64,000 bases of DNA from Fimbriimonadales bacterium (GTDB taxonomy: Bacteria; Armatimonadota; Fimbriimonadia; Fimbriimonadales; GBS-DC): the NCBI GenBank assembly GCA_025998675.1, contig AP024673.1:323520-387519 (forward strand), written 5' to 3'. Position numbers and translations under genes: made by a program. The notes below the pieces were generated by a model, which saw only the letters and a list, made by a program, of their open reading frames with translations, was not told the origin of the DNA and did not search any database. Position 1 is the first letter of the stretch. Every line of letters begins with the position of its first letter. Positions 1 through 64,000 of this stretch are shown in pieces.

Positions 1-18
1 TGGCGCGTCTGCACGGGC

Positions 19-423
19 GTGCTGAACCTGCTGGACACCGACGAGGAAGCCGCGCGCGCCCTGCGGCTGGAACACATCACCGAGCAGCCTTTCTCGCCAA
101 TTTCGGACGAAGCCTTCCACCGCGCGCTTTCGTTGTTGCAAACGGCGGACGCCGTAATCCTCGCGGAGACGCCCTTCGGGCGGGGCAACCTGCGCAATCT
201 GGAGCTGGCGCGCGCGGCGCAGGCACAGGGCAAGCCCGTCGTTGCGCTCGCCAGCCGTCCAATCGAGTCGCGCGACTTCACCGACGGCGCGGCGACCGCT
301 CTCTGGCACACTTTGCTTCAGAACGGCATGACCCCAGCGCCCGACCTGCCGACGCTCCTCGCACGGCTCGCGACGCTCACTCCAGATGGGGCTGCGGCTT
401 CGTCCACAACCGCAACATCGTGA
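19..423 (+). CDS. Uncertain ORF, possibly the C-terminal part of a nucleoside 2-deoxyribosyltransferase-like protein. The frame is open back to window position 1.
   Basis: No stop between nt 1 and 19 in this frame, and the first codon is GTG. The block 'ADAVILAETPFGRGNLRNLELARAAQAQGKPVVAL' resembles the ...E.G.A.A.GKPV... core of deoxyribosyltransferase-like proteins (weak match). The 3' end overlaps the convergent nhaA by 47 nt. Confidence 0.35.
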   Translation: MLNLLDTDEEAARALRLEHITEQPFSPISDEAFHRALSLLQTADAVILAETPFGRGNLRNLELARAAQAQGKPVVALASRPIESRDFTDGAATALWHTLLQNGMTPAPDLPTLLARLATLTPDGAAASSTTATS

Positions 424-1732
424 AGCCAATCACGCCCGCCAGCGCAGAGCCTGCCAGAATGCCCAGCTTCGCATAATTCAGCAGGTCGCCTGTGAACGCC
501 AGCCCGCCGATAAACAGCGCCATCGTGAAGCCAATCCCTGCCAGAAAACCGACGCCCACAATATGCACAAAGGTAATCCCTTGCGGCAATTGCGCCAGCC
601 CCAGCCGTACCGCCAGCCATGAGAAAAGCCCTATCCCCAGCGGCTTGCCAATCAGCAGTCCCAGCGCAATCCCCCAGATGACGCGGCTCGTCCAGTTGAC
701 GCCGTTCTCGCCGCCCAGCGTCACGCCCGCGTTCGCCAGCGCGAAAATCGGCATCACGGCGAACGCCACAAAGTAGTGCAGCTGATGCTCCAGCCGCTGC
801 AGGGGGGACTGCACGCGCAACGCCTCGCGCTCGATGGCTTCCACCGCCGACTGCTGTTCGGGGGAGAGGATAATCGTGCGCTCGGCGGTTGGCTGGTCGA
901 ACTGATTCAGGTATTCGCGCACGCGGGCAAGGAACAGCTCCGGGTCGATTCGCGAGCGCACAGGGATCGCGAATGCGCCCAGCACGCCCGCCACCGTCGC
1001 ATGCACGCCTGACTTGAGCATGAAAAACCACATCCCCAGGCTCACGATGAAGTAAATCAACGCATTGCGCACGCCCAGCCGATTCATCAGAATCATCCCG
1101 CCCCAGAAGAGGAACGAATAGAGCAGGGCGTCCGTCTTGAGGTTCTCGGTGTAAAACAACGCAATCACCAGCACCGCGCCGAGGTCGTCCACAATCGCCA
1201 GTGCAGTGAGGAACACCTTGAGCGCGAGCGGCGCACGTGTGCCCAGCAGCGCGAGCGCGCCCAGCGCGAAGGCAATATCCGTCGCCATCGGCACGCCCCA
1301 GCCCCGAATTTCGGGCGTGCCCCAGTTAAACGCGGTATAAATCAGCGCAGGCACGACCATCCCACCCAGCGCCGCCGCCATCGACAGCGCGGCTTTGCGC
1401 GGCGAGCGCAATTCGCCCACCAGCAACTCGCGCTTAATCTCCATCCCCACCAGAAAGAAAAACACCGCCATCAAGCCGTCGTTAATCCAGAGCAGCAGCG
1501 GCTTGTTGATGTCGATCAGATTGCCGAAGCGCACCTCGACCGGAGTAGACCACAGTCGGAAGTAATACTCGCCCAGCGGCGAGTTCGCCCATAGCAGGGC
1601 AACAATCGCGCACGCCAGCAGCACCATCCCGCCCGCGCTGGACTGCTTGGCGAATCGCGCAAACGGCTTCAGAAGCCGCTCGATGGGCAGCGGCTCCAGC
1701 GGCTGAACCTTTTTGGGCTTGAGCTGCGCCAT
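377..1732 (-). CDS. nhaA: Na+/H+ antiporter NhaA
   Basis: 451 aa with ATG at 1730-1732. Polytopic membrane protein with 'SAGGMVLLACAIVALLWANSP' and 'WINDGLMAVFFFLVGMEIKRE' blocks typical of NhaA. Confidence 0.9.
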   Translation of the reverse strand: MAQLKPKKVQPLEPLPIERLLKPFARFAKQSSAGGMVLLACAIVALLWANSPLGEYYFRLWSTPVEVRFGNLIDINKPLLLWINDGLMAVFFFLVGMEIKRELLVGELRSPRKAALSMAAALGGMVVPALIYTAFNWGTPEIRGWGVPMATDIAFALGALALLGTRAPLALKVFLTALAIVDDLGAVLVIALFYTENLKTDALLYSFLFWGGMILMNRLGVRNALIYFIVSLGMWFFMLKSGVHATVAGVLGAFAIPVRSRIDPELFLARVREYLNQFDQPTAERTIILSPEQQSAVEAIEREALRVQSPLQRLEHQLHYFVAFAVMPIFALANAGVTLGGENGVNWTSRVIWGIALGLLIGKPLGIGLFSWLAVRLGLAQLPQGITFVHIVGVGFLAGIGFTMALFIGGLAFTGDLLNYAKLGILAGSALAGVIGFTMLRLWTKPQPHLE

Positions 1733-1735
1733 CGT

Positions 1736-2497
1736 TTACATCCCCAGAATGTGATAGCCCGCGTCGATGTAAATCACTTCGCCCGTAATGCCGCGCCCCA
1801 TCTCGCTGAACAGGAACACGGCGGCGTCGCCCACTTCATTGGGGTCGGTGTCCCGTTTGAACGGCGCGTGATGGCGCACATACTCCATCATTGAGGTGAA
1901 CCCGCGGATACCCCGCGCCGCCAGCGTGCTGACCGGTCCGGGCGAGAGCGCGTTCACGCGAATCTGTCGCTCGCCCAGCTCGTAGGCGAGGTAGCGCACG
2001 CTGGCTTCCAGCGCGGCTTTCGCCACGCCCATCACATTGTAGCCCGGCACCACGCGCTCGCTGCCCAGATAGGTGAGCGTGAGCAGGGACGCCCCGTCGC
2101 GCAGAATCGGCTCTAAATGGCGCGCCGCCGCCACGAAGGTGTAGACGCTGGTCTCCATCGCGACCTTGAACCCCTCGCGCGAAGTGTCCAGGTAGCGCCC
2201 CATCAGCTCCTCGCGCAGCGCATACGCCACGCAGTGCGCCATGAAGTCCACCTGACCCCACCGCTCGCGCAAAGTCGCGACCACCTGCTGGATTTCGGCG
2301 TCGTTGTTCAGGTCGCACTGGAGCGTGAAGGCGTCAGGCAACTCCTGCGCCAGTGCGGAAACCTTCTCTTCGAATCGGTCGTTCTGGTAGGCAATCGCCA
2401 GTTGCGCCCCGTGCGCGGCGCACCGCTGCGCAATCTTCCATGCCAGACTGTGCTGATTCGCAACCCCGAAAATGACGCCCTTCTTCCCTGTCAGCAT
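1736..2497 (-). CDS. fabI: Enoyl-[acyl-carrier-protein] reductase (NADH) FabI
   Basis: 253 aa. N-terminal 'GKKGVIFGVANQHSLAW' and a Y-x6-K block 'PGYNVMGVAKAALE'. AGGAGG RBS upstream of the ATG at 2495-2497. Confidence 0.9.
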   Translation of the reverse strand: MLTGKKGVIFGVANQHSLAWKIAQRCAAHGAQLAIAYQNDRFEEKVSALAQELPDAFTLQCDLNNDAEIQQVVATLRERWGQVDFMAHCVAYALREELMGRYLDTSREGFKVAMETSVYTFVAAARHLEPILRDGASLLTLTYLGSERVVPGYNVMGVAKAALEASVRYLAYELGERQIRVNALSPGPVSTLAARGIRGFTSMMEYVRHHAPFKRDTDPNEVGDAAVFLFSEMGRGITGEVIYIDAGYHILGM

Positions 2498-2604
2498 ACA
2501 AAAAACCTCCTGTCGCCTAAAGGATACCCGAACACTGGTCTCACGGGGGATAGTTCTGGAAAACTGGCTGGTGTTCTCTGTGAGTTTGCGTTATATTTGC
2601 AACA

Positions 2605-2685
2605 GGCGCGCGAAGCGCCGTTTGTATGGAGTGCGGAAGCGGAGCTTCCGCGCATGCTGAAGCTGACGCTTCAGCACTCCAAAAG
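2605..2685 (+). repeat. Extragenic palindromic element, family 1, full copy
   Basis: Sequence ggcgcgcgaagcgcc-gtttg-TATGGAGTG-CGGAAGCggaGCTTCCG-cgcat-GCTGAAGCtgacGCTTCAGC-ACTCCAAAAG. A small 5' hairpin precedes an outer stem (TGGAGTG/CACTCCA) that encloses two hairpins differing by one base in the stem. Lies between the stop of the restriction gene and the fabI promoter region. Confidence 0.85.
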
Positions 2686-2733
2686 AGGCTCCTGTCAGGT
2701 GGGAGAAAAGCAGGGATGGCTGATTTACCTGCG

Positions 2734-3459
2734 TTATGCGCCAGAATTGAAACGCACGATTTTCTCCCAGTCCAGCTCGCCCTCTGCGTTCGCAAATTCG
2801 TTTAACAGATCGCGTGTGAAGCGATTGACGGCTTTTGCCCACTCTTGCTGATACGCCTGCTTCTGTTGCTCTGGATAGTCTTGCATCAGGCGAACCAGCT
2901 CAAGATAGAACTCAGGATCGCCTGTTAGCTCTTCCCAGAACGCCTTTCCCGACACAATTCGGTACCGACGCCTGGTTGTCGGGGGGCTGACACGCTTCCC
3001 GTAAGCGCATCCAAGCACAGGGTCAAACTGCTTCCCCAGCTGGCTCAGATGTTGACGCAGACGGTTATACAACTCCTGAAATTCGTCATTCATACGCGCC
3101 GTCTGACTGGAGTTGAACACATTCGGACCAGACTTCACTGCGATTGCCTTATATTGTGTTCCCGCGTCAATCTCCAGATCGATGCCCTTTGCGCTTGATT
3201 TGTGTCCGCCGCTGATGGCGAGCGCAATCGGCTCTACGAAGGTTTCACCAAAGATTGTCTCATCGGAAGCCTGTGTATGCATTTGCAGCAGAAACTCTAC
3301 CAGCTCCGCGGCTGTTCGGAGACCGATCGCGCGTAGCAGATACGGATTCTTGCGTTTCAGCACCTGCTTGAGTTGAAGGTTCGACAGATTGCCAATACGC
3401 CGTTTATAAAAATCTTCCAGACACTTTTTCACGAGGTTCTGAAGCGCTTCAGGATTCAT
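2734..3459 (-). CDS. Putative type II restriction endonuclease (partner of the adjacent methyltransferase)
   Basis: The track ORF 2734..3789 overlaps the methyltransferase gene. The internal ATG at 3457-3459 ('MNPEALQNLVKK...') starts 11 nt before the methyltransferase stop, consistent with translational coupling. Contains 'KRKNPYLLRA' and a PD-(D/E)xK-like 'GIDLEID...AIAVKSGPN'. Lower GC than its flanks. The family (TdeIII/Eco47II-like?) is only a recollection and is not verified. Confidence 0.6.
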   Translation of the reverse strand: MNPEALQNLVKKCLEDFYKRRIGNLSNLQLKQVLKRKNPYLLRAIGLRTAAELVEFLLQMHTQASDETIFGETFVEPIALAISGGHKSSAKGIDLEIDAGTQYKAIAVKSGPNVFNSSQTARMNDEFQELYNRLRQHLSQLGKQFDPVLGCAYGKRVSPPTTRRRYRIVSGKAFWEELTGDPEFYLELVRLMQDYPEQQKQAYQQEWAKAVNRFTRDLLNEFANAEGELDWEKIVRFNSGA

Positions 3460-4339
3460 ACGAAACCCCATTCTCTGCGAAGGTGTACAGATTGGGTTCT
3501 GCGCGTTCGCGGGCAATCCGCTCTTCTGCAAGGCGGACATACTCTTCCATGAGTTCAATCCCGATATAGCGGCGGTCATGGCGGATGCAGGCGACCGCCG
3601 TCGTGCCCGAACCCATGAACGGATCCAGCACAATATCGCCCGGCTCTGTGAACAGCTTGATGAACCACGCAGGTAACTCCACAGGGAAGGTCGCCGCGTG
3701 ATAGCGATTGTAGCACTCGGTCGCCATGTGCAGCACATTCGTCGGGTAGGCGTGCTCGCGTCCGATCCAGTTCGCCACACGCTTGCCAAAGCCGCTACCC
3801 GCGCGCGAGTTGAACCTGTGTAAATCGTTCGCCCCCAGCTTTTTCAGCCGTTCGTGTCGCCACTCGCCCATGGGAACCATCACCGCTTCCTGAAACATTT
3901 TGAACTGTTTTTGCTTTGTGAAGTGAAGCAATCGTTCCCAGGCATCGCGGAAGCGGTTCGGCCATTTGCCCGGATAGCAGTTCTTTTTGTGCCAGATATA
4001 CTCTTCCGTCCACAGCCACCCCTGCTGACGCATCGCAAGGATAAGTTCCAGCACATAGGTATGCCGCTCGCCGTTGACCACGCGCTCTTTGATGTTCAGC
4101 ACGAATGAACCCGTCGGCTTGAGGACGCGCTGGAGCTCGGCGGCAATCGGCAGAAACCACGCCACATACTCGTCGGGATGGACGCCGCCGTAGACATTTT
4201 TGCGCTGGTCGGCGTATGGGGGCGAGGTGATGATGAGGTCCACGCACGCATCGGGCAACTGCGCCAGCACGGTGCGGCAGTCGCCGTGCAGGATACGGTT
4301 CACAAACGGCTTCACTAGCGTCTCGTGTGCGTCGGGCAT
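3449..4339 (-). CDS. Beta-class N4-cytosine/N6-adenine DNA methyltransferase
   Basis: Motif IV 'LIITSPPYADQ' lies N-terminal to motif I 'VLDPFMGSGTTAVAC', which is the beta-class order. SPPY favours m4C. ATG at 4337-4339 was preferred over the track's TTG at 4369. Confidence 0.85.
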   Translation of the reverse strand: MPDAHETLVKPFVNRILHGDCRTVLAQLPDACVDLIITSPPYADQRKNVYGGVHPDEYVAWFLPIAAELQRVLKPTGSFVLNIKERVVNGERHTYVLELILAMRQQGWLWTEEYIWHKKNCYPGKWPNRFRDAWERLLHFTKQKQFKMFQEAVMVPMGEWRHERLKKLGANDLHRFNSRAGSGFGKRVANWIGREHAYPTNVLHMATECYNRYHAATFPVELPAWFIKLFTEPGDIVLDPFMGSGTTAVACIRHDRRYIGIELMEEYVRLAEERIARERAEPNLYTFAENGVSYES

Positions 4340-4348
4340 ACTACCCAG

Positions 4349-4354
4349 AGTATA
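4349..4354 (-). promoter_or_regulatory. -10 box GG-TATACT, 9 nt upstream of the methyltransferase ATG (leaderless candidate)
   Basis: The minus strand reads gcGGTATACTctgggtagtATG, with no Shine-Dalgarno in between. Confidence 0.35.
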
Positions 4355-4370
4355 CCGCAGGCGGCTCAAT

Positions 4371-4398
4371 CACAAAGGGGGCGGGCAAGCCGCCCCCT
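4371..4398 (-). terminator. Rho-independent terminator of the ceramidase-like gene
   Basis: 9-bp stem AGGGGGCGG/CCGCCCCCT with a 5-nt loop, followed on the minus strand by TTTGTGATT. Located 8 nt after the stop at 4406. Confidence 0.6.
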
Positions 4399-4405
4399 GC
4401 GATGC

Positions 4406-5995
4406 TCACTCAAACACAAACAGCAGATACTGTGCGATTCCGATATCGCCCTCGATCTGCAGTTCGCCCGTGTTGTAGGCGTCGAGCGGGTCGCGTTTGC
4501 CTGTGATAATCGCCACGAAGACCTGCGCGGGCGCTTTGACGGTCACGGACGCCTCGGAGGGGGTTCCCTCGCGGCTCAGCGTCGCCTTACCCTCGGCGAT
4601 GCGCAGGTAGAACTCGCCCGCGCCCTCCAGCACGAGGCGGTAGGTCGCCTTGAAGTTGCCCGCGCGGTCGGGACGGAACCGCTGCAGGTACTTCTCCAGC
4701 TCCTGCTCCACGGGCGACTTTTCGCCCGATACGGCGGCGACAGCGGTCGGCTGACGGGCGGTCATCTGCCCCATCATCTGGCGCGCCGCCTGCACCATCG
4801 CGGGACCAATCTCCGAACCGACCGACATGCTCCGCTCGTAATTGTAAAGCGGCAGGTAGTAGTCCTCCAGGCTCAGGATGTAGCCCAGCTCGTCGTTCGC
4901 CAGCCCGAACAGGAACACGGGGTCGCCGTAGGGGGCAAGCAGTCGCTTGAGCAGGATGCCTATATTCGGCTGTACCTCGCCGGGCATGGTGAACATCACG
5001 GCGTCGCCCAGCCGAATCAGGTGCGACTCGGTCGTGACCTTGCCCGCGTTCAACGATGCGCCCGACGGAATGACGCCCGCCGCCATCGCCAGCTTGAAGT
5101 TCTCGTTCTCCAGCGGCACGGTGTAGGTCGCCTCGCGGTGTTCCAGCGACACGGCGTCTGTGAAGTTCGCCTTCGCGATGGCTTCTAAGGCGCGATTGGC
5201 GATGGTCGCGCCGTATCGTTCCGCGCGCGCCCAGTCGCGTCCTTTCGGCGCGGTTCCGTCGCCTGCCGCAGGCGAAATCATCCCGCCCAGCGCGCCGTTC
5301 GCAAAAATCGCCACCCCACCCACCGCGCGCTCGACGGTCTGATAGTACCAGTGGCACATATCCGAAGTCAACTGGTCGTTGTTCAGCACTTCAGGATGGC
5401 ACGCGAAGTTGGTCAGCGTCGCGATGGTCTTGCCGTCCGCCTTGCTGCGGAACTGCATCACCGCCGCTTCGGTGTCCAGAATCTTCTCGATGCGGTAGTT
5501 GTACGAAACGCCTTCGACGGTCGTCTTCGCAAAGCCGACGGTCGCGGGCTGGAGCTTGCTCGCCGCCTCGTCGACGGTCTTCGCGACGGTCTCGATGACG
5601 AAGTTCACATACTCGTTATCGCGTCCCGACTGGGCGGGCGTCGGTCCCCACAGTCCAATCGTGTCAGGCGCGGAATGCACATGCGTACACAGCACCATCA
5701 CGCGGTTGGGGGGTACTGATTTGACCTGCTGGCGGATTCGCTGCACATCGTCGCGCAGCAGTCCCAGCAAATCGCACACCACAATCGCCAGCCGCTCGTT
5801 GCCGACCTGCACGACCACCGCGCGCGCCCAGATGTCGTCATGCACGCCGCCTGTGTTCGGGCGGTTCGAAGCGTAGCCCGCCAGAAAGACCTGTTTCGTC
5901 GGGGTGATTTTGTTCGCGGCGGCGCCTGCCTGTAGCCCCTGCGCCCAACCTGCGAGAAACAGCGCGAAACTCAGCGTCGTTGCCAATAGCCTCAT
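4406..5995 (-). CDS. Secreted neutral/alkaline ceramidase-like hydrolase with a C-terminal SCP2-like lipid-binding domain
   Basis: 529 aa with a signal peptide 'MRLLATTLSFALFLAGWAQG'. Blocks 'AGYASNRPNTGGVHDDIWARAVVV' and 'LCTHVHSAPD' resemble the ceramidase N-terminal domain. The last ~100 aa ('FKATYRLVLEGAGEFYLRIAEGKATL...AYNTGELQIEGDIGIAQ') are SCP2-like. GGAGGTG RBS. Confidence 0.65.
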   Translation of the reverse strand: MRLLATTLSFALFLAGWAQGLQAGAAANKITPTKQVFLAGYASNRPNTGGVHDDIWARAVVVQVGNERLAIVVCDLLGLLRDDVQRIRQQVKSVPPNRVMVLCTHVHSAPDTIGLWGPTPAQSGRDNEYVNFVIETVAKTVDEAASKLQPATVGFAKTTVEGVSYNYRIEKILDTEAAVMQFRSKADGKTIATLTNFACHPEVLNNDQLTSDMCHWYYQTVERAVGGVAIFANGALGGMISPAAGDGTAPKGRDWARAERYGATIANRALEAIAKANFTDAVSLEHREATYTVPLENENFKLAMAAGVIPSGASLNAGKVTTESHLIRLGDAVMFTMPGEVQPNIGILLKRLLAPYGDPVFLFGLANDELGYILSLEDYYLPLYNYERSMSVGSEIGPAMVQAARQMMGQMTARQPTAVAAVSGEKSPVEQELEKYLQRFRPDRAGNFKATYRLVLEGAGEFYLRIAEGKATLSREGTPSEASVTVKAPAQVFVAIITGKRDPLDAYNTGELQIEGDIGIAQYLLFVFE

Positions 5996-6062
5996 GAAAG
6001 TTCACCTCCAGTACCGAACGGTTGTTCGATACTGGAGGCGCGTTTCCTGCCGTGCCTGTGCG

Positions 6063-6968
6063 TTATCGGCTCACGACGCGCCAGAAGTCGCCGTGTCGCT
6101 TGACCGTGTAGTTCGAGCCGACAAGCAGTTTTTGTAAAGCCTCTTCGATAGGCGCATCCTGCACATCCAGCACGACCAGCGGCTCGTCGCCGTTGGGAAC
6201 CCACTCGATGGGCGTCTGGTAGGCGCTGGCAATCTGGCGCAGGGCGTCGCTCAGCTTCGCCTGCAGGCGCAGGGACGCCAGTTTCGCCTGCGGATAGCCT
6301 GCGGGCACATACAGCACGCGCGACTGTCGCTCCAGCGTCCAGCGCAGGGTCAGCACGCGCTCGCCCGAAGTGTGCAGCAGGGTCTGCAGCGGGATTTCGA
6401 CGGTCTTGCCGGGCTGCAGGCGTCCGCTCCAGACAAGAATTGGCTCCGTTCGCTCTTTGCTGTCGGGCGTGTAGCGCAGTTCGGCGTCTGCTTCGCGGTT
6501 CATGCGCGCCTCGAGCACGGGCGCGCGCGCGCCGTCCGTCGTTGCGCGATACTCCAGAAACACGCCTGCCTGCACAGGTTGGGGCGTTTCGATGGCGGGC
6601 TTGCTTTTGGCGTTGAAGCCGAAGGCTGCTTGCACGCCGTCCGATTGCGCCGCGAAAAAGCCCATCACAAACAGCCCCGCAGCGACCGCCGCCGCGCCCG
6701 CCCAGCGCCAGAAGGCGAATCGCTGCTGCGCCTCGCGCGCGCGTGTGTTCGCACGCACATGGGTCATAATCCGCGCGTGCAGGTCGGCGGGCGGCGCGAC
6801 TTCGGGCAGCGCGCTCAGCCCACGCCAGAGGGCGTGCGTAAACTGTGCCTCGCGCTGGCACGCCGCGCACCCGCGCAGGTGCGCCTGCACGCGCTCGCGC
6901 ATCGCTTCGCTCAATGTCCCCTCACAATATTCATTCAGCAGGCTCTTCACCTGTTCACAGTGCATCAT
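6063..6968 (-). CDS. Anti-sigma factor (zf-HC2, single-pass membrane protein)
   Basis: Start MM at 6963-6968 is preceded by AGGAGG. Contains 'CEQVKSLLNEYCEG...HLRGCAACQRE' (H-x3-C-x2-C) and the TM segment 'WAGAAAVAAGLFVMGFFAA'. Overlaps the sigma gene stop by 14 nt. Confidence 0.75.
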   Translation of the reverse strand: MMHCEQVKSLLNEYCEGTLSEAMRERVQAHLRGCAACQREAQFTHALWRGLSALPEVAPPADLHARIMTHVRANTRAREAQQRFAFWRWAGAAAVAAGLFVMGFFAAQSDGVQAAFGFNAKSKPAIETPQPVQAGVFLEYRATTDGARAPVLEARMNREADAELRYTPDSKERTEPILVWSGRLQPGKTVEIPLQTLLHTSGERVLTLRWTLERQSRVLYVPAGYPQAKLASLRLQAKLSDALRQIASAYQTPIEWVPNGDEPLVVLDVQDAPIEEALQKLLVGSNYTVKRHGDFWRVVSR

Positions 6969-7599
6969 GCGCCTCCTGTGGCATTCCGACTGTAGGACTC
7001 GCCTCCACGCCAAAAAGTTCCCGATATGGCTCCAGCAGCTGGCGCAGGGCGTTTCGGGCGCGGTTCAGACGCGACTTAATCGTGCCCAGCGGCAGTCCCA
7101 TAATCTGCGCAATCTCTTCGTAGGGGCGTTCCTCGATATGGAACAGCACCACCATCACGCGCTGGTATTCGGGCAGTTGCTGAATCGCCGCCATCAGCAC
7201 GCGCTTCTGCTCCTCCTGCAGGGCGTGCCCCATGATGTCCACGCTTTCGTCCTCGATGGGCAGTTCGTAGGGTTCGTCGCCGTCTTCAGAGGGCACATCC
7301 AGCGGCAGGTGCTGATGGCGCGCCTCGCGCTTGCGAAAATCGAAAAACACATTGCTCACCACGCGGTAGAGCCATGTCGACAGCTGCGCGTCGCCGCGAA
7401 AGCGTTTGAGCGAGTTATACATCCGCAGGAAGGTCTCGGCGGCGACATCGGCGGCGTCGTCGGGATTGTTGGTCAGGCGATACGCCAGCTGATAGACCTT
7501 CTGCTCGTAGCGGCGCACCAGCAGGTCGAACGCGAACTCGTCGCCTTCCTTGAACCGCTCGATAAGCGCCTCGTCGCTGCTATAGTCGTAGATGCTCAT
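6955..7599 (-). CDS. ECF-type RNA polymerase sigma-70 family factor
   Basis: 214 aa. Region 2 is 'FDLLVRRYEQKVYQLAYRLTNNPDDAADVAAETFLRMY'. Region 4 HTH is 'RPYEEIAQIMGLPLGTIKSRLNRARNALR'. Confidence 0.85.
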   Translation of the reverse strand: MSIYDYSSDEALIERFKEGDEFAFDLLVRRYEQKVYQLAYRLTNNPDDAADVAAETFLRMYNSLKRFRGDAQLSTWLYRVVSNVFFDFRKREARHQHLPLDVPSEDGDEPYELPIEDESVDIMGHALQEEQKRVLMAAIQQLPEYQRVMVVLFHIEERPYEEIAQIMGLPLGTIKSRLNRARNALRQLLEPYRELFGVEASPTVGMPQEAHDAL

Positions 7600-7623
7600 G
7601 CCCTCCGCCTGTTGACGCCCGCG

Positions 7624-8124
7624 CTATTTGAATTGACTCGCCTCGCGCAGCGCGTGTTGCTCCTCCTCGGACAGCCCGATACTGGACGCCCGATTCTGAA
7701 TGGGTTTGGCGTACACGCGCATCTCGTGGCGGCTGTGGATGCCGCTCAGCACGACGCCGTCGCCCTGCTCATTCAGCACCGCCAGCGCGAAGCTCTGCTG
7801 CCCGCCCATGTCGGGGAAGGCGTCGTAGCGCACCAGCCCGACCCGTTGCAAGCAGGTATTGGTTTGACTCTGCAACTGCTGGAGATGGTTCCCGTGCGCT
7901 TTGAGCGTCTCTTCCATCACGGAGACGCGGCGCAGGGTCTCGTAGAGGGTGTGTTCCAGCGAGCCGCCTTCCGAGTGCTGCATCAATTGCTTCCAGCGGC
8001 GCATAAACGCGCCCCAGCGCCACGCCTGCGCCAGATTCCAGAGCAGCAGCACGGCGACTGCGATGGTTAAACCAACGACCGCCTGCGGCTGCTGCGCCCA
8101 CTCCATCAGTGTGTGTCCGTTCAT
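7624..8124 (-). CDS. DUF4446-like membrane-anchored protein
   Basis: N-terminal TM 'VVGLTIAVAVLLLWNLA' plus 'VGLVRYDAFPDMGGQQSFALAVLNEQGDGVVLSGIHSR'. The start is uncertain (ATG 8124 or 8106). The track start at 8280 would overlap scpA. Confidence 0.6.
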   Translation of the reverse strand: MNGHTLMEWAQQPQAVVGLTIAVAVLLLWNLAQAWRWGAFMRRWKQLMQHSEGGSLEHTLYETLRRVSVMEETLKAHGNHLQQLQSQTNTCLQRVGLVRYDAFPDMGGQQSFALAVLNEQGDGVVLSGIHSRHEMRVYAKPIQNRASSIGLSEEEQHALREASQFK

Positions 8125-8136
8125 ACCGTGCGGGGA

Positions 8137-8142
8137 ATTGTA
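8137..8142 (-). promoter_or_regulatory. -10 box GG-TACAAT for the DUF4446 gene
   Basis: The minus strand reads caGGTACAATtccccgcacggtATG (12-nt gap). It sits back-to-back with the scpA -10 box. Confidence 0.3.
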
Positions 8143-8154
8143 CCTGCCCAGAGG

Positions 8155-8160
8155 TATAAT
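8155..8160 (+). promoter_or_regulatory. -10 box GG-TATAAT, 9 nt upstream of the scpA ATG (leaderless candidate)
   Basis: gaGGTATAATcgcgggggaATG. Confidence 0.35.
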
Positions 8161-8169
8161 CGCGGGGGA

Positions 8170-8916
8170 ATGCGTCGATTCCACATCGGTTCGCCTGAAT
8201 GGTCGCCCCCGCGCGTGCCGCTGCAGTTGCCGCTGGGGTTTGGTTCGCTGGGTTGGCTCGCGCACCTGATTCGCAAGCACAAGCTGGATCTCAACGAGGT
8301 TGACCTCGCGCCCGTGGCGCAGGCGTGCTACGACTACTGGCGCGAGGTGGGCGATATGGACGAGGCGGCGGACGCGCTGGCGACGCTGGCGTACCTCGCC
8401 GAACGCAAGGCGCAGCGCCTGCTCGCGCCCGACCCAGAGCCTGAACCTGAGGAGGCGGCGGACTGGCTCCCGCCTTCAGGACTGCCCGACGCATACCTGC
8501 AACTCACGGAGCATCTGCGTCAGCGCGAGGGCGAGCGCATGGGGCTCTTTTTTCGCGGCGGCGCGATTGACCCGCGCGACTACGAACTGCCCCCCGAATT
8601 CGGCGCGGAGCTGCCCGACCAGCTCTGGCTCGCCTTCAAACGCATGCTGGAACAGCGCATGCCCATCCCCGACGCCATCCCGCACCGCCGCTACTTCTCG
8701 CTGCACGCCCGCATGATCGAGATTCGCGAGCGGCTGAGCGTCGCACGCGAGCCGTTGCCCTTCGACGCGCTTGCCCGCGATGCGCTCGATGTGCTGGATT
8801 TGCTCGTTTCGTTTCTGGCGATGCTGGAGCTGTGGCGGCTGGGGCATATCGCGGTCAGCCTCGACCCAGCAGGAGTCGTGTGGCTGCAGGCGGAATCGCA
8901 AGCCGCTGAGGGGTGA
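8170..8916 (+). CDS. scpA: Segregation and condensation protein A (kleisin)
   Basis: 'GSLGWLAHLIRKHKLDLNEVDLAPVAQACYDYW' and C-terminal 'LVSFLAMLELWRLGHI' fit ScpA. ATG 8170 was chosen over the track's GTG 8113 because of the -10 box. No scpB follows. Confidence 0.7.
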   Translation: MRRFHIGSPEWSPPRVPLQLPLGFGSLGWLAHLIRKHKLDLNEVDLAPVAQACYDYWREVGDMDEAADALATLAYLAERKAQRLLAPDPEPEPEEAADWLPPSGLPDAYLQLTEHLRQREGERMGLFFRGGAIDPRDYELPPEFGAELPDQLWLAFKRMLEQRMPIPDAIPHRRYFSLHARMIEIRERLSVAREPLPFDALARDALDVLDLLVSFLAMLELWRLGHIAVSLDPAGVVWLQAESQAAEG

Positions 8917-9015
8917 ACGCCCACCAGGCGTGATTTGGGGCAGTGATCCCTGAAAGTCTACCTGCTGCTTGCGCAGGCGGATGCGGCAAATTCCCGATGT
9001 CGTCTGGAGGGCGCT

Positions 9016-9810
9016 ATGAACCTGCATGAGACGCTTCGGGATGCATTTACAGTGAAATACATCATGACGCCGCGCCAGCATCTGGAAGTGGGGTCTGTCA
9101 AGCCCGTGCTGCGCGGCGAACCCTGCTATGATGTTATTCCAAGAACCGAGGACGATTGCTTCGTGGGTCTCTGGGTGCTTCGCGAGGGTGAGTATCTGCC
9201 TGAACCCATCACCGAAGAGTGGATTGTTGCACACTCCACCCCCATCCCCGAAATCATCCGCATTTTCAGCGGACCACACGCCAAGCCAGCCTATCTTGTG
9301 GTCAACGGCGCGCGCGTGGACGGGATTGTCTCACCCGCCGACCTGAACAAGGTCGCCTGCCGTACCTACCTCTTTACACTGGTGGGTGAACTGGAGTATT
9401 GTCTCGCTCAACTATTACGAGAATACTTCCAGTCTTCTGAGGAGAGGATGCTGGAATTTCTTTCCCCAGACAGGCAGACGGAAGTCCGAAAGTTGCGTAT
9501 GGAGCGGCAGGCTAACGACATGGATACGGGGTACATCGAGGTTTTATCGCTGAGCGATATTGTGAATATCATCTGCAAAAATGAAGACTTACGCTTTCAG
9601 CTAGGGTTTAGCTCTCGCAAGCAGTCGGAAAATTGCTTGAATGGGCTTGTTCATTTCAGGAATGTTATAGCGCACCCAGTACGGGAAATGAGTTCTGCAT
9701 ACAAGGTACGGGACATCCTTGAGAAAGTGGAGCTAATTGAGCGTGTTCTGGAGCAATTAGCGCGTACCCCTGCGGCTGGTCAGGAGGAGAGCGTGCAGAT
9801 GGCAAGTTAG
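9016..9810 (+). CDS. CBS-pair + HEPN (R-x4-H) domain protein, a putative ligand-gated RNase
   Basis: 264 aa with a GGAGGG RBS. Two CBS-like motifs ('VKYIMTPRQHLEV...', '...ARVDGIVSPADLNK') are followed by an alpha-helical C-terminal domain ending in 'LNGLVHFRNVIAHPV' (R-N-V-I-A-H, i.e. Rx4H). The 3' half is markedly AT-richer than the surrounding DNA. Confidence 0.6.
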   Translation: MNLHETLRDAFTVKYIMTPRQHLEVGSVKPVLRGEPCYDVIPRTEDDCFVGLWVLREGEYLPEPITEEWIVAHSTPIPEIIRIFSGPHAKPAYLVVNGARVDGIVSPADLNKVACRTYLFTLVGELEYCLAQLLREYFQSSEERMLEFLSPDRQTEVRKLRMERQANDMDTGYIEVLSLSDIVNIICKNEDLRFQLGFSSRKQSENCLNGLVHFRNVIAHPVREMSSAYKVRDILEKVELIERVLEQLARTPAAGQEESVQMAS

Positions 9811-9888
9811 AAACAATCCAAGAAAGCGGGCAAGCAACGGAACGTGGGGCGTTTGTGCCAGACGGCTGAAGCCGTTCCTATTACACAA

Positions 9889-9979
9889 AGCCGACCTTCG
9901 TCGGCTGAAGTAGCAAGCGCATCCTGCGCTTGATTTTGGGCAGGATACCCAAGCTACGGGGAGCCAGCGCAGGCTGGCT
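9889..9979. repeat. Cluster of short GC hairpins
   Basis: AGCCGACcttcGTCGGCT (9889-9906), CAAGCGCAtccTGCGCTTG (9914-9932) and AGCCAGCgcagGCTGGCT (9962-9979). Confidence 0.6.
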
Positions 9980-9996
9980 TCGTTTGTTATACCGAT

Positions 9997-10142
9997 CGGC
10001 GGCTCATAGTTCGTAAAGCAGTAATTTATGGAGTGCGGAAGCGGAGCTTCCGCACTCCATAGTCGCGGGGCGCGGGCAACAAGCGCATCTCTGCAGGTGT
10101 GTGCGAGGCAATTAACGAACTCTGACAGCGCAGTTGGTATTA
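9997..10142 (+). repeat. Backbone element copy A (homologous to 37196-37416) carrying a family-1 palindrome
   Basis: Left flank cggcggctcatagttcgtaaagcag and right flank ggcaattaacgaactctgacagcgcagttggtatta match copy B. See findings. Confidence 0.65.
10027..10061. repeat. Extragenic palindromic element, family 1, short single-hairpin form
   Basis: TATGGAGTGCGGAAGC-gga-GCTTCCGCACTCCATA, a perfect 16-bp stem. Confidence 0.85.
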
Positions 10143-10144
10143 GG

Positions 10145-10313
10145 AACGGGTTCACCTGCTCTGTTGCAAAGAATGGGGGCGCTGGGGAATAGGACGCGGG
10201 AACCGCGTCCGTACAGGCATAAGTAGGGGCGCGGTCGCCGCGCCCCACGCGGCGAAGAGAGCTGTGCCAGAAGACAAAACAAGCATCCTTGCAACAGAGC
10301 AGGTTCACCCGTC
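10145..10313. repeat. 169-nt inverted-repeat element (family 3), MITE-like with no coding capacity
   Basis: Outer arms aacgggttcaCCTGCTCTGTTGCAA (10145-10169) and TTGCAACAGAGCAGGttcacccgtc (10289-10313): 15 bp perfect, about 22/25 overall. They enclose the hairpins GGACGCGGgaaCCGCGTCC (10192-10210) and GGGGCGCGGtcgCCGCGCCCC (10226-10246). Confidence 0.7.
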
Positions 10314-10450
10314 TGGATTCGAACACGCATTTCTGAACGGCTTCTAATCGCGCTTACATAAGGTGTCTCGCACACTTCGCGACGCTCACCAGCGTACCTT
10401 GCAAGGAATAGGGCTGCGTGTGGCGAATCGACCGCGCGGGGGTAGAAGCC

Positions 10451-12286
10451 ATGCAAACGCGCAAGGGGATGCGGTGGACATTGAGCGCGCTTATCACGCT
10501 CCTGACGCACACTGCGGCGGCGCAGTGCGAGATACAGCACTTCGAAGGCTACTCGAACGGTCTTAACGGCGTGGTGATGTTCCGCCAGCCGAGCTTTTCG
10601 GGCACGACCAGCGGCTTTCTGGCGTACACAGGGACGTGCAGCAGCGGTCCCAACTGCGCTCAGATTAGTCTGGAGCGCAACCGCACGCCGTCGGGCAGCC
10701 GCGCGCTGAAGGTCGTCTGGCAGTTCAACGGCAACCCCCGCGCGTGGCTGCGCCTGACAACCTTCAACACGCTCTATTACGCGAACCCGACGATTAGCTT
10801 CCAGCGTCGGCTGAGCCTGTGGCTGTATGTGCCCAGCAGCACGCCCGACTTTTACCTGACGCTGGGCGTGCGCGAGACGCAGCCCAGAGCCGCCTGCGGC
10901 GCGAACGGCGGCGCAACGGGCGGCATCGAGTGGGTGGGCGCGACGCAGGGCGACGCCAGCAACCCGCCCATCGGCAAGCGCATCCGCCAGAAAGACCGCT
11001 GGGTGCAGGTGGTGTTCGACCTGCCCAGTGAGCCTGTGCTGCCGTTTGCAGGGGGCGCGAACGGCGTACTGGACGGGCGCGCGGGCGTGCTGGAGCATCT
11101 CGCCTTCACACCCGTAGACCCCAGCGACGCGCGCCCCTACACGGTCTACATCGACGACATCCGCGTGCTGCCCAACGAGAACGACCCGGTAGATCCCCCA
11201 TGGATTTTCGGGCTGCACGAGCCGGGCGGCGAGTTTGCCGCCGTCGCGGAGGGCAAGCGCATCTGGATCCTGTTCACGGAAGAGCTGGGCGCAGACCCCA
11301 ACAACCAGACCGGGCGCGACTATCGCCCCTATGTGAACGCGGGGCACGGGGTGATTGTGCGCCTGAACTACGGCTATCATCCCAACGGCACGCTGCCGCC
11401 GTCGTCGCAGTATGCGAACTTTGCCCAGCGCGTGGCGAACTTCGTGCGCAACTCGCATGGCGCGCATATCTGGATTATCGGCAACGAGACGAACCTGCCC
11501 GCGGAATGGCCCGGCGGCGAGAACGGGGAATCCATCACCGTCGCCCGCTATGTGCAGGCGTTTCGCATGTGCCGCGACGCGATTCGGTCGATTCCCGGAC
11601 ACGAGGACGACTGGGTCTGCGCCGCGCCTGTGGGAACCTACGCGCCGCCCTTCCCGCAGTACGGCATTCCGGGCTTTCTGGATTACTGGCAGCAGATGCT
11701 GGACGCCATCGGCGCGGAGCAGGACGGGATTATTCTGCACGCCTACACGCACGGCAGCGACCCGAACAACATCTTCAGCGAAACGCGCATGCAGCCGCCC
11801 TACGATCAGGTGTACCTGCACTTCCGCGTCTATCGCAACCTGCTGAGCCGCGTGCCGCCGTCGCTGCGCCATCTGCCCGCCTTCATCACCGAGACCAATC
11901 AGGGCGAGCCATGGACGAACACCAACAACGGCTGGATTAAAAACGCCTATCAGGAGATACACACCTGGAACCAGAACCCCGCGAATCAAGCTATCTGGGG
12001 CGTGTGCCTGTATCGCTGGCCGCAGATTGACCCCTACTACATCGAGGGCAAGTGGAACACCATTCAGGACTGGCGCGAGGCGATGCGCAACGACTATCGC
12101 TGGCGGCGCGATGCGGTGGGCGATGTGGACGGCGACGGCTGTGTGGACGACGCCGACATGCTGGGGGTGCTGTTTCGTTTTGGGCAGGGCGGCTACAACC
12201 GCTACGACCTGAACTGGGACGGCGCGATTGACGATGCGGATTTGCTGCATGTGCTGTTCGCCTTCGGGCAGGGGTGCGACGGTTAG
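10451..12286 (+). CDS. Secreted clan GH-A-like glycoside hydrolase with an N-terminal beta-sandwich domain and a C-terminal dockerin-like module
   Basis: Signal peptide 'MRWTLSALITLLTHTAAAQ'. Candidate acid/base 'IWIIGNETNL' and nucleophile 'LPAFITETNQ'. C-terminus 'GDVDGDGCVDDADMLGVLFRFGQGGYNRYDLNWDGAIDDADLLHVLFAFGQGCDG'. The track start 10418 is GTG; ATG 10451 is preferred. Confidence 0.6.
   Translation: MQTRKGMRWTLSALITLLTHTAAAQCEIQHFEGYSNGLNGVVMFRQPSFSGTTSGFLAYTGTCSSGPNCAQISLERNRTPSGSRALKVVWQFNGNPRAWLRLTTFNTLYYANPTISFQRRLSLWLYVPSSTPDFYLTLGVRETQPRAACGANGGATGGIEWVGATQGDASNPPIGKRIRQKDRWVQVVFDLPSEPVLPFAGGANGVLDGRAGVLEHLAFTPVDPSDARPYTVYIDDIRVLPNENDPVDPPWIFGLHEPGGEFAAVAEGKRIWILFTEELGADPNNQTGRDYRPYVNAGHGVIVRLNYGYHPNGTLPPSSQYANFAQRVANFVRNSHGAHIWIIGNETNLPAEWPGGENGESITVARYVQAFRMCRDAIRSIPGHEDDWVCAAPVGTYAPPFPQYGIPGFLDYWQQMLDAIGAEQDGIILHAYTHGSDPNNIFSETRMQPPYDQVYLHFRVYRNLLSRVPPSLRHLPAFITETNQGEPWTNTNNGWIKNAYQEIHTWNQNPANQAIWGVCLYRWPQIDPYYIEGKWNTIQDWREAMRNDYRWRRDAVGDVDGDGCVDDADMLGVLFRFGQGGYNRYDLNWDGAIDDADLLHVLFAFGQGCDG
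12119..12283 (+). other. Dockerin-like double EF-hand C-terminal module (divergent copy)
   Basis: Two D-x-D/N-x-D-G-x-(V/I)-D-D-A-D-(L/M)-L-x-V-L-F-x-F-G repeats, with the terminal motif G-Q-G-C-D-G. Confidence 0.6.
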
Positions 12287-12335
12287 GCGCGCCTGTCCCT
12301 CACCAGCGGCGTCGTCATTTTCCTGTGCAATCGGG

Positions 12336-12341
12336 TACAAT
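12336..12341 (+). promoter_or_regulatory. -10 box GG-TACAAT upstream of rpmH
   Basis: cgGGTACAAT, then 10 nt, then GGAGG, then 8 nt, then ATG at 12365. Confidence 0.35.
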
Positions 12342-12364
12342 CTACGCCGCTGGAGGAAAACACG

Positions 12365-12502
12365 ATGAAGCGAACCTATCAACCCAATAATCGTCATCGG
12401 CACAAGGTGCATGGGTTCCGCCGTCGGATGCGCACCAAGGACGGGCGGAATGTGTTGAAGCGGCGTCGGCTGAAGGGGCGCTGGCGCCTGACCGTCGAGT
12501 AA
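12365..12502 (+). CDS. rpmH: 50S ribosomal protein L34
   Basis: Absent from the ORF track because it is shorter than 60 aa. Translation is [45 protein letters not shown], with a GGAGG RBS. Confidence 0.95.
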
Positions 12503-12503
12503 G

Positions 12504-12842
12504 ATGCTGCCGCGCGCAGGGCGATTGCGCAACACACGCGATTTCGAGCGGGTCTATCAGCAGGGGCGACGGGTGCGTATGGAATCGTTTACGATGTATG
12601 TCTATCAGCGCGGGGACGATGCGCCGACACGCATGGGCTTTGTGGTCGGGCGTCGGCTGGGCGCCCATGTGGCGCGGAACCGCGTCAAGCGGCGGCTGCG
12701 CGCGGCGGCGCGTGAACTCTGGGAACAACTCCCGCACGGCTACGACCTCGTGTGCGTCGCCCGACCGCCCGCGGCGACCGCGCCGCTGGACGCGCTACGC
12801 GCCCAGCTCCAGCAGGCGCTCCAGCAAGGAGGCGTGCGATGA
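12504..12842 (+). CDS. rnpA: Ribonuclease P protein component
   Basis: 112 aa, basic, '[17 protein letters not shown]'. Located immediately after rpmH. Confidence 0.85.
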
Positions 12843-13102
12843 GCCTGCCTGCACGACTGCTTGTGGCGGCGATTCGGGTGTACCAGCGCGTTTCGCGCCT
12901 GACGCCCCCATCCTGCCGCTACTATCCGACCTGCTCCCAGTATACGCTGGAAGCCGTCCAGCGGTACGGCGCGCTGCGGGGGGTGTGGCTGGGGCTGAAA
13001 CGCATCCTGCGCTGCCATCCCTTCGCGCAGGGCGGCTACGACCCCGTGCCCGACGATTGGACAACACGAGGCAATCATCATGGCGCAACAGGAACCTATT
13101 GA
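12839..13102 (+). CDS. yidD: Membrane protein insertion efficiency factor YidD
   Basis: '[52 protein letters not shown]'. ATGA overlap with the rnpA stop. Confidence 0.85.
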
Positions 13103-14255
13103 TCAGAGAAAACTCTTCACCCAGACGCTGGTTATCTCGATGATTATCTGGCTGCTGGTGCTGATGGGCTGGAGCTACTTCTCGCGCCCGCCCGTCAGCG
13201 ACAAGCCGCCCGACGAGATTGTACGCGAAATCGAGAAACTGCGCGCGGAAAAAGACTATGTAGAGGCGACCCGCCGCGCACAGGAGCTGGCGACGCGCTA
13301 TCGCGGCGCGGAGTTCGGCGCACTGGGCATCCTGCTGGAAGCGCAGATTTTCTACGAAGATAAACAGGACGCGCGCGAAGCCTACAATCGCCTGCGCCAG
13401 CTGGAGGAGCTGTACCCCAACACGAAGGTGTATCAGGAGCAAGGACGCCCCCTGCTGGACAAAGTCTCCGTGCAGATTGACCAGGAGAACCGCCAGCTGC
13501 CCAGCTATCAGGCGCTGGACGCCGTGATGCGCCTGTTCGGGTTCGCGGGCGACGCACGGTTCATTCTGGGAATCCTGTTCATCGCGGCGGTCGTGCGCCT
13601 GATTCAGGTGCCGCTGGTCAATCGCCAGTTCGCCAGCATGCGCAAGATGCTCCAGCTCCAGCCCAAACTGCTCGAACTGCAGCAGAAATATTCGGGGCAG
13701 GAGCTGATGCAGCGGCAGATGGCGCTCTACAAAAAGTACGGGGTGAACCCGATGGGCGGCTGTCTGTACGCGCTGCTGCCCATCCCGTTCCTGATTCTGG
13801 TGTATAACGCCTTTCTGGTGTATCAGGTGCAGTTTCGGGACGGGCACTTCCTGTGGGTGAACCCTGATATGGCGGCGCGGTTTCCGGGCATGGTGGGCGC
13901 GCATCTGGGGCAGTTCGATGCGCCGCTGGTGCTGATTTACGCGCTGAGTATGTATATCACCAGCCGCCTGACCATCACCGACCCGTCGCAGGCGCAAATG
14001 CAGAAGACGATGGCGGTCTTCACGACGCTGATGCTGATGGTCTTCTCGTGGCAGTTTCGGTTCCCCGCGGCGTTTATCCTGTACTGGCTGTTGACGAATG
14101 TGTTCTATACCATCCATTACAAGCTGTATATGCGCACGCCTGCGCCGGAGTTAGTTGCTGTGGACGAGGCGCAGGAAGGACGCAACGGCGCGGCAGAGAA
14201 ACCCAAGCCGAGCGGTGGGTACCAGCCGCCGAAGAAACGCTCGAAGCGCAAATAG
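13080..14255 (+). CDS. yidC: Membrane protein insertase YidC
   Basis: '[27 protein letters not shown]' and '[26 protein letters not shown]'. Basic C-terminal tail. Confidence 0.85.
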
Positions 14256-14267
14256 AGAAGGAGGGCA

Positions 14268-14897
14268 ATGCAGACGATGACATCCGTTGAAGCAACGGGC
14301 AACACCCTGGAAGAGGCGAAGAGCAGGGCGTTAGGGATGCTGGGCGTGGGACGCAACGCGCAGGTGGAGTTCGAAGTGCTGGAGGAAAGCCCTGCGCGTG
14401 TGCGTGCGACGCTGATTGAGGAGGAGCCGCCGTATGTCGTGACCCCGCAGGTCGCCCGCAAGGTGGCGGACTACATCAGCCATTTTGTGCGCCGTCTGCC
14501 GCTACAGGTGCAGGCGGTGCTGCGCGGCTCGCACGGACGCTATGTGGAAGTGGAGCTGGTGGGGCGCGACGCGAATGTGCTGGTGGGCAAAAATGGCGAG
14601 GTGCTGGATCGCCTGCAGTTCCTGCTGAACAACATCGTGCCGCGCGTGACGGAGCCGCAGGTGCGCGTGACGCTCGACGGCGCGGGCTGGCGACGCCGAC
14701 GCACGGAACGCCTGCGCAATCAGGTGATTGCAATCGCGAATGAGGTCAAAGCGCGCGGCGAGGAGGCGGTGCTACCCCCTATGCCCCCGCACGAGCGGCG
14801 CATTGTGCATCAGGCGCTCAAGGACGACCCCGAAGTGATGACCTACAGCGAGGGCGAGGAGCCGAACCGCTATGTGGTCATCTCGCCGCGTGGGTGA
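14268..14897 (+). CDS. jag: Jag/KhpB-like RNA-binding protein (Jag_N-KH-R3H)
   Basis: C-terminal R3H block 'MPPHERRIVHQALKDDPEVMTYSEGEEPNRYVVISP'. Conserved position after yidC. Confidence 0.8.
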   Translation: MQTMTSVEATGNTLEEAKSRALGMLGVGRNAQVEFEVLEESPARVRATLIEEEPPYVVTPQVARKVADYISHFVRRLPLQVQAVLRGSHGRYVEVELVGRDANVLVGKNGEVLDRLQFLLNNIVPRVTEPQVRVTLDGAGWRRRRTERLRNQVIAIANEVKARGEEAVLPPMPPHERRIVHQALKDDPEVMTYSEGEEPNRYVVISPRG

Positions 14898-16320
14898 GGC
14901 GCTCGGCGAACGCGCTGAGGCGGCGCACCGTCTCATGCACATCGTCCTCCGTTGCGCGGTAGCTGAGGGTACACATCCGTAGCGCGACGCGCCCGCGCAG
15001 CACGGTGGAGCTGACCATCGCGTAGCCGTCGGCAATCATGGCGTCCACCATCGCGCGGTTCAACGCATCGGTGCGCTCCGCGTCCCAGCCCGGCGGCGCG
15101 TAGCGGAAAGCCACGATGCCCATCGTCGCGGGCGAGACAATCTCCCAGTGCGGGCGCGCGCGCAACGCCTGCTCCGCAACCCGCGCCAGATGCAGGTTAT
15201 GCTCCATCGCCTGACGGAACGCTTCCACCCCGTGCGTCTTGAGCGAGAGCCACACCTTGAACGCGCGGAAGTTGCGCGACAGCTCGACGCCGTAGTCGCA
15301 CATGTCCACGCCGACCGCGCCGCGCTCCTTGTCCTGCAGGTACGGCGGCAGGATGCGGAAGGCGTCGCGCAGGTGTTCGAACACGCGCACAATCGCGCAG
15401 CCTGCCATCATCGGCTGATAGAGCCACTTGTGCGGGTCTACCGCCAGCGAGTCGAGCCGTTCGATGCCCTGCAGTCGCTGTTTGCCCTCTTCCGTGAGGA
15501 TTGCCGCTGCGCCATACGCGCCGTCCGCGTGCAGCCACAGCCCTTCCTGCGCGCACAGGTCTGCCAGCGCGTGCAGGGGGTCTACCGCGCCTGTGTTGGT
15601 CGTGCCCGCGTTCGCCGCCACACAAAACGGCAGCCAGCCCGCCGCGCGGTCGCGCTGAATCTGCGCCTGCAGCGCGTCCAGCGGAATTTGAAAGTTCTCG
15701 TCGGCGGGCAACACGCACATCTGCTCCTCGCGCAGTCCCAGAATGCGCCATGCCCGCGCCACGCACGAGTGCGTCTGGTCGGAGCAGTAGACCCTGCCGC
15801 GCGTGAGCGCGTCGGGGTAGCGCTGACGCGCCGCCGCCAGACACACCAGATTCGCCACCGAGCCGCCGCTGACAAATAGCCCGCCCGCCGTCTCAGGCAG
15901 CCCAAACCAGTCGCACAGCCAGCGGATGACCACCCGCTCGACCTGCGTCGCGCCCGCGCCCACCATCCATGTGCCCACGAAGATGTTCATCCCTGCCGCA
16001 ATCACATCCGCCAGCACGCCGACATACTCGTTCGGCGCAGGCACGAACGCGAAATAGCGCGGATGGTCGACTTTGATGAGGTGGGGCAGCACCTTCTGCA
16101 GAAACTCGTCCAGCGATTGCTCAAAGGGCTGAGGCGCCGTGGGCGTCGGCTCCGTCAGAAGCGACTCCAGCGTTGCATGGTCGGCGCGCGCGCCTATCGG
16201 GCGATTCGGCAGGCTCTGCCAGTAGTCCACCAGCAGGTCGATGACCCGATAGCCCATCTGGCGCATCGTGTCGGCGTCCAGCGCCAGTGGTCGCTTCGAA
16301 TCATGGGTAGGATCGCTCAT
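14878..16320 (-). CDS. PLP-dependent group II (aromatic-L-amino-acid/glutamate type) decarboxylase
   Basis: 'SLAVDPHKWLYQP' PLP-lysine block, 'GGSVANLVCLAAAR', and 'MGYRVIDLLVDYW' at the N-terminus. The start is ambiguous between 16320 and 16389; ATG 16320 avoids overlapping the upstream gene. Confidence 0.8.
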   Translation of the reverse strand: MSDPTHDSKRPLALDADTMRQMGYRVIDLLVDYWQSLPNRPIGARADHATLESLLTEPTPTAPQPFEQSLDEFLQKVLPHLIKVDHPRYFAFVPAPNEYVGVLADVIAAGMNIFVGTWMVGAGATQVERVVIRWLCDWFGLPETAGGLFVSGGSVANLVCLAAARQRYPDALTRGRVYCSDQTHSCVARAWRILGLREEQMCVLPADENFQIPLDALQAQIQRDRAAGWLPFCVAANAGTTNTGAVDPLHALADLCAQEGLWLHADGAYGAAAILTEEGKQRLQGIERLDSLAVDPHKWLYQPMMAGCAIVRVFEHLRDAFRILPPYLQDKERGAVGVDMCDYGVELSRNFRAFKVWLSLKTHGVEAFRQAMEHNLHLARVAEQALRARPHWEIVSPATMGIVAFRYAPPGWDAERTDALNRAMVDAMIADGYAMVSSTVLRGRVALRMCTLSYRATEDDVHETVRRLSAFAERLTHAAR

Positions 16321-16349
16321 ACGGGCATGGATTGTATCCGATAGGCGGC

Positions 16350-17249
16350 TCACAATTCGATGACGCTGGGCGTCCATTCGAGCTGGCACAGAGCGGCGCG
16401 GTAGTCGTCGGGCGTCAGCGTTTCGGGGCGGCGTCCCGTGAGCGCGACAATCACGCCCTCCATCACATTCGTGGCGAAGCTCTCGCCCTCAATCACGGGC
16501 GTGGTGGTAATCACACGCGCCGCCCCCGCCTCGCGCAGCAACTCAATATCCGCCCGACGCACCGTGTTCGTGAGGACAGTCTTGCCAGGGATGCGGTCGG
16601 GCATATAGCGGCGGATGTAGTGCCAGTCGCCCGCAATCACATCGGCTTCCTCGAACAGGCGCGCGGCGCGGGGCGTGCGCTTCTCCTGCTTCTCGCCCGT
16701 GGGGTAGAACCACTGGAACGGCAGGCGCGTGATAATCGGCAGCAGCAACCTGCCCAGAATCTCCACCGTGCGATAGGAGCGGATGGGGAAGGGCAGCCCG
16801 ACCGCGAACACGAGGTCGCCGTAAATCACGCGCCGCGCGAGGCGCGCCAGCTCCTGCGCCATGCCGAACCGATCGACGGCGGCGACCAGCAACACCGTGC
16901 TGCGCGAGAGGTCTACAACCTGACGCTCCTGCACCCAGCGCAGCGCCTCGCGCTCCAGCGTGTTTTTGAGACCGCTGCCGTCCACCACAGGGGTTTGCCG
17001 CGCAACGGAGACCAGCCGCTGAATCGAGCGGAAGGTGTAGCGGCGATTGCCCACCCAGATATAGAGGTCGGCGCCGCCGATGCCCAGCGCGTCGACGGCG
17101 CCGTCCAGCGTCGCGAACATCTGTTGAAAACGGCGCAGGTCGCCGTCCGTGCCGATGCGCTCAATCAGGAACGGCTCCCCCGCAATCACGACCTCGCTGC
17201 GCTTGTCCCGCCTCGACGAGCCGAGACTGACCGAGACGATGTGTTTCAC
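16350..17249 (-). CDS. Conserved protein of the family often annotated as 'quinate 5-dehydrogenase'-like (function unverified)
   Basis: GTG start with a GTGA overlap on the prs stop. 'VKHIVSVSLGSSRRDKRSEVVIAGEPFLIERIGTDGD' matches the SLGSSKRD...ERIGTDGD N-terminus that I recall for this family. Confidence 0.5.
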   Translation of the reverse strand: MKHIVSVSLGSSRRDKRSEVVIAGEPFLIERIGTDGDLRRFQQMFATLDGAVDALGIGGADLYIWVGNRRYTFRSIQRLVSVARQTPVVDGSGLKNTLEREALRWVQERQVVDLSRSTVLLVAAVDRFGMAQELARLARRVIYGDLVFAVGLPFPIRSYRTVEILGRLLLPIITRLPFQWFYPTGEKQEKRTPRAARLFEEADVIAGDWHYIRRYMPDRIPGKTVLTNTVRRADIELLREAGAARVITTTPVIEGESFATNVMEGVIVALTGRRPETLTPDDYRAALCQLEWTPSVIEL

Positions 17250-18205
17250 CGATAGTTCTGGAACAGTTCGCTGACCGACTCGTCGTGGTGGATGCGCTTG
17301 ATTGCCTCGCCGAGCAGGGGCGCGACCGACAGGCGCACGAGTTTGTCGAACTGCTTGTGCGGCGGCACAGGGATGGTGTCCGTGCAGATGACCTTCTCGA
17401 TGGGCGATTCGGCGAGCCGCTGCGGGGCGTTGCCCGAAAAGACGGGGTGCGTACACGCCGCAATCACGCTCACCGCGCCGCGTTTGAGCAGCGCCTCCGC
17501 GCCCTGCACGACCGAGCCGCCCGTGTCGATCATATCGTCAATCATAATCGCGATGCGCCCCGCCACATCGCCGATGATTTCCATCACCTCGACCTTGTTG
17601 GGTTCGGGGCGTCGCTTGGCGATGATGGCGATCGGCGCGTCGAGCGCTTCAGCGAGCGAGCGGGCGCGCGGCACGCCCGCCACATCGGGCGAAACGACCA
17701 CGATGTTCTGCTCGTGGTAGCCCTGCGCCATCAGGTACTCGGCGATGATCGGTCCCGCGTACAGGTGATCCACGGGGATGTCGAAAAAGCCCTGAATCTG
17801 CTCGGCGTGCAGGTCGACGGCAATCACGCGCGTCGCGCCCGCTTCGGTAATCAGGTCTGCCACCAGGCGCGCCGTGATGGGTTCACGCGGCTTGATTTTC
17901 TTATCCTGTCGCGCGTAGCCGTAGTAGGGAATGACCGCCGTGATGCGCCGCGCCGACGCCCGTCGGAAGGCATCCAGCAGCACCAGCAGCTCCATCAGGT
18001 TGTCGTTCACGGGTGCGCAGGTGGACTGCACGACGAACACATCCATCCCGCGCGCGCTCTCCAGCACCTGCACGCGCACCTCGCCGTCCGCAAAGCGCGT
18101 GCATATCATCTGCCCCAGCGGTCGCCCTAAGTAGCTTGCAATCCTCTCTGCCAGCTCGGGGTTGGCGTTGCCGCCAAACAATAGAATCTCCTGCCCGTTA
18201 TTCAT
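17246..18205 (-). CDS. prs: Ribose-phosphate pyrophosphokinase
   Basis: 'DLHAEQIQGFFDIPVDHLY' and the PRPP loop 'AIMIDDMIDTGGS'. Confidence 0.92.
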   Translation of the reverse strand: MNNGQEILLFGGNANPELAERIASYLGRPLGQMICTRFADGEVRVQVLESARGMDVFVVQSTCAPVNDNLMELLVLLDAFRRASARRITAVIPYYGYARQDKKIKPREPITARLVADLITEAGATRVIAVDLHAEQIQGFFDIPVDHLYAGPIIAEYLMAQGYHEQNIVVVSPDVAGVPRARSLAEALDAPIAIIAKRRPEPNKVEVMEIIGDVAGRIAIMIDDMIDTGGSVVQGAEALLKRGAVSVIAACTHPVFSGNAPQRLAESPIEKVICTDTIPVPPHKQFDKLVRLSVAPLLGEAIKRIHHDESVSELFQNYR

Positions 18206-19602
18206 TGTTCGTTGCCTCCCGCGCCTTGTTTAGATTCGCGCCGTTTGCGCACCCATCCTGCCTTAACCGTCTGATAACTGCGGGCGATTGCCAGCGATTC
18301 GGGGGGCACATCGTCGGTGATGGGGCTGCCCGCCGCGATATACGCGCCGTCGCCAATCGTCAGGGGCGCCACCAGAGTCGCGTGCGAGCCGACGAACACC
18401 CCGTCGCCAATCACCGTGCGGTGTTTGCGCTCGCCGTCGTAGTTGCAGGTAATCGTGCCCGCGCCGATGTTGGTGTGCTTGCCGATGGTCGCGTCGCCCA
18501 GGTAGGTCAGGTGCAGCACTTTCGTGCCCTCGCCGATTTCCACATTTTTAATTTCCACGAAATCGCCCACCCGAACGCCCGTATGCAGCACGGTACCGGG
18601 GCGAATGTGTGCGAACGGTCCCACCGAGACCTGCGAGTCGAGACGCGCCCCCACGATATGCGATCGAAAGAGATGGCAGCCGTCGCCCACCGTGCTGTCC
18701 TGCAGGTACAGGTCGGGTCCCAGCGTGCAGTTCTCGCCGACGATGGTCTCGCCGCGCAGGTGCGTATTGGGCTCGATGACCGTGTCGCGTCCGATGCGCA
18801 CAGTTGGCTCGATGTAGGCGCTGGCAGGGTCCACAATGGTGACGCCTTCCATGCAGAGTTGGCGCAGCAGGCGCATCCGCAGCGCGTGTCCGACCTGCGC
18901 GAGTTCCCAGCGCGTGTTGACGCCCAGCAGCAGGGTCGGGTCGGGCGACTGCCATGCGACCACGCGCGCGCCCATCGCCGTCAGCACGCCAATCGTGTCG
19001 GTCAGATAGTATTCGCCCTGCGCGTTCTGGTTGCTCAGGCGGGGCAGGGCGTCGCGGAGGGCGTCCGCGCGAAAACAGTAAAACGAGGTACAGACCTCGC
19101 GAATCGCTTTCTGGTCGGGTGTGGCGTCCTTCTCTTCCACGACGCCAATCACATCGCCTGTCGGGGCGCGCAGGATACGCCCGTAGCCCGTGGGGTCGTC
19201 CAGCACGGCGGTCGCCAGCACGCACGCGGCGTCCGTCTGCTGAGCAGTCTCCAGTAACGCATGGAACACATCGGGTGTGATGAGCGGCGAATCGCCCGCG
19301 GCAATCAGCACATGGGTCGCCTCTGGAGGAAGGTAGGGAACCGCTTGCATCACGGCGTGCCCCGTGCCGAGCTGTTCCGCCTGGAGAGCGTACAGGTAGC
19401 GTTCGCCCAGCGCGCGCTGCACCTCTGCCGCGCCGTGCCCTACGACCACGATGATGGGCGCGGCGCCCGCCGCCTCCAGCGCGCGCAGCACATAACTGGT
19501 GAGGGGTTGACCCAGCAGCGGTGTAATCGCCTTGGGACGCTCCGATTTCATGCGGGTGCCCTTACCCGCCGCCATCACGATTGCTACCGGTGTGGACGCC
19601 AT
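18202..19602 (-). CDS. glmU: Bifunctional UDP-N-acetylglucosamine pyrophosphorylase / GlcN-1-P acetyltransferase
   Basis: 'VAIVMAAGKGTRMKS' and C-terminal hexapeptide repeats. ATG 19602 (GGGAG RBS) was preferred over the GTG at 19665. Confidence 0.9.
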   Translation of the reverse strand: MASTPVAIVMAAGKGTRMKSERPKAITPLLGQPLTSYVLRALEAAGAAPIIVVVGHGAAEVQRALGERYLYALQAEQLGTGHAVMQAVPYLPPEATHVLIAAGDSPLITPDVFHALLETAQQTDAACVLATAVLDDPTGYGRILRAPTGDVIGVVEEKDATPDQKAIREVCTSFYCFRADALRDALPRLSNQNAQGEYYLTDTIGVLTAMGARVVAWQSPDPTLLLGVNTRWELAQVGHALRMRLLRQLCMEGVTIVDPASAYIEPTVRIGRDTVIEPNTHLRGETIVGENCTLGPDLYLQDSTVGDGCHLFRSHIVGARLDSQVSVGPFAHIRPGTVLHTGVRVGDFVEIKNVEIGEGTKVLHLTYLGDATIGKHTNIGAGTITCNYDGERKHRTVIGDGVFVGSHATLVAPLTIGDGAYIAAGSPITDDVPPESLAIARSYQTVKAGWVRKRRESKQGAGGNEQ

Positions 19603-19661
19603 CTGCAGACTCCCGACCGCGCGAGTATTATACCCCTGCACGGACAGCGAGACGGGCTGCC

Positions 19662-20657
19662 TCACAACGCAGGCAGCTCCATGTCGCTGCTGTGTCCGGG
19701 AAACATTTTGGCGGTGGGGTCGATAACGCTCTTGGCGTGGTTGACGGCGGTGCAGACCTCGCCGACGCCCGTGGCGATGAGTTTCAACTTACCCGGATGC
19801 GTACACACATCGCCCGCCGCGTACACGCCGGGCTGGTTCGTTTGCATGTATTCGTCCACCACAATCTGGTTGCCCTGCAGCTCCAGTCCCCAGCTTTTGA
19901 TGGGTCCCAGCGTCGCGACGAAGCCCAGATTCAGAATCACGGCGTCCACAGGCAACTCCATCTCTTCCTGTGTCTTGTTGTGGAAGATGACGGCGCGTTC
20001 GACGCTTCCATTTCCGCAGACGCGTCGCAGTTCGTAGGGGGTCAGCAGCTTCACGGGCGCGCGGCGCAGCTCCTGCACGCTCTGTTCGTGGGCGCGAAAC
20101 TCGTCGCGGCGGTGGATGAGGGTGACCTCATGGGCAATCGGGTAGAGGTTCAGCGCCCAGTCCACTGCGGAGTCGCCGCCGCCGACAATCAGCAGCCGCT
20201 TGCCTGCAAACAGCGATTTCTCGCGCACGCCGTAGTAGACGCCGTTGCCCTCGAACGCGGCGACGCCTTCGGCGTTCAGCTTGCGCGGGGAGAACGCGCC
20301 CGCCCCCGCGCAGATAACAATCGTGCGCGTGTGGTGCGCCTGTCCTGTGTGAGTCGTAATCGCCCAACCCTCATCGGTACGGGTGAGCGTCTCAGCGCGC
20401 TCCTCGAGGCATACCGTCGGCTTGAAGCGCAGCGCCTGGCGAATCATCTCCCGCGCGAGGTCTTTCGCCAGCACTTCGGGGAAGCCGGGCATATCGTACA
20501 CATACTTTTCGGGGTAGAGCGCGGTGAGCTGCCCTCCCAGTTCGGGCAGGCTGTCGATGATTTTGACGCGCATCCCGCGCAGTCCTGCGTAGAACGCGCC
20601 AAACAAGCCCACCGGACCGCCGCCGATAATCGTGATGTCGTAGAGGTCGGAGTGCAT
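19662..20657 (-). CDS. Thioredoxin-reductase-type ferredoxin-NADP+ reductase (YumC-like)
   Basis: 'YDITIIGGGPVGLFGAFYAGLRG', 'GGQLTALYPEKYVYDMPGFPEV' and 'LLIVGGGDSAVDWAL'. No CxxC redox motif was seen. Confidence 0.85.
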   Translation of the reverse strand: MHSDLYDITIIGGGPVGLFGAFYAGLRGMRVKIIDSLPELGGQLTALYPEKYVYDMPGFPEVLAKDLAREMIRQALRFKPTVCLEERAETLTRTDEGWAITTHTGQAHHTRTIVICAGAGAFSPRKLNAEGVAAFEGNGVYYGVREKSLFAGKRLLIVGGGDSAVDWALNLYPIAHEVTLIHRRDEFRAHEQSVQELRRAPVKLLTPYELRRVCGNGSVERAVIFHNKTQEEMELPVDAVILNLGFVATLGPIKSWGLELQGNQIVVDEYMQTNQPGVYAAGDVCTHPGKLKLIATGVGEVCTAVNHAKSVIDPTAKMFPGHSSDMELPAL

Positions 20658-20665
20658 ACGCCTGA

Positions 20666-20671
20666 ATTGTA
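20666..20671 (-). promoter_or_regulatory. -10 box GG-TACAAT, 8 nt upstream of the FNR ATG (leaderless candidate)
   Basis: The minus strand reads cgGGTACAATtcaggcgATG. Confidence 0.35.
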
Positions 20672-20872
20672 CCCGAAAGGGGGCAAATTAGGACTTAAGT
20701 CCCTAACATTTCGTCGAGGGCGCGGTGTATCATGCTGTCGATAATCCAGGCAGAGGCGCGGCTGGGCAGTGCGTGCTTCGATGGGAGTGCCGCGCTGCGG
20801 GCAACGATGCAGGCGAGCCGAGACGCTTTTATAACAACACGCACAGGGCAAAGTCCCTGCCGTGCCTGCCAA

Positions 20873-20908
20873 CCCGGGAAGGTTGACCAGCCCTTCCCGG
20901 GATTTTTT
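20873..20908 (+). terminator. Canonical intrinsic terminator oriented on the + strand, abutting the stop of the minus-strand DUF1800 gene
   Basis: Perfect 10-bp stem CCCGGGAAGG/CCTTCCCGGG with a 9-nt loop, then ATTTTTT. The T-tract overlaps the TAA (20907-20909) of the minus-strand gene. No U-tract exists for the minus orientation. Confidence 0.5.
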
Positions 20909-22301
20909 AGAGCATCTGATACTCCGCCGCGCTGAAGACGATTTGCAACGCGCCCTGCACGGTCTGGCGGTCGCGCTGGCGCAGGGCGTTCACGCCGCCG
21001 CGTTTCTGCAGGTATTCCAGCAGGCTCGCGCGCGTTCGGGGCTGCAGCGCAACATCCAGCGTGCGCTCCAGTCGCCCGACGAACTCTTCGAGGGTGCGTG
21101 AAGCGGGTAGCCCGACCAGCTCGTTCAGTGTAGCAAAGCCCACCGCGCCGCGCTGAGGCAGCAGAAACTCTGCAAAGCGCATCCGTTCCAGCATCGTGGT
21201 GGAGGTAATCCACGCCTTACCCCATTCCCACCCCGCGACATCGGGCGGGTAGAGCAGCAACTGTCCGATACGGCGCGTCCACTGGGTCGCCACGCGCAGG
21301 TACGCCGCCAGCAGTCGCTGTCCCGCGCCGTCGCTGAGGTTCACCGCGCGCAGTCGCTCGCCGACGCCCACCTGCCGCAGCGCGCCCACCACGAATTCCA
21401 CCGGGCTTTTCACGCGCTTGCGCCAGTTCAAGTGGCTCCAGAACGCGGGCGTGAGCAGCAGGCGACGCATCAACGCGCGGATGCTGTAGCCCGACTCGCG
21501 GAACACCTTCGCCAGCTCCTGCACGGTGCGCTCGTCAGGCGGCTCAGTGTCGTTAATGAAGTGCTGGTAAAACTTGCGCGCGATGTGCTGCGCGGTGGCG
21601 GGGTGTTCCACCGCCATCTCGATGATGTCCTCGCCGCCGAACGCGCCGCGCCTGCCGAAGACCTCCTTCTCGCCGTCGTCGTGCTGGTTGCGATTGAACA
21701 CGAAACTGGCGGTTACGCGGCTGAACGACCAGCCTGTGAAAGCGCGCGCCGCCTCCTGAATGTCGCGCTCGGTGTAGTGCCCGATGCCTGTGGTGAACAG
21801 CTCGAACAGCTCGCGGGCGAAATTTTCGTTCGGTCTGCCTTTCACATTCCGCACGCCATCCAGCCACACCAGCATCGCCGGATCGCGAGCGACTTCCAGC
21901 GTGAGCGTCTTGAAATTGTCCAGCCCCAGTCGCTGGAACAGTTGTATCTGGATGAGCATCAACCTGCCCGCCTGCACTTTGGAGGCGGAGGCAGCGAAGT
22001 GATTGTGCCAGAACAGGGCAAGGCGCTCCTGAATCGGCTGCTGCGAGACGAGCATGCGGTAGAGCCACCATGCGCTGACCGCCTGAGGCTGCAGGTTGTT
22101 CATGTCCCCTTGCAGCAGGCGCAGCACCGCTTCGTCGTCGATGGTGTGGTCATAGGGGCTTTCCAGCAGCCTGTCTACCGCGCCCTCGATGCCCAGCGAG
22201 ATGAGCGGCTCAATCTCGCTTTCGCGTGCGCTGAAACCCGTGCGTCGACGCAGGTGCGCCAATCGCTCACTCAGACTCGATTGCATCGTATCGTCCCGCA
22301 T
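20907..22301 (-). CDS. DUF1800 family protein
   Basis: 'LALFWHNHFAAS' and the N-terminal 'LAHLRRRTGF' typical of DUF1800. An internal ATG (22301 or 22286) is preferred, because the secDF promoter lies inside the track's N-terminal extension. Confidence 0.7.
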   Translation of the reverse strand: MRDDTMQSSLSERLAHLRRRTGFSARESEIEPLISLGIEGAVDRLLESPYDHTIDDEAVLRLLQGDMNNLQPQAVSAWWLYRMLVSQQPIQERLALFWHNHFAASASKVQAGRLMLIQIQLFQRLGLDNFKTLTLEVARDPAMLVWLDGVRNVKGRPNENFARELFELFTTGIGHYTERDIQEAARAFTGWSFSRVTASFVFNRNQHDDGEKEVFGRRGAFGGEDIIEMAVEHPATAQHIARKFYQHFINDTEPPDERTVQELAKVFRESGYSIRALMRRLLLTPAFWSHLNWRKRVKSPVEFVVGALRQVGVGERLRAVNLSDGAGQRLLAAYLRVATQWTRRIGQLLLYPPDVAGWEWGKAWITSTTMLERMRFAEFLLPQRGAVGFATLNELVGLPASRTLEEFVGRLERTLDVALQPRTRASLLEYLQKRGGVNALRQRDRQTVQGALQIVFSAAEYQML

Positions 22302-22381
22302 GGTATTGACGATTATAGGCAGCGGGGTGTTCAGTTTATAACGGTCTACACGCGGCGCAGTGCGCGGGTTTCGCGAAGGGG

Positions 22382-22387
22382 TATAAT
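22382..22387 (+). promoter_or_regulatory. -10 box GG-TATAAT upstream of secDF
   Basis: ggGGTATAAT, then 15 nt, then AGGAGGAG, then 7 nt, then TTG at 22418. Confidence 0.35.
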
Positions 22388-22417
22388 AAGCGCCAAGCAC
22401 GCAGGAGGAGAGACGCC

Positions 22418-25108
22418 TTGAATAAACACTTTATTTACCTGGGTATCGTTCTGTTGCTCGCGGGGCTTGCGGGCTACCTGTTCGCCACGCTGCCCGCACG
22501 GCGCGGGCTGGATGTGCAGGGCGGGTTGCGCATGACCCTGCGCGCCGAAATCGAGAAGCTATCCGACGAAGAGCGCAAGCTCTGGACGCCCGAACGCATG
22601 CGACTGGTGGTCGACATCCTCACCCGACGCATCGACTCGCTGGGCGTGATTGAACCCACCATCTATCAAAAAGGCGATACAGAGATAGTTATTGAGCTGC
22701 CGGGCTTCACCGACGAGCAGGAGGCGCGCGATTTGCTGCAGACCACCGCACGGCTGGAGTTCCGCTACCTGCGCGATGTGCGCACCGAGAAGCAGCCCAC
22801 CGGACGCTACGAAATCGTCCTCGAACAACAGGGCGGCGATGAGATTGTCAAATTCCGCGACCTTACCAGCCCCGATGGGAAGGTCATCGAGCCGGGCACG
22901 CCCGAATATCAGAAAATCATCGAGTCGTCGCCGCTAATCGTCACGGGCGACGAGCTGGAACGCGCGGAGGTGGTGAGCCAATCGTTCTCGCCCGAAGTGC
23001 TGCTGATTTTCAACCGTGAGGGGCAGGACAAGTTCGCGCGCGCGTCGTCGCTCTATCTTAAGGAGCATATCGCCATCCTGCTGGACAACAAGATTATCTC
23101 CGCGCCCGTGATTCAGTCCGCCAATCTGCGCGAGCCGGTGATTCAGGGCAACTTCACCCTGAAAGAGGCGGCGCGTTTGCGCGACCTGCTGAACGCGGGC
23201 GCACTGCCTGTGAGCCTCTCGCTGGAGTCGATCAACCGCGTGGAGGCGATTCTGGGCGCGCAGGCGTGGGAGCGCATCATTCAGGCAGGCGTCATCGGGT
23301 TTGCGGTCATCGCCGCGTTTATGGCGCTGTATTACCTGCTGCCCGGCGTGGTTTCTGTGATTGCGCTGGGGCTATATGTGCTGTTCGCGACAGCGATGTT
23401 CAAATCGCTGGGCGTGACCTTCTCGCTGCCGGCGATTGCGGGAATCATCCTGTCCATCGGCATGGCGATCGACGCGAACATCCTGATTTTCGAGCGTTTG
23501 AAAGAGGAGCTGCGTTTGGGCAAGACGCTGCTGGCGGGGCTGGACGCCGCCTTCAAACGCGCGTTCCCCGCAATCTTCGACTCGAACCTGAGTACGATTA
23601 TCATCTGTGTGATTCTCTACTCGTTCGGCACGGGACCTGTGCAGGGGTTTGCAACAACGCTTGGCTTCGGTGTGGCGATTAGCTTTTTCACGGCGATTTT
23701 CTGCACGCGCACGATGCTTTACACGCTGGTCGGGCTGGGCGTGCATCCGAGCGAGCGGCTGTTTGGCTTGCGGCGTCAGTTCGGTCAGGAAGTGGGCGAG
23801 CAGCTGGGCGCGGCGAAGGATCGCTTTGACTTTGTGAATAAGCGCGGGCTGTATTACGCGATTAGCGGCGTCGCCATCCTGATTGGGCTGGTCTTCTGGT
23901 TCGGGCTGGGCGGGCTGAAGCCGGGCATCGACTTCGCGGGCGGCAGTGAGCTGGTGCTGCAGCGACCAGCAGCGGGCGTGTCCCAGCCGAAGTCAGAGGC
24001 GCAACCGCCTGCAGCGCCTGCGCAGAACGAGCAAGCAAACCCGCAACCGCCCGCAGCGACGCAGGGCGAGCAGACGAATCAGCAGCCGCCCGCGGCGACG
24101 CAGAACGAGCAGACGAATCAACAGCCGCCTGCCGCACCTGCGCAGAACGAGCCGGCGAACCAGCAACCGCCTGCAGTGCGCCCCGAACCGATTGAGGCGA
24201 ATCTGGCGCAGGTGCTGACTCTGCTGCGTCAGGCGGGCTTCGAGAAGGTCGGCGCGCTGTTCGGCGACGGCAACCGCCAGCTGATTGTGCATGTCGCCGA
24301 CGCGGGCGCAGATAGCCAGCAAAAGATTGTGGACGCGCTCAAGCCTCTGGGCGAACTGCAGGTGGTGAGCTTTGCCAGCATCAGCCCGCGCGTGCGCGCC
24401 GAGACCGTGCAACGCGCCATCACCGCCGTGACAGTTGCGCTGCTGGCAATCCTGCTCTATATTGCGCTTCGTTTCTCCATCGAGGGTGGCTGGAGCGGGT
24501 TTAAGTTCGGCGTCGCCGCCACGATTGCGCTCGCGCACGATGTGCTGATTATGGTCGGCGGCGCGGCGATGCTGGGCTACCTGCTTGGCTGGGAGATTAA
24601 CGCGCTCTTTATCACCGCGCTGCTGACGCTGGTCGGCTTCTCGATCAACGACACGATTATCGTGTACGACCGCGTGCGCGAGAACCTGCGCCACAGGGCG
24701 CGCGGGGAGACCTTCGCAACGATTGTGAACCGCAGTCTGAACCAGACGCTGGCGCGTTCGATTAACACGAGCCTGACCCTGCTGATTGTGTTGGTCGCGC
24801 TGGTCATCTGGGGCGCGGTCACGCAGGATCTGCGCTTCTTCTATGTTACCATGCTGATTGGCGTGGTCGCGGGCACCTACTCGTCGATCTTCGTGGCGAG
24901 CCAGCTGATGGTGAGCTGGCAGGGCGCGCGTGAGAAGCTCCATCAGCGTCAGATGGAGGCGGCGAAGGCGACGGCGGTCGCGCCAAAAGCGAGCGGCGCG
25001 TCTACCCCTGCAGGCGCAGCGAACGCGACCAGCGCGCCAAGCAGCGAGGACGCCCCCCGCAAAAAGCATCACGCGCCGCATGTCGGGAAGCGCAAGCGAC
25101 GCTACTGA
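22418..25108 (+). CDS. secDF: Fused protein translocase subunit SecDF
   Basis: 896 aa with a TTG start and a strong RBS. SecD-type P1 head and TM bundle ('AGIILSIGMAIDANILIFERLKEE'). SecF part 'FDFVNKRGLYYAISGV...GIDFAGGSE' and 'GFSINDTIIVYDRVREN'. Contains a repeat insertion. Confidence 0.9.
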   Translation: MNKHFIYLGIVLLLAGLAGYLFATLPARRGLDVQGGLRMTLRAEIEKLSDEERKLWTPERMRLVVDILTRRIDSLGVIEPTIYQKGDTEIVIELPGFTDEQEARDLLQTTARLEFRYLRDVRTEKQPTGRYEIVLEQQGGDEIVKFRDLTSPDGKVIEPGTPEYQKIIESSPLIVTGDELERAEVVSQSFSPEVLLIFNREGQDKFARASSLYLKEHIAILLDNKIISAPVIQSANLREPVIQGNFTLKEAARLRDLLNAGALPVSLSLESINRVEAILGAQAWERIIQAGVIGFAVIAAFMALYYLLPGVVSVIALGLYVLFATAMFKSLGVTFSLPAIAGIILSIGMAIDANILIFERLKEELRLGKTLLAGLDAAFKRAFPAIFDSNLSTIIICVILYSFGTGPVQGFATTLGFGVAISFFTAIFCTRTMLYTLVGLGVHPSERLFGLRRQFGQEVGEQLGAAKDRFDFVNKRGLYYAISGVAILIGLVFWFGLGGLKPGIDFAGGSELVLQRPAAGVSQPKSEAQPPAAPAQNEQANPQPPAATQGEQTNQQPPAATQNEQTNQQPPAAPAQNEPANQQPPAVRPEPIEANLAQVLTLLRQAGFEKVGALFGDGNRQLIVHVADAGADSQQKIVDALKPLGELQVVSFASISPRVRAETVQRAITAVTVALLAILLYIALRFSIEGGWSGFKFGVAATIALAHDVLIMVGGAAMLGYLLGWEINALFITALLTLVGFSINDTIIVYDRVRENLRHRARGETFATIVNRSLNQTLARSINTSLTLLIVLVALVIWGAVTQDLRFFYVTMLIGVVAGTYSSIFVASQLMVSWQGAREKLHQRQMEAAKATAVAPKASGASTPAGAANATSAPSSEDAPRKKHHAPHVGKRKRRY
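24002..24178 (+). repeat. In-frame 39/42-nt tandem repeat (about 4.3 units) encoding QPPAA(P)(A/T)Q(N/G)EQ(A/T)N(P/Q)
   Basis: Units start at 24002, 24044, 24083 and 24122, with a partial unit at 24164. Peptide: QPPAAPAQNEQANP QPPAATQGEQTNQ QPPAATQNEQTNQ QPPAAPAQNEPANQ QPPAV. Confidence 0.85.
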
Positions 25109-26316
25109 TGGCAATCCAGCGGATTACGCCCGAAGCCGATGAGCGGGTCAAGCGACGCGCCCTGCTGGCGGTCTTCATCACGATTTTCGTCAGCCTCATC
25201 GGCTTCGGGATAGTCATCCCGCTCCTGCCATTTTATGCCCAGCGCTTTCAGGCGAGCGAGTTGCAGATTGGTCTGCTATTCGCCTCGTTTTCTGTCGCCC
25301 AACTGATTGCCTCGCCCATTCTGGGCGAGTGGTCTGACCGCTGGGGGCGTCGTCCCGTGCTGATTCTGAGCCTGCTGGGGTCGGCGGCGAGCTTCGTGAT
25401 GCTGGCGCTTGCGCCGAATCTGTTCTGGCTGTTCCTCTCGCGTTTGCTGGACGGCTTCACGGGAGGCAACATCACGACGGCGCGCGCCTACATCGCTGAC
25501 ATCAGCCCGCCAGAGCGGCGCGCGCGCAACTTCGGGCTGATTGGCGCAGCGTTCGGGCTGGGGTTCATCGTCGGTCCCGCGCTGGGAGGTGGGCTGGCGT
25601 CGTTTGGGCTGGCGGTTCCCGCGTGGGCAGCGGCGGTGATTTCGCTGCTCGCGGCTGGGTATGCGTTCGTGGCGCTGCCTGAAACGGCGCACCTCGCGCC
25701 TGCGAAACGCCCCTCCCCATGGCGCGAGATGCCCGCGCTGCTGACCCGAAGCGCCGCCGCCCGCCTGCTCTGGATGAACTTTATCCTCTGGCTCGGCTTC
25801 TCGGTGTATCAGACGACCTTCCCGCTGTTTGTGGCGGTGCGCTTCGGACTGGGACCGCGCGAGATTGGCTACATCCTGGCGGTGGTGGGACTGGTGGGCG
25901 CGCTCTCGCAGGCGGCGCTGGTCGGGCGCGTGGTGCATGCGCTGGGCGAGCAACGGACGCTGCTGGTCGGGCTGCTGCTGAATGTGGTGGGGTTGTTCGG
26001 CGCGGCGTTCACCCAATCGCTGTTCCTGTTCTACCTGCTGGTGGGAGTCGCTTCGGTAGGGGGCGCGCTGGCGTTGCCCAGCGTGGTGAGTCTTATCAGT
26101 CGCTCCGCGACCGACGCCGAGCAGGGGCGCATTCAAGGCGTTTCGGGGTCGCTGGAGAGCCTTGCGCGGATTGTGGGACCCATCGGGGGCAACGGCGCGC
26201 TCAAATACAGCGACGCGCTGCCCTACGCCGCCGCCGCGGGGTTGCTGGTGTTCAGCATGTGGCTTGCGCTCGGCGTGCGCCCTGCAGAGAAGCCGCCCCG
26301 TCCCGACGGGCAGTAG
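25108..26316 (+). CDS. MFS transporter (drug:H+ antiporter / Tet-like)
   Basis: 402 aa, 12-TM pattern, 'LGEWSDRWGRRPVLILSLLG' motif A. TGATG overlap with the secDF stop. Confidence 0.85.
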   Translation: MAIQRITPEADERVKRRALLAVFITIFVSLIGFGIVIPLLPFYAQRFQASELQIGLLFASFSVAQLIASPILGEWSDRWGRRPVLILSLLGSAASFVMLALAPNLFWLFLSRLLDGFTGGNITTARAYIADISPPERRARNFGLIGAAFGLGFIVGPALGGGLASFGLAVPAWAAAVISLLAAGYAFVALPETAHLAPAKRPSPWREMPALLTRSAAARLLWMNFILWLGFSVYQTTFPLFVAVRFGLGPREIGYILAVVGLVGALSQAALVGRVVHALGEQRTLLVGLLLNVVGLFGAAFTQSLFLFYLLVGVASVGGALALPSVVSLISRSATDAEQGRIQGVSGSLESLARIVGPIGGNGALKYSDALPYAAAAGLLVFSMWLALGVRPAEKPPRPDGQ

Positions 26317-26336
26317 GCGCAACTGTGCAACGGGCG

Positions 26337-27293
26337 ATGCGGTACACTCTCCCTGTGCGCTATCGTGTGGTTGGCTCGCCGCAGCCGCTGGCGGCGCCTG
26401 TGGAAGACCCGCTGCATCGGGCGGCGTTCGCCTACCGTGTGCAGGGGCTTGCCGAGGGCGCGACGCCGACGATGCTGTTCGAAGTCTACGCACAGCGGCA
26501 GACTCTGTACCCTTACGCCGAGCGCGCCTGTCGGTTGCTGCTGGCGTGCTACGAGCTGGCGCGTACACGGCTGGGCTTGGATCATTCGCTGCGCTACGAC
26601 CGCCTGCTGCGCGTGTTTCTGATGACCGAGGGTAGGGCGGGCGCGGAGCAGCAGCAGAACCTGATGTACCTGTACGACCTGAGCGAGCGCGTGCCCCCGC
26701 ACGAATGGCTGCGCGAGCTGACGCACGAGTACGGGCACTGGATTATTCCCCCCATCAACTCGTTCACCGAGCCAGAGGCGTGGGCGAACGGCGATCTGGG
26801 CGAGCGGTGGTTCACCCAGCACCTGATGGCGCGGGCGCGAAACGCAGGCGGCGAGGCTGAGTTTCTCATGGGCGCATCGCCGAGTGCGTTGGAGTCGTAC
26901 CTGCGCCGCGCCGTCGAGCCGCTCATCGCGCGCATGGCGCGGGAGGGCTTGAACCCGCAGCGGTGGCGTTCGCGTGGGCGGGCGGGCTACGAGGAGTACC
27001 TCGCGCTCGCGCTTTACATCGACCGCGTGTACGGCAGCGAGCGACTGGGCAGAGCGATGCTGTGCGCAGGCGGGATTGAACCAGACGATTTTCTGCGCGG
27101 CGTGCGGGAGAGCCTCACCGAACCCGACCGCCTCACGGCGCAACTGCCCTTTGCTAATGGGTATCTGTTCCTGCCAGGGGGCGTACCGCGCTGGCGGGTC
27201 GTTGAACCCCGCGAGGCGACGCTCACGCCTGACCCTAAGCGCCCCGAATGGGCGCGCTGTACGGCGACCCAGCTGGTGTTGCGCCGGCGTTAG
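26337..27293 (+). CDS. Hypothetical protein with an HExxH zinc-peptidase motif
   Basis: 'LRELTHEYGHWIIPP'. The track ORF 25719.. overlaps the MFS gene; the start is taken at ATG 26337 (or GTG 26325). Confidence 0.5.
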   Translation: MRYTLPVRYRVVGSPQPLAAPVEDPLHRAAFAYRVQGLAEGATPTMLFEVYAQRQTLYPYAERACRLLLACYELARTRLGLDHSLRYDRLLRVFLMTEGRAGAEQQQNLMYLYDLSERVPPHEWLRELTHEYGHWIIPPINSFTEPEAWANGDLGERWFTQHLMARARNAGGEAEFLMGASPSALESYLRRAVEPLIARMAREGLNPQRWRSRGRAGYEEYLALALYIDRVYGSERLGRAMLCAGGIEPDDFLRGVRESLTEPDRLTAQLPFANGYLFLPGGVPRWRVVEPREATLTPDPKRPEWARCTATQLVLRRR

Positions 27294-28030
27294 TTCCAGG
27301 GCGTCGGCACGCGGTTGGGGTCTTCAATCCGACGCGCCTCAATCAGTACGCCCTGCTCGCTTAACTCACGCGCCTGACTCTCTGCCTTGCGCCGCGGCAG
27401 GTTCGTGAGCAGCACCATCGGAACCGTCTCCAGCAGCTTTTTCACATCGGGACGGTTCAAATCCAGAAACCGTTCCAGCGCCAGGATTGCCTGCTCCTCC
27501 TTGAGGCGATCGACGCCCAGTAGCACGAGTTCATAAGGGGTCGGGTCGTCCTGCGCGGGGATGGGCATCCCGGCGGGCACGCGCCCCGTCGTGCGGATGG
27601 GAAACTCGCGCTGGCACTGCTCACAAATCGCCGCCGCCGCCTTGACCGAGACCTGCTCCATCGAGCCGCAGTGCGGGCACTTGACCGCGATGACCTCCAT
27701 CACGCGCCCGTTCTCGATGGGCACCCGCTTGAGGCAGTGTTCGCAGGTGAAGTCCATCTGCGGCGGGGCGACCAGCACCGTCTCCTTACGGCAAAACGGG
27801 CACTCGACAGGATGCGCGGGCACTTTCGTGGTTTTGTAATACGACCAGCCCGCGTAGCCCCACGCGCCCAGCCAGAGGAGACCAAAGCCCCACGAGAACG
27901 AGTAAAACATGCCGCCGTACCGCCAGAACAGAAAGGTCAGCCCCAGCGCCACCAGCCCCACGATGCCGTAGATGACTGCCTGCGTGTATTCCTTCTCAAC
28001 AGCGTCTGAACGCTTAATGGGTTCGTCCAC
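27290..28030 (-). CDS. Membrane protein with two zinc ribbons and a ribosomal L7/L12 C-terminal-like domain
   Basis: Two N-terminal TMs. Cys pairs CPFC...CEHC and CPHC...CEQC. C-terminal 'YELVLLGVDRLKEEQAILALERFLDLNRPDVKKLLETVPMVLLTNLPRRKAESQARELSEQGVLIEAR' follows the L7/L12 CTD pattern. AGGAGG RBS. Confidence 0.55.
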   Translation of the reverse strand: MDEPIKRSDAVEKEYTQAVIYGIVGLVALGLTFLFWRYGGMFYSFSWGFGLLWLGAWGYAGWSYYKTTKVPAHPVECPFCRKETVLVAPPQMDFTCEHCLKRVPIENGRVMEVIAVKCPHCGSMEQVSVKAAAAICEQCQREFPIRTTGRVPAGMPIPAQDDPTPYELVLLGVDRLKEEQAILALERFLDLNRPDVKKLLETVPMVLLTNLPRRKAESQARELSEQGVLIEARRIEDPNRVPTPWN

Positions 28031-28078
28031 GCTCTCGCCTCCTGTTTTATAATACGCTCTGGCGAGGCGTGATTCCTG

Positions 28079-28795
28079 CTACTGCGCCAGTTGCGGGTCG
28101 TACAGGAGCCTGCCGCAGCTTTCGCAGGCAATCAGCGCGTCCTCGTTTTCGAGGCGTTTGAGGGTGTAGGGGGTGAGCAGGGTGTGGCACACGGTGCAGG
28201 CTTTCTGCGCCACGACGGCGACGGCGGTACCGCCCAACCGTTCGCGTAGCGTCTGATAGCGCGCCAGTGCGTCGGGGTCAATCTGTTGCGTCAGTTTCTC
28301 GCGCTCTTTCTCGTGGAAGGCGATTTCCGACTCCAGCGCGGCTTTACGCTGGCGGTACTCTTCCACATGCGCCTCGTAGAAGCGTTCAATCTGCTGCAGG
28401 TCGCGCTCGGAGGCGTCGATGTCCTTTTTCAGCGATTCGAGGTCGTCCCACATTTTGAGCATCTGCATATCCAGTTCCTCGCGCGTCTGCTTGGCTTGCT
28501 CGATTTCCTGTTGCATCAGTTGCAGCTCGCGCGGGTTGGTGACGCGCCCGGAGTAGAGGTCGGCTTCCGCCTGGCGGATGCGCTGGTCGAATTCCTGCAG
28601 GAGGCGTTCCTGTTCGGCGGCGGCGGCGTAGCTCTGCTCGTAGCGCGCCTTGATTTGCTCCATACGCGCGCGGGATTGTTCGAGCTTGACGCGGATACGC
28701 TCGCCCGAATCGAGCTGCGCCAGTTCCTTACGCAGGCGATCGATGTACGAATCGATCGCCTGCAGGTCGCGCAACAGGCTCATCTGTCGATGCAT
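28079..28795 (-). CDS. Coiled-coil C4 zinc-ribbon protein (DUF164-like)
   Basis: 238 aa. 'LLRDLQAIDSYIDRLRKELAQLD', a long heptad region, and C-terminal 'CTVCHTLLTPY...CESCGRLLY'. Confidence 0.7.
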   Translation of the reverse strand: MHRQMSLLRDLQAIDSYIDRLRKELAQLDSGERIRVKLEQSRARMEQIKARYEQSYAAAAEQERLLQEFDQRIRQAEADLYSGRVTNPRELQLMQQEIEQAKQTREELDMQMLKMWDDLESLKKDIDASERDLQQIERFYEAHVEEYRQRKAALESEIAFHEKEREKLTQQIDPDALARYQTLRERLGGTAVAVVAQKACTVCHTLLTPYTLKRLENEDALIACESCGRLLYDPQLAQ

Positions 28796-28798
28796 ATG

Positions 28799-30661
28799 CT
28801 ACCCCAGCAGATAGGAACGCGCCTTTTTGGTGATGGGTTTGCCGATGTCGTCCTCTTTGAGGTGCCACACGGGCGAGCCGCGATGCAACTCGAAGCACGG
28901 GTACGCGCTGAGGATCGAGGCGGTCTGCTCCCGGCGCGTGCGACGGATGATGTTCAGTTCGTTGTGCAGGGTCAGAAAGTCCGCCCCGCGCGGGTGGTCG
29001 CGCATCAGCTCAATGAGCAGGTGGTAGGTGGAGAGGGCGTCGGCTTGCGCCTGCAGGTTCAGCAGCCGCTCGTAGCGCGCGGGCGAGATGGCGAGCAGCG
29101 GGTCCACCTCGCCTGTGTAGCGCAGGCGGTACGCATCAGGCTGATCGGTGCGCTCCAGCATAAAGATAGCGCCCGAAATCGGGTCTAACGCCGCGAACTT
29201 GTCGAACAGCCCGTAGATCAGGCGCGTTTCGTGGTTCAGCCACACCTCATAGGGCTGGTCGTTCTCGTCGATGAAGGTCAGCTGCTGCAGGAACGGCTCG
29301 TCGGGCAGGAAGCCCAGCGGAATCTGGCACATCGGGATGGTGCCCAGGTCCTTGTGTGGCTGGCGCAGCACGATGCGCACCGCGCTGGGAATCTGGTCCG
29401 GGTAGGCGGGCGTCTCCTCGTCCAGCACATCCTGCGCGCGCACATCGAGAATCTCATCGCGCAGGGTCTTCGGGTAGCCCTCGGGGTCAATCAGCACATC
29501 GTAGGGGTCGCCCTCCTCGTTGCGCAGGTCGGGCAACTCAGGGAACTCGAACACTGAGGGCACGGTGCGCACATATTCGGGCACATCCTCGTCGCGCCCG
29601 AAGCGGTCGAACCCGAACCACACGAGCCGCCCATCGCTCCAGAGGGCGTTCACCAGCGTGTCGAGGTCTTCGCGGAAGGTGCGGCTTTTCGGCGTGACCT
29701 CGAACAGCTCTTCGAGCAGCTTCGATGCGCGGGCGATGCCCTCCGTTTTGAGCAGGTTGGCGACGATATGCTCCACCTCGTCGGGGCGCAGTTCGAGCGG
29801 CTGAGTCTCTTCGGCGGGCATCTCCTGCAGCCACTCCTGCACCTGCGCTTTTGCGCGTTCCCGCCACTGCTCGGCGACTGCGCGGGGATACCACTGCCCG
29901 TCGCTGCCCCAGACCCACTCGTCGGACTGATAGATGGCTTCGAACAGCGCGACGCCGTCGTAGGGGTAAACCCAGCGCGGGTCGGGGTCTAAGGTGAAGT
30001 ACCAGCCCAGAAAGCCCACCACGCGATTGGGCACAGGCTCGCCCAGCTGGCGCACGAACGCGAGGGCGGTTTCGGGGCGCGTCCAGTCCATGCCCTGCGC
30101 CTGCGACACATAGCGCTCCACCTCGTCCCATTTGAGGTCGTTGTAGAACAGGGCGTCATGGACGGCGCGTTCGCGCTCCTCGGCGCGCTCCCACTCGTAG
30201 GGGATAGGTTCAATCCAGTCGGGCACGAAGAGCCACTCGCGCAGCCCCACCTCGCCGCTGCGCGTGATGAAGAGCGTTTCGGAGCTTTGGGCAAGGCGCG
30301 GCAGGATGGTCTCATAATGCTCGAACGAGCGTCTGAGGTGCGCGCCCAGCTCGACGGCTAACGCGGTGCGCGGCACGGGCGCGCCGACCGCGCGGATGAT
30401 ACGCTCGGTAAGCGCCAGCACGGGAATGTTGCGATGCGCCTTGCGATAGAGGGGCTGCCAGCGACGCTCTTCCTGAAAGAACTTGTCGGGCATGTTCAAC
30501 AGGAGTGCGCGCAGCTCGCCCGAAGACAGCTCCAGCGACTGGATGCGTTCTCGAATCTCGTTGGCGCGCAGGGGCATCGGCTCGCCCTGCATGAAGGCGC
30601 GTAAGACCTCGCGCGCGAGATAGTCCAGCTCCAACCGTGTCTCGATTTTCGTGGCTTCCAT
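28799..30661 (-). CDS. Large acidic hypothetical protein (about 620 aa), possibly with winged-helix-like modules
   Basis: ATG 30661 ('[20 protein letters not shown]...') is preferred over the GTG at 30697. No catalytic motif was recognised. It is the first gene of a three-gene minus-strand unit. Confidence 0.5.
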
Positions 30662-30679
30662 ACAGTTATCCCGCGCGAG

Positions 30680-30685
30680 AGTATA
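30680..30685 (-). promoter_or_regulatory. -10 box GG-TATACT upstream of the 28799-30661 gene
   Basis: The minus strand reads cgGGTATACT, then 18 nt, then ATG. Confidence 0.3.
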
Positions 30686-30696
30686 CCCGAAACGCA

Positions 30697-30731
30697 CAAA
30701 AACAGGGGCGCAGGATGTTCCCGCGCCCCTG
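30697..30731 (-). terminator. Rho-independent terminator of hsp20
   Basis: 9-bp stem CAGGGGCGC/GCGCCCCTG with an 11-nt loop, followed on the minus strand by TTTTTGTG. Located 10 nt after the stop. Confidence 0.7.
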
Positions 30732-30740
30732 CAGGAGTAT

Positions 30741-31229
30741 TTACTTCTCGAACTCCACCTTGACGGCTTTCGGCTTCGCCGACTCGGCTTTGGGCAGGCG
30801 CACCTCCAGCACGCCGTTGCGGTAGACGGCTTTCACGCGGTTCTCGTCGATCGCAGTGGGCAGCGTGTAGGCGACGCTGAACTTGCCGTAGCCGCCCATG
30901 CGACTGACATAGTGCGCCTGTACCTGATCGCCCTCGATGAGCGCCTTGCGCTCGCCCGACACCGTGAGCGTGCCGTTCGACAGCTCCACATGCAGGTCTT
31001 TCTCGGACACGCCCGGCGCGGTCACGAACACCACGAACTCATCGGGCGTCTCGTACACATCCAGCGCAGGCGTGAACTCAAGCTCCGTCGGCGTCGTCAA
31101 GGTCGGTCGCCAGTCGAAGAAACGACCAAACAGGTCGTCCATCTCGCGTCGGAACTGCTCCATCTCACGGAACGGATTCCAGCGCACAACAGCGCTCTCA
31201 GGCTCGCGTCGTACCAGTCCTCGCATCAT
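30741..31229 (-). CDS. Hsp20/alpha-crystallin family small heat-shock protein
   Basis: '[42 protein letters not shown]' and '[14 protein letters not shown]'. AGGAGGG RBS before the MM start. Confidence 0.9.
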
Positions 31230-31367
31230 GCATCCCTCCTTGTGAGTGTCTCTATGGAAGGTCTCTTGAGCGCCTTCCACTCAATATTACGATTCGGCGT
31301 TTCGGAAAGTTCCCGCCCGTTTCGGAAAATCGCCCGCATGTGCCATAATATAAGCGGAGGCGCGACG

Positions 31368-32981
31368 ATGAGCCAGAAGACTATCACGGAACGAAAGCAG
31401 CGATTCGAGTCGCTGTCGGGTATCGAAATCAAGCGTTTTTACACACCGCAGGATATTGCCCATCTGGACTACGCGCACGATCTGGGCAACCCGGGCGAAT
31501 ATCCCTTTACGCGCGGGCTGTACGAATCGGGCTACCGCACGAAATTGTGGACCGTGCGTCAGTTTTCGGGCTTTGCCACCCCTGAGGAGACGAATCAACG
31601 CTACAAGTACCTCATCGAGCAGGGGCAGACGGGATTGTCGGTGGCGTTTGATCTGCCGACGCTGATGGGCGTAGACCCCGACGACCCCGAAGCGGAAGGC
31701 GAGGTGGGCAAGTGCGGGGTGAGCGTCGCCTCGCTGGAAGATATGGAGATTCTGTTCGATGGCATCGACCTCGCCAGCATCACCACCTCGATGACCATCA
31801 ACGCGCCCGCGATTATCATCTGGGGCATGTATCTCGCCGTCGCTGAGAAGCGCGGCATCCCGCTGGAACAGCTATCGGGCACGATTCAAAACGACATTCT
31901 GAAAGAATTCATCGCGCAGAAGGAGTGGGTCTACCCGCCTGAGCCGCACATGAAGCTCATCGTGGACACGATTGAGTTCGCGACGCACTATGTGCCGAAG
32001 TGGCATCCGATCAGCGTCAGCGGCTACCATATTCGCGAGGCGGGCGCGACGGCAGTGCAGGAGCTGGCGTTCACCCTCGCGGATGGGCTGGAGTATGTGC
32101 GCTGGTGTCTGGATCGGGGGCTGGACATCGACGACTTCGCGCCGAAGTTTTCGTTTTTCTTCAACGCGCATATCGACTTTTTCGAGGAGATTGGCAAGTA
32201 CCGTGCGGCGCGGCGCATCTGGGCGCGCGAGATGCGCGAGACCTTCGGCGCGAAAAACCCGCGCTCGTGGTGGATGCGCTTCCATACCCAGACGGCGGGC
32301 GTCTCGCTCACGATGCAGCAGCCCTATGTGAACCTGATCCGCTCCACCATCGAAGCGCTGGCGGCGGCGCTGGGCGGCACGCAGTCGCTTCATGTGAACT
32401 CGTTCGACGAGGCGTGGGCGCTGCCGACCGAAGAGGCGGTGCTGCTCTCGCTGCGCACGCAACAGGTGATTGCCCATGAGTCGGGCGTCACGAACACGGT
32501 GGACCCGCTGGGCGGCGCGTATTTCGTGGAGTGGATGACCGACCAGATGGAGGCGGGCGCACGCGAATACTTCCGCCGCATCGAAGAGGAGGGCGGCGTT
32601 ATCCCCGCCGTCAAAAGCGGCTTCTTCCAGCAGGAGATTGCCGACGCCGCGTACCGATTCCAGCAGCGCGTAGAGGAGCGCGACTTCGTGTGGGTCGGCG
32701 TGAACGAATACCAGATGGCAGAGGAGCCGATCCCGTTCCGCATTCTCAAAATCGAGCATGAGGCGCACGAGAAGCAGGTCAAGCGTCTGGCAGACCTGCG
32801 CCGTCGACGCGATAACCGCGCGGTGGCGCAAGCCCTCACCGACCTCGTGGCTGCCGCGCGGCGTGAGGAGAACCTGATGGCGCCCATCCTGAACGCCATC
32901 AAAGCCTACGCGACGCTCGGCGAGATGGTCAACGCGCTCAAAGAGGTGTACGGCACTTACACCGAAGGCGCGATGATCTGA
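31368..32981 (+). CDS. Methylmalonyl-CoA mutase family large (substrate-binding) subunit, lacking a B12-binding domain
   Basis: 537 aa. '[54 protein letters not shown]'. GGAGG RBS. The first 239 aa of track ORF 30651.. are antisense to hsp20. Confidence 0.85.
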
Positions 32982-33030
32982 AGACCAATTAGCTGGTTAA
33001 GCGCCAAATTCCAGTCGATAGGTGCAAGTC

Positions 33031-33106
33031 GCGCGACGCTGTCTGTATGGAGTGCGGAAGCGGGGCTTCCGCGCATGCTGAAGCTCCCGCTTCAGCACTC
33101 CAAAGG
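33031..33106 (+). repeat. Extragenic palindromic element, family 1, full copy
   Basis: gcgcgacgctgtctgTATGGAGTG-CGGAAGCgggGCTTCCG-cgcat-GCTGAAGCtcccGCTTCAGC-ACTCCAAAGG. Its ATG generates the spurious '[14 protein letters not shown]...' N-terminal extension of the next ORF. Confidence 0.85.
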
Positions 33107-33178
33107 ATTCGCCTTGCACGCATGGGCGCGAATTGTCAGGCAGGAATCTCTTTCCCGCCGTCGAATCCGCCGTCTGTG

Positions 33179-36100
33179 ATGCGAGGACTGAGGTGGTTTG
33201 TAGGCTGGTTGCTTCTCGGCGTTATTGCGTGGGCGCAGGATACGCCCTATCGTTTACCCGATGTGTATGCTTTGCGCGGCGCGAAGATTGTATCCAACAC
33301 CGCGCCGCCGATTGAGAACGGTGTGCTGGTGGTGCGCAACGGCGTCATCGCCGCGATTGGCGGCAGTGACACGCCGATCCCCGCCGATGCGGAGGTCATC
33401 GACGCGAGCGGGCACACGGTGTACCCCGGCTTCATCGACGCCTTCACGAGTCTGGGCATGCCTGCGCAGGCGAACGACCCCGCGTATGCCAGCTACGAGC
33501 GCGGCAACACGCACCCGAACGCGCAGATTCGCCCGGAGCGTCAGGCGACGGTGCTGATGCAGCCCGATTCGGCGCAGCTCACGCGCTGGCGTCGCGCGGG
33601 CTTCGTCGCCGCGCATATTGCGCCGCCGCACGGAATTATGAGCGGGCAGAGCGCGGTCATCAGCGTGGGGACGGGCGCGCCTGCGGCGCTGGTGATTGCG
33701 CCACAGGTCGGCGTGGTGTTGAACCTGCGCGGGCGCGGCGGCTTCGAAGGCGGGGGCGGCTACCCCAGCTCGCTGATGGGCGCGATTGCGCTCGTGCGGC
33801 AGACGCTTTATGACGCCCAGCACCAGATGCAGGTCTGGGAGGCGTACCTGCGCGACCCGACGGGCAAGCCGCGTCCGGCGATGAACCGCGCGCTGGAGGC
33901 GTTGCAGCCCGTGCTGAAGCGCGAGACGCCCCTGCTGGCAATCGCCAACAGCGCGGAAGACATCCGCCGCGTGCTGCGCATTGCCGACGAGTTCAACCTG
34001 CGCGTGGTGATTGTGGGTGGGCAGGAAGCGGCGAAAGTCGCTGCAGACCTCAAAAAGCGCGACATCCCCGTGCTGCTGACCCTTGAGATGCCCGAACCGC
34101 TGCGCAGCTACGACCCGCTCAACCCGCCGACGCTGACCAGCCTGCGCAATCGCGCGCTGGCGTATCAGAACGCCGCCATTCTGCACGAACACGGGGTGCG
34201 ATTCGCCGTCACGACCGAGGGGCTGGGCGACCCGGAGCGGCTGCTGCGCAACCTGCGCACGGCGATTGCGAACGGCTTGCCCAAAGAGGCGGCGCTGCGC
34301 GCCCTGACGCTGACCCCCGCCGAGCTGATGGGGCTGCAGAACCGCTTCGGCGACCTCGCCGTGGGCAAGACAGCGAGCTTTGTGGTGGTGCGCGGGGAAC
34401 TGTTTGAGCCGCGTGCGCGAATTGAGTTCGTGTTCGCGGACGGCAAGCGCTTCAAAGTGAGCGACGCGCAACAGACCGCGAGCGCGCCTGCCACGCCGCC
34501 CTTCCGCCGCCCGCGCGCCTGGGACGCCGAGAACACAGGCAGTCTGCTGGAAGCCTCCTGCTGCTTCCACCATGCGCACGGCAGCACATTAACCCACATG
34601 CAGAGCCACGACCACGAGGCGCATGCGTGCGAGGATGCATGCACCGACCACCTCACTGCGGGTGTGCCCCCGCGACAGGACGCCCCGCGCGAGCAGAGCA
34701 GTCAGCCGCCCGCCGAGCGCACGGAGCAGGCAGGCGCATCTGACGAGACGCCGACTCTGCCGCGCGTGAAGCTCACGCCGCTGATGCCCCCGCCCGCCGA
34801 TGAACACAACACATGGCTCATTCGCAACGCCACTGTGTGGACGATGGCGCACGATAAACCGCTGCCCAGCACCGATGTGCTGGTGGTGGACGGCAGAATC
34901 GCGGCGGTGGGCAAAAACCTGACCGCGCCGCCCAATGCGCGTATCATCGACGGCACGGGCAAGCACCTCACGCCCGGACTGCTGGACTGCCACTCGCACA
35001 CCGCCATTACCGGCGGCGTGAACGAGGGCACGAATGTCTGCACCGCCGAAGTGCGCATTCAGGATGTGATTAACCCCGACGATGTGAACATCTACCGCCA
35101 GCTCGCGGGCGGGCTGACGGGCGCGCTGATGCTGCACGGCTCGGCGAATGTGATTGGCGGACAGAGCATCACGGTCAAGTGGCGCTGGGGCAAGCCCGCC
35201 GACGAGATGATTTTCAAAGAGGCGCCCACAGGCATCAAGTTCGCGCTGGGCGAGAATGTCAAGCGTTCCAACTTTCGCACAGGCGGACCGACGCGCTACC
35301 CCGCCTCGCGCATGGGCGTGGAGCAGGTGATTCGCGATCGGTTCCTCGCCGCGCTGGACTACAAACGCCACTGGGACGAGTATCGACAGGGCAAGCGTCC
35401 GCTGCCGCCCCAGCGCGATTTGCAACTCGACGCGCTGGTCGAGATTCTGGAGGGCAAGCGGCTCATTCACTGCCACAGCTACCGTCAGGATGAGATTCTG
35501 ATGCTGCTGCGCGTGTGCGAGGAGTTCGGCGTGCGCGTGGGCACGCTCCAACATGTGCTGGAGGGCTACAAGGTCGCCAACGAGATTGCCCGCCATGGCG
35601 CCGGGGCGTCCTCGTTCTCCGACTGGTGGGCGTACAAGGTCGAGGTGTATGACGCCATCCCGCACAACGGCGCGATTATGTGGGAGCGCGGCGTGGTGGT
35701 GACCTTCAACTCCGACAGCAACGAGCTGGCGCGCCGCATGAACACCGAAGCGACCAAAGCGGTCAAGTACGGCGGCGTGCCCGAAGTGGAGGCGCTCAAG
35801 TTCGTGACGCTGAATGTCGCCAAACAGCTCGGCATCGACCGCTATGTCGGCTCGATTGAGGTAGGCAAGCACGCCGACCTCGCGCTCTGGAGCGACCACC
35901 CGCTGAGCGGCTACGCCGTTTGCGAGAAGACCTTCGTGGACGGCGTGCTTTACTTCGACCGCGAGCGCGACCGCGCATGGCGCGAGGAGCTGGAGAAGGA
36001 GCGTCAGGAGTACCTGAAGGGGCTGCGCGCCGAGTCGGTGTTCGACGAGCGGCGGCGCGAGCGCGAGGAGTCCACGCCCCGTGAGACGCCGCCGACAGGC

Positions 36101-36418
36101 GCGCCCGTGCGATTCGCGGGCACATGGCGCGGAACCATCACGGGCGGCGACCCGCTGCCCCCTGAGGGCGTGCCCTTCACCCTGCGCATCCGTCAGGAGG
36201 GCAACCAGCTGCGCGGCGCGCTGGAGACGCCGCTGGGCACACAGGAGTTCAGCATCGCCGCGCCCGACGGCGAGACGCTCACGCTCACCCTGGAAGCGGG
36301 CGGCATGAGCTTCACCGTGAACGCAACCGTGTCTGGCGACCGCCTCACGGGAACCCTCAACGCGATGGGGCTGAGCTTCACCATCGAGGCGCAGCGTGTG
36401 CCTGAGAGTGCGCTCTAA
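33179..36418 (+). CDS. Secreted tandem amidohydrolase-fold protein (degenerate N-terminal domain, intact C-terminal domain, extra C-terminal beta domain)
   Basis: Signal peptide '[21 protein letters not shown]'. Domain 1 has '[12 protein letters not shown]' where the metal-binding HxH is expected. Domain 2 has '[16 protein letters not shown]'. The linker is Cys/His-rich. Confidence 0.75.
34559..34651 (+). other. Cys/His-rich inter-domain segment
   Basis: [31 protein letters not shown]: 4 Cys and 8 His in 31 residues. Confidence 0.8.
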
Positions 36419-36424
36419 CCCGCC

Positions 36425-37189
36425 ATGCGAGTGCTTATCGGGTTGCTGGTAATCGGGCTGATGCTATCGGGCTGCGGGCGTTCCGAGCCGCCGCCCCAGA
36501 AGAGCCTGTTGGAGCAGGGCGTGCAAAAGCTGGAGACGCGCGACTACGAGGGCGCAGCGGCGCTCTTCAAGCAGTATGTGGAGCAGTCGCCCAACTTCGT
36601 GGTTGCCTTGCAGAATGTGTATCGCGCCTACATGGCGCGCCCTGAACGCCCCGCCGCGCAGGCGTATGCGTTTCTGGTGCAGTACGAGCCGCGCGCGGGC
36701 GAAATCCCCGTGCAGATCGACCGCGCGGGCTTCTATCAGGCGCTGGGCACGCTGGCGTTTCTGGCGGGCAAGCGCGACGAATACGCCCAGTGGTTCGAGA
36801 AGGCGCTCCAGTTAGACCCGCAGAACCATCTGGCGATGAACGACTACGCCTATGCGCTGGCAGAGGACGGGCGCGAACTGGAGAAGGCGCTGCGGCTGAT
36901 TCGGCGGGCGATTGCCATCAAGTCGAATGTCGGCGCGTACCACGACACGCACGGCTGGGTGCTGTATAAACTGGGGCGGTACGACGCGGCGCTGCGCGAG
37001 TTGCGCCTGGCGGTGCAGACCGCGCCCGACACGCCCGACCTGCGCTATCACCTCGCGGCGGTGTACGCCAAACTGGGGCAGCGGGACGATGCGCTCGTCG
37101 AGCTGGAGAAGGCGCTCGCGCTGAAGCCCGGACACGAACCGTCGCTCCAGCTGCGCAAAGAGCTGCTCGGCGAGAAGGAGGCGCGTTAG
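36425..37189 (+). CDS. TPR-repeat lipoprotein
   Basis: Lipobox 'LMLSGC'. TPR-like repeats ('YHDTHGWVLYKLGRYDAALRELRLAVQ', 'HLAAVYAKLGQRDDALVELEKAL'). Confidence 0.7.
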   Translation: MRVLIGLLVIGLMLSGCGRSEPPPQKSLLEQGVQKLETRDYEGAAALFKQYVEQSPNFVVALQNVYRAYMARPERPAAQAYAFLVQYEPRAGEIPVQIDRAGFYQALGTLAFLAGKRDEYAQWFEKALQLDPQNHLAMNDYAYALAEDGRELEKALRLIRRAIAIKSNVGAYHDTHGWVLYKLGRYDAALRELRLAVQTAPDTPDLRYHLAAVYAKLGQRDDALVELEKALALKPGHEPSLQLRKELLGEKEAR

Positions 37190-37195
37190 ACCAAC

Positions 37196-37416
37196 CTGCG
37201 GGTCATCGTTCATAAAGCAGCGACGCAAGTAGCCCTCACCCCCTTTGTCCCCCTCTCCCAACAGGTTGGGAGAGGGGGATAGCGCGTTGCGCGCCGCACA
37301 CACGGCTCCCCTCTCCCACCGCGTGGGAGAGGGGCTGGGGGTGAGGGCAACAGGGCGCGCGGTTCTGGCTGTAGGCACACGGCAATTAACGAAGTCTGAC
37401 ACGCGGATTGGTATTA
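37196..37416 (+). repeat. Backbone element copy B (homologous to 9997-10142) carrying a family-2 palindrome
   Basis: Left flank ctgcgggtcatcgttcataaagcag and right flank ggcaattaacgaagtctgacacgcggattggtatta. Fills the whole gap between the convergent TPR and nnr stops. Confidence 0.65.
37233..37347. repeat. Extragenic palindromic element, family 2 (CCCCTCTCCC type)
   Basis: Outer stem CCCTCACCCCC (37233-43) / GGGGGTGAGGG (37337-47). It encloses CCCCCTCTCCCAacaggtTGGGAGAGGGGG (37249-78), a small gcgcgttgcgcgc hairpin, and CCCCTCTCCCAccgcgTGGGAGAGGGG (37308-34). Confidence 0.8.
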
Positions 37417-38940
37417 AACCCGCAGGGCGCGGCTCAGCTCGTCGGCGGTGTAGGCAGGGCGACCGCCGCATGCCAGTCGCGCGCCCGCCTGTCCATGCAG
37501 GTAGACCCCCAGTTGCGCCGCGGGCAGCGGTTCCAGCCCCTGCGCCAGCAGTCCCGCAATCGCGCCTGTCAGCACATCGCCCGACCCGCCTGTTGCGAGG
37601 CTCGGTTCGGCGAACGGCGCGAGCCACAAGCCTTCCTCGTCCGCAATCACCGTGTACGCGCCCTTCAGTACACAGAGCGCACGGTAGCGCTCGCGCAGCA
37701 GCTCCGCGCTGCTGTAGCGGTCCTGCTGCACCTGATGGGTCTCAATCTGCAGCAGGCGCGCCGCCTCGCCTGGATGGGGGGTCAGAATCGTGCGCGTCGG
37801 CAGGGGGGTATCCGCGCCCAGCCGCGCCAGCCAGTTCAGCCCGTCCGCATCGATGACCAGCGGTCGCTCCTGCACGCGCCACGCCTCTAACAGTTCCAGC
37901 ATCGCCTTGCCGACGGTCTCGTGCGCGCCCAGCCCTGGACCGAGCGCCAGCACGCTGAATCGCCCAAGGCGTTCCGCCAGCCACTGTGCGCCCTTCAGGG
38001 TCAGCGCGCCTGTGTCGTCGTCGGGCAGGGGCAGGGTCATCACTTCGGGGTAGAAGCTGGCGACCTGCGGCTGGATGCGCGTGGGGGTCGCGACGGTCGC
38101 CAGCCCCGCGCCGACGCGCAGCGCAGAAATCGCCGCCAGCGCGGGCGCGCCCGCCATCCCCAGACTGCCGCCCACCACCAGCACATGCCCCCGATGCCCC
38201 TTGTGCGCGTCCAGCGGCATGCAGGGCGTCTGCGCAAGCGTCTCCTGCTCGGTCATCAGCCGCGCCACGCACGGGGTCGCCTCCAGTCGGCGCGGGGGGA
38301 TGCCAATCGGCGCAATCGCCCATCGCCCGACGCAGTGCGCCCCGTCGTTCTGGAAAAAGCCCGCTTTGGGCAGCGCCATCGTGACTGTGTAGGTCGCCCA
38401 GACCGCCGCGCCCAGCGCGACGCCCGTGTCGGCGTCGATGCCCGACGGGATGTCCACCGCCACGATGGGGCGTCCCGCCCGATTCACCGCGTCGATCACA
38501 GCGCACAGGCGCGGGCTGAGGTTGCCCTGCGCGCCAATCCCCAGCAGCGCGTCCACCAGCAGGTCCTCGTCGCGGAACAGCGCAGGGTCGGGCGCGTCGG
38601 GCAGCGGCAGCGCGGGGATGCCATACGCCTGCACCATCCGCCACTGCGTCGCCGCGTCGCCCCGAAACTCGTCGGGCGCGCACGCCAGCCACAGATGCGC
38701 CTGCGCGCCCGCTTCGTGCAGGTAGCGCGCGACGACCATCCCGTCGCCGCCGTTGTTGCCCTTGCCCGTCAGCACCGCCACGCGCTTGCCCGACAGGGGC
38801 GCGAACCACTCCGCTATCCGCTGGAACACGCCGTAGCCTGCGCGCTCCATCAGCGTCAGCGACGGGATGCCGTCTGCCTCTATCGCCGCGCGATCCAGCG
38901 CGCGCATCTGCTCTGAGTCGACAATCGGGATCCCGCGCAT
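37414..38940 (-). CDS. nnr: Bifunctional NAD(P)H-hydrate repair enzyme (epimerase / ADP-dependent dehydratase)
   Basis: 'VAVLTGKGNNGGDGMVVARYL' (YjeF_N), 'GHVLVVGGSLGMAGAPALAA' and 'TGGSGDVLTGAIAGLLAQG'. ATG 38940 is preferred over TTG 38955. Confidence 0.85.
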   Translation of the reverse strand: MRGIPIVDSEQMRALDRAAIEADGIPSLTLMERAGYGVFQRIAEWFAPLSGKRVAVLTGKGNNGGDGMVVARYLHEAGAQAHLWLACAPDEFRGDAATQWRMVQAYGIPALPLPDAPDPALFRDEDLLVDALLGIGAQGNLSPRLCAVIDAVNRAGRPIVAVDIPSGIDADTGVALGAAVWATYTVTMALPKAGFFQNDGAHCVGRWAIAPIGIPPRRLEATPCVARLMTEQETLAQTPCMPLDAHKGHRGHVLVVGGSLGMAGAPALAAISALRVGAGLATVATPTRIQPQVASFYPEVMTLPLPDDDTGALTLKGAQWLAERLGRFSVLALGPGLGAHETVGKAMLELLEAWRVQERPLVIDADGLNWLARLGADTPLPTRTILTPHPGEAARLLQIETHQVQQDRYSSAELLRERYRALCVLKGAYTVIADEEGLWLAPFAEPSLATGGSGDVLTGAIAGLLAQGLEPLPAAQLGVYLHGQAGARLACGGRPAYTADELSRALRV

Positions 38941-38941
38941 C

Positions 38942-39217
38942 TCAAATCTGGTCAATCTGTTGCGCCAGCTCGAAGTCCTTCTCGGTCAAGCCGCCCGCCG
39001 AGTGCGTGCTGAGGCGCAGCGTCACCTGCTTGTAGCGAATCTCGATGTCGGGGTGATGGTCGGCGCGTTCGGCAAGCAGCGCGACCTGCATCACGAACCC
39101 CATCGCCTCGCGGAAGTTGCGGAAGGTGAAGGTACGGGCGATTTCGACGCCCTCGCGCGTCCACTGGGGCGCGCGCTCCAGATAGCCCGCCAGCTCCGAT
39201 TCGGGAATGCGTTGCAT
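38942..39217 (-). CDS. phhB: 4a-hydroxytetrahydrobiopterin (pterin-4-alpha-carbinolamine) dehydratase
   Basis: 'FRNFREAMGFVMQVALLAERADHHPDIEIRYKQVTLRLSTH'. Internal ATG 39217. Confidence 0.85.
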   Translation of the reverse strand: MQRIPESELAGYLERAPQWTREGVEIARTFTFRNFREAMGFVMQVALLAERADHHPDIEIRYKQVTLRLSTHSAGGLTEKDFELAQQIDQI

Positions 39218-39260
39218 AGCGCCTGTGCGATTCGGCGGGATGGGTAAGATTCCTGCCCTG

Positions 39261-39794
39261 TCAGCCTCTCTGCAGGGGCGTCTCATCGGGCGGGGACGCC
39301 CACACGACCGCCGCATGCCACAGCGCCGCGCCCGTCAACCCCACGCCCGCAATCACCTGCAGCCAGTTGTTCTGCGCGTAATGCACAAAGGTGAAGTTCG
39401 CGAAGTAAAGCCCCAGCGCGACCATCAGCAGGGCGACCGCCCACTCAGGCGGCGAGCGGCGTCCCATCCCCAGCGCGCTGACGATGCACAGCCACCCGAG
39501 CACGAACCACAGCACGCGCTCGACCGCGCCCAGCTCGCCCAGCGGCAGCCCCAGCCATGTCGCGACCGACTTGACGATAAAGTAAAGCCCCAGCCCGTAG
39601 GCGAACAGGATCAGCAGCCGATGGCGCACGGCAGGCAGGAAAAAGCCCAACCCCGCCAGCAACGCCAGCAGCAGCGCGTGCCGACGGACTATCGGCATAT
39701 CCTGCAGCAGGAACGCCGCCGTCAGCCCCGCCGCCGCCGTCAGCAGGGGCAACCAGCGCAACCGCCACGCCTCGCTCCGCACCCACTGCGCCAT
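39261..39794 (-). CDS. Polytopic membrane protein, function unknown
   Basis: About 5 hydrophobic segments. The ATG at 39792-39794 overlaps the argH TGA by 1 nt (TGATG). Confidence 0.5.
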   Translation of the reverse strand: MAQWVRSEAWRLRWLPLLTAAAGLTAAFLLQDMPIVRRHALLLALLAGLGFFLPAVRHRLLILFAYGLGLYFIVKSVATWLGLPLGELGAVERVLWFVLGWLCIVSALGMGRRSPPEWAVALLMVALGLYFANFTFVHYAQNNWLQVIAGVGLTGAALWHAAVVWASPPDETPLQRG

Positions 39795-41218
39795 CAGTTC
39801 GGGTTCAGCAACTCGTTGAGCTGGTTCTCGATGACCCCCAGCCATTGTTTGGCTTGTTTGATCTGCTGCTGCACCGCTTCGGGCGCGGTTCCGCCCAGGA
39901 TGGCGCGCGCGCGCACCGCCTGCATGGGGTCAATCGCCTCCAGCGCGTCCGCCTCAAAACGCGGATGATGGCGCTGGAGCGTCTCCAGCGTCAGCGATTC
40001 GAGCGCGACGCCCTGTTGCAGGCATTCGCGCACAATCCCGCCGACAATTGCGTGCGCCTCGCGGAAGGGCACGCCCTTGCGAACCAGATAGTCCGCCAGC
40101 TCCGTCGCCGTCGAGAAGTCGCCCTGCAGCGCGGCGCGCATGCGCTCGGCGTTCCAGCGCGCCTTCTCCAGCATCTGGCGCATCAGCGTCACGGATGAAA
40201 TCGCGGTGTCCATCGTCGCGAACAGCAGCGGCTTGTCGTCCTGCAAATCGCGGTTGTAGGTCAGCGGCAGCCCCTTCAGCAGCGCGAGCATGCCCGTCAG
40301 GTTGCCAATCGCCAGCGCGCTGCGTCCCCGGATTAGCTCGGCGATGTCGGGGTTCTTCTTCTGGGGCATGATGCTGCTGCCCGTCGTGTGTTCGTCGGAG
40401 AGTTCCACATAGCCGTATTCGGGCGTACTCCAGAGAATCAGCTCCTGCGCGAGGCGGCTCAGATGCACCATCAAGAGCGCGCACACAAACAGGTACTCGG
40501 CGACGAAATCGCGGTCGGCGACGGCGTCCATGCTGTTGGGCGCGGGCATCGCGAAGCCGAGTTCCGCCGCGAGCAGCTCGCGATCAATCGGGAAGCTCGT
40601 GCCCGACAGCGCGCCTGCGCCCAGTGGGCAGAGGTTCATGCGGTCGCCCGCGTGCGCCAGCCGCGACAGGTCGCGAATGAACGCCCAGCAGTGCGCCATC
40701 AGGTGCTGCGCCAGCGTCACGGGCTGTGCGTGCTGCTGGTGCGTCAGCCCGGGCAGGAGCGTCTCCAGATGTTGCTCGGCGAGTTCCATCAGTTGCCCGC
40801 ACAGGCGCAGCATGGCGCGCGCGAGGTCGGTCGTGCGCTCGCGCAGCCACATGCGCGTCTCGGTCGCCACGAGGTCGTTGCGACTGCGTCCCGTGTGCAG
40901 CTTGCCCGCCAGCGCGCCGATTTTCTCATACAGGCGCGCCTCAATCGCGGTGTGAATGTCCTCGTAATCCTCCAGCGGGAGCCACTCGCCCTCTTCGATC
41001 TCCGCGTGGATTTCGAGCAGGGCGTCCACGATACGGTTCGCCTCGTGCGCGCTGAGCATGCCCGTGATGCCCATCATGCGGGCGTGCGCCGCGCTGGCGC
41101 GCAGCTCTTCCTTCCAGAGCCGAAAGTCGTGCTGTAAGGAGTAGGAATACGCCTCCGCTTCGGGCGAGAGTTTGCCTTCGAATCGCCCGCCCCACATTTT
41201 TCGGTCGCCGTGTTGCAT
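39794..41218 (-). CDS. argH: Argininosuccinate lyase
   Basis: 'MWGGRFEG' and the fumarate-lyase signature 'GSSIMPQKKNPD'. ATG 41218 is supported by the -10 box; the alternative is ATG 41197. Confidence 0.92.
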   Translation of the reverse strand: MQHGDRKMWGGRFEGKLSPEAEAYSYSLQHDFRLWKEELRASAAHARMMGITGMLSAHEANRIVDALLEIHAEIEEGEWLPLEDYEDIHTAIEARLYEKIGALAGKLHTGRSRNDLVATETRMWLRERTTDLARAMLRLCGQLMELAEQHLETLLPGLTHQQHAQPVTLAQHLMAHCWAFIRDLSRLAHAGDRMNLCPLGAGALSGTSFPIDRELLAAELGFAMPAPNSMDAVADRDFVAEYLFVCALLMVHLSRLAQELILWSTPEYGYVELSDEHTTGSSIMPQKKNPDIAELIRGRSALAIGNLTGMLALLKGLPLTYNRDLQDDKPLLFATMDTAISSVTLMRQMLEKARWNAERMRAALQGDFSTATELADYLVRKGVPFREAHAIVGGIVRECLQQGVALESLTLETLQRHHPRFEADALEAIDPMQAVRARAILGGTAPEAVQQQIKQAKQWLGVIENQLNELLNPN

Positions 41219-41226
41219 CGTGCGGG

Positions 41227-41232
41227 ATTATA
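41227..41232 (-). promoter_or_regulatory. -10 box GG-TATAAT, 8 nt upstream of the argH ATG (leaderless candidate)
   Basis: The minus strand reads aGGTATAATcccgcacgATG. The box overlaps the mutY stop codon. Confidence 0.35.
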
Positions 41233-42340
41233 CCTGTTGCAGGCTGAGTTGCCCGCCGTGCTGAGTGAGGGCGCGCGCGAGTCGGCGCTGCGGCGCGGAG
41301 AGGGGATAGCTTGCCAGCGCGTCAGGTACGACCCATGCGACGGCGTCGTAGGCGTCCGCGGGCTGCGCCTCGCCCGACGCCCACGCGCACAGGTAGCCGT
41401 ACAGCCGAATACGCGAGTTCGTCACGGCATGCTGCAGGCTGGCGAGCGTCTGGAGCGGCTCGATGCGCACGCCCAGCGGCGCCGCCGCGCGCTGCGCGAC
41501 GCTTTCGAGGCTCTCGCGCCCCTCGCGCGAGGCGCGCGGAAACTCCCACAGCCCACCCCACAGCCCGTCGGGCGCGCGCCGCGCGAGCAGGCACTGCCCC
41601 TCGCGCAGGATAATCGCGGAGACATCCACGCGCGTCACGGTCGCCGCGCGTTTCGACGGTTCGGGCACGGCGGTCGGCTGCCCGCGCTGATACGCCGCGC
41701 ACAGATGGCTCACGGGGCACGCCCCACAGCGCGGCTGCGCAGGCAGGCAGACCGTGGACCCCAGCTCCATCATCGCCTGATTGAACGCGCCGGGCTGCTG
41801 GGGGTCAATCAGTTGCTCGCTGAGTTGCCAGAGTTGCTTTTGCGCGGCGTGCGTTTTGAGGTCGCCCTTGAGCCATAGCAGCCGCGCCAGCACGCGCGTC
41901 ACATTTCCGTCCACCACGGGCGTTGGCTGCCCGAAGGCGATGCTGGCAATCGCGCCCGCCGTGTACGCGCCAATTCCGGGCAGCTCGCACAGGCGTTCGG
42001 CAGTTGACGGCAGCCGTCCGCCATTCTGGACAATCTGCTGCGCCGCGCGGTGCAGGTTGCGCGCCCGCGCGTAGTAGCCCAGCCCCTCCCAGTAGCGCAG
42101 CACCTCCTCCAGCGGCGCGTCCGCCAGCGCCTGCACCGTCGGGAAGCGCGCGATGAACCGTTCGAAGTAGGGGATGACCGTCGCCGTCTGCGTCTGCTGG
42201 AGCATCACCTCCGACACCCACACGCGATACGGGTCGGGATTGTCGCGCCATGGGGTCGGGCGCTGATGCACGGCGAACCATGCCAGCAGCGCCCGCCGCA
42301 GTTCGCGTATCCAGTCCGTGTCGAGCGACGCCTGCGCCAC
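41228..42340 (-). CDS. mutY: A/G-specific adenine DNA glycosylase
   Basis: HhH 'LCELPGIGAYTAGAIASIAFG', Fe-S cluster loop 'CLPAQPRCGACPVSHLC', and a NUDIX-like C-terminal domain. GTG start. Confidence 0.88.
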   Translation of the reverse strand: MAQASLDTDWIRELRRALLAWFAVHQRPTPWRDNPDPYRVWVSEVMLQQTQTATVIPYFERFIARFPTVQALADAPLEEVLRYWEGLGYYARARNLHRAAQQIVQNGGRLPSTAERLCELPGIGAYTAGAIASIAFGQPTPVVDGNVTRVLARLLWLKGDLKTHAAQKQLWQLSEQLIDPQQPGAFNQAMMELGSTVCLPAQPRCGACPVSHLCAAYQRGQPTAVPEPSKRAATVTRVDVSAIILREGQCLLARRAPDGLWGGLWEFPRASREGRESLESVAQRAAAPLGVRIEPLQTLASLQHAVTNSRIRLYGYLCAWASGEAQPADAYDAVAWVVPDALASYPLSAPQRRLARALTQHGGQLSLQQV

Positions 42341-42347
42341 AGACGGA

Positions 42348-42353
42348 ATTGTA
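42348..42353 (-). promoter_or_regulatory. -10 box GG-TACAAT, 7 nt upstream of the mutY GTG (leaderless candidate)
   Basis: The minus strand reads caGGTACAATtccgtctGTG. Confidence 0.3.
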
Positions 42354-42407
42354 CCTGTCGTCCAAGTGTCGTTGCAGAAGCAGTCTCTCTATCCGCGCAT
42401 GCGCGTG

Positions 42408-42486
42408 TTATGGAGTGCTGAAGCGGGAGCTTCAGCCTCGCGGAAGCTACGCTTCCGCACTCCATACAGACGGCGCTACACGCGCA
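42408..42486 (-). repeat. Extragenic palindromic element, family 1, full copy in inverted orientation
   Basis: ttATGGAGT-GCTGAAGCgggaGCTTCAGC-ctcg-CGGAAGCtacGCTTCCG-CACTCCATAcagacggcgctacacgcgc, the reverse complement of the canonical order. Confidence 0.85.
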
Positions 42487-42515
42487 TGTCGCAATTCTCG
42501 CACAAAGACACTGGA

Positions 42516-43430
42516 CTACGCCGCCATTTGCTGCAGCGCCTCGCGGGCAGTGCTATTGTCTGGGTCGTACGCCAGCACCTGCTGGTAGTGCGCTTTCGCC
42601 TGCTCGGTGTAGCCCAGTTCGTAATAGGCGATGGCGAGGTTGATGTGCGCCTCCGTGTAGCGCGGGTTGATACGGACGGCGACGATAAACTGGTCGATGG
42701 CTTCCTCGTCGCGTCCCAGCGCGGTCAGCACGACGCCGAGTCGGTTGCGCACATCGGCGTAGTTCGGGCGCGCGTTCAGCACATGGCGGAAGCACGCTTC
42801 GGCGGTCTGCAGGTCGCCGCGCTGGTACGCCTCATCCCCCCACTGAATGTATTCTGCGTAGTTGTCCTGGGCGTTGTGCAGCATCTCCTCAAACGCCTGT
42901 TGCGCGTGCGCGAAACGCGACTCGCGGTGCAGGGTAAGCGCTTCGTTGAACTGCTCAGGCGTGATGCCCAGCTGCACCGCCCACTGCTGCAGAGTTGTCA
43001 GTGCCTGCTGGCGCGCGCCGCTGGCGTATTGCGTGAGTCCCGACAGGAACCAGGCGCGTCCGAAGCTGGGATTCACCTGCGTCGCCTGCTGCAGCGCGCG
43101 CAGGGCGTCTGCGTACTGTTCTTGCTTATAGGCGGCGTAGCCTGCCTGAAACCACCAGTCGGCGTACTGGGGCGCATAGTCGGTCGCCGCCGTGAAGTAG
43201 GCGTAGGCGCGTTCCCAGTCGCCCTGATTGATACGCCGGTAGCCCAAGCGGGCATACGATTCCGCCAGATACGCCCGCGCCAGCTTCTGAACGGTCGGGT
43301 CGTTACATTCGCCAATCGCCATCTCGAAGAGCGGAATCGCGTCGCTGTACCGCTCCGCTTCATAATACTCTAACGCTGAGTCGTAGGCGGGACTCTTGCC
43401 CAAGCCCATGAATCGCTGTAGCGAAGCCAT
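42516..43430 (-). CDS. TPR-repeat protein (cytoplasmic)
   Basis: 304 aa of tandem TPR-like units ('AEAHINLAIAYYELGYTEQAKAHYQQVLAYDPDN'). GGAGGG RBS. Confidence 0.7.
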   Translation of the reverse strand: MASLQRFMGLGKSPAYDSALEYYEAERYSDAIPLFEMAIGECNDPTVQKLARAYLAESYARLGYRRINQGDWERAYAYFTAATDYAPQYADWWFQAGYAAYKQEQYADALRALQQATQVNPSFGRAWFLSGLTQYASGARQQALTTLQQWAVQLGITPEQFNEALTLHRESRFAHAQQAFEEMLHNAQDNYAEYIQWGDEAYQRGDLQTAEACFRHVLNARPNYADVRNRLGVVLTALGRDEEAIDQFIVAVRINPRYTEAHINLAIAYYELGYTEQAKAHYQQVLAYDPDNSTAREALQQMAA

Positions 43431-43588
43431 TGATTAATCCCTCCAGTCCAATTATCGGCAGCGGTAGGGGCAGACTTGAATGCCCTCCGCGAATCGTTTG
43501 GCACAAAAGTTGCTGTAGCACATACAGGTAGATTGGCAGTTATTCTGGGCAGAAAGGAAGAATTCTGAAGCTTTTGAGAGGAGAGTCA

Positions 43589-43622
43589 CGCAGGGCGGGC
43601 AAAACCCGCCCTGCGTTTATTT
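43589..43622 (+). terminator. Canonical intrinsic terminator oriented on the + strand, abutting the stop of the minus-strand LemA gene
   Basis: Perfect 11-bp stem CGCAGGGCGGG/CCCGCCCTGCG with a 5-nt loop, then TTTATTT, which overlaps the TAA at 43617-43619. No U-tract exists for the minus orientation. Confidence 0.5.
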
Positions 43623-44282
43623 CGGTCGCTCTACGGCAGGCGGGTAGCCCAGCAGCGGGCGCATCAGCGCGATGGGGAACTGGCGCGCGGTCTGCTCGTA
43701 GCGGGCAGCGGCTTCCTCGAAGCGTTTGCGCTCGACGGCAACCCGGTTCTGGCTGCCCGCGATTTCGTCCATCAGGCGCACCGCCAGCCAATCGTTGCGC
43801 AGGGCAGGGTCCTGCAGCAGTTGCTCGGCGGCGGCGCGTGCGGCGGCGGGGTTCTCGCGCAGGGCAATCGCCAGCGTCTGCAGTCGTTCCCGCTGTTGCG
43901 CGTTCGCCTGCGCCATCAGCTGCTCCAGTCGCGGGATGAGGTTCGCCTGACGCTGTTGCACATTCTCCAGCTGGGCGCGTCGGAATTGCACTTCTGCGAG
44001 TGCCGCGCTCAGGGCGCGCTGGCTGTAGAAGAGGCTCATCAGAAACAGCGCGGCGAACACTCCCAGCGCGATCAACCCGTAGCGCACTTGTCGGGCGCGT
44101 CGTTCGCGCTCCTGGGCGACTTTGCGCAGGGCGTCGCGCAGATGTTGCGGGTCGACGCCGATCTCCGCGGCGCTGGTCTCCAGCGTCTGCGTATCGATGG
44201 CGTTTTCCTGCTCCTGCTGGAGGCGCACCGCCTCGCGGATGACCTCCTGCGCCTGTTCGGGAGTGAGTTTCTCGTCGTGCAT
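43617..44282 (-). CDS. LemA family protein with an N-terminal cytoplasmic extension
   Basis: One TM 'YGLIALGVFAALFLMSLF', then a LemA-like helical region ending in 'RKRFEEAAARYEQTARQFPIALM'. Confidence 0.7.
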   Translation of the reverse strand: MHDEKLTPEQAQEVIREAVRLQQEQENAIDTQTLETSAAEIGVDPQHLRDALRKVAQERERRARQVRYGLIALGVFAALFLMSLFYSQRALSAALAEVQFRRAQLENVQQRQANLIPRLEQLMAQANAQQRERLQTLAIALRENPAAARAAAEQLLQDPALRNDWLAVRLMDEIAGSQNRVAVERKRFEEAAARYEQTARQFPIALMRPLLGYPPAVERPK

Positions 44283-45526
44283 TACCAGCTCCTGCCTGCG
44301 CCGCCGCCCCCAGACGACCCGCCGCCGAAACTGCCGCCGCCAGAGGAACGGCTCCCGCCCGACGACCAGCCGCCGCCGAAACCGCCCGACGAACGCCCGC
44401 TGCCCGAGGACCAGCCGCTATCGCCGGACGACCAGCCGCCAGTGGTCCAGCCGCCGCCGCGCGTGCGTCCCCACCATTCGTCGTCGAACCGCTCGCGTTT
44501 GGGCAGGATACGCTCGCGCTCTTCCGAGAAGTTGCAGCGCGGGTTCTTGCACTGGCGCAGGATGAGTTCCAGCCCTGTGCGCGTGTAGGTCGGCGCGCGT
44601 ACTACCCGCGCCGTCTCGCGCACGGTCATGCCGTCGCACTTCGGACAGCGGTTGTAGGCGTTCAGCAGCGCGACCTTGCGAAAGATCTCCAGCGTGTCGC
44701 ATGCGTCGCACCGCCACACGAGGTAGTTCACGCTGCCCAGTTGCTCTTCGGCGCGCTGGAGTTCATTCAGGTAGGCGTCGTCGGCTTGCTCGTCCAGCAG
44801 GCGCATCCGCTGCTGGCAGGTGGGGCACTTCGGCGGTCGCTCGCGCAGGGCATACGCCAGCAGCCCCAGCGCGCCGCCGCCCAGCAGCAGGATACCGCCG
44901 ATGGGCAACGCGGGCTGCGGATTGTACGGCTCTCTGGTAATGGGCGACGGTTCGCGCGTATCGTAGCTCCGAGGAGTGTAGGGGAGGGTTGGCGCGGTTG
45001 GCTCATACGCGCCCGACTGCTGCGCGTCGCGGATTCGGTCGGCAATCGCCTCTACGCCTGCTATTACGCCGCCCGCAATATCGCCCGCGCGGAAGCGGGG
45101 CACGACCGCCGTGTCCAGTATCTCGCCCGCGACGGCGTCGGGCAGGATGGCTTCCATCCCGTAGCCTGTCTCGATTTCCACGCGCCGATCGCCCAGCGCG
45201 ACCAGCATCAGCACGCCGTTGTCCGCGTCGCGCTTGCCCACGCCCCAGCGGTTGAACAGCTCGGTGGCATACTCTTTGGGGGTAGCGCCCTGCGTGCGGC
45301 GCAAAATCACGACGGCGATTTCCGCCCCTGTGTCGCGCTCCAGCTGGTCAATCGTGCGGTTCAGCGCAGCTTTCTGTTGCGGGTTCAGCACACCCGCCAT
45401 GTCCACCACCCAGCCCCCGTCTGTCGCGCGCGGGTTGGGCACGCGCGCTATCGGCTGGCTCCAGCCCCCCAGCACGCCGAGCAGCACTATTGCGCTCAGT
45501 ACCCAGCGTCCCCATAATCCTTGCAT
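44282..45526 (-). CDS. TPM-domain (YgcG-like) protein with zinc-ribbon and Gly/Ser/Trp-rich tail
   Basis: Signal/TM, then 'VVDMAGVLNPQQKAALNRTIDQLERDTGAEIAVVILRR...GVLMLVALGDRRVEIETGYG' (TPM fold). Then a TM, CPTC...CDAC...CPKC...C..PRC, and the tail 'GGGWTTGGWSSGDSGWSSGSGRSSGGFGGGW'. ATG 45526 was chosen. Confidence 0.7.
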   Translation of the reverse strand: MQGLWGRWVLSAIVLLGVLGGWSQPIARVPNPRATDGGWVVDMAGVLNPQQKAALNRTIDQLERDTGAEIAVVILRRTQGATPKEYATELFNRWGVGKRDADNGVLMLVALGDRRVEIETGYGMEAILPDAVAGEILDTAVVPRFRAGDIAGGVIAGVEAIADRIRDAQQSGAYEPTAPTLPYTPRSYDTREPSPITREPYNPQPALPIGGILLLGGGALGLLAYALRERPPKCPTCQQRMRLLDEQADDAYLNELQRAEEQLGSVNYLVWRCDACDTLEIFRKVALLNAYNRCPKCDGMTVRETARVVRAPTYTRTGLELILRQCKNPRCNFSEERERILPKRERFDDEWWGRTRGGGWTTGGWSSGDSGWSSGSGRSSGGFGGGWSSGGSRSSGGGSFGGGSSGGGGAGRSW

Positions 45527-45595
45527 GCCTGTTCCCCAGCAGGAGATTATACCTGAGCAGGAAAGTGCAGGCGACACGCGAATTGCCGTTTCACT

Positions 45596-47653
45596 ATGCG
45601 CCGATGCATTCCGCTGTGGGGACTCCCGTTGCTGCTGGCGACCGCCGGCGCCGATCGGCTCGTGCTGCATGATGGGCGCGTGATTGAGAACTGCTACATT
45701 CGCGACGAGGGCGTGCGCCTGGTGGTGTGGAAACGGCTCGAAGATGTGGGCACGGACCGCTGGACAATCTACCCGCGCCGACTGGTCAAAGAGTTCCAGA
45801 TTGAACGCGACGCGGCGTGGGACGCCAAGCCGAACCTGCCTGACCTGACCATCACGCATATTGAGCTGAACCCCAAGCTCGCGGGGCTGCACGGGCGCGT
45901 CGAGTACGACCAGTACGGACGCCCCCGAATTGCAGGCGGCTCACTGCCCGACCTCGGCGAACGCGCCTACATGCAGCCCGAAGCCGTCGTGCAGGGGCTG
46001 AAGTTCCAGTATACGCCCGGCGAGACCCTCACGATGACCGCGCATGTGAAAAATGTGGGCTTCGCCGACGCCGCGCCCTTCGAGTATGTCTGGCGCGTCG
46101 ACGACAAGGAGATTGCCCGCGGGCGCGTCACGAAACGGCTCAAACCGCAGGAACGCATCGAGCTGCAGACCCGCTGGCAGTGGCAGGAGGGGTTCCACCA
46201 TGTGCAGTTCCAGATTCTCACCAACCAGCGCGAAATCGCCACGATTAATAACCAGATTACCGACCCGCTGTGGGGCTTCGCGTTTTTCTACATCGTCCAC
46301 AAGGAGCGCGTGAAGGTGTGGAACGAGTTCCGCAACGCCTACGGTACTTTCGCGTGGGAGGACTACTACCGCTGGCATCTGGAGATTATGAACCTTTTGT
46401 TCGAGCAGAGCGTATACCCCTCCGCGCCGGAGGGGATTAAGGCGCGCGTGCGGCTGGATCGGATTATCTACGCGGATGACATCGACGAAGCGGTGCGCAA
46501 CCGCTTCTCGGCGGACGGAATCGCCTACGATCAGGGCGGCTGGATTTTCGTGAGCGACGAAGACCGCGCCCGCACATGGAAAGCGCCCGAACCGCAGTGG
46601 CGCAACAATACCGAGTGGTCGCTGCCGCACGAGCTGGGACACCAGCTGGGGCTGACCGACCTGTATGTGCTGGACTATCACGGGCACGAGAACCACCGCA
46701 TGCCCGACAACGGCGACATGCTGACCCATTACTATCGCGGCTACAAGACCATGATGCACTGGCACGGTCCGCACCTGTGGTCGGAGGTGTGCGCGGGGTA
46801 TCTGAACCGCACATGGAACAAGCCGCGCGGGCACTTCGGCGACTACTACTTCGCGCTGCCTGCCGAGAACTTCCTGCAGGTGGTGGATGTGAACGGGTTG
46901 CCTGTGGCGGGCGCGCGGGTGGAGATATTCCAGCGCGGCGTGGTGGTGGACACGAGCCAGCCGCCCCAGCAACAGGCGGGCGTGCGCTTCTACGCGGTGG
47001 TCGAAGACGGCAACTTCGGGCATCCCGTCTCCAGCGATCCCGTGATTGTGGGCGAGACCGACGCGCAGGGGCTGCTGCGCCTGCCGAACCGCCCCGTGCA
47101 GGAGGTGCGCACGCTCAACGGCTACCATCGCCGCCCCAACCCGTTCGGCAACATCAATGTCGTGGGGCAGCGCGGGCTGCTGCTCGTGCGCATCACCCAA
47201 CACGACCGCCCCTGCTACTACTGGCTGGAGATTACCGATTTCCTGATTGCCTATCTGCGCGGACACACGGAGCGGTACACCCTCACCCTGCGCACGCCCT
47301 ACGGCTCGCCCGACTCGCCGCCCGCGCCGCGCAATCTGCAGGTAGAGCGCATCGACGAACATCAGGTGCGCCTGCGCTGGGACGCGCCCGAAATCACGCG
47401 CGACCAGCACTCCAACGACATCATCGTGGCGTATCGGGTCTACCGGCGCGTCTCCAGCGACGGGCTGAACGACCGCCCGTGGTTCCCGGTGGCGACCCTG
47501 ACGCCCGACACGCGCAGCGCGGTCATCGACCTGCGGCTGCAGATGCATCAGGACCTCTACTGGTTCTCGAACGCCAATCGCTTCGCCGTTTCGACGGTGG
47601 GCACGGGCGGCGTGGAGAGCGCGCTGGTGGAAATCGTGCTGCCGAGGGAATAA
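45596..47653 (+). CDS. Secreted HExxH metallopeptidase-like protein with a C-terminal FN3 domain
   Basis: Signal peptide 'MRRCIPLWGLPLLLATAGA', 'WSLPHELGHQLGLTDLY', and FN3-like 'PPAPRNLQVERIDEHQVRLRWDAPE'. Confidence 0.6.
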   Translation: MRRCIPLWGLPLLLATAGADRLVLHDGRVIENCYIRDEGVRLVVWKRLEDVGTDRWTIYPRRLVKEFQIERDAAWDAKPNLPDLTITHIELNPKLAGLHGRVEYDQYGRPRIAGGSLPDLGERAYMQPEAVVQGLKFQYTPGETLTMTAHVKNVGFADAAPFEYVWRVDDKEIARGRVTKRLKPQERIELQTRWQWQEGFHHVQFQILTNQREIATINNQITDPLWGFAFFYIVHKERVKVWNEFRNAYGTFAWEDYYRWHLEIMNLLFEQSVYPSAPEGIKARVRLDRIIYADDIDEAVRNRFSADGIAYDQGGWIFVSDEDRARTWKAPEPQWRNNTEWSLPHELGHQLGLTDLYVLDYHGHENHRMPDNGDMLTHYYRGYKTMMHWHGPHLWSEVCAGYLNRTWNKPRGHFGDYYFALPAENFLQVVDVNGLPVAGARVEIFQRGVVVDTSQPPQQQAGVRFYAVVEDGNFGHPVSSDPVIVGETDAQGLLRLPNRPVQEVRTLNGYHRRPNPFGNINVVGQRGLLLVRITQHDRPCYYWLEITDFLIAYLRGHTERYTLTLRTPYGSPDSPPAPRNLQVERIDEHQVRLRWDAPEITRDQHSNDIIVAYRVYRRVSSDGLNDRPWFPVATLTPDTRSAVIDLRLQMHQDLYWFSNANRFAVSTVGTGGVESALVEIVLPRE

Positions 47654-47677
47654 GTGGCTTGCGCTCCCGTTGCGTCA

Positions 47678-47758
47678 GGTGCGCGAAGCGCCGTTGATAT
47701 GGAGTGTGCGGAAGCGGAGCTTCCGCATGCTGAAGCTCCCGCTTCAGCACTCCAAAGG
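47678..47758 (+). repeat. Extragenic palindromic element, family 1, full copy
   Basis: ggtgcgcgaagcgccgttgaTATGGAGTGtg-CGGAAGCggaGCTTCCG-cat-GCTGAAGCtcccGCTTCAGC-ACTCCAAAGG, lying between convergent genes. Confidence 0.85.
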
Positions 47759-47815
47759 GCGCGCCTACGCGCACGCGCGGATAGAGCGGCTGCTGAAAAC
47801 TTACCGCAACCGCAC

Positions 47816-48124
47816 TCAGCCCCCTAGCTCGCGCGTGAGCCACCCGGCGAAGTCGGCGTTCACACTGGCGAGCGGGATCTCGCCCACGAAGTGCGTGTAA
47901 TCGATGTGGCGGCGGGCGATGGCTTCTATCTGTTCGCGCACGCCCGCACGCGCCTTCACAATCAGCACGGTCTCCGACTCCTGCTGCACTGCGCCCTCCC
48001 ACAGGTAGGCGCAGGTGATGGGGAACCAGTTCGTGCAGACGGCGACCTTCTCGCGCAGGAGGTCATGAGCGACCGCCTGCGCCTGGTCAGGCTGGCTGAA
48101 GGTCAGGTAATACAGCGCAAGCAT
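47816..48124 (-). CDS. cutA: Divalent-cation tolerance protein CutA
   Basis: 102 aa. 'AHDLLREKVAVCTNWFPITCAYLWEGAVQQESETVLIVK'. Confidence 0.85.
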   Translation of the reverse strand: MLALYYLTFSQPDQAQAVAHDLLREKVAVCTNWFPITCAYLWEGAVQQESETVLIVKARAGVREQIEAIARRHIDYTHFVGEIPLASVNADFAGWLTRELGG

Positions 48125-48126
48125 GG

Positions 48127-49434
48127 CTACCGTCGTCGCGCGCCGCGCACCATGCGCTCCACCGCGTCGGGTTCGCGCGGCAGCGCACGGCTCAGGTTCT
48201 CCACGCCGCTCTCGGTCACCAGATAGTCGTCCTCAATCCGAATGCCGATGCCCTCCGACGGGATATACAGCCCGGGCTCGATGGTGAACACCATGCCGGG
48301 GCGCAGGGGCTGGTTCGGGTCGAGGTCATGCACATCCATGCCCATCATATGCGACAGTCCATGCACGAAGAATCGGTCGAGGGTCTGCTCGTTGCCGTTC
48401 TCGTCTTTCGCGCGGAGTTTGTGATTGCGGAAGAATTCCACCACCTTCTGATGGAGTTCGCGCAGGGTGATGCCGGGTTTGGCTTCCTTCTCGGCGTATT
48501 TCATCGCGTCCAGTACGGCGATGTAGAGTTCGCGCTGGCGCGGGGTGAATTTGCCGGAGGCGGGGTAGGTGCGCGTGATGTCGGCGGTGTAGTAGGAGTA
48601 TTCCGCGCCGATGTCCACCAGCACCAGCTCGTTCGCCTGCACCTGTCGCTTGTTCGCGTTGTAGTGCAGGATGCAGGCGTTCGGTCCGGAGCCGATAATC
48701 ATCGGGTAGCCCTCGCGTTCGGAGCCGTGTCGGCGGAACGCTTCCTGCGCCGCGCCTTCGAGTTCGTATTCGTAGACGCCGGGCGCGAGCCGCTGGGCGA
48801 GTGCGCGATGCCCTGCGATGCTGGCGGCGACCGCTTTGCGCAGCAGGGCGATTTCGGCGGGCGATTTGACCACGCGCATGGGCGCCATCAGGCGATCCAC
48901 ACTCGTTATCTGCGCCTCAGGGTTCGCCTCGCGGATGGCGTCCGTTAGCAGCGTGCGCGCGGGGCGGTTCACCAGCACGCGCGGATGTACCTTCAACGCC
49001 TCCGCCAGAAACGCGCTCAGCTCACTGCGCTCGCGGATGTCCTCGATGCCTGTCTCGCGGCGCGTCTGGTCGTTCGGTTCGGGGAGCGGTCCCTCGAACA
49101 GGCGCGACACGCGCGACTGACGCGGCAAAAACAGCACGACGCGCTCCTCCAGCGGGCTATCGTCGGGCAGGATGACCAGCACGCTGTTCATCGCCTCCAG
49201 CCCCGTGAGGTACATGAAGTTGTTGTCCTGTCGGAACCGCATTCGGGTGGGCGGGCTGGTCTCGCTGGCGAAAATGGCAATCTGGTCGCTCTCCAGCGTC
49301 TGGCGGAGTTGCTCGCGTCGCTGGGCGTACTCGGAGACGGGAATGCCCCACAGCGTGGGCGTCTCGCCGACAGCGTACAGGCTCTGGCTAATCAGAATCA
49401 GCCCCAGAATCCAGACAAGCGATGGGCGTCGCAT
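48127..49434 (-). CDS. Xaa-Pro aminopeptidase (M24B), secreted
   Basis: 'VLVDIGAEYSYYTADITRT', 'HGLSHMMGMDVHD' and 'EPGLYIPSEGIGIRIEDD'. ATG 49434 gives the signal peptide 'MRRPSLVWILGLILISQSLYA'. Confidence 0.85.
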   Translation of the reverse strand: MRRPSLVWILGLILISQSLYAVGETPTLWGIPVSEYAQRREQLRQTLESDQIAIFASETSPPTRMRFRQDNNFMYLTGLEAMNSVLVILPDDSPLEERVVLFLPRQSRVSRLFEGPLPEPNDQTRRETGIEDIRERSELSAFLAEALKVHPRVLVNRPARTLLTDAIREANPEAQITSVDRLMAPMRVVKSPAEIALLRKAVAASIAGHRALAQRLAPGVYEYELEGAAQEAFRRHGSEREGYPMIIGSGPNACILHYNANKRQVQANELVLVDIGAEYSYYTADITRTYPASGKFTPRQRELYIAVLDAMKYAEKEAKPGITLRELHQKVVEFFRNHKLRAKDENGNEQTLDRFFVHGLSHMMGMDVHDLDPNQPLRPGMVFTIEPGLYIPSEGIGIRIEDDYLVTESGVENLSRALPREPDAVERMVRGARRR

Positions 49435-49504
49435 AATAAGAGTGTACCCGCTGCACGCGCGTGCAGACACCTGGGATGTGCGCCGGTCTTCACGGGCTGT
49501 ATCT

Positions 49505-49541
49505 GTATAGCGTGCAGAAGCGCCGCTTCCGCACGCTATAC
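49505..49541. repeat. Variant of the family-1 short palindrome
   Basis: GTATAGCGTGCaGAAGC-gcc-GCTTCcGCACGCTATAC. Same CGGAAGC-type hairpin core but with a different outer stem and one mismatch. Confidence 0.6.
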
Positions 49542-49576
49542 TTGACAGGCGTGTTGCGAATATAACGCAAAGGCAC

Positions 49577-51250
49577 TTAACACCCTTCTCCGAACGCGAA
49601 CAGCGCCATCAGCAGGTCGGCGTCGTCCACGATGCCGTCCCTGTTCGCGTCGGCGTCGGGGTCGTCACTGCCGAAGGCGAACAACACCGTTAGCAGATCC
49701 GCGTCATCCACGCAGCCGTCGCCGTTCATATCGCCGGGCACAATCCGAACCACAAGCGAAGGTCCATCCGCTTGCCCGTCGAAGGGCGTGATTTCGCACT
49801 CCAGCAGGTCGCCGGGCTGATAGATGCCCCAGGGAATCGCGTCCGAATGAGCCGCGATGGTTTCCTGGCGAACCGTGTTGCCGTTCACGCGCCATGTATA
49901 CCGGTAGCGAACCAGATCGTAATCGGGGTCATCGACGAGAACCGAGGTATTCAGGCGGCAGAAGATTGCGTCGCCGGCGCCCGGTCGAGGCGGATCAAAA
50001 GCCGCCGCTTCGATGGCAAAGGGCGGGCGGTTGACGATTTCTGGCTGCGTGGCGACCACCTTGAAGGGCGCGTCCATCATCAACTGATTGTTGATAAACA
50101 ACTGAACGCGCCATGTGCCGACAATATTCGGGTTGAGATTGTATCTCCACCACCACCACGCCGTGGAGTACGGGACATTGTTGCCAAAGTTGCGGTTGCC
50201 ACTGTTGAATGCTAAGGTTCCATCTGGATACAGAAAGCGCACGCGCCAGGTGCTGTTAGCCGGCAGGTTGACAAGCACGATCCACCAGCTGACAAAGGGC
50301 GCGCTGCTCAGGAAAGTGCCCGTGCGGGGCATGTCGTAGGGCAAGCCCGGATAGTTTGCAATCAGCACATCCGTCATGTTGAAATCCCATAAGGACATAT
50401 CACGACGGATGGGAACCTGATTGACCCAGTAACTCTGCCCCGGTCGGCAAGTTCCTGCGTGCGGCTCATAAGGAGTCAGCGGATCGCCGTACGCCGACTC
50501 AAAGTACAGACGGGGAAGGCGGCTGCATCCGCTGCTGCCGGTGAGACCCAGTTGCTGACCGGCGCGCACCGTCTGGTTGACGGCAACCGCCACACTGCCA
50601 TTCCGCAGATGGGCATAGATGCTGTAATGGGCGCCGCCATGCCAGAGGACAACGCTGTTACCGAGGGGGTCCTCCTGACAAGAGGCGTTGTAATCAGCGT
50701 ACCCATCCATAGTGAAAACTACCACTCCATCCAGCGCGGCATACACCGGCACGCCAATATCCTGTTCACCGTAGTTGAAGGTTCGAAGGAACGAGGTTTG
50801 CCCGGTACTCCCATCGATAGCGTAATCGGTGCAGTCCCAATCCAGAACGCTGCCGGAGACAGGGTCGAGATCAACATAAAGGGTGGCGAGATCACGCCAG
50901 AGATTTCCCGCCTGCGGGTAGAAGGGATAGGGTGCAGGTCCGCCGGCAGGATGAAAGGAATAGCCGTACCGGGCGTGATAGTCGGCGATCCCCTGCATGA
51001 TGCGCGCCCACTGTTCCGGCGAGATGCCTTCTTGTAAAGCGGGATCGTAGGCGAACAGGGAGCCGCCTCCAAATTCGTAGGTCGGAGGTCTGGAGAGTTC
51101 TCTTAGCGCACCCAGCCAGCTGAGGCTCTGGGCATTCAACAGGGTCGGTGTGCCAAGCATCCCGCTCAGCACCAGCACAAACAGCCATCCTCGCGCCGGC
51201 AGTCTCTGCGGCGCCGATCTTCTCGAACTGCATCTTGTGTGTTTCATCAT
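49577..51250 (-). CDS. Secreted degenerate LytM/M23-domain protein with Ig-like domains and a C-terminal dockerin-like module
   Basis: AGGAG RBS before the MM at 51245-51250, with a signal peptide. M23-like 'GNSVVLWHGGAHYSIYAHLRNGSVAVAVNQTVRAGQQLGLTGSSGCSRLPRLYFE', but HxxxD is replaced by 'DYAID' and HxH by 'RLY'. Confidence 0.6.
   Translation of the reverse strand: MMKHTRCSSRRSAPQRLPARGWLFVLVLSGMLGTPTLLNAQSLSWLGALRELSRPPTYEFGGGSLFAYDPALQEGISPEQWARIMQGIADYHARYGYSFHPAGGPAPYPFYPQAGNLWRDLATLYVDLDPVSGSVLDWDCTDYAIDGSTGQTSFLRTFNYGEQDIGVPVYAALDGVVVFTMDGYADYNASCQEDPLGNSVVLWHGGAHYSIYAHLRNGSVAVAVNQTVRAGQQLGLTGSSGCSRLPRLYFESAYGDPLTPYEPHAGTCRPGQSYWVNQVPIRRDMSLWDFNMTDVLIANYPGLPYDMPRTGTFLSSAPFVSWWIVLVNLPANSTWRVRFLYPDGTLAFNSGNRNFGNNVPYSTAWWWWRYNLNPNIVGTWRVQLFINNQLMMDAPFKVVATQPEIVNRPPFAIEAAAFDPPRPGAGDAIFCRLNTSVLVDDPDYDLVRYRYTWRVNGNTVRQETIAAHSDAIPWGIYQPGDLLECEITPFDGQADGPSLVVRIVPGDMNGDGCVDDADLLTVLFAFGSDDPDADANRDGIVDDADLLMALFAFGEGC
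49580..49735 (-). repeat. Dockerin-like C-terminal module, DNA-level repeat of 52771-52926
   Basis: GDMNGDGCVDDADLLTVLFAFGSDDPDADANRDGIVDDADLLMALFAFGEGC*. By-eye nucleotide identity to the giant gene's tail is roughly 80-85%. Confidence 0.8.
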
Positions 51251-51321
51251 GTGTCTCCTGCGTTGCTTCTGGTTCCTCACTGGGGCTCAAGAGATTCAGC
51301 CGATGCCCCAGTCAGGCGTAT

Positions 51322-52731
51322 TTACCGCTGGCTCGGTTTACGGGCTTCCAGCTCCGATACGCGCTGCTCCAGGGCGGCGATACGCGCCTGTTGCTGCTTG
51401 ATGACTTCGTTGAGATAGAGCACCATCTTCTCGTAGTTCACCCCATCGGGACGCCCCTGCAGGTCGTACTCTACCAGACGATGCAGCCCCAGGTCATGCA
51501 CCTCCTCCGCGAGGTAGCCGATTTCCCAGCGGTTGGGATCGCCGCCGATGCGGGTGTAGGTCTTCGGCTGCAGAGAGAGGACTCTGGCGAAATCGTCCTC
51601 CAGCGGGGTGATGTTCTCTTTATAGCGGTGGCTGGAGGTGTCCCAGCCAATCTCGCCTGTCGACTGGTTCCACTGCATGTTGCGGAAGTCTCCGATGTTG
51701 CGCAGACCTGCGGCAGCGAGCCGTCCATCATCCTGGACCGCTAACAATGTAGTGCCGTCCGCTTTTTCGACGACGAAAGCATAGGTATGCCCGGTGTTCC
51801 GAATGGTGAAGTTTGAATTGCCATAAATGAAGCGATGCCCAATCCTGCCGTCAGGTGCGATGTAGAGATCCCAGCCGCCCGGCGGGTTGTTGTCGCCTGC
51901 AAGTCGTAGGTCATTAAAGCCCACAAGGCGGTCCAGTCCGAAGATGCTGGCATCATCAGCAACCCGAATGTTGCCGTTCACATGGAGCCTCTCGGTTGGA
52001 CTGCTTGTGCCGATGCCCACATTCCCCCCAGCAGCAAGAAACAGGCGCGCATCCGCCACCCCAGTCTCGGCGAAGTTAAGCCCATTCCCCAGATTGTTGA
52101 GATGCCATTTGTCCGCACCGGCGACGGTGTCCCTGAACTGGATCCATTCCGAATGAGTGCCGTGACCTCTAATGGTCAACGGGCGATTAAGATTGTCCGT
52201 GCGGATGCCGAAAAAACCCCAGTTGGTATTGACATTACCGTCGTCTAACCCGATTCGCAGCTTCGATACACCCGCTCTCACAAAATGGAAACTATCGTCC
52301 GAGTCACGGTATTGTAAGCCCCAGTTCGTAGAAGTGGGCGAATGGGCAATCACCATGCGGTCGGGATTGCCACCGCCGCTTTCGAACAGGCGCAGCGCGC
52401 TGGCATACGGCGTCGGGGTGATTTTCACACGGGGTGAAAGGGTCGTGGAACCCACCTGAATCTCCAGATAGCGGGTTCCCCCATCCCAGACCGAAGCGGG
52501 GAAGTTCAGCTCCACACTGAACAAGCCGTTGCTCACCGCAACATTCAGCGGTCCCACCGTGCCCAGCGGCGTCCCGCCAGTTGCCGCGTTATAGAGCCGA
52601 AAGGTCATCGAGAAGGCGCCGTTCGCAGGGCTGCCGCTGTCTTTCAGCATCCCCTGATAGGTGAACGGCTGGGCGCACGCGAGCGCCACGAGCATTATAA
52701 ATCCCAGACTGCAGAGCGTTATGCGTTTCAT
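51322..52731 (-). CDS. Tail-fibre-like secreted protein with a C-terminal intramolecular chaperone (peptidase S74-type) domain
   Basis: AGGAGG RBS and a signal peptide. N-terminus 'FTYQGMLKDSGSPANGAFSMTFRLYNAATGGTPLG...NGLFSVELNF...GTRYLEIQV'. C-terminus 'DTSSHRYKENITPLEDDFARVLSLQPKTYTR...IGYLAEEVHDLGL...VNYEKMVLYLNEVIKQQQARIAALEQRVSELE'. Confidence 0.75.
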   Translation of the reverse strand: MKRITLCSLGFIMLVALACAQPFTYQGMLKDSGSPANGAFSMTFRLYNAATGGTPLGTVGPLNVAVSNGLFSVELNFPASVWDGGTRYLEIQVGSTTLSPRVKITPTPYASALRLFESGGGNPDRMVIAHSPTSTNWGLQYRDSDDSFHFVRAGVSKLRIGLDDGNVNTNWGFFGIRTDNLNRPLTIRGHGTHSEWIQFRDTVAGADKWHLNNLGNGLNFAETGVADARLFLAAGGNVGIGTSSPTERLHVNGNIRVADDASIFGLDRLVGFNDLRLAGDNNPPGGWDLYIAPDGRIGHRFIYGNSNFTIRNTGHTYAFVVEKADGTTLLAVQDDGRLAAAGLRNIGDFRNMQWNQSTGEIGWDTSSHRYKENITPLEDDFARVLSLQPKTYTRIGGDPNRWEIGYLAEEVHDLGLHRLVEYDLQGRPDGVNYEKMVLYLNEVIKQQQARIAALEQRVSELEARKPSQR

Positions 52732-52767
52732 TGTCAGACCTCCTTCTGTCCTGTGAGAAGGCGGGCG

Positions 52768-55700
52768 CTAACACCCGCTGCCGAAGTTGAACAGTACTAC
52801 CAGCAGGTCGGCGTCGTCCACGACGCCGTCGCCGTTCGCATCGGCGTCGGGGTTGTCGCTGCCGAAGGCGAACAGCACCGTTAGCAGGTCGGCGTCATCC
52901 ACGCAGCCGCTGCCGTCCACATCGCCTGCGCGCGGCGCCACCAGCCACACACGCGCGGTGTTCAGAGCCGCTGCCGAATGGCTGACGGTGTATCGCATGG
53001 TGTAGGCGCCCGGTTGATCGGGCGTGTAGGTCGCCTCATTGCCCGACAGGTTCAGGCTGCCGGACGCCGGGTTCTCCACGATCTGGTAGGTCAACTGGTT
53101 CGGCTGGGTGAGATACTCGGCGAAGGCGCCCAGCGTGAAGGCGCGCCCGCCCGCGGGCACATGCACCGTGTGAAGGGGCGCGGTGGAGCCGAGCCAGCGC
53201 GCGTTGCTGAAGGTTCCGTTCGCTCTGCTGGGCGACGAGTCGAGGGCGGTGGCGGCGCCGTTGCCCCATTCATCGAGGCGCCAGTAGCCGATGAGTCCGC
53301 GCTCGTTGCCTCGCAGCACCGCGTGCATATCGCGCTGGATTTCACGCTGGGTGCGTGCGCGGTTCCAGATGCGCACCTCGTCGATGAACCCTTGGAAGCC
53401 CTCAGGGCCACTGCCGCTGCCAATCCCCAGCGTGTAGTTGCCAGGGGTGAAGGGAGTCATGCCAGTCTTCTGGGCTTCCAGAACGCCGTTGCGGTAGATG
53501 CGCATGTAGTTCCCGCTGCGGCTCGCCACAAAGGCGAAATGCTGCCATGTGCCGATGATTGGCTGGGGAGGCGTGTAGGAAACTCGTCCCTGCGTGGTGA
53601 GGTTGCCGAAGTCGAAGTAGACCCTGCCATCGATCCAGGGGCTATGCACCACGATGCGATTGGTGCTGGCGCCGCCGTTGATGTCGATAGTGGCGCTGCT
53701 GCGCGTGGCGCCCGCCAGTTGCCAGAACTCGATGGTGAGTTCATCGGCGGAGACGCGATTGCCGAAGCCCGGCACGCTCATCAGGGAGTTGGTGTTGCCG
53801 TTGAAGTAGCGCATCGAGCCGCCCAGGCTGGCGTGCGGTGCATTCGTGCGCTGAATGGCTCCCGATGCGGTGTTGCTGTTGACAAGCCCATCGCTGACGC
53901 GGTAGCTGAACGCGCCTGAAATACCCCCGATGGGGGGCAGGAAGGTCGCGTTCGGGAACACGCCGCCCACCCACTGCCCGCCGCTGGGCGCAGTGAGCAG
54001 GTTATAGTTCAGCGCGTCCTCGTTGGCGTCGTAGGCGTTCAGGCGCGATGTACGCGGCACGCCTTCCACGACATACAGGAACTCGACGGGCGCGCTGGAG
54101 GTCTGCCACAGGGGCGCGTTGAGGAGCGTCGCCGCCTCGCCTGATACAGCCTCTATGGTTTGGTTCCCCGATCGCTCATCGAATCGGAAATAGGCAAGCA
54201 GCCCAGTCTCGTCGCCGACGAGGCTCGCCTTACGGTTCACCTCATCAGTTCCGACAACGGCGCTGTTCCAGAGTTTCACCTCGTCGATCTCGCCGTCGAA
54301 GTGCCCGTTCAGTGGCGTGCCCGTATAGCGCCCAATCATCAGCGGCGTGGTGGTCGCGCATGCGCCCGGCGAACCCGTCCATGGGCGGCTGGCGCGCAGC
54401 GCGCCGTCCACATAGAGCCGCCCGCCACTGGCGTCCACCGTGAACTGGATATGATGCCACGCGCCGTCAGCAATCGCCCCTCCGTCCAGCCCCAAGCCGC
54501 CGTCCCAGATGTAGTTGTTCAGGTCGCGGAAGTACCATGCATACACTCGCCCGTTGCGCTGGTATATCTGGTAGCCGTTGCCTGAGCCACTCACATACTT
54601 GTTGACGATGCCGCGTTCGAGGTTCGCTGTATCCAGCGTGCGTACCCAGCAGGAGACTGTGAGCGGATAGGCGTTCAGTTCGGGGCGGTGGTCAAACTGC
54701 ACAGCGGTATTCGAGCCGTTGAACAGCAGGCTCGCTCCAGCAAGGGACGCTTCAGGCGCGCTGTTGACCACAGACACGGTATTGGCGGCTACATTTGCAA
54801 GGAACAGGGAATCGCCCAGGAATTCCACACGCACGGTGTGGTTGCCGCGCGCAGTGCCCCGCGGGATGGTGTACGCGGTGCGGAAGACGCCGCTGGAATC
54901 GGTGTTGCCGCTGGCAATCGGCGCGCCGTCCCAGAGGATATTCAGCGTGCGGTTCGCAATCGGCGCGCCGGTGGCGTCCGAGAGCCTGCCGCCCAGCGTC
55001 ATCTGCTGCGAGACCGAGACCTGCGATGGCTCAGTGATGGACGTCAGGATTGTTGCGCCGCGATTCACCGTGAGCGTGGTTGTCTGAGATGCAGGCAGGT
55101 AGGCGGCGTTGCCCGCGTACTCCACCCGCAGCGATTTCGCGCCTGTGCCCAGCGATTCGGGCGGGAGATAGCTCAGCGTCGCCGTGCCGTTGCTCTGGGT
55201 GTCAGCAAACCCGATGAAGGCGTTCTGCACGAAGAATTCCAGCCGCTGACCCGCAATCGGCAGGTTGTTGTCGGGTCGTCGCAGGGACGCCGTGAGGTTC
55301 ACAGGCGTGCGAATCGCGCCCGTGGCAGGCGGCGCGGTCAGCGCGACCGCGACCGCGTACACCTCATCCGCGCCTATGTCGATGGTAACGCCGTTCACCC
55401 GCGCCTGCCCGTCGTAATCGACCAGAATGCCAGCCGCGTCGGGCAGGCTGCCCCGATCGATGCAGGGCGAGTCGCCCAGATGGAAGTTGTTGTTGCTTGC
55501 GTCCACAAAGCGTGGGTCGAGATTGATGTCGCTCGCATACGCGCTGGCGGCGATGTTGCGATAGTTGGCGCTGGACGGGTTGTACACGCAGTTGTTGCGC
55601 AGGGTCACTGTCGCGGTGGACACATTCTTGCGATCAATTCCGGGACCGTTCCCCTGAAACGCCACGATGTTGTTGGCAAGCAGCGTGTTGGTGCTATCGG

Positions 55701-58700
55701 AGCAGTAGACGCCGCCTCCGAGAGAGGCGCTGACACTGGTGTTGTAGGCGATGGTGTTGTTGATGAGTTGCGCGCTTGCGTAGCGCAGATAGACGGCGGC
55801 GCTGTTGTAGGCGGCATTGCGCGCGATGAGATTGTTGAGAATCTGCACATTCGCGCCGAACGGATTTGCCCCCTGTACCAGGATGCCCGCGCCGCTCCCG
55901 GAGACATCCAGCGAGCGGTTGTTGATAATCAGGTTGTTGGAAATCACGACGACGCTACAGTCGCCACTGATCAGCACGCCCGCGCCGCCTGCAGGGCGGT
56001 TGCCCCTATGGAGGGTGAAGCCATCGAGGGTGGCGTTGACTGTGCCCGCGTTCACCGTCGCCACCGTGCCGCCCCACTGCCCGTCGAGGCTGCTCTCGTT
56101 GGCGAACAGGTTGCGCTGGCTGCGGCTGGTCTCGTTGCCCGCAAAGCCGCCGTACACATGCACATTGCTTCGCAGGGTGATACGCTCGTTATAGGCGCTC
56201 GCCTTGACCCACACCTGCGCGCCGCCCGCAGAGGAGGGCGCGGCGGCGTTGATGCCCGCCTGCACCGTGCGCTTCGCCGTCGCCCAGCTCAAGCCGTTGT
56301 TCGCATCGTTGCCCTCAGGACTGACATAGATGATGCGCGCGTCGCTGACCGTGAAGGTGAGCGCGTTGGAGTCGATGCTTGGCTCGTTGCGCACGGTGAT
56401 GGGAAAATCGCCCGCGTTGCGCAGCAGGTGGGCAGGAATAACGGCGCGCACAAGCGTTGGACTCACAAAGGTGGTGTTAACGGGCGTCCCTCCAAAGTAG
56501 GCGCGCGCCGTGCTTTCGAAGCCACTGCCCCAGATGTCCACCTGCGTTGCAGGCGCGAAGGTCGTGACGCTGCTGGGGTTGAGCCCGGTCAGCGTGGGCG
56601 CAGGGTTGCGCACGGTGAACCATTCCTCGTTGGAATCGATGCCGTCCGTTTGCGGGTTGCGCACCTTCACGATATTCACGCGCCCCGTGTTCATCGTGCC
56701 CGCGGGCAGTGTGAAGCGCAGGCGGGTGTCCGAGAGGCGTGTGGTCGCCAGCGGTGTGCCGTTGAACACGACTTGACAGCCGGGACGGAAGCTCACGCCG
56801 CGCACCTCCACAAAGCTGGGCGGCGCGTCGCCCCGATTGACCACATTCGGCTCGCACCGCTCCACGACAGGGATCGGGTTCAGCACATCAAACCCTTCGC
56901 CGCTGTCCGAAGTGATGTAGCCGCCTCGCCCATCGGGATGGCGGATTCCAATCAACACACGGCGAGGCGTCTGCATCAGGTCGCCCGGAATCTGCCCCAT
57001 CAGCTCCGCCGTGCTGACATACTGGGTGGGCAAGGGGATTGCGTTATTGGGGTTCCAAGTGTCGCCCTCAACCAGGATCAGCTCGGTGACGCCTTTGATG
57101 AACCAGGTGCCGCGCACCCGAATAGGGATGCCCTGCGCCCCGATGGAGCGCCCGCGCCGTGGGTTCAGCCGACGATCGTAGTCTTCATCCCACTGAAGCG
57201 ACGGGTGGGAGGCGTAGATATTGTAAGTGGATTCGCCGCCGCCTGGACCCCTGTTCACCACCTTCAGCGCCATCGTGCCCGGCTGCCACAGGTACCGATT
57301 GGGAACTCGAATCCGCATGTAGTTGGAGGGGTTCTCGCTCCCGCTCCCAATCTGTTCGATGGCGACTGCCTGATCGTTCCAGTAGACCTCCGTCACGCCG
57401 TTCCGATAGTAGGAGCTGTCTGAGCCTGCGGTGGTCAGTTCCAGCTCCAGGTCGGTACTCGGAAAATCGACGCCAATCGTGTAGCCTCTGTAGTCTTCTC
57501 CGGGCAGGCAGTCGCAGCGTACATCCCGTATCACGGGCTGCCTGTAGCCGACGGCGAATGCGAGGGCGTTCGTGTCGGGCTTGCCCGGCGTGCGCACAAA
57601 CAGCGTGTAGTTGCCGATTGTGGTGAGCAGGCTGGCAGGGATGACTGCTCTTACCACATTGGACTGAATCAGCGTCGTGCTGATCTCTGTGCCTCGAAAC
57701 ACCACCCGCGACTGGCTGGTGAAGTAGCTGGCGGGACGGCACTCCAGATAGAGGGTGGCGCTGGAGTCGTACACCCGCGCGAAGGTGGGGCTGTTGTAGT
57801 TCACACTGTAAAAAATGCCAGGGGTGGCGTCGGTGTTGGCACGCACCGTCAGCGCGCCCGCCGCCTGATCCGAAAATCCGCTCAGCGTGAAGGTGCGATT
57901 GAAGATGCGAATGGGCAGGGTGCTGCCGATGCCCATCTCGTCCACAGGCTTGAACTCAAAACTGCCCAGTGAGATGTCGCCGAGGTTGCCGCTGGCGTAC
58001 ACATAGAGCGGCAGGAAGTAGATGCCTCCAGAAAGAGTCAGATAGGTGATATTGGTGAACTGGTTGTCCATGACCACCGAGGCGTTCACGCCCAGCGCGC
58101 CCGACATGGGGAGCTGGATGGCGACGCTCTCGCCTGCATAGAACTCGACAGGCGCGCGCCCATCCGTGAAGGTCAATCGGATTTTGGGGCGCGGCGCGAA
58201 CTCAAAGTCCTGACGGAACCCAAGTCCCGCTCGTACCTCCGTTTGCAACAGCGAGTAGCCCGCCTCCAGTCCGGGATACGAGATGCTCTGGCGCAGGTAG
58301 TTGTTCGGCGGCTGTCCCAGCAGCGTTTGAATCAGATAGATGGTCGCGGCGGTCAGATCGCCCGTCAGCGTGACAAATCGGTCGCTGCCTGTGGCGGTCA
58401 GGCGCGTCTCTACAGGCGAGATTGGGTTGCCCCCTTCCGTGATAATCAACGGGCGATGCACATTCAGAGTCAGCAGCCCCGGAAAGCTCGGAATGAGATC
58501 GAAGTCCCGATCCCAGATGTTCAGGTTGTCCGTGTTGACCAGCTCCTGCACATAGTTCACGCGCGGGATGTTCACCGAATTATTGATTATATCTCTACTG
58601 AACGCGCGTGCACGGACGCTGAATGAGCCGGCAAAATCCAGCACGCTCGACATCACGAAGCGGGCGGTGGGCGAAGTGGTGCTGAGACGCGCGCCCTGCT

Positions 58701-59163
58701 GGAGCCTGTAGCTGGACTGGATAACGGCAATCCCGCCGGGTACCAGATACTCGCGGGTGGGGAAGGAAAGGGTCAGCTGCATCGGGTAAATGACCGACAC
58801 ATCGCCTCCCGTCGTGTAGGCATCGAACTGGAGTCCGAGCCGACCGCTCGCGGACGCGCTGCCCGATGCGCCAAACTCGCCCAGAAAGGGGATAGAGAAA
58901 TAGCCGCCGCCCGAACGCGAGCCGTTGAAGTTGCCCCCCAGAAAGTAGGAGTAGCCGATATTGCAGGCGCCTGGCTGCCACATGCACTGGTTGGCAGTGG
59001 TAAAGGTCAGGTTATAGGTATAGACCTCGCGGTTTTGCTGCGCGAACCCGGCAACGAAGGCGCATCCCAGAACCAGCGCCAGAACGAGAGCAAGCCAACA
59101 GAAGCGAGTTTGCTTCCCTGCCTCTGCACGGAGACCTAGTGAACGCCCAGAATAGAATCGCAT
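52768..59163 (-). CDS. Giant (2131 aa) secreted surface protein: N-terminal beta-rich region, IPT/TIG repeats, right-handed beta-helix, 2 Ig-like domains, 2 LamG domains, dockerin-like tail
   Basis: ATG 59163 with a GGGAGGA RBS (the track start 59190 is TTG), plus a signal peptide. IPT-like 'PVVERCEPNVVNRGDAPPSFVEVRGVSFRPGCQVVFNG'. Beta-helix 'VVISNNLIINNRS...ILNNLIARNAA...LINNTIAYNTS...LLANNIVAF'. LamG 'FDGEIDEVKLWNSAV' and 'FQGFIDEVRIWNRAR'. Confidence 0.75.
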   Translation of the reverse strand: MRFYSGRSLGLRAEAGKQTRFCWLALVLALVLGCAFVAGFAQQNREVYTYNLTFTTANQCMWQPGACNIGYSYFLGGNFNGSRSGGGYFSIPFLGEFGASGSASASGRLGLQFDAYTTGGDVSVIYPMQLTLSFPTREYLVPGGIAVIQSSYRLQQGARLSTTSPTARFVMSSVLDFAGSFSVRARAFSRDIINNSVNIPRVNYVQELVNTDNLNIWDRDFDLIPSFPGLLTLNVHRPLIITEGGNPISPVETRLTATGSDRFVTLTGDLTAATIYLIQTLLGQPPNNYLRQSISYPGLEAGYSLLQTEVRAGLGFRQDFEFAPRPKIRLTFTDGRAPVEFYAGESVAIQLPMSGALGVNASVVMDNQFTNITYLTLSGGIYFLPLYVYASGNLGDISLGSFEFKPVDEMGIGSTLPIRIFNRTFTLSGFSDQAAGALTVRANTDATPGIFYSVNYNSPTFARVYDSSATLYLECRPASYFTSQSRVVFRGTEISTTLIQSNVVRAVIPASLLTTIGNYTLFVRTPGKPDTNALAFAVGYRQPVIRDVRCDCLPGEDYRGYTIGVDFPSTDLELELTTAGSDSSYYRNGVTEVYWNDQAVAIEQIGSGSENPSNYMRIRVPNRYLWQPGTMALKVVNRGPGGGESTYNIYASHPSLQWDEDYDRRLNPRRGRSIGAQGIPIRVRGTWFIKGVTELILVEGDTWNPNNAIPLPTQYVSTAELMGQIPGDLMQTPRRVLIGIRHPDGRGGYITSDSGEGFDVLNPIPVVERCEPNVVNRGDAPPSFVEVRGVSFRPGCQVVFNGTPLATTRLSDTRLRFTLPAGTMNTGRVNIVKVRNPQTDGIDSNEEWFTVRNPAPTLTGLNPSSVTTFAPATQVDIWGSGFESTARAYFGGTPVNTTFVSPTLVRAVIPAHLLRNAGDFPITVRNEPSIDSNALTFTVSDARIIYVSPEGNDANNGLSWATAKRTVQAGINAAAPSSAGGAQVWVKASAYNERITLRSNVHVYGGFAGNETSRSQRNLFANESSLDGQWGGTVATVNAGTVNATLDGFTLHRGNRPAGGAGVLISGDCSVVVISNNLIINNRSLDVSGSGAGILVQGANPFGANVQILNNLIARNAAYNSAAVYLRYASAQLINNTIAYNTSVSASLGGGVYCSDSTNTLLANNIVAFQGNGPGIDRKNVSTATVTLRNNCVYNPSSANYRNIAASAYASDINLDPRFVDASNNNFHLGDSPCIDRGSLPDAAGILVDYDGQARVNGVTIDIGADEVYAVAVALTAPPATGAIRTPVNLTASLRRPDNNLPIAGQRLEFFVQNAFIGFADTQSNGTATLSYLPPESLGTGAKSLRVEYAGNAAYLPASQTTTLTVNRGATILTSITEPSQVSVSQQMTLGGRLSDATGAPIANRTLNILWDGAPIASGNTDSSGVFRTAYTIPRGTARGNHTVRVEFLGDSLFLANVAANTVSVVNSAPEASLAGASLLFNGSNTAVQFDHRPELNAYPLTVSCWVRTLDTANLERGIVNKYVSGSGNGYQIYQRNGRVYAWYFRDLNNYIWDGGLGLDGGAIADGAWHHIQFTVDASGGRLYVDGALRASRPWTGSPGACATTTPLMIGRYTGTPLNGHFDGEIDEVKLWNSAVVGTDEVNRKASLVGDETGLLAYFRFDERSGNQTIEAVSGEAATLLNAPLWQTSSAPVEFLYVVEGVPRTSRLNAYDANEDALNYNLLTAPSGGQWVGGVFPNATFLPPIGGISGAFSYRVSDGLVNSNTASGAIQRTNAPHASLGGSMRYFNGNTNSLMSVPGFGNRVSADELTIEFWQLAGATRSSATIDINGGASTNRIVVHSPWIDGRVYFDFGNLTTQGRVSYTPPQPIIGTWQHFAFVASRSGNYMRIYRNGVLEAQKTGMTPFTPGNYTLGIGSGSGPEGFQGFIDEVRIWNRARTQREIQRDMHAVLRGNERGLIGYWRLDEWGNGAATALDSSPSRANGTFSNARWLGSTAPLHTVHVPAGGRAFTLGAFAEYLTQPNQLTYQIVENPASGSLNLSGNEATYTPDQPGAYTMRYTVSHSAAALNTARVWLVAPRAGDVDGSGCVDDADLLTVLFAFGSDNPDADANGDGVVDDADLLVVLFNFGSGC
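52771..52926 (-). repeat. Dockerin-like C-terminal module, DNA-level repeat of 49580-49735
   Basis: GDVDGSGCVDDADLLTVLFAFGSDNPDADANGDGVVDDADLLVVLFNFGSGC*. Confidence 0.8.
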
Positions 59164-59212
59164 GGTGTCCTCCCGTGATAGCCAACCCAATCATAGCACG
59201 GGAGGGTCTCCG

Positions 59213-59238
59213 TTGCGTAATTTTTCGGAAAATTGCAA
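59213..59238. promoter_or_regulatory. AT-rich imperfect inverted repeat (operator candidate) between the regulator and the giant gene
   Basis: TTGCgtAATTTTtcgGAAAATTGCAA in the 91-nt spacer. A TATGAT -10-like hexamer lies on the minus strand about 27 nt before the ATG at 59163. Confidence 0.35.
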
Positions 59239-59254
59239 CACCCTATCACGTTGC

Positions 59255-60541
59255 CTACTTGATTTGCGCGGTGATTGCCTCTACCCGGTTCCGCACCTGC
59301 CAGAGGTTGTTCGCCTGCACCAGCTGTTGTGCGCGTTCCACCCACAGGAGCGCTTCCTGATGTTTGCCAACGCCGTGAAGCGCGCGGGCGTAGATTCCCG
59401 CCTCGTGCAGTTGCTGCATCAGCACCGAATCTTCCTCCCAGCCGAGCGCCAGGTGCCTCTCGAGCACCTCCAGCGCCTGGTGCGGGCGCTGGAGATTGAG
59501 CAGCACCTCAGCGTGCGAGAGCCATACATTTCTATCATCGCCCAATCCCAGTCCTTTGCTGACGGCGTGCGCGCTGGTGCTCACGGCGGCGCGCGTCGCG
59601 TGCGTCAGGCTCATGTATTCCGCAATATCGCGCAGGAACCACGCCTCATACTTGATCGCGGTGGCGGCGGCGACAGGGAGCCAGTCCTGCAAGATGCGGA
59701 TGCCTGCGGTGGGATACGGCTGGGCGCGCTTCTCGGCGGCGTCTTTCGCGGTGGCATGCACCACCCACAACCAGTGTGGGCGTGGGTTCTCCCAGCGACC
59801 AATCAGGTGCATCGCACGCGCGGCTGGGGTCTGCGCGTCGATCAGGCGGGCGTCCTGGAGTAGATGGCGACAGTGGCACACATAGGCGTCGATGAGCAAA
59901 AGTCGCCCCACCTCGCTTTGTTGACTCACGCCCCAGAGGTGTCGCTCCAGAGAGAGAAAGTATAAATCGGCAAGCGCTCTATCGAGAGCAATCTCCGCGT
60001 TGACAATCTGGTGCAATAGATGGTCCAAGTCCTCCAGCTGTGATGAGAACGCCTGCGCTTCGGCGTGGAAATGCAGGCGCCCAGCGGAGAGAGCCGCCTG
60101 TTCTGGAGCGTGCGCATGCAGCAGGGCACAGAGTCTGTGCAGCTGCTCGTCCGAGGGCCACGCCTCCGAGTGTTCCCAGCGGTGGAGGGTTGTGGCGCTG
60201 ATGTGCATCTGCTTCGCGGTCTGCTCCAGAGTCCAGCCCCTGCGCTGTCGCATTGCACGCAGCAGGTCGCCGGGAATGGGGATGTGCGGTTTCACCTGTG
60301 AGCCGGGCGGATTGGGTTGCGTCGTGTGTAGCCGGGACAGTGCGCGCGGCGCGTCAATCAGCTCCAGGGCGCGACGCCGCTCAGCGTCGCTGGCGCCCAG
60401 CGCACGCATCAGCGCATCAAGCTCGTAGAGCGAGGGGCGCACAGCACCCGATTCCCAGCGGCTCACAGTGGAGGGGTGAATCCCCGCTTTCTGGGCGAGT
60501 CGTCGGATGGAGAGTCCACGCACGCGCCGGAGATGCGCCAA
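59255..60541 (-). CDS. Dual-HTH (XRE family) transcriptional regulator with a C-terminal TPR-like helical-repeat domain
   Basis: HTH1 'LSIRRLAQKAGIHPSTVSRWESGAVRPSLYELDALMRALG'. HTH2 'WTLEQTAKQMHISATTLHRWEHSEAWPSDEQLHRLCALL'. About 280 aa of helical repeats follow. TTG start. Confidence 0.7.
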   Translation of the reverse strand: MAHLRRVRGLSIRRLAQKAGIHPSTVSRWESGAVRPSLYELDALMRALGASDAERRRALELIDAPRALSRLHTTQPNPPGSQVKPHIPIPGDLLRAMRQRRGWTLEQTAKQMHISATTLHRWEHSEAWPSDEQLHRLCALLHAHAPEQAALSAGRLHFHAEAQAFSSQLEDLDHLLHQIVNAEIALDRALADLYFLSLERHLWGVSQQSEVGRLLLIDAYVCHCRHLLQDARLIDAQTPAARAMHLIGRWENPRPHWLWVVHATAKDAAEKRAQPYPTAGIRILQDWLPVAAATAIKYEAWFLRDIAEYMSLTHATRAAVSTSAHAVSKGLGLGDDRNVWLSHAEVLLNLQRPHQALEVLERHLALGWEEDSVLMQQLHEAGIYARALHGVGKHQEALLWVERAQQLVQANNLWQVRNRVEAITAQIK

Positions 60542-60608
60542 ATACTCCGCGAAGTTGTTGATGGTTTACCTCGCTTTCCTGAAGAGGCTCCCAGTGATTC
60601 TGAATAAG

Positions 60609-60614
60609 ATTATA
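60609..60614 (-). promoter_or_regulatory. -10 box GG-TATAAT for the XRE regulator
   Basis: The minus strand reads gtGGTATAATcttattc, about 65 nt upstream of the TTG at 60541. Confidence 0.3.
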
Positions 60615-60646
60615 CCACTTGGATGGATTATTGGGAGACTGCGTGT

Positions 60647-60669
60647 CCGCGTGTGAACGCGGGTATAAT
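60647..60669 (+). promoter_or_regulatory. Perfect 6+6 palindrome abutting a GG-TATAAT -10 box (greA-side promoter/operator candidate)
   Basis: CCGCGTgtgaACGCGG (60647-60662) followed by gTATAAT (60664-60669). About 150 nt upstream of the greA ATG. Confidence 0.3.
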
Positions 60670-60822
60670 GAAGCCCTGACCACGAGATTCTAAAGGTTGC
60701 TGGTGGGAATCGTGCAAAATCGCTGAATCGTTGCAGCAACGGCGCGGTGGACATCGAAGATGTATCGTGGGACGCCATTCAGCGATAACGGCGCGATTCC
60801 CGAACCGATAATTGAGAATGCT

Positions 60823-61290
60823 ATGAGTGAGATTCTCATCACACCGGAAGGCTACGAGCGGCTCAAGCGCGAGCTGGAGGAGCTGAAGACGGTCAAGCGG
60901 CGCGAGATTGTGGAGCGCATCAAGGCGGCGCGCGCGCTGGGCGACCTCAGCGAAAACTTCGACTACCAGGACGCCAAGCGGCAGCAGGCGTTTCTCGAAG
61001 GGCGCATCAAAGACCTGGAGACCGTGCTGAGCCGCGCGAAGGTCGTGCCGCGTCCTGATAACGCCGGCGAGGTGGCGCATCTCGGCAGTAAAATCACCCT
61101 GCACGACCTCGAGACAGGCAAAGAGCGCACCATCGCCCTCGTCGGTTCGTTTGAGGCAGACCCCCTGCAAGACCTCATCTCCATCCTCTCCCCGCTGGGC
61201 GAGGCGGTGCTGGGCAAAACCGCTGGCGAGGAGATTGCCGTCAGCACGCCCAAAGGCGTCGTGCGCTACCAGATTGTGCGCATCGAGTAG
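60823..61290 (+). CDS. greA: Transcription elongation factor GreA
   Basis: 'ITPEGYERLKRELEELKTVKRREIVERIKAARALGDLSENFDYQDAKRQQAFLEGRI'. The internal ATG was chosen. Confidence 0.9.
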   Translation: MSEILITPEGYERLKRELEELKTVKRREIVERIKAARALGDLSENFDYQDAKRQQAFLEGRIKDLETVLSRAKVVPRPDNAGEVAHLGSKITLHDLETGKERTIALVGSFEADPLQDLISILSPLGEAVLGKTAGEEIAVSTPKGVVRYQIVRIE

Positions 61291-61336
61291 CAGGAACGCC
61301 GCACGCGGGCGCGAATCCCCTCTCAGGAGGCTCATT

Positions 61337-61576
61337 ATGGCACGAGTCACTTTGCTGATTGGCTTGACAAATGGGCAGGAGATTGACTGCCCGATTAACT
61401 CGCGCGACGAGGCGCATCAGGTTATTGAGCAACTGCGCCGTTCTGATGATCTGGTGAACCTGCCGGGCATCTGTTTCATTCGTACTTCTGGCTCGTCGGA
61501 GCTGGGCGCACGGGGGGTGGTCGCCGTACACCCCCAGCAGGTGGTCTACACGCAGATTCTGGGCGTCGATGAGTAG
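61337..61576 (+). CDS. Small hypothetical protein (79 aa)
   Basis: AGGAGG sits 6 nt upstream of the ATG. 'MARVTLLIGLTNGQEIDCPINSRDEAHQVIEQLRRSDDLVNLPG...'. No family was recognised. Confidence 0.45.
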   Translation: MARVTLLIGLTNGQEIDCPINSRDEAHQVIEQLRRSDDLVNLPGICFIRTSGSSELGARGVVAVHPQQVVYTQILGVDE

Positions 61577-61591
61577 CTGGCGGCGGGGGCG

Positions 61592-64000
61592 CTAAATCGC
61601 CTCCATATCGCGCCAGTTCGCGCCGACCTTTGCGTCTACGGTCAGCGGCACATGGAGGGGGTATGCCGCCTCCATCTCCGCGCGCACCGCTTCGGCGACC
61701 GCCGCCACACGCGCGCGCGAATCGGGCGATTCCAGTAGCAGCTCGTCATGCACCTGCAACAGCATCCGCGCCGCAGGCTCCAGCGCAGGCAGCCGCCGAT
61801 GCACCCGTATCATCGCCAGTTTCATGATGTCGGCGGCAGTGCCCTGAAACGGCATGTTAATCGCGGCGCGTTCGGCGGCGAGCCGCTCGTTACGGTTCGC
61901 GCTGTGCAGTTCGGGGATGTCGCGCTTGCGCCCCAGCAGTGTGCGCACATAGCCTTTCGCGCGCGCCTCCTCCAGAATCGACTGCGTAAACGCCTTGATG
62001 TGCGGGAACCGCTGGAAATACTGCTCGATTATCTGTTTCGCCTCGCCGACGCCAATCCCCAGCTCCTGCGACAGCCCATAGTCGCTCATCCCGTACAGCA
62101 CGGCGTAGTTGACCGTTTTGGCGCGGCGGCGCAGCTCCGTGTCCACCTGTTCAGGCGGGACGCCAAACAGGATGGACGCCGTCGCCGTGTGAATATCCTC
62201 GCCGCGCTCGAACGCCTGCATCAGCGCCGGATCGCCCGACATGTGCGCGAGGATGCGCAACTCAATCTGCGAGTAGTCCAGCGAGAGCAGCAGGTAGTTC
62301 GGGTCGGCGATGAACGCGCGTCGGATTTCGCGCCCGATCTCGGTGCGGATGGGGATGTTCTGCAGGTTCGGCTCGCTACTGGAGAGGCGTCCGGTGGCGG
62401 TCACGGTCTGGTTCAGCTTTGTATGGATGCGCCCCGTGAGCGGGTTGATGAGCCTGGGCAGCGCGTCGGCGTAGGTGGAGCGCAGTTTGCTCAGCTCGCG
62501 GTACTTGACAATCAGCGCGGCGATGGGATGCTCCGCCGCGAGCGTCTGGAGCACCTCCGCGTCGGTCGAGTAGCCCGTCTTGGTCTTTTTGACGATGGGC
62601 AGCCCCAGCTTCTCGAACAGAATCGCGCCGAGCTGTTTGGGCGAGCCGATATTGAACTCCTCGCCAGCGAGCGTGTAGATGTCGCGGGCGACATGGTTCA
62701 TTTCTGCTTCCAGGCGTACGGAGAGTTCCTGCAGGTAGGGCGCGTCGAGTCGCACGCCGTGCCATTCCATCTCGGCGAGGATGGGCGCGAGCGGCTGCTC
62801 GATTTGCTCCAGCACACGCAGCGTCTCCTCACGCTCCAGAATCGCGCGCAGGCGGGGCTGGAGCATGCGCAGGGCGCACGCTTCGGCGGCGGGACGCGCC
62901 TCGTCGTCAGGCAGACGCAGGCGCAGCACATCCTCGCAGAGCCAGTCGAGCGTGTAGCTCGCGCGGCTGGGCTGCCACAGGTACGCCGCCAGCAGCGCGT
63001 CGAAGTCGGCAGGGTGCGCCTCCACGCCCGCCCCGCGCAGGAGCAAACACTCAGTCTTCAAGTCCCACACGACACGCGGGCGGCTGGGGTCGTTCAGCAG
63101 GCGAGTCAGCGGCTCAGGCAGGAACAGACTCCCGCCCAGCTCCAGCCACACGGCGCGGTCAGGCGACACAGCGAGCGCCACGGCGTCCAGCGTCGCGTCG
63201 CGCAGATGGTTCAACGCGCCGTAGAGCCGCATCCCCACAGGCGCGTCGCCTTCCAACAACCGCGCTAAGGTCGCCTCGTCGGGGTTGCGAATCACCTCGG
63301 GTCGCAGCGTTTCATACACCGACTCCACAGCGGTCGGCGCGCCGCCGAACTTCTCAATCAGGGCAGGCAACCGCTTCAGAATCGAACGGAATTCATACGA
63401 CTCCAGCACACGGTGCAACGCCTGCACGCGCTCTGGGGTTAGCGCAAAGCGCGGGATGTGGTTTATCGATAGGGGCGCGTTGTCCAGAATGGTCGCCAGC
63501 ATGCGGCTCTGACGAATCTGGTCGGCATGCTGGCGCAGCGCCTCGCGCAGTTTCTCGCTCTCCACCTGCTCCAGATTCGCCAGCAGGTTCTCCACACTGC
63601 CGAACTGCTGGAGGAGTTTGACGGCGGTCTTTTCGCCGACGCCGGGCACGCCCGGAATATTGTCGGAAGCGTCGCCTGCCAGCGCCTTGAAGTCCACAAT
63701 CTGCGCGGGGGTCAGTCCGTACTTTTGCTGCACGGCGTCGGCGTCGAAAATCTCCAGTTCCGAAACGCCGCGCTGGGGCGCGCACACACGCACATGGGGA
63801 TTGATGAGTTGCAGCTGGTCGCGATCGCCAGTGAAGATGAGCGCATCGTAGCCCTGCTCGACGGCGTAGCGTGCGAGCGCGCCCACGAGGTCGTCCGCTT
63901 CGAAGCCCTCCTCGCTGAGCGTGGGCACGCCCATCGCCTCCAGCAGCCGGCGCGTCATCTCCACTTGAGGGCGGAACGCTTCGGGCGTCTCGCGGCGATG
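61592..64000 (-). CDS. polA: DNA polymerase I (N-terminus runs off the window)
   Basis: 'LLSLDYSQIELRILAH', 'RRRAKTVNYAVLYGMSDYGL' and 'LLQVHDELLLE'. Part of the 5'-3' exonuclease domain is visible at the upstream end. The ORF is still open at nt 64000. Confidence 0.92.
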   Translation of the reverse strand, partial: HRRETPEAFRPQVEMTRRLLEAMGVPTLSEEGFEADDLVGALARYAVEQGYDALIFTGDRDQLQLINPHVRVCAPQRGVSELEIFDADAVQQKYGLTPAQIVDFKALAGDASDNIPGVPGVGEKTAVKLLQQFGSVENLLANLEQVESEKLREALRQHADQIRQSRMLATILDNAPLSINHIPRFALTPERVQALHRVLESYEFRSILKRLPALIEKFGGAPTAVESVYETLRPEVIRNPDEATLARLLEGDAPVGMRLYGALNHLRDATLDAVALAVSPDRAVWLELGGSLFLPEPLTRLLNDPSRPRVVWDLKTECLLLRGAGVEAHPADFDALLAAYLWQPSRASYTLDWLCEDVLRLRLPDDEARPAAEACALRMLQPRLRAILEREETLRVLEQIEQPLAPILAEMEWHGVRLDAPYLQELSVRLEAEMNHVARDIYTLAGEEFNIGSPKQLGAILFEKLGLPIVKKTKTGYSTDAEVLQTLAAEHPIAALIVKYRELSKLRSTYADALPRLINPLTGRIHTKLNQTVTATGRLSSSEPNLQNIPIRTEIGREIRRAFIADPNYLLLSLDYSQIELRILAHMSGDPALMQAFERGEDIHTATASILFGVPPEQVDTELRRRAKTVNYAVLYGMSDYGLSQELGIGVGEAKQIIEQYFQRFPHIKAFTQSILEEARAKGYVRTLLGRKRDIPELHSANRNERLAAERAAINMPFQGTAADIMKLAMIRVHRRLPALEPAARMLLQVHDELLLESPDSRARVAAVAEAVRAEMEAAYPLHVPLTVDAKVGANWRDMEAI

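Follow-up and report, generated by a model that had tools for sequence, protein, structure and literature searches.

The cluster spans positions 49577-60541 of the window, the 64,000-nucleotide stretch of DNA analyzed here. It consists of four minus-strand genes in one orientation, encoding an XRE-family regulator, a giant exported protein, a secreted fibre and a degenerate M23/LytM protein (Table 1). The earlier note on this DNA had described four such co-oriented genes; its coordinates agree with ours and nearly all of its domain calls proved real. Translation of the secreted proteins most plausibly begins at ATG 59163 (giant, 2131 aa; Shine-Dalgarno GGGAGG), ATG 52731 (fibre) and ATG 51250 (M23), each preceded by a Shine-Dalgarno sequence. 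The deposited gene calls (2071 and 533 aa) are too short, so that signal peptides are lost; by inspection, Sec-type N-termini are present on all three secreted proteins, as previously claimed.

The giant and fibre genes are separated by 36 nt, and no terminator was detected in this gap; E. coli-type scans told little here, for promoters and terminators alike. Directly 3' of the M23 stop codon, within a stretch conserved in the related locus L037, lies a strong hairpin with a 17-bp stem (-38.8 kcal/mol, z -5.0; none of 200 shuffles folded equally well). The hairpin probably marks the 3' end of the transcription unit, and a terminator role can only be proposed because it has no U-tract. Housekeeping genes are found within 1-2 kb of the cluster, polA and greA on one side and pepP and cutA on the other, and the ~10 kb flanking it on either side contain no capsid, terminase, tail-tube, baseplate or integrase genes, which upholds the earlier remark that phage structural genes are missing. 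This is a chromosomal cluster rather than a prophage. The lower GC content noted before for the fibre and M23 genes was also found (0.583 and 0.592, versus a window mean of 0.637).

Table 1. Features of the cluster and of the unlinked tagged protein.
Feature	Position (nt)	Strand	Basis or remark
XRE-family regulator, 428 aa	59255..60541	-	Pfam HTH_31 1e-26, HTH_3 1.5e-22
Cis motif GTTGCAATTTTCCG(AAAAA)	59226..59239	-	upstream of giant gene
Putative hairpin CCTCCCGTG...CACGGGAGG	59169..59205	-	seen directly in sequence
Giant exported protein, 2131 aa	52768..59163	-	Pfam and NCBIfam matches, motif coordinates
Giant, N-terminal region without domain assignment	57547-59040	-	aa 42-539
Giant, TIG/CoaZ repeats	56338-57546	-	
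Giant, right-handed beta-helix (Disaggr_assoc)	55354-56340	-	
Giant, Big_3_5 Ig-like domains	between beta-helix and LamG 1	-	
Giant, LamG 1 (Laminin_G_3)	54256-54729	-	
Giant, LamG 2 (Laminin_G_3)	53350-53814	-	
Giant, Big_9	between LamG 2 and dockerin-like end	-	
Giant, dockerin-like end	52771-52926	-	
Secreted MAT-like fibre, 469 aa	51322..52731	-	Pfam Peptidase_S74 8e-9, above Pfam cutoff
Fibre, signal peptide		-	aa 1-20, cleavage between ACA and QPFTYQG; by inspection
Fibre, conserved beta-sandwich N-domain	52402-52671	-	aa 21-~110
Fibre, shaft capping-loop motif GNVGIGTSSPTERLHV	51979-52026	-	aa 236-251
Fibre, S74 intramolecular chaperone	51325-51636	-	from S366, dyad S366/K371
Exchangeable tip cassette (distal shaft, S74 chaperone, short 3' flank)	51276..51971	-	blastn vs L037
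Degenerate M23/LytM protein, 557 aa	49577..51250	-	Pfam Peptidase_M23 1.3e-14
M23, LytM domain	about 50462-50815	-	
M23, two FN3/Ig-like domains		-	aa ~285-505
M23, dockerin-like end	49580-49735	-	
Strong hairpin	49506..49540	-	directly 3' of M23 stop codon, ahead of pepP
Exported protein, 611 aa, unlinked to cluster	10451..12286	+	motif scan and ORF listing
Third dockerin-like C-terminal module	12119-12286	+	motif scan and ORF listing

Regulator, giant gene and their conservation

In the regulator, a pair of HTH domains (aa 2-57 and 91-145; HTH_31 and HTH_3 each match two stretches) is followed by a helical C-terminal domain of ~280 aa. Of the dual-HTH regulator with a TPR-like sensor proposed earlier, the dual HTH stands and the TPR part is weak (TPR_14 score 21.3, below the Pfam cutoff of 23.5). 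An N-terminal XRE HTH joined to a helical C-terminal domain, encoded next to exported-protein genes, is also the arrangement of RNPP-type (PlcR/NprR) and WhiJ-like HTH_31 proteins. Unlike them, the regulator has a tandem double HTH and a sub-threshold TPR signal and comes from another phylum; in contrast to the RNPP type it has no known signalling-peptide gene, and it gave no significant match to solved RNPP proteins.

In the giant protein, the signal peptide and N-terminal region are followed by TIG/CoaZ repeats, a beta-helix, Big_3_5, two LamG domains, Big_9 and a dockerin-like end. The TIG, beta-helix, Ig-like and two-LamG architecture described before is thus borne out by matches to TIG, Disaggr_assoc, Big_3_5 and twice Laminin_G_3, all of them typical, ordinary modules of bacterial surface proteins.

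The window was identified as contig JBBFKP010000011.1 of the MAG GCA_037481915.1, its host being a Fimbriimonadales bacterium (phylum Armatimonadota) living in hot springs, and the related loci likewise come from hot-spring Fimbriimonadales/Armatimonadota. In L037 the order greA-XRE-giant-fibre-M23 is colinear at ~92% (regulator 93%, giant protein 92%). L068 has the regulator (80%), the giant (91%) and the fibre between different flanks, and L010 has the regulator (82%) and the giant (88%). In L003 the giant (68%) and fibre (54%) are accompanied by a regulator at 34%, and in L042, L044 and L045 a divergently oriented regulator (50%) adjoins a giant gene whose product is 39% identical over its full length, with a fibre at 60%; the regulators compared are orthologues or paralogues. 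The core is therefore three genes, XRE, giant and fibre, which stay together from 92% to 39% protein identity. Values of dN/dS are 0.18 for the giant and, versus L037, 0.26 for the regulator and 0.30 for M23. An M23 gene next to the fibre is confined to the window and L037, and the complete related locus L068 lacks it at that position; the four-gene unit of the earlier note is thus not supported.

The intergenic region before the giant gene is 94% identical over three genomes whose proteins share 82-92%. It contains a cis motif, and ~33-38 nt downstream of this motif lies a -10-like TGCTATGAT (59198-59190). Within ~680 kb of fetched DNA, the motif lies upstream of the giant gene with at most one mismatch in the window, L010, L037, L042, L044 and L045, and with at most two in L068, the seventh giant-linked locus; it also occurs, with at most one mismatch, in L035 and L036, there not tied to any giant gene. 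We regard it as a candidate operator or activator site. Downstream, a hairpin pairs with the Shine-Dalgarno GGGAGG of the giant gene (59174-59169), and in L010 its stems are unchanged while the loop varies; it is putative only, because shuffles fold as well (z -0.72).

Fibre, M23 protein and dockerin-like tag

Among solved structures, the fibre is closest to fibres already published from a bacterium, the MAT (mosaic adhesive trimer) fibres of Bdellovibrio, and next to S74-chaperone phage fibres. Searched against PDB with phmmer, it matched Bd2133 (8OND, 2.9e-5) and Bd2439 (8OL4, 4.7e-3); Foldseek placed 8OND first and the T5 fibre 4UW8 next. Taken over sequence and fold, the PDB matches were Bd2133, Bd2439, Bd3182 and then T5 pb1, and in BFVD phage IMC fibres matched at up to 1e-14. 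The model is confident for the N-domain (pLDDT 83-93) and in part for the S74 domain.

Bdellovibrio bacteriovorus grips other cells with MAT fibres (Caulton et al. 2024, PMC10769870; PDB 8OND, 8OL4, 8OML, 8ONC). Judged from the excerpted text of that paper, the fibre here appears alike in build: a Sec signal peptide leads directly into a conserved beta-rich N-domain, the shaft carries the V-G-x-G/N-x-x-x-P-x-x-x-L capping-loop motif, the end is an S74 self-cleaving chaperone or, in other family members, a non-S74 tip, and the genes are chromosomal and lie outside prophages. Both also occur as several paralogues within one genome, their tips being mosaic, and at least four tip types are present in the genomes studied here. 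In contrast to MATs as described there, the fibre is short (469 aa versus roughly 600-1900 aa), has SSxxxK in place of SDxxxK, comes from Armatimonadota without sign of predation, and shares its conserved operon with an XRE regulator and a dockerin-tagged giant, an arrangement that the excerpt does not report.

The shaft and chaperone are also related to phage tail fibres (25-32% identity over residues ~93-465), and a beta-helical shaft with the S74 Ser-Lys dyad is shared with S74 phage fibres and tailspikes (K1F endosialidase 3GW6, T5 L-shaped fibre 4UW8). Unlike these, the fibre has a signal peptide, no phage genes nearby and a non-phage N-domain where the virion-attachment domain would be. 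This domain had no match among 50,697 phage genomes, in which tblastn matches begin at or after residue 93, nor in PHROG, where they begin at or after residue 160. The earlier phage-tail-fibre reading consequently holds for shaft and chaperone, and its N-terminal 'repeat' is one beta-sandwich domain, the family of which has 31,588 cluster representatives, with fetched matches from several phyla.

In the ~92%-identical genome L037, the tip cassette is cleanly replaced: blastn identity is 91.6% down to position 51972, absent from 51971 to 51276, and 93.6% from 51275 on. The L037 and L068 fibres have a non-S74 tip at this position. A fibre remnant at a separate L010 locus shares 93% DNA identity with positions 51293-51663, inside the cassette.

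The M23 protein comprises a signal peptide, a LytM domain, two FN3/Ig-like domains and a dockerin-like end (AF2 model pLDDT 85.9, pTM 0.83; Foldseek matches to lysostaphin, DipM and EnvC). Residues H148, D152, H214, H247 and H249 are kept by at least 90% of 44 M23 homologues; in the alignments the window protein has S, T, H, R and Y, retaining only H214 (in YAHL). Four of the five key residues are thus lost, rather than all catalytic histidines as stated before, and the protein is predicted to be catalytically dead. The family is widespread and normally active, with homologues elsewhere in unrelated contexts, and in the nearest homologue (~51-54% identity, depending on the alignment) the catalytic residues are intact, which suggests that the degeneration is recent. 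The dN/dS value points to purifying selection despite the residue loss. In these respects the protein resembles the dLytM proteins EnvC, NlpD and DipM, which have the LytM fold minus metal-binding and catalytic residues, and the LytM domain of DipM is its best PDB sequence match. It differs from them in that coiled coil, LysM and FtsEX-type context are all missing and their place is taken by a dockerin and two FN3/Ig-like domains, and its NCBIfam equivalog scores are far under cutoff.

The giant and M23 dockerin-like modules share 81% protein identity (42/52) and 85% DNA identity, and the third module, on the unlinked protein, is 64-65% identical to both, so that 'near-identical', as they had been called, overstates their likeness. 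Like dockerins (Pfam PF00404; NCBIfam NF041540 'GC-type dockerin domain-anchored protein'), the tag has two tandem Ca-loop/helix segments (DxDGxGCVDDADLL...), a C-terminal location and a terminal Gly-Cys, and the cellulosomal dockerins 2Y3N and 5LXV match it weakly. The window copies nevertheless fall below both curated cutoffs (24.5 and 20.4 against 29 for NCBIfam GC-dockerin; no match to Pfam Dockerin_1), and in contrast to dockerins the tag has neither a cellulosome context nor a known cohesin partner. Its two conserved cysteines, in loop 1 and at the very C-terminus, may form a disulfide or reflect some other modification of the end. The fetched loci contain about 30 copies, and metagenome contigs are covered roughly 10-40 times more deeply over the tag than over unique parts. 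Because the module is multi-copy, two proteins are not linked merely by both having it, and the tag as a specific link, from which a common scaffold had been deduced, is not supported. Dockerin-tagged genes do lie beside fibre genes, on the same strand, more often than expected, which counts toward the reading favored below: among 25 N-domain/module pairs (28 modules in total), the dockerin ends lie at most 1 kb upstream of the fibre gene in 7 and 2-4 kb downstream in 9.

Interpretation and alternatives

We favor, at a probability of roughly 0.6, the reading that these genes form a chromosomal operon serving regulated adhesion or recognition at the cell surface, with a three-gene core, the M23 gene as a passenger and the tag serving surface retention. 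The dual-HTH regulator probably acts on the conserved site TTGCAATTTTCCGAAAA before the giant gene. The giant is an exported multidomain protein with LamG lectin-like domains and a calcium-type dockerin-like end finishing in Gly-Cys. The fibre is a Sec-exported protein of MAT-like build; its beta-sandwich N-domain would lie near the cell, followed by a phage-tail-fibre-like shaft, an exchangeable tip and the S74 chaperone, which should assist folding of the trimer and afterwards release itself by cleavage at S366. A Sec signal accounts for export to the periplasm only, the host being probably diderm; we infer display at the surface, where the ligands may be glycans of other cells or mat polysaccharides. 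The M23 protein, devoid of its zinc-binding and catalytic residues yet kept by selection, would be a lineage-specific operon passenger; instead of cleaving, it most likely binds peptidoglycan-like ligands or partners another enzyme. The dockerin-like module, present in many copies in these genomes, would be a general tag for retention at the surface.

The same proteins might instead form a predatory or antagonistic contact apparatus, in which the fibres and neighboring peptidase-like or dockerin-tagged proteins hold other bacteria that are attacked or fed on; the swappable tips would then track prey or target range. The nearest characterized relatives are indeed fibres of a predator, MATs are listed mainly from predator-associated lineages in the excerpted text (PMC10769870), in a list without Armatimonadota, tips are exchanged among close relatives, and fibre genes adjoin M23 here and a reprolysin-like metalloprotease at other loci, e.g. 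L005. We nevertheless consider this unlikely, as no evidence of Fimbriimonadales predation was found, the M23 protein here is predicted to be unable to cleave, and LamG, TIG and beta-helix domains suit polysaccharide or matrix adhesion equally. The N-domain is not a marker of predation because its family is enormous and its fetched matches come from several phyla.

The earlier note had proposed an undescribed, domesticated phage-derived apparatus in which all four proteins act together as depolymerase, fibre and peptidoglycan peptidase, joined to a common scaffold by the tag. The phage-like shaft and chaperone fit this, as do the M23 domains known from phage tape-measure proteins and lysins, the tag on two of the three secreted proteins and the four-gene order kept in L037. 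The frequent placement of dockerin-tagged genes beside fibre genes fits as well. The proposal is rather improbable all the same, since M23 is missing from L068, is one of a wide bacterial family whose members occur in other, unrelated settings and appears catalytically dead here, the fibre itself has no dockerin, the tag exists in tens of copies, no phage sequence matched the fibre N-domain and the giant's domains are typical of bacterial surface proteins. Neither 'undescribed' nor 'domesticated phage apparatus' is borne out, the fibre being nearest to MATs.

That independent exported-protein genes share only their location, in a genome rich in such genes, is quite improbable, given that the trio is retained down to 39% protein identity, outlasts regulator inversion and relocation to new flanks, keeps the same upstream motif and has a short giant-fibre gap. 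The multi-copy fibre, dockerin and XRE paralogues of these genomes, the many short related contigs that end right after the fibre gene and the inconsistent membership of M23 would be in keeping with such coincidence. An edge or remnant of a prophage, tailocin or contractile injection system with its other genes outside the cluster, to which the tail-fibre-like gene, the repressor-like XRE HTH domains and the slightly lower GC of two genes might point, is highly improbable in view of the housekeeping flanks, the Sec signal peptides unfit for cytoplasmic particle assembly and the trio's occurrence elsewhere in chromosomes, likewise without phage genes.

Outside its tag, the unlinked 611-aa protein has no significant family match; DUF5722 alone appears, below threshold, which leaves its former designation as a glycosidase unsupported. 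The third dockerin-like end attributed to this protein was confirmed, and the tag is in use elsewhere in the genome.

The gene cluster and its conserved trio

Four co-oriented open reading frames fill the minus-strand cluster at 49577-60541, as the earlier note had it, and encode an XRE regulator, a giant exported protein, an S74 fibre protein and a degenerate M23 (LytM) protein in transcription order. In the giant protein, the length of 2131 aa is supported by a Shine-Dalgarno sequence before the ATG at 59163, and the deposited gene calls of 2071 aa (giant) and 533 aa (M23) cut away the signal peptides. Pfam and NCBIfam recovered the domains expected of the giant (TIG/CoaZ repeats, a Disaggr_assoc-type beta-helix, Big_3_5 Ig-like domains and two Laminin_G_3 domains) and both XRE-type HTH domains of the regulator. 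For the TPR-like sensor domain proposed for the regulator, the signal is weak (TPR_14 21.3 against a cutoff of 23.5). Set against RNPP-type XRE-TPR quorum regulators, the protein has clear HTH domains, a TPR score below cutoff and no PDB match to RNPP proteins.

Features of the cluster, its flanks and related loci (window coordinates unless a locus is named; percentages are identities to the window counterpart)
Feature	Position	Strand	Details
Conserved cis motif	59226-59239, within intergenic DNA 59169-59254		TTGCAATTTTCCGAAAA; upstream of giant gene
Hairpin	59169-59205		CCTCCCGTG / CACGGGAGG; 3' arm is the giant gene's Shine-Dalgarno
Fibre start	ATG 52731	-	Shine-Dalgarno
M23 start	ATG 51250	-	557 aa; Shine-Dalgarno
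Strong hairpin 3' of M23	49506-49540		17-bp stem, z -5.0
Third dockerin-like end	12119-12286	+	
Upstream flank			polA, greA
Downstream flank			pepP, cutA, then LemA/TPM, mutY, argH
Fibre tip types			S74 / '...YADAT..IEPGD...VLVNLQ' / '...NDRWVQ.YG.QTEQ...' / '...EFDWEVKAVRKEHRD...'
Trio in L037			regulator 93%, giant 92%, fibre N-part 75%
Trio in L068			regulator 80%, giant 91%, fibre 74%; 301-kb contig, flanks differ
Partial locus L010			regulator 82%, giant 88%; locus stops within giant gene
Trio in L003			giant 68%, fibre 54%; XRE 34%, opposite strand
Trio in L042/L044/L045			XRE 50%, divergent orientation; giant 39% over full length; fibre 60%
Fibre and small protein	L005:9998-13460		same arrangement in L009, L013, L015, L019

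The absence of phage structural genes reported earlier stands: genes for capsid, terminase, portal, tail tube, sheath, baseplate and integrase are all missing from the cluster flanks, and phage-type genes are likewise missing around the same trio (regulator, giant and fibre) in three loci of related genomes (L068, L042, L046). Membership of a prophage, tailocin or contractile injection system fails on the adjacent genes, which are housekeeping flanks. Nothing points to the domesticated multi-gene phage module that had been suggested, nor to a prophage or tailocin; only in the fibre, whose shaft and chaperone share ancestry with those of phages, is there a phage link. The lower GC content of the fibre and M23 genes (0.583 and 0.592 versus 0.637 for the window) is a real, modest dip.

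Regulator, giant and fibre genes recur together across loci, and to this extent the proposed co-localisation of the four genes survives; the M23 gene is inconstant. It follows the fibre gene in the window and in L037, the locus of an approximately 92%-identical relative, whereas in L068 the next gene is an opposite-strand DUF1501 gene, so that a four-gene unit was not upheld; most other related contigs stop a few hundred bases past the fibre gene. Relatives of the fibre come nearly all from Fimbriimonadales/Armatimonadota MAGs, many of them from hot springs; the gene of the fibre itself lies on contig JBBFKP010000011.1 (115 kb) of MAG GCA_037481915.1. DNA near-identical to the window is present in hot-spring, sediment and microbial-mat metagenomes; in the listed RNA runs, approximately 8% of the index words are present, which is the background level.

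The intergenic region between the regulator and giant genes is conserved beyond the level of coding DNA. In the window, L010, L037, L042, L044 and L045, the giant gene is preceded by the motif GTTGCAATTTTCCG(A/C)AAAA, which is also found in L068. A strict scan of ~680 kb gave no further matches except those in L035 and L036, neither linked to a giant gene. Across three genomes the hairpin of this region has invariant stems and a variable loop, with no compensatory changes, and a -10-like TGCTATGAT takes in the 3' end of the 5' arm and continues into the loop. A role as an anti-Shine-Dalgarno hairpin was rejected on stability, which is no better than that of shuffles. A scan for sigma-70 promoters and intrinsic terminators gave sites not more numerous than in shuffled sequence and is therefore uninformative for this phylum. 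Further signs of an operon are the gap of 36 nt between the giant and fibre genes, a weak hairpin between the fibre and M23 genes, and the strong hairpin 3' of M23.

A MAT-like fibre with an exchangeable tip

Mosaic adhesive trimer (MAT) fibres were described in 2024 as prey-recognition gear of Bdellovibrio (Caulton et al., PMC10769870). In that paper, they are defined by a signal peptide followed by a conserved beta-rich N-domain of ~130 aa without a PDB homologue, a trimeric beta-helical shaft with the capping-loop motif V-G-G/N-pi-x-x-P-x-x-x-L, and an S74 (SDxxxK) or non-S74 tip, with numerous mosaic paralogues per genome; Armatimonadota are not among the MAT-bearing lineages that it lists. 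The window fibre shares with MAT, so defined, the signal peptide, the capping-loop shaft (GNVGIGTSSPTERLHV, aa 236-251) and the mosaic of S74 and non-S74 tips. Direct homology of the N-domains aside, it carries every MAT feature that sequence can show.

Searches against known structures agree with this assignment. With phmmer, the fibre matched, through its shaft region, 8OND (Bd2133; 2.9e-5) and 8OL4 (Bd2439; 4.7e-3), as well as 8OML (Bd1334) and 8OJN (Bd3182) weakly; with Foldseek, 8OND came first (probability 1.0), followed by 4UW8 (the L-shaped fibre of phage T5, chaperone included), then 8ONC and 8ONF. Among predicted viral structures, phage fibres that carry an intramolecular chaperone matched best (as low as 1e-14). 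The chaperone domain noted earlier was confirmed as S74 (PF13884, 36.1 bits versus a cutoff of 22). It begins at S366 with the Ser/Lys pair S366/K371 in SSHRYK (family consensus SSRRYK), and differs from the SDxxxK motif of PMC10769870 in having S in place of D. A sequence-only PDB search with this region gave nothing significant, so the assignment rests on Pfam and on the fold matches. The fibre is predicted to form trimers and to cleave itself.

By inspection, the fibre has a Sec signal peptide of SPase-I type (MKRITLCSLGFIMLVALACA followed by QPFTYQG), with cleavage between ACA and QPFTYQG. Of the best 120 homologues, 104 have the same motif, and in most of the 120 an AxA-type site comes before it; the commonest tetrapeptides preceding the motif all end in Q-P, Q-A, Q-S or Q-T. 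A lipoprotein, considered for the 'LVALAC' in the signal peptide, was ruled out because the Cys is not conserved among homologues, which have AxA sites before Q.

Directly after the signal peptide, residues 21 to ~110 form a beta-rich N-domain in the model (pLDDT 83-93). The phage-type N-terminal repeat seen here by the earlier note was not corroborated: the N-domain has no match in 50,697 phage genomes, phage matches to the fibre begin no earlier than residue 93, and those to PHROG no earlier than residue 160. Foldseek found no strong PDB homologue, and a cohesin was rejected for now, as the top 50 matches were weak Ig-like ones with no cohesins. Searched alone, the N-domain was found in 31,588 cluster representatives at E <= 1e-3 (6,830 at E <= 1e-10), starting almost always at residue ~20-45 and nearly always right after a signal peptide; with ~31,600 representatives and no Pfam or NCBIfam hit, it constitutes a large annotation gap. 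Ten distant matches that were looked up are all unnamed or hypothetical, one of them from a Phycisphaerales MAG, and one Patescibacteria ORF combines the same N-domain with a Bd2133-like shaft. A 68-aa fragment of Bd2133, read from the PDB alignment, matched only other phyla in the genome scan and nothing in a protein search.

Several fibre paralogues are present per Fimbriimonadales genome, with a common N-domain and tips of at least four types. Between L037 and the window, colinearity runs from greA up to fibre residue ~253 (91.6% DNA identity); there is zero similarity over window 51971-51276, and identity is 93.6% again from 51275 through M23; the left breakpoint of the swap falls just past the conserved GNVGIGTSSP...LHV motif (aa 236-251). 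At this position L037 and L068 have a non-S74 tip. Since the more distant orthologous loci L002, L003 and L042-45 have S74 tips, S74 is probably the older state at this locus. The window S74 segment at 51293-51663 has 93% DNA identity to a frameshifted fibre remnant at another locus of L010. This is a natural case of tip exchange outside phages, between near-identical genomes.

The remnant itself (L010:9962-10724) has lost the N-domain and kept the S74 tip (93% DNA and 95% protein identity to the window), with a HAF-repeat dockerin gene on one side and an XRE paralogue on the other. It may be a relic, or else a store from which tip cassettes are drawn.

The M23 protein and the dockerin-like tag

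The LytM/M23 identity of the last protein was verified by its Peptidase_M23 domain (Pfam). That all catalytic His residues are replaced holds for H148, H247 and H249, with D152 also lost, and not for H214, which is kept. Of 44 homologues, at least 90% have H, D, H, H and H at positions 148, 152, 214, 247 and 249, where the window and its 92% orthologue have S, T, H, R and Y, with DGSTGQTSF in place of DGHxGHDxD and PRLYFES in place of PHLHFES; the zinc-binding/catalytic motifs HxxxD and HxH are lost and the fold is retained. In P0122, the next closest homologue (51-54% identical, depending on the alignment), the catalytic residues are intact, which makes the loss recent, and a dN/dS of 0.30 against L037 shows the protein to be still under constraint. 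A recently inactivated, conserved M23 protein with active homologues thus offers a pair for studying the passage from peptidase to binding module.

In a confident AF2 model (pLDDT 85.9, pTM 0.83), LytM is followed by two FN3/Ig-like domains and a dockerin of two helices. Lysostaphin, DipM, Csd1/2 and EnvC are similar to the LytM domain, but the protein is without the architecture of the amidase activators EnvC, NlpD and DipM (coiled coil, LysM, FtsEX or amidase context), and its NCBIfam scores are 28.8 versus 270 for EnvC, 22.6 versus 311 for NlpD and 31.8 versus 900 for DipM. Its core, LytM with two beta-sandwich domains, is that of a family spread widely over Planctomycetota, Verrucomicrobiota, Acidobacteriota and other groups, whose members have varied C-terminal anchors and unrelated neighbours. 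The protein is best read as a lineage-specific addition to the operon.

Its signal peptide, MMKHTRCSSRRSAPQRLPARGWLFVLVLSGMLG (51151-51250), differs little from that of unrelated HAF-repeat dockerin proteins, MMKQMRFSSGKSAPQRLQARGGLFVLALSGMLG (L010:13522-13620). As both the signal peptide and the tag are shared, the two ends of these proteins look like shared cassettes around variable middles.

The tag has the form DxDGxGCVDDADLLxVLFxFG, linker, DxNxDGxVDDADLLxVLFxFGxGC-stop, that is, two tandem Ca-binding loop-helix repeats, modelled as two helices. By pattern scan, the window and the fetched loci together have 32 such modules. The third dockerin-like end described previously was confirmed; the label of glycosidase given to that protein (10451-12286) is unsupported because its remainder has no significant family match. 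Against the GC-type dockerin model NF041540, M23 scores 24.5 and the giant 20.4, both below the cutoff of 29. No window protein matched PF00404 (Dockerin_1) at E <= 0.01; this model passes in some relatives only, one of which scores 24.7 against a cutoff of 22.9, and true cellulosomal dockerins match the tag weakly. No cohesin-type partner is evident within the window, and literature searches gave nothing relevant on GC-type dockerins or on dockerins in Armatimonadetes.

In four metagenomes, contig depth is ~210-260 on dockerin-coding DNA versus ~0-35 on unique parts. Dockerin-coding DNA is a many-copy repeat, so that sharing of the tag, from which a common scaffold had been deduced, does not specifically indicate a complex of the four proteins. 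Joints in metagenome contigs that resemble deletions (e.g. 49634 to 52779) were read as mis-joins across this repeated DNA. Independent assemblies end within ~100-800 bp of the fibre 3'/M23 5' end in seven loci (L002, L003, L042, L044, L045, L047, L048). Repeated dockerin DNA probably explains the assembly breaks beside these genes; the breaks fit dockerin modules, shared signal peptides and fibre N-domains, and strain-level tip variation is possibly also behind them.

The placement of dockerin-tagged genes around fibre genes is not random. In a placement test of 25 pairings of fibre N-domain and dockerin (28 modules in 433 kb of fibre loci), dockerin ends lay less than 1 kb upstream of the fibre start in 7 and 2-4 kb downstream in 9, all on the same strand. 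In loci of non-S74 paralogues, a small secreted 'SGGGYDLSWWTIDGGG' dockerin protein is found downstream of the fibre in at least eight cases, and adjoins it without a gap in L011 and L025. No dockerin was found on any of the Fimbriimonadales fibres compared.

The small protein (~130-170 aa) has a conserved 'SGGGYDLSWWTIDGGGxxFATGG...GQPDA...GGFW' domain, which has no Pfam or NCBIfam match, and a GC-dockerin end. In L005, a gene for a secreted reprolysin-like metalloprotease (M12B, HEIGHNQGCGHD) stands between it and the fibre.

Proposed function of the operon

The operon is best read as a regulator-controlled surface adhesion or recognition system, whose constant parts would be the lectin-like giant and a MAT-like fibre of which the tip can be exchanged. 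We infer that its proteins are surface-exposed and have ligands, and that the regulator is linked to an operator. Passage across the outer membrane is not explained by the Sec signal alone, and a literature search gave nothing relevant on predatory Fimbriimonadales.

The fibres, which would have no anchor of their own, might be held on the cell by adjacent GC-dockerin proteins, or present them; we consider this unlikely, at roughly one chance in seven. The dockerin-tagged neighbour would be the giant LamG protein here and the ~130-aa 'SGGGYDLSWWTIDGGG' protein elsewhere. If true, the fibre and its dockerin partner would make up a modular system for display on the cell surface, controlled by the regulator and with tips that can be swapped, and the reading would point to the surface partner of the MAT N-domain.

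Each part is of a kind already known (MAT-like fibre, S74 chaperone, dLytM-type pseudo-peptidase, dockerin-like tag, XRE regulator). Apparently new are the phylum, the conserved regulator/giant/fibre operon and its cis motif, the swap of a tip between close relatives, and the frequent position of dockerin-tagged genes beside fibre genes. The MAT family is thereby extended to the same kind of fibre in a different phylum, in a conserved operon with a shared upstream motif, and the operon supplies concrete candidates for fibre partners and regulation.

An S74 fibre with the same N-domain also lies ~6 kb from a large TIG protein in L069 (1-4197 and 10001-11614), a 1.4-Mb contig on which the neighbouring genes are Planctomycetota-like (ECF sigma factor, Pkinase-WD40). 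The N-terminus of this TIG protein is weakly like the giant's N-terminal region without an assigned domain (25% over 286 aa).

Two low-GC patches were seen elsewhere in the window. One (0.54; 2734-4247) contains the gene of a type II restriction endonuclease of EcoO109I type (Pfam 3.4e-58) beside a 150-aa ORF of very low third-position GC (0.37), and is probably a horizontally acquired restriction-modification islet. The other (0.536; 9016-9810), a short way upstream of the third dockerin-tagged gene, contains an ORF of 264 aa on the plus strand that had no Pfam match.
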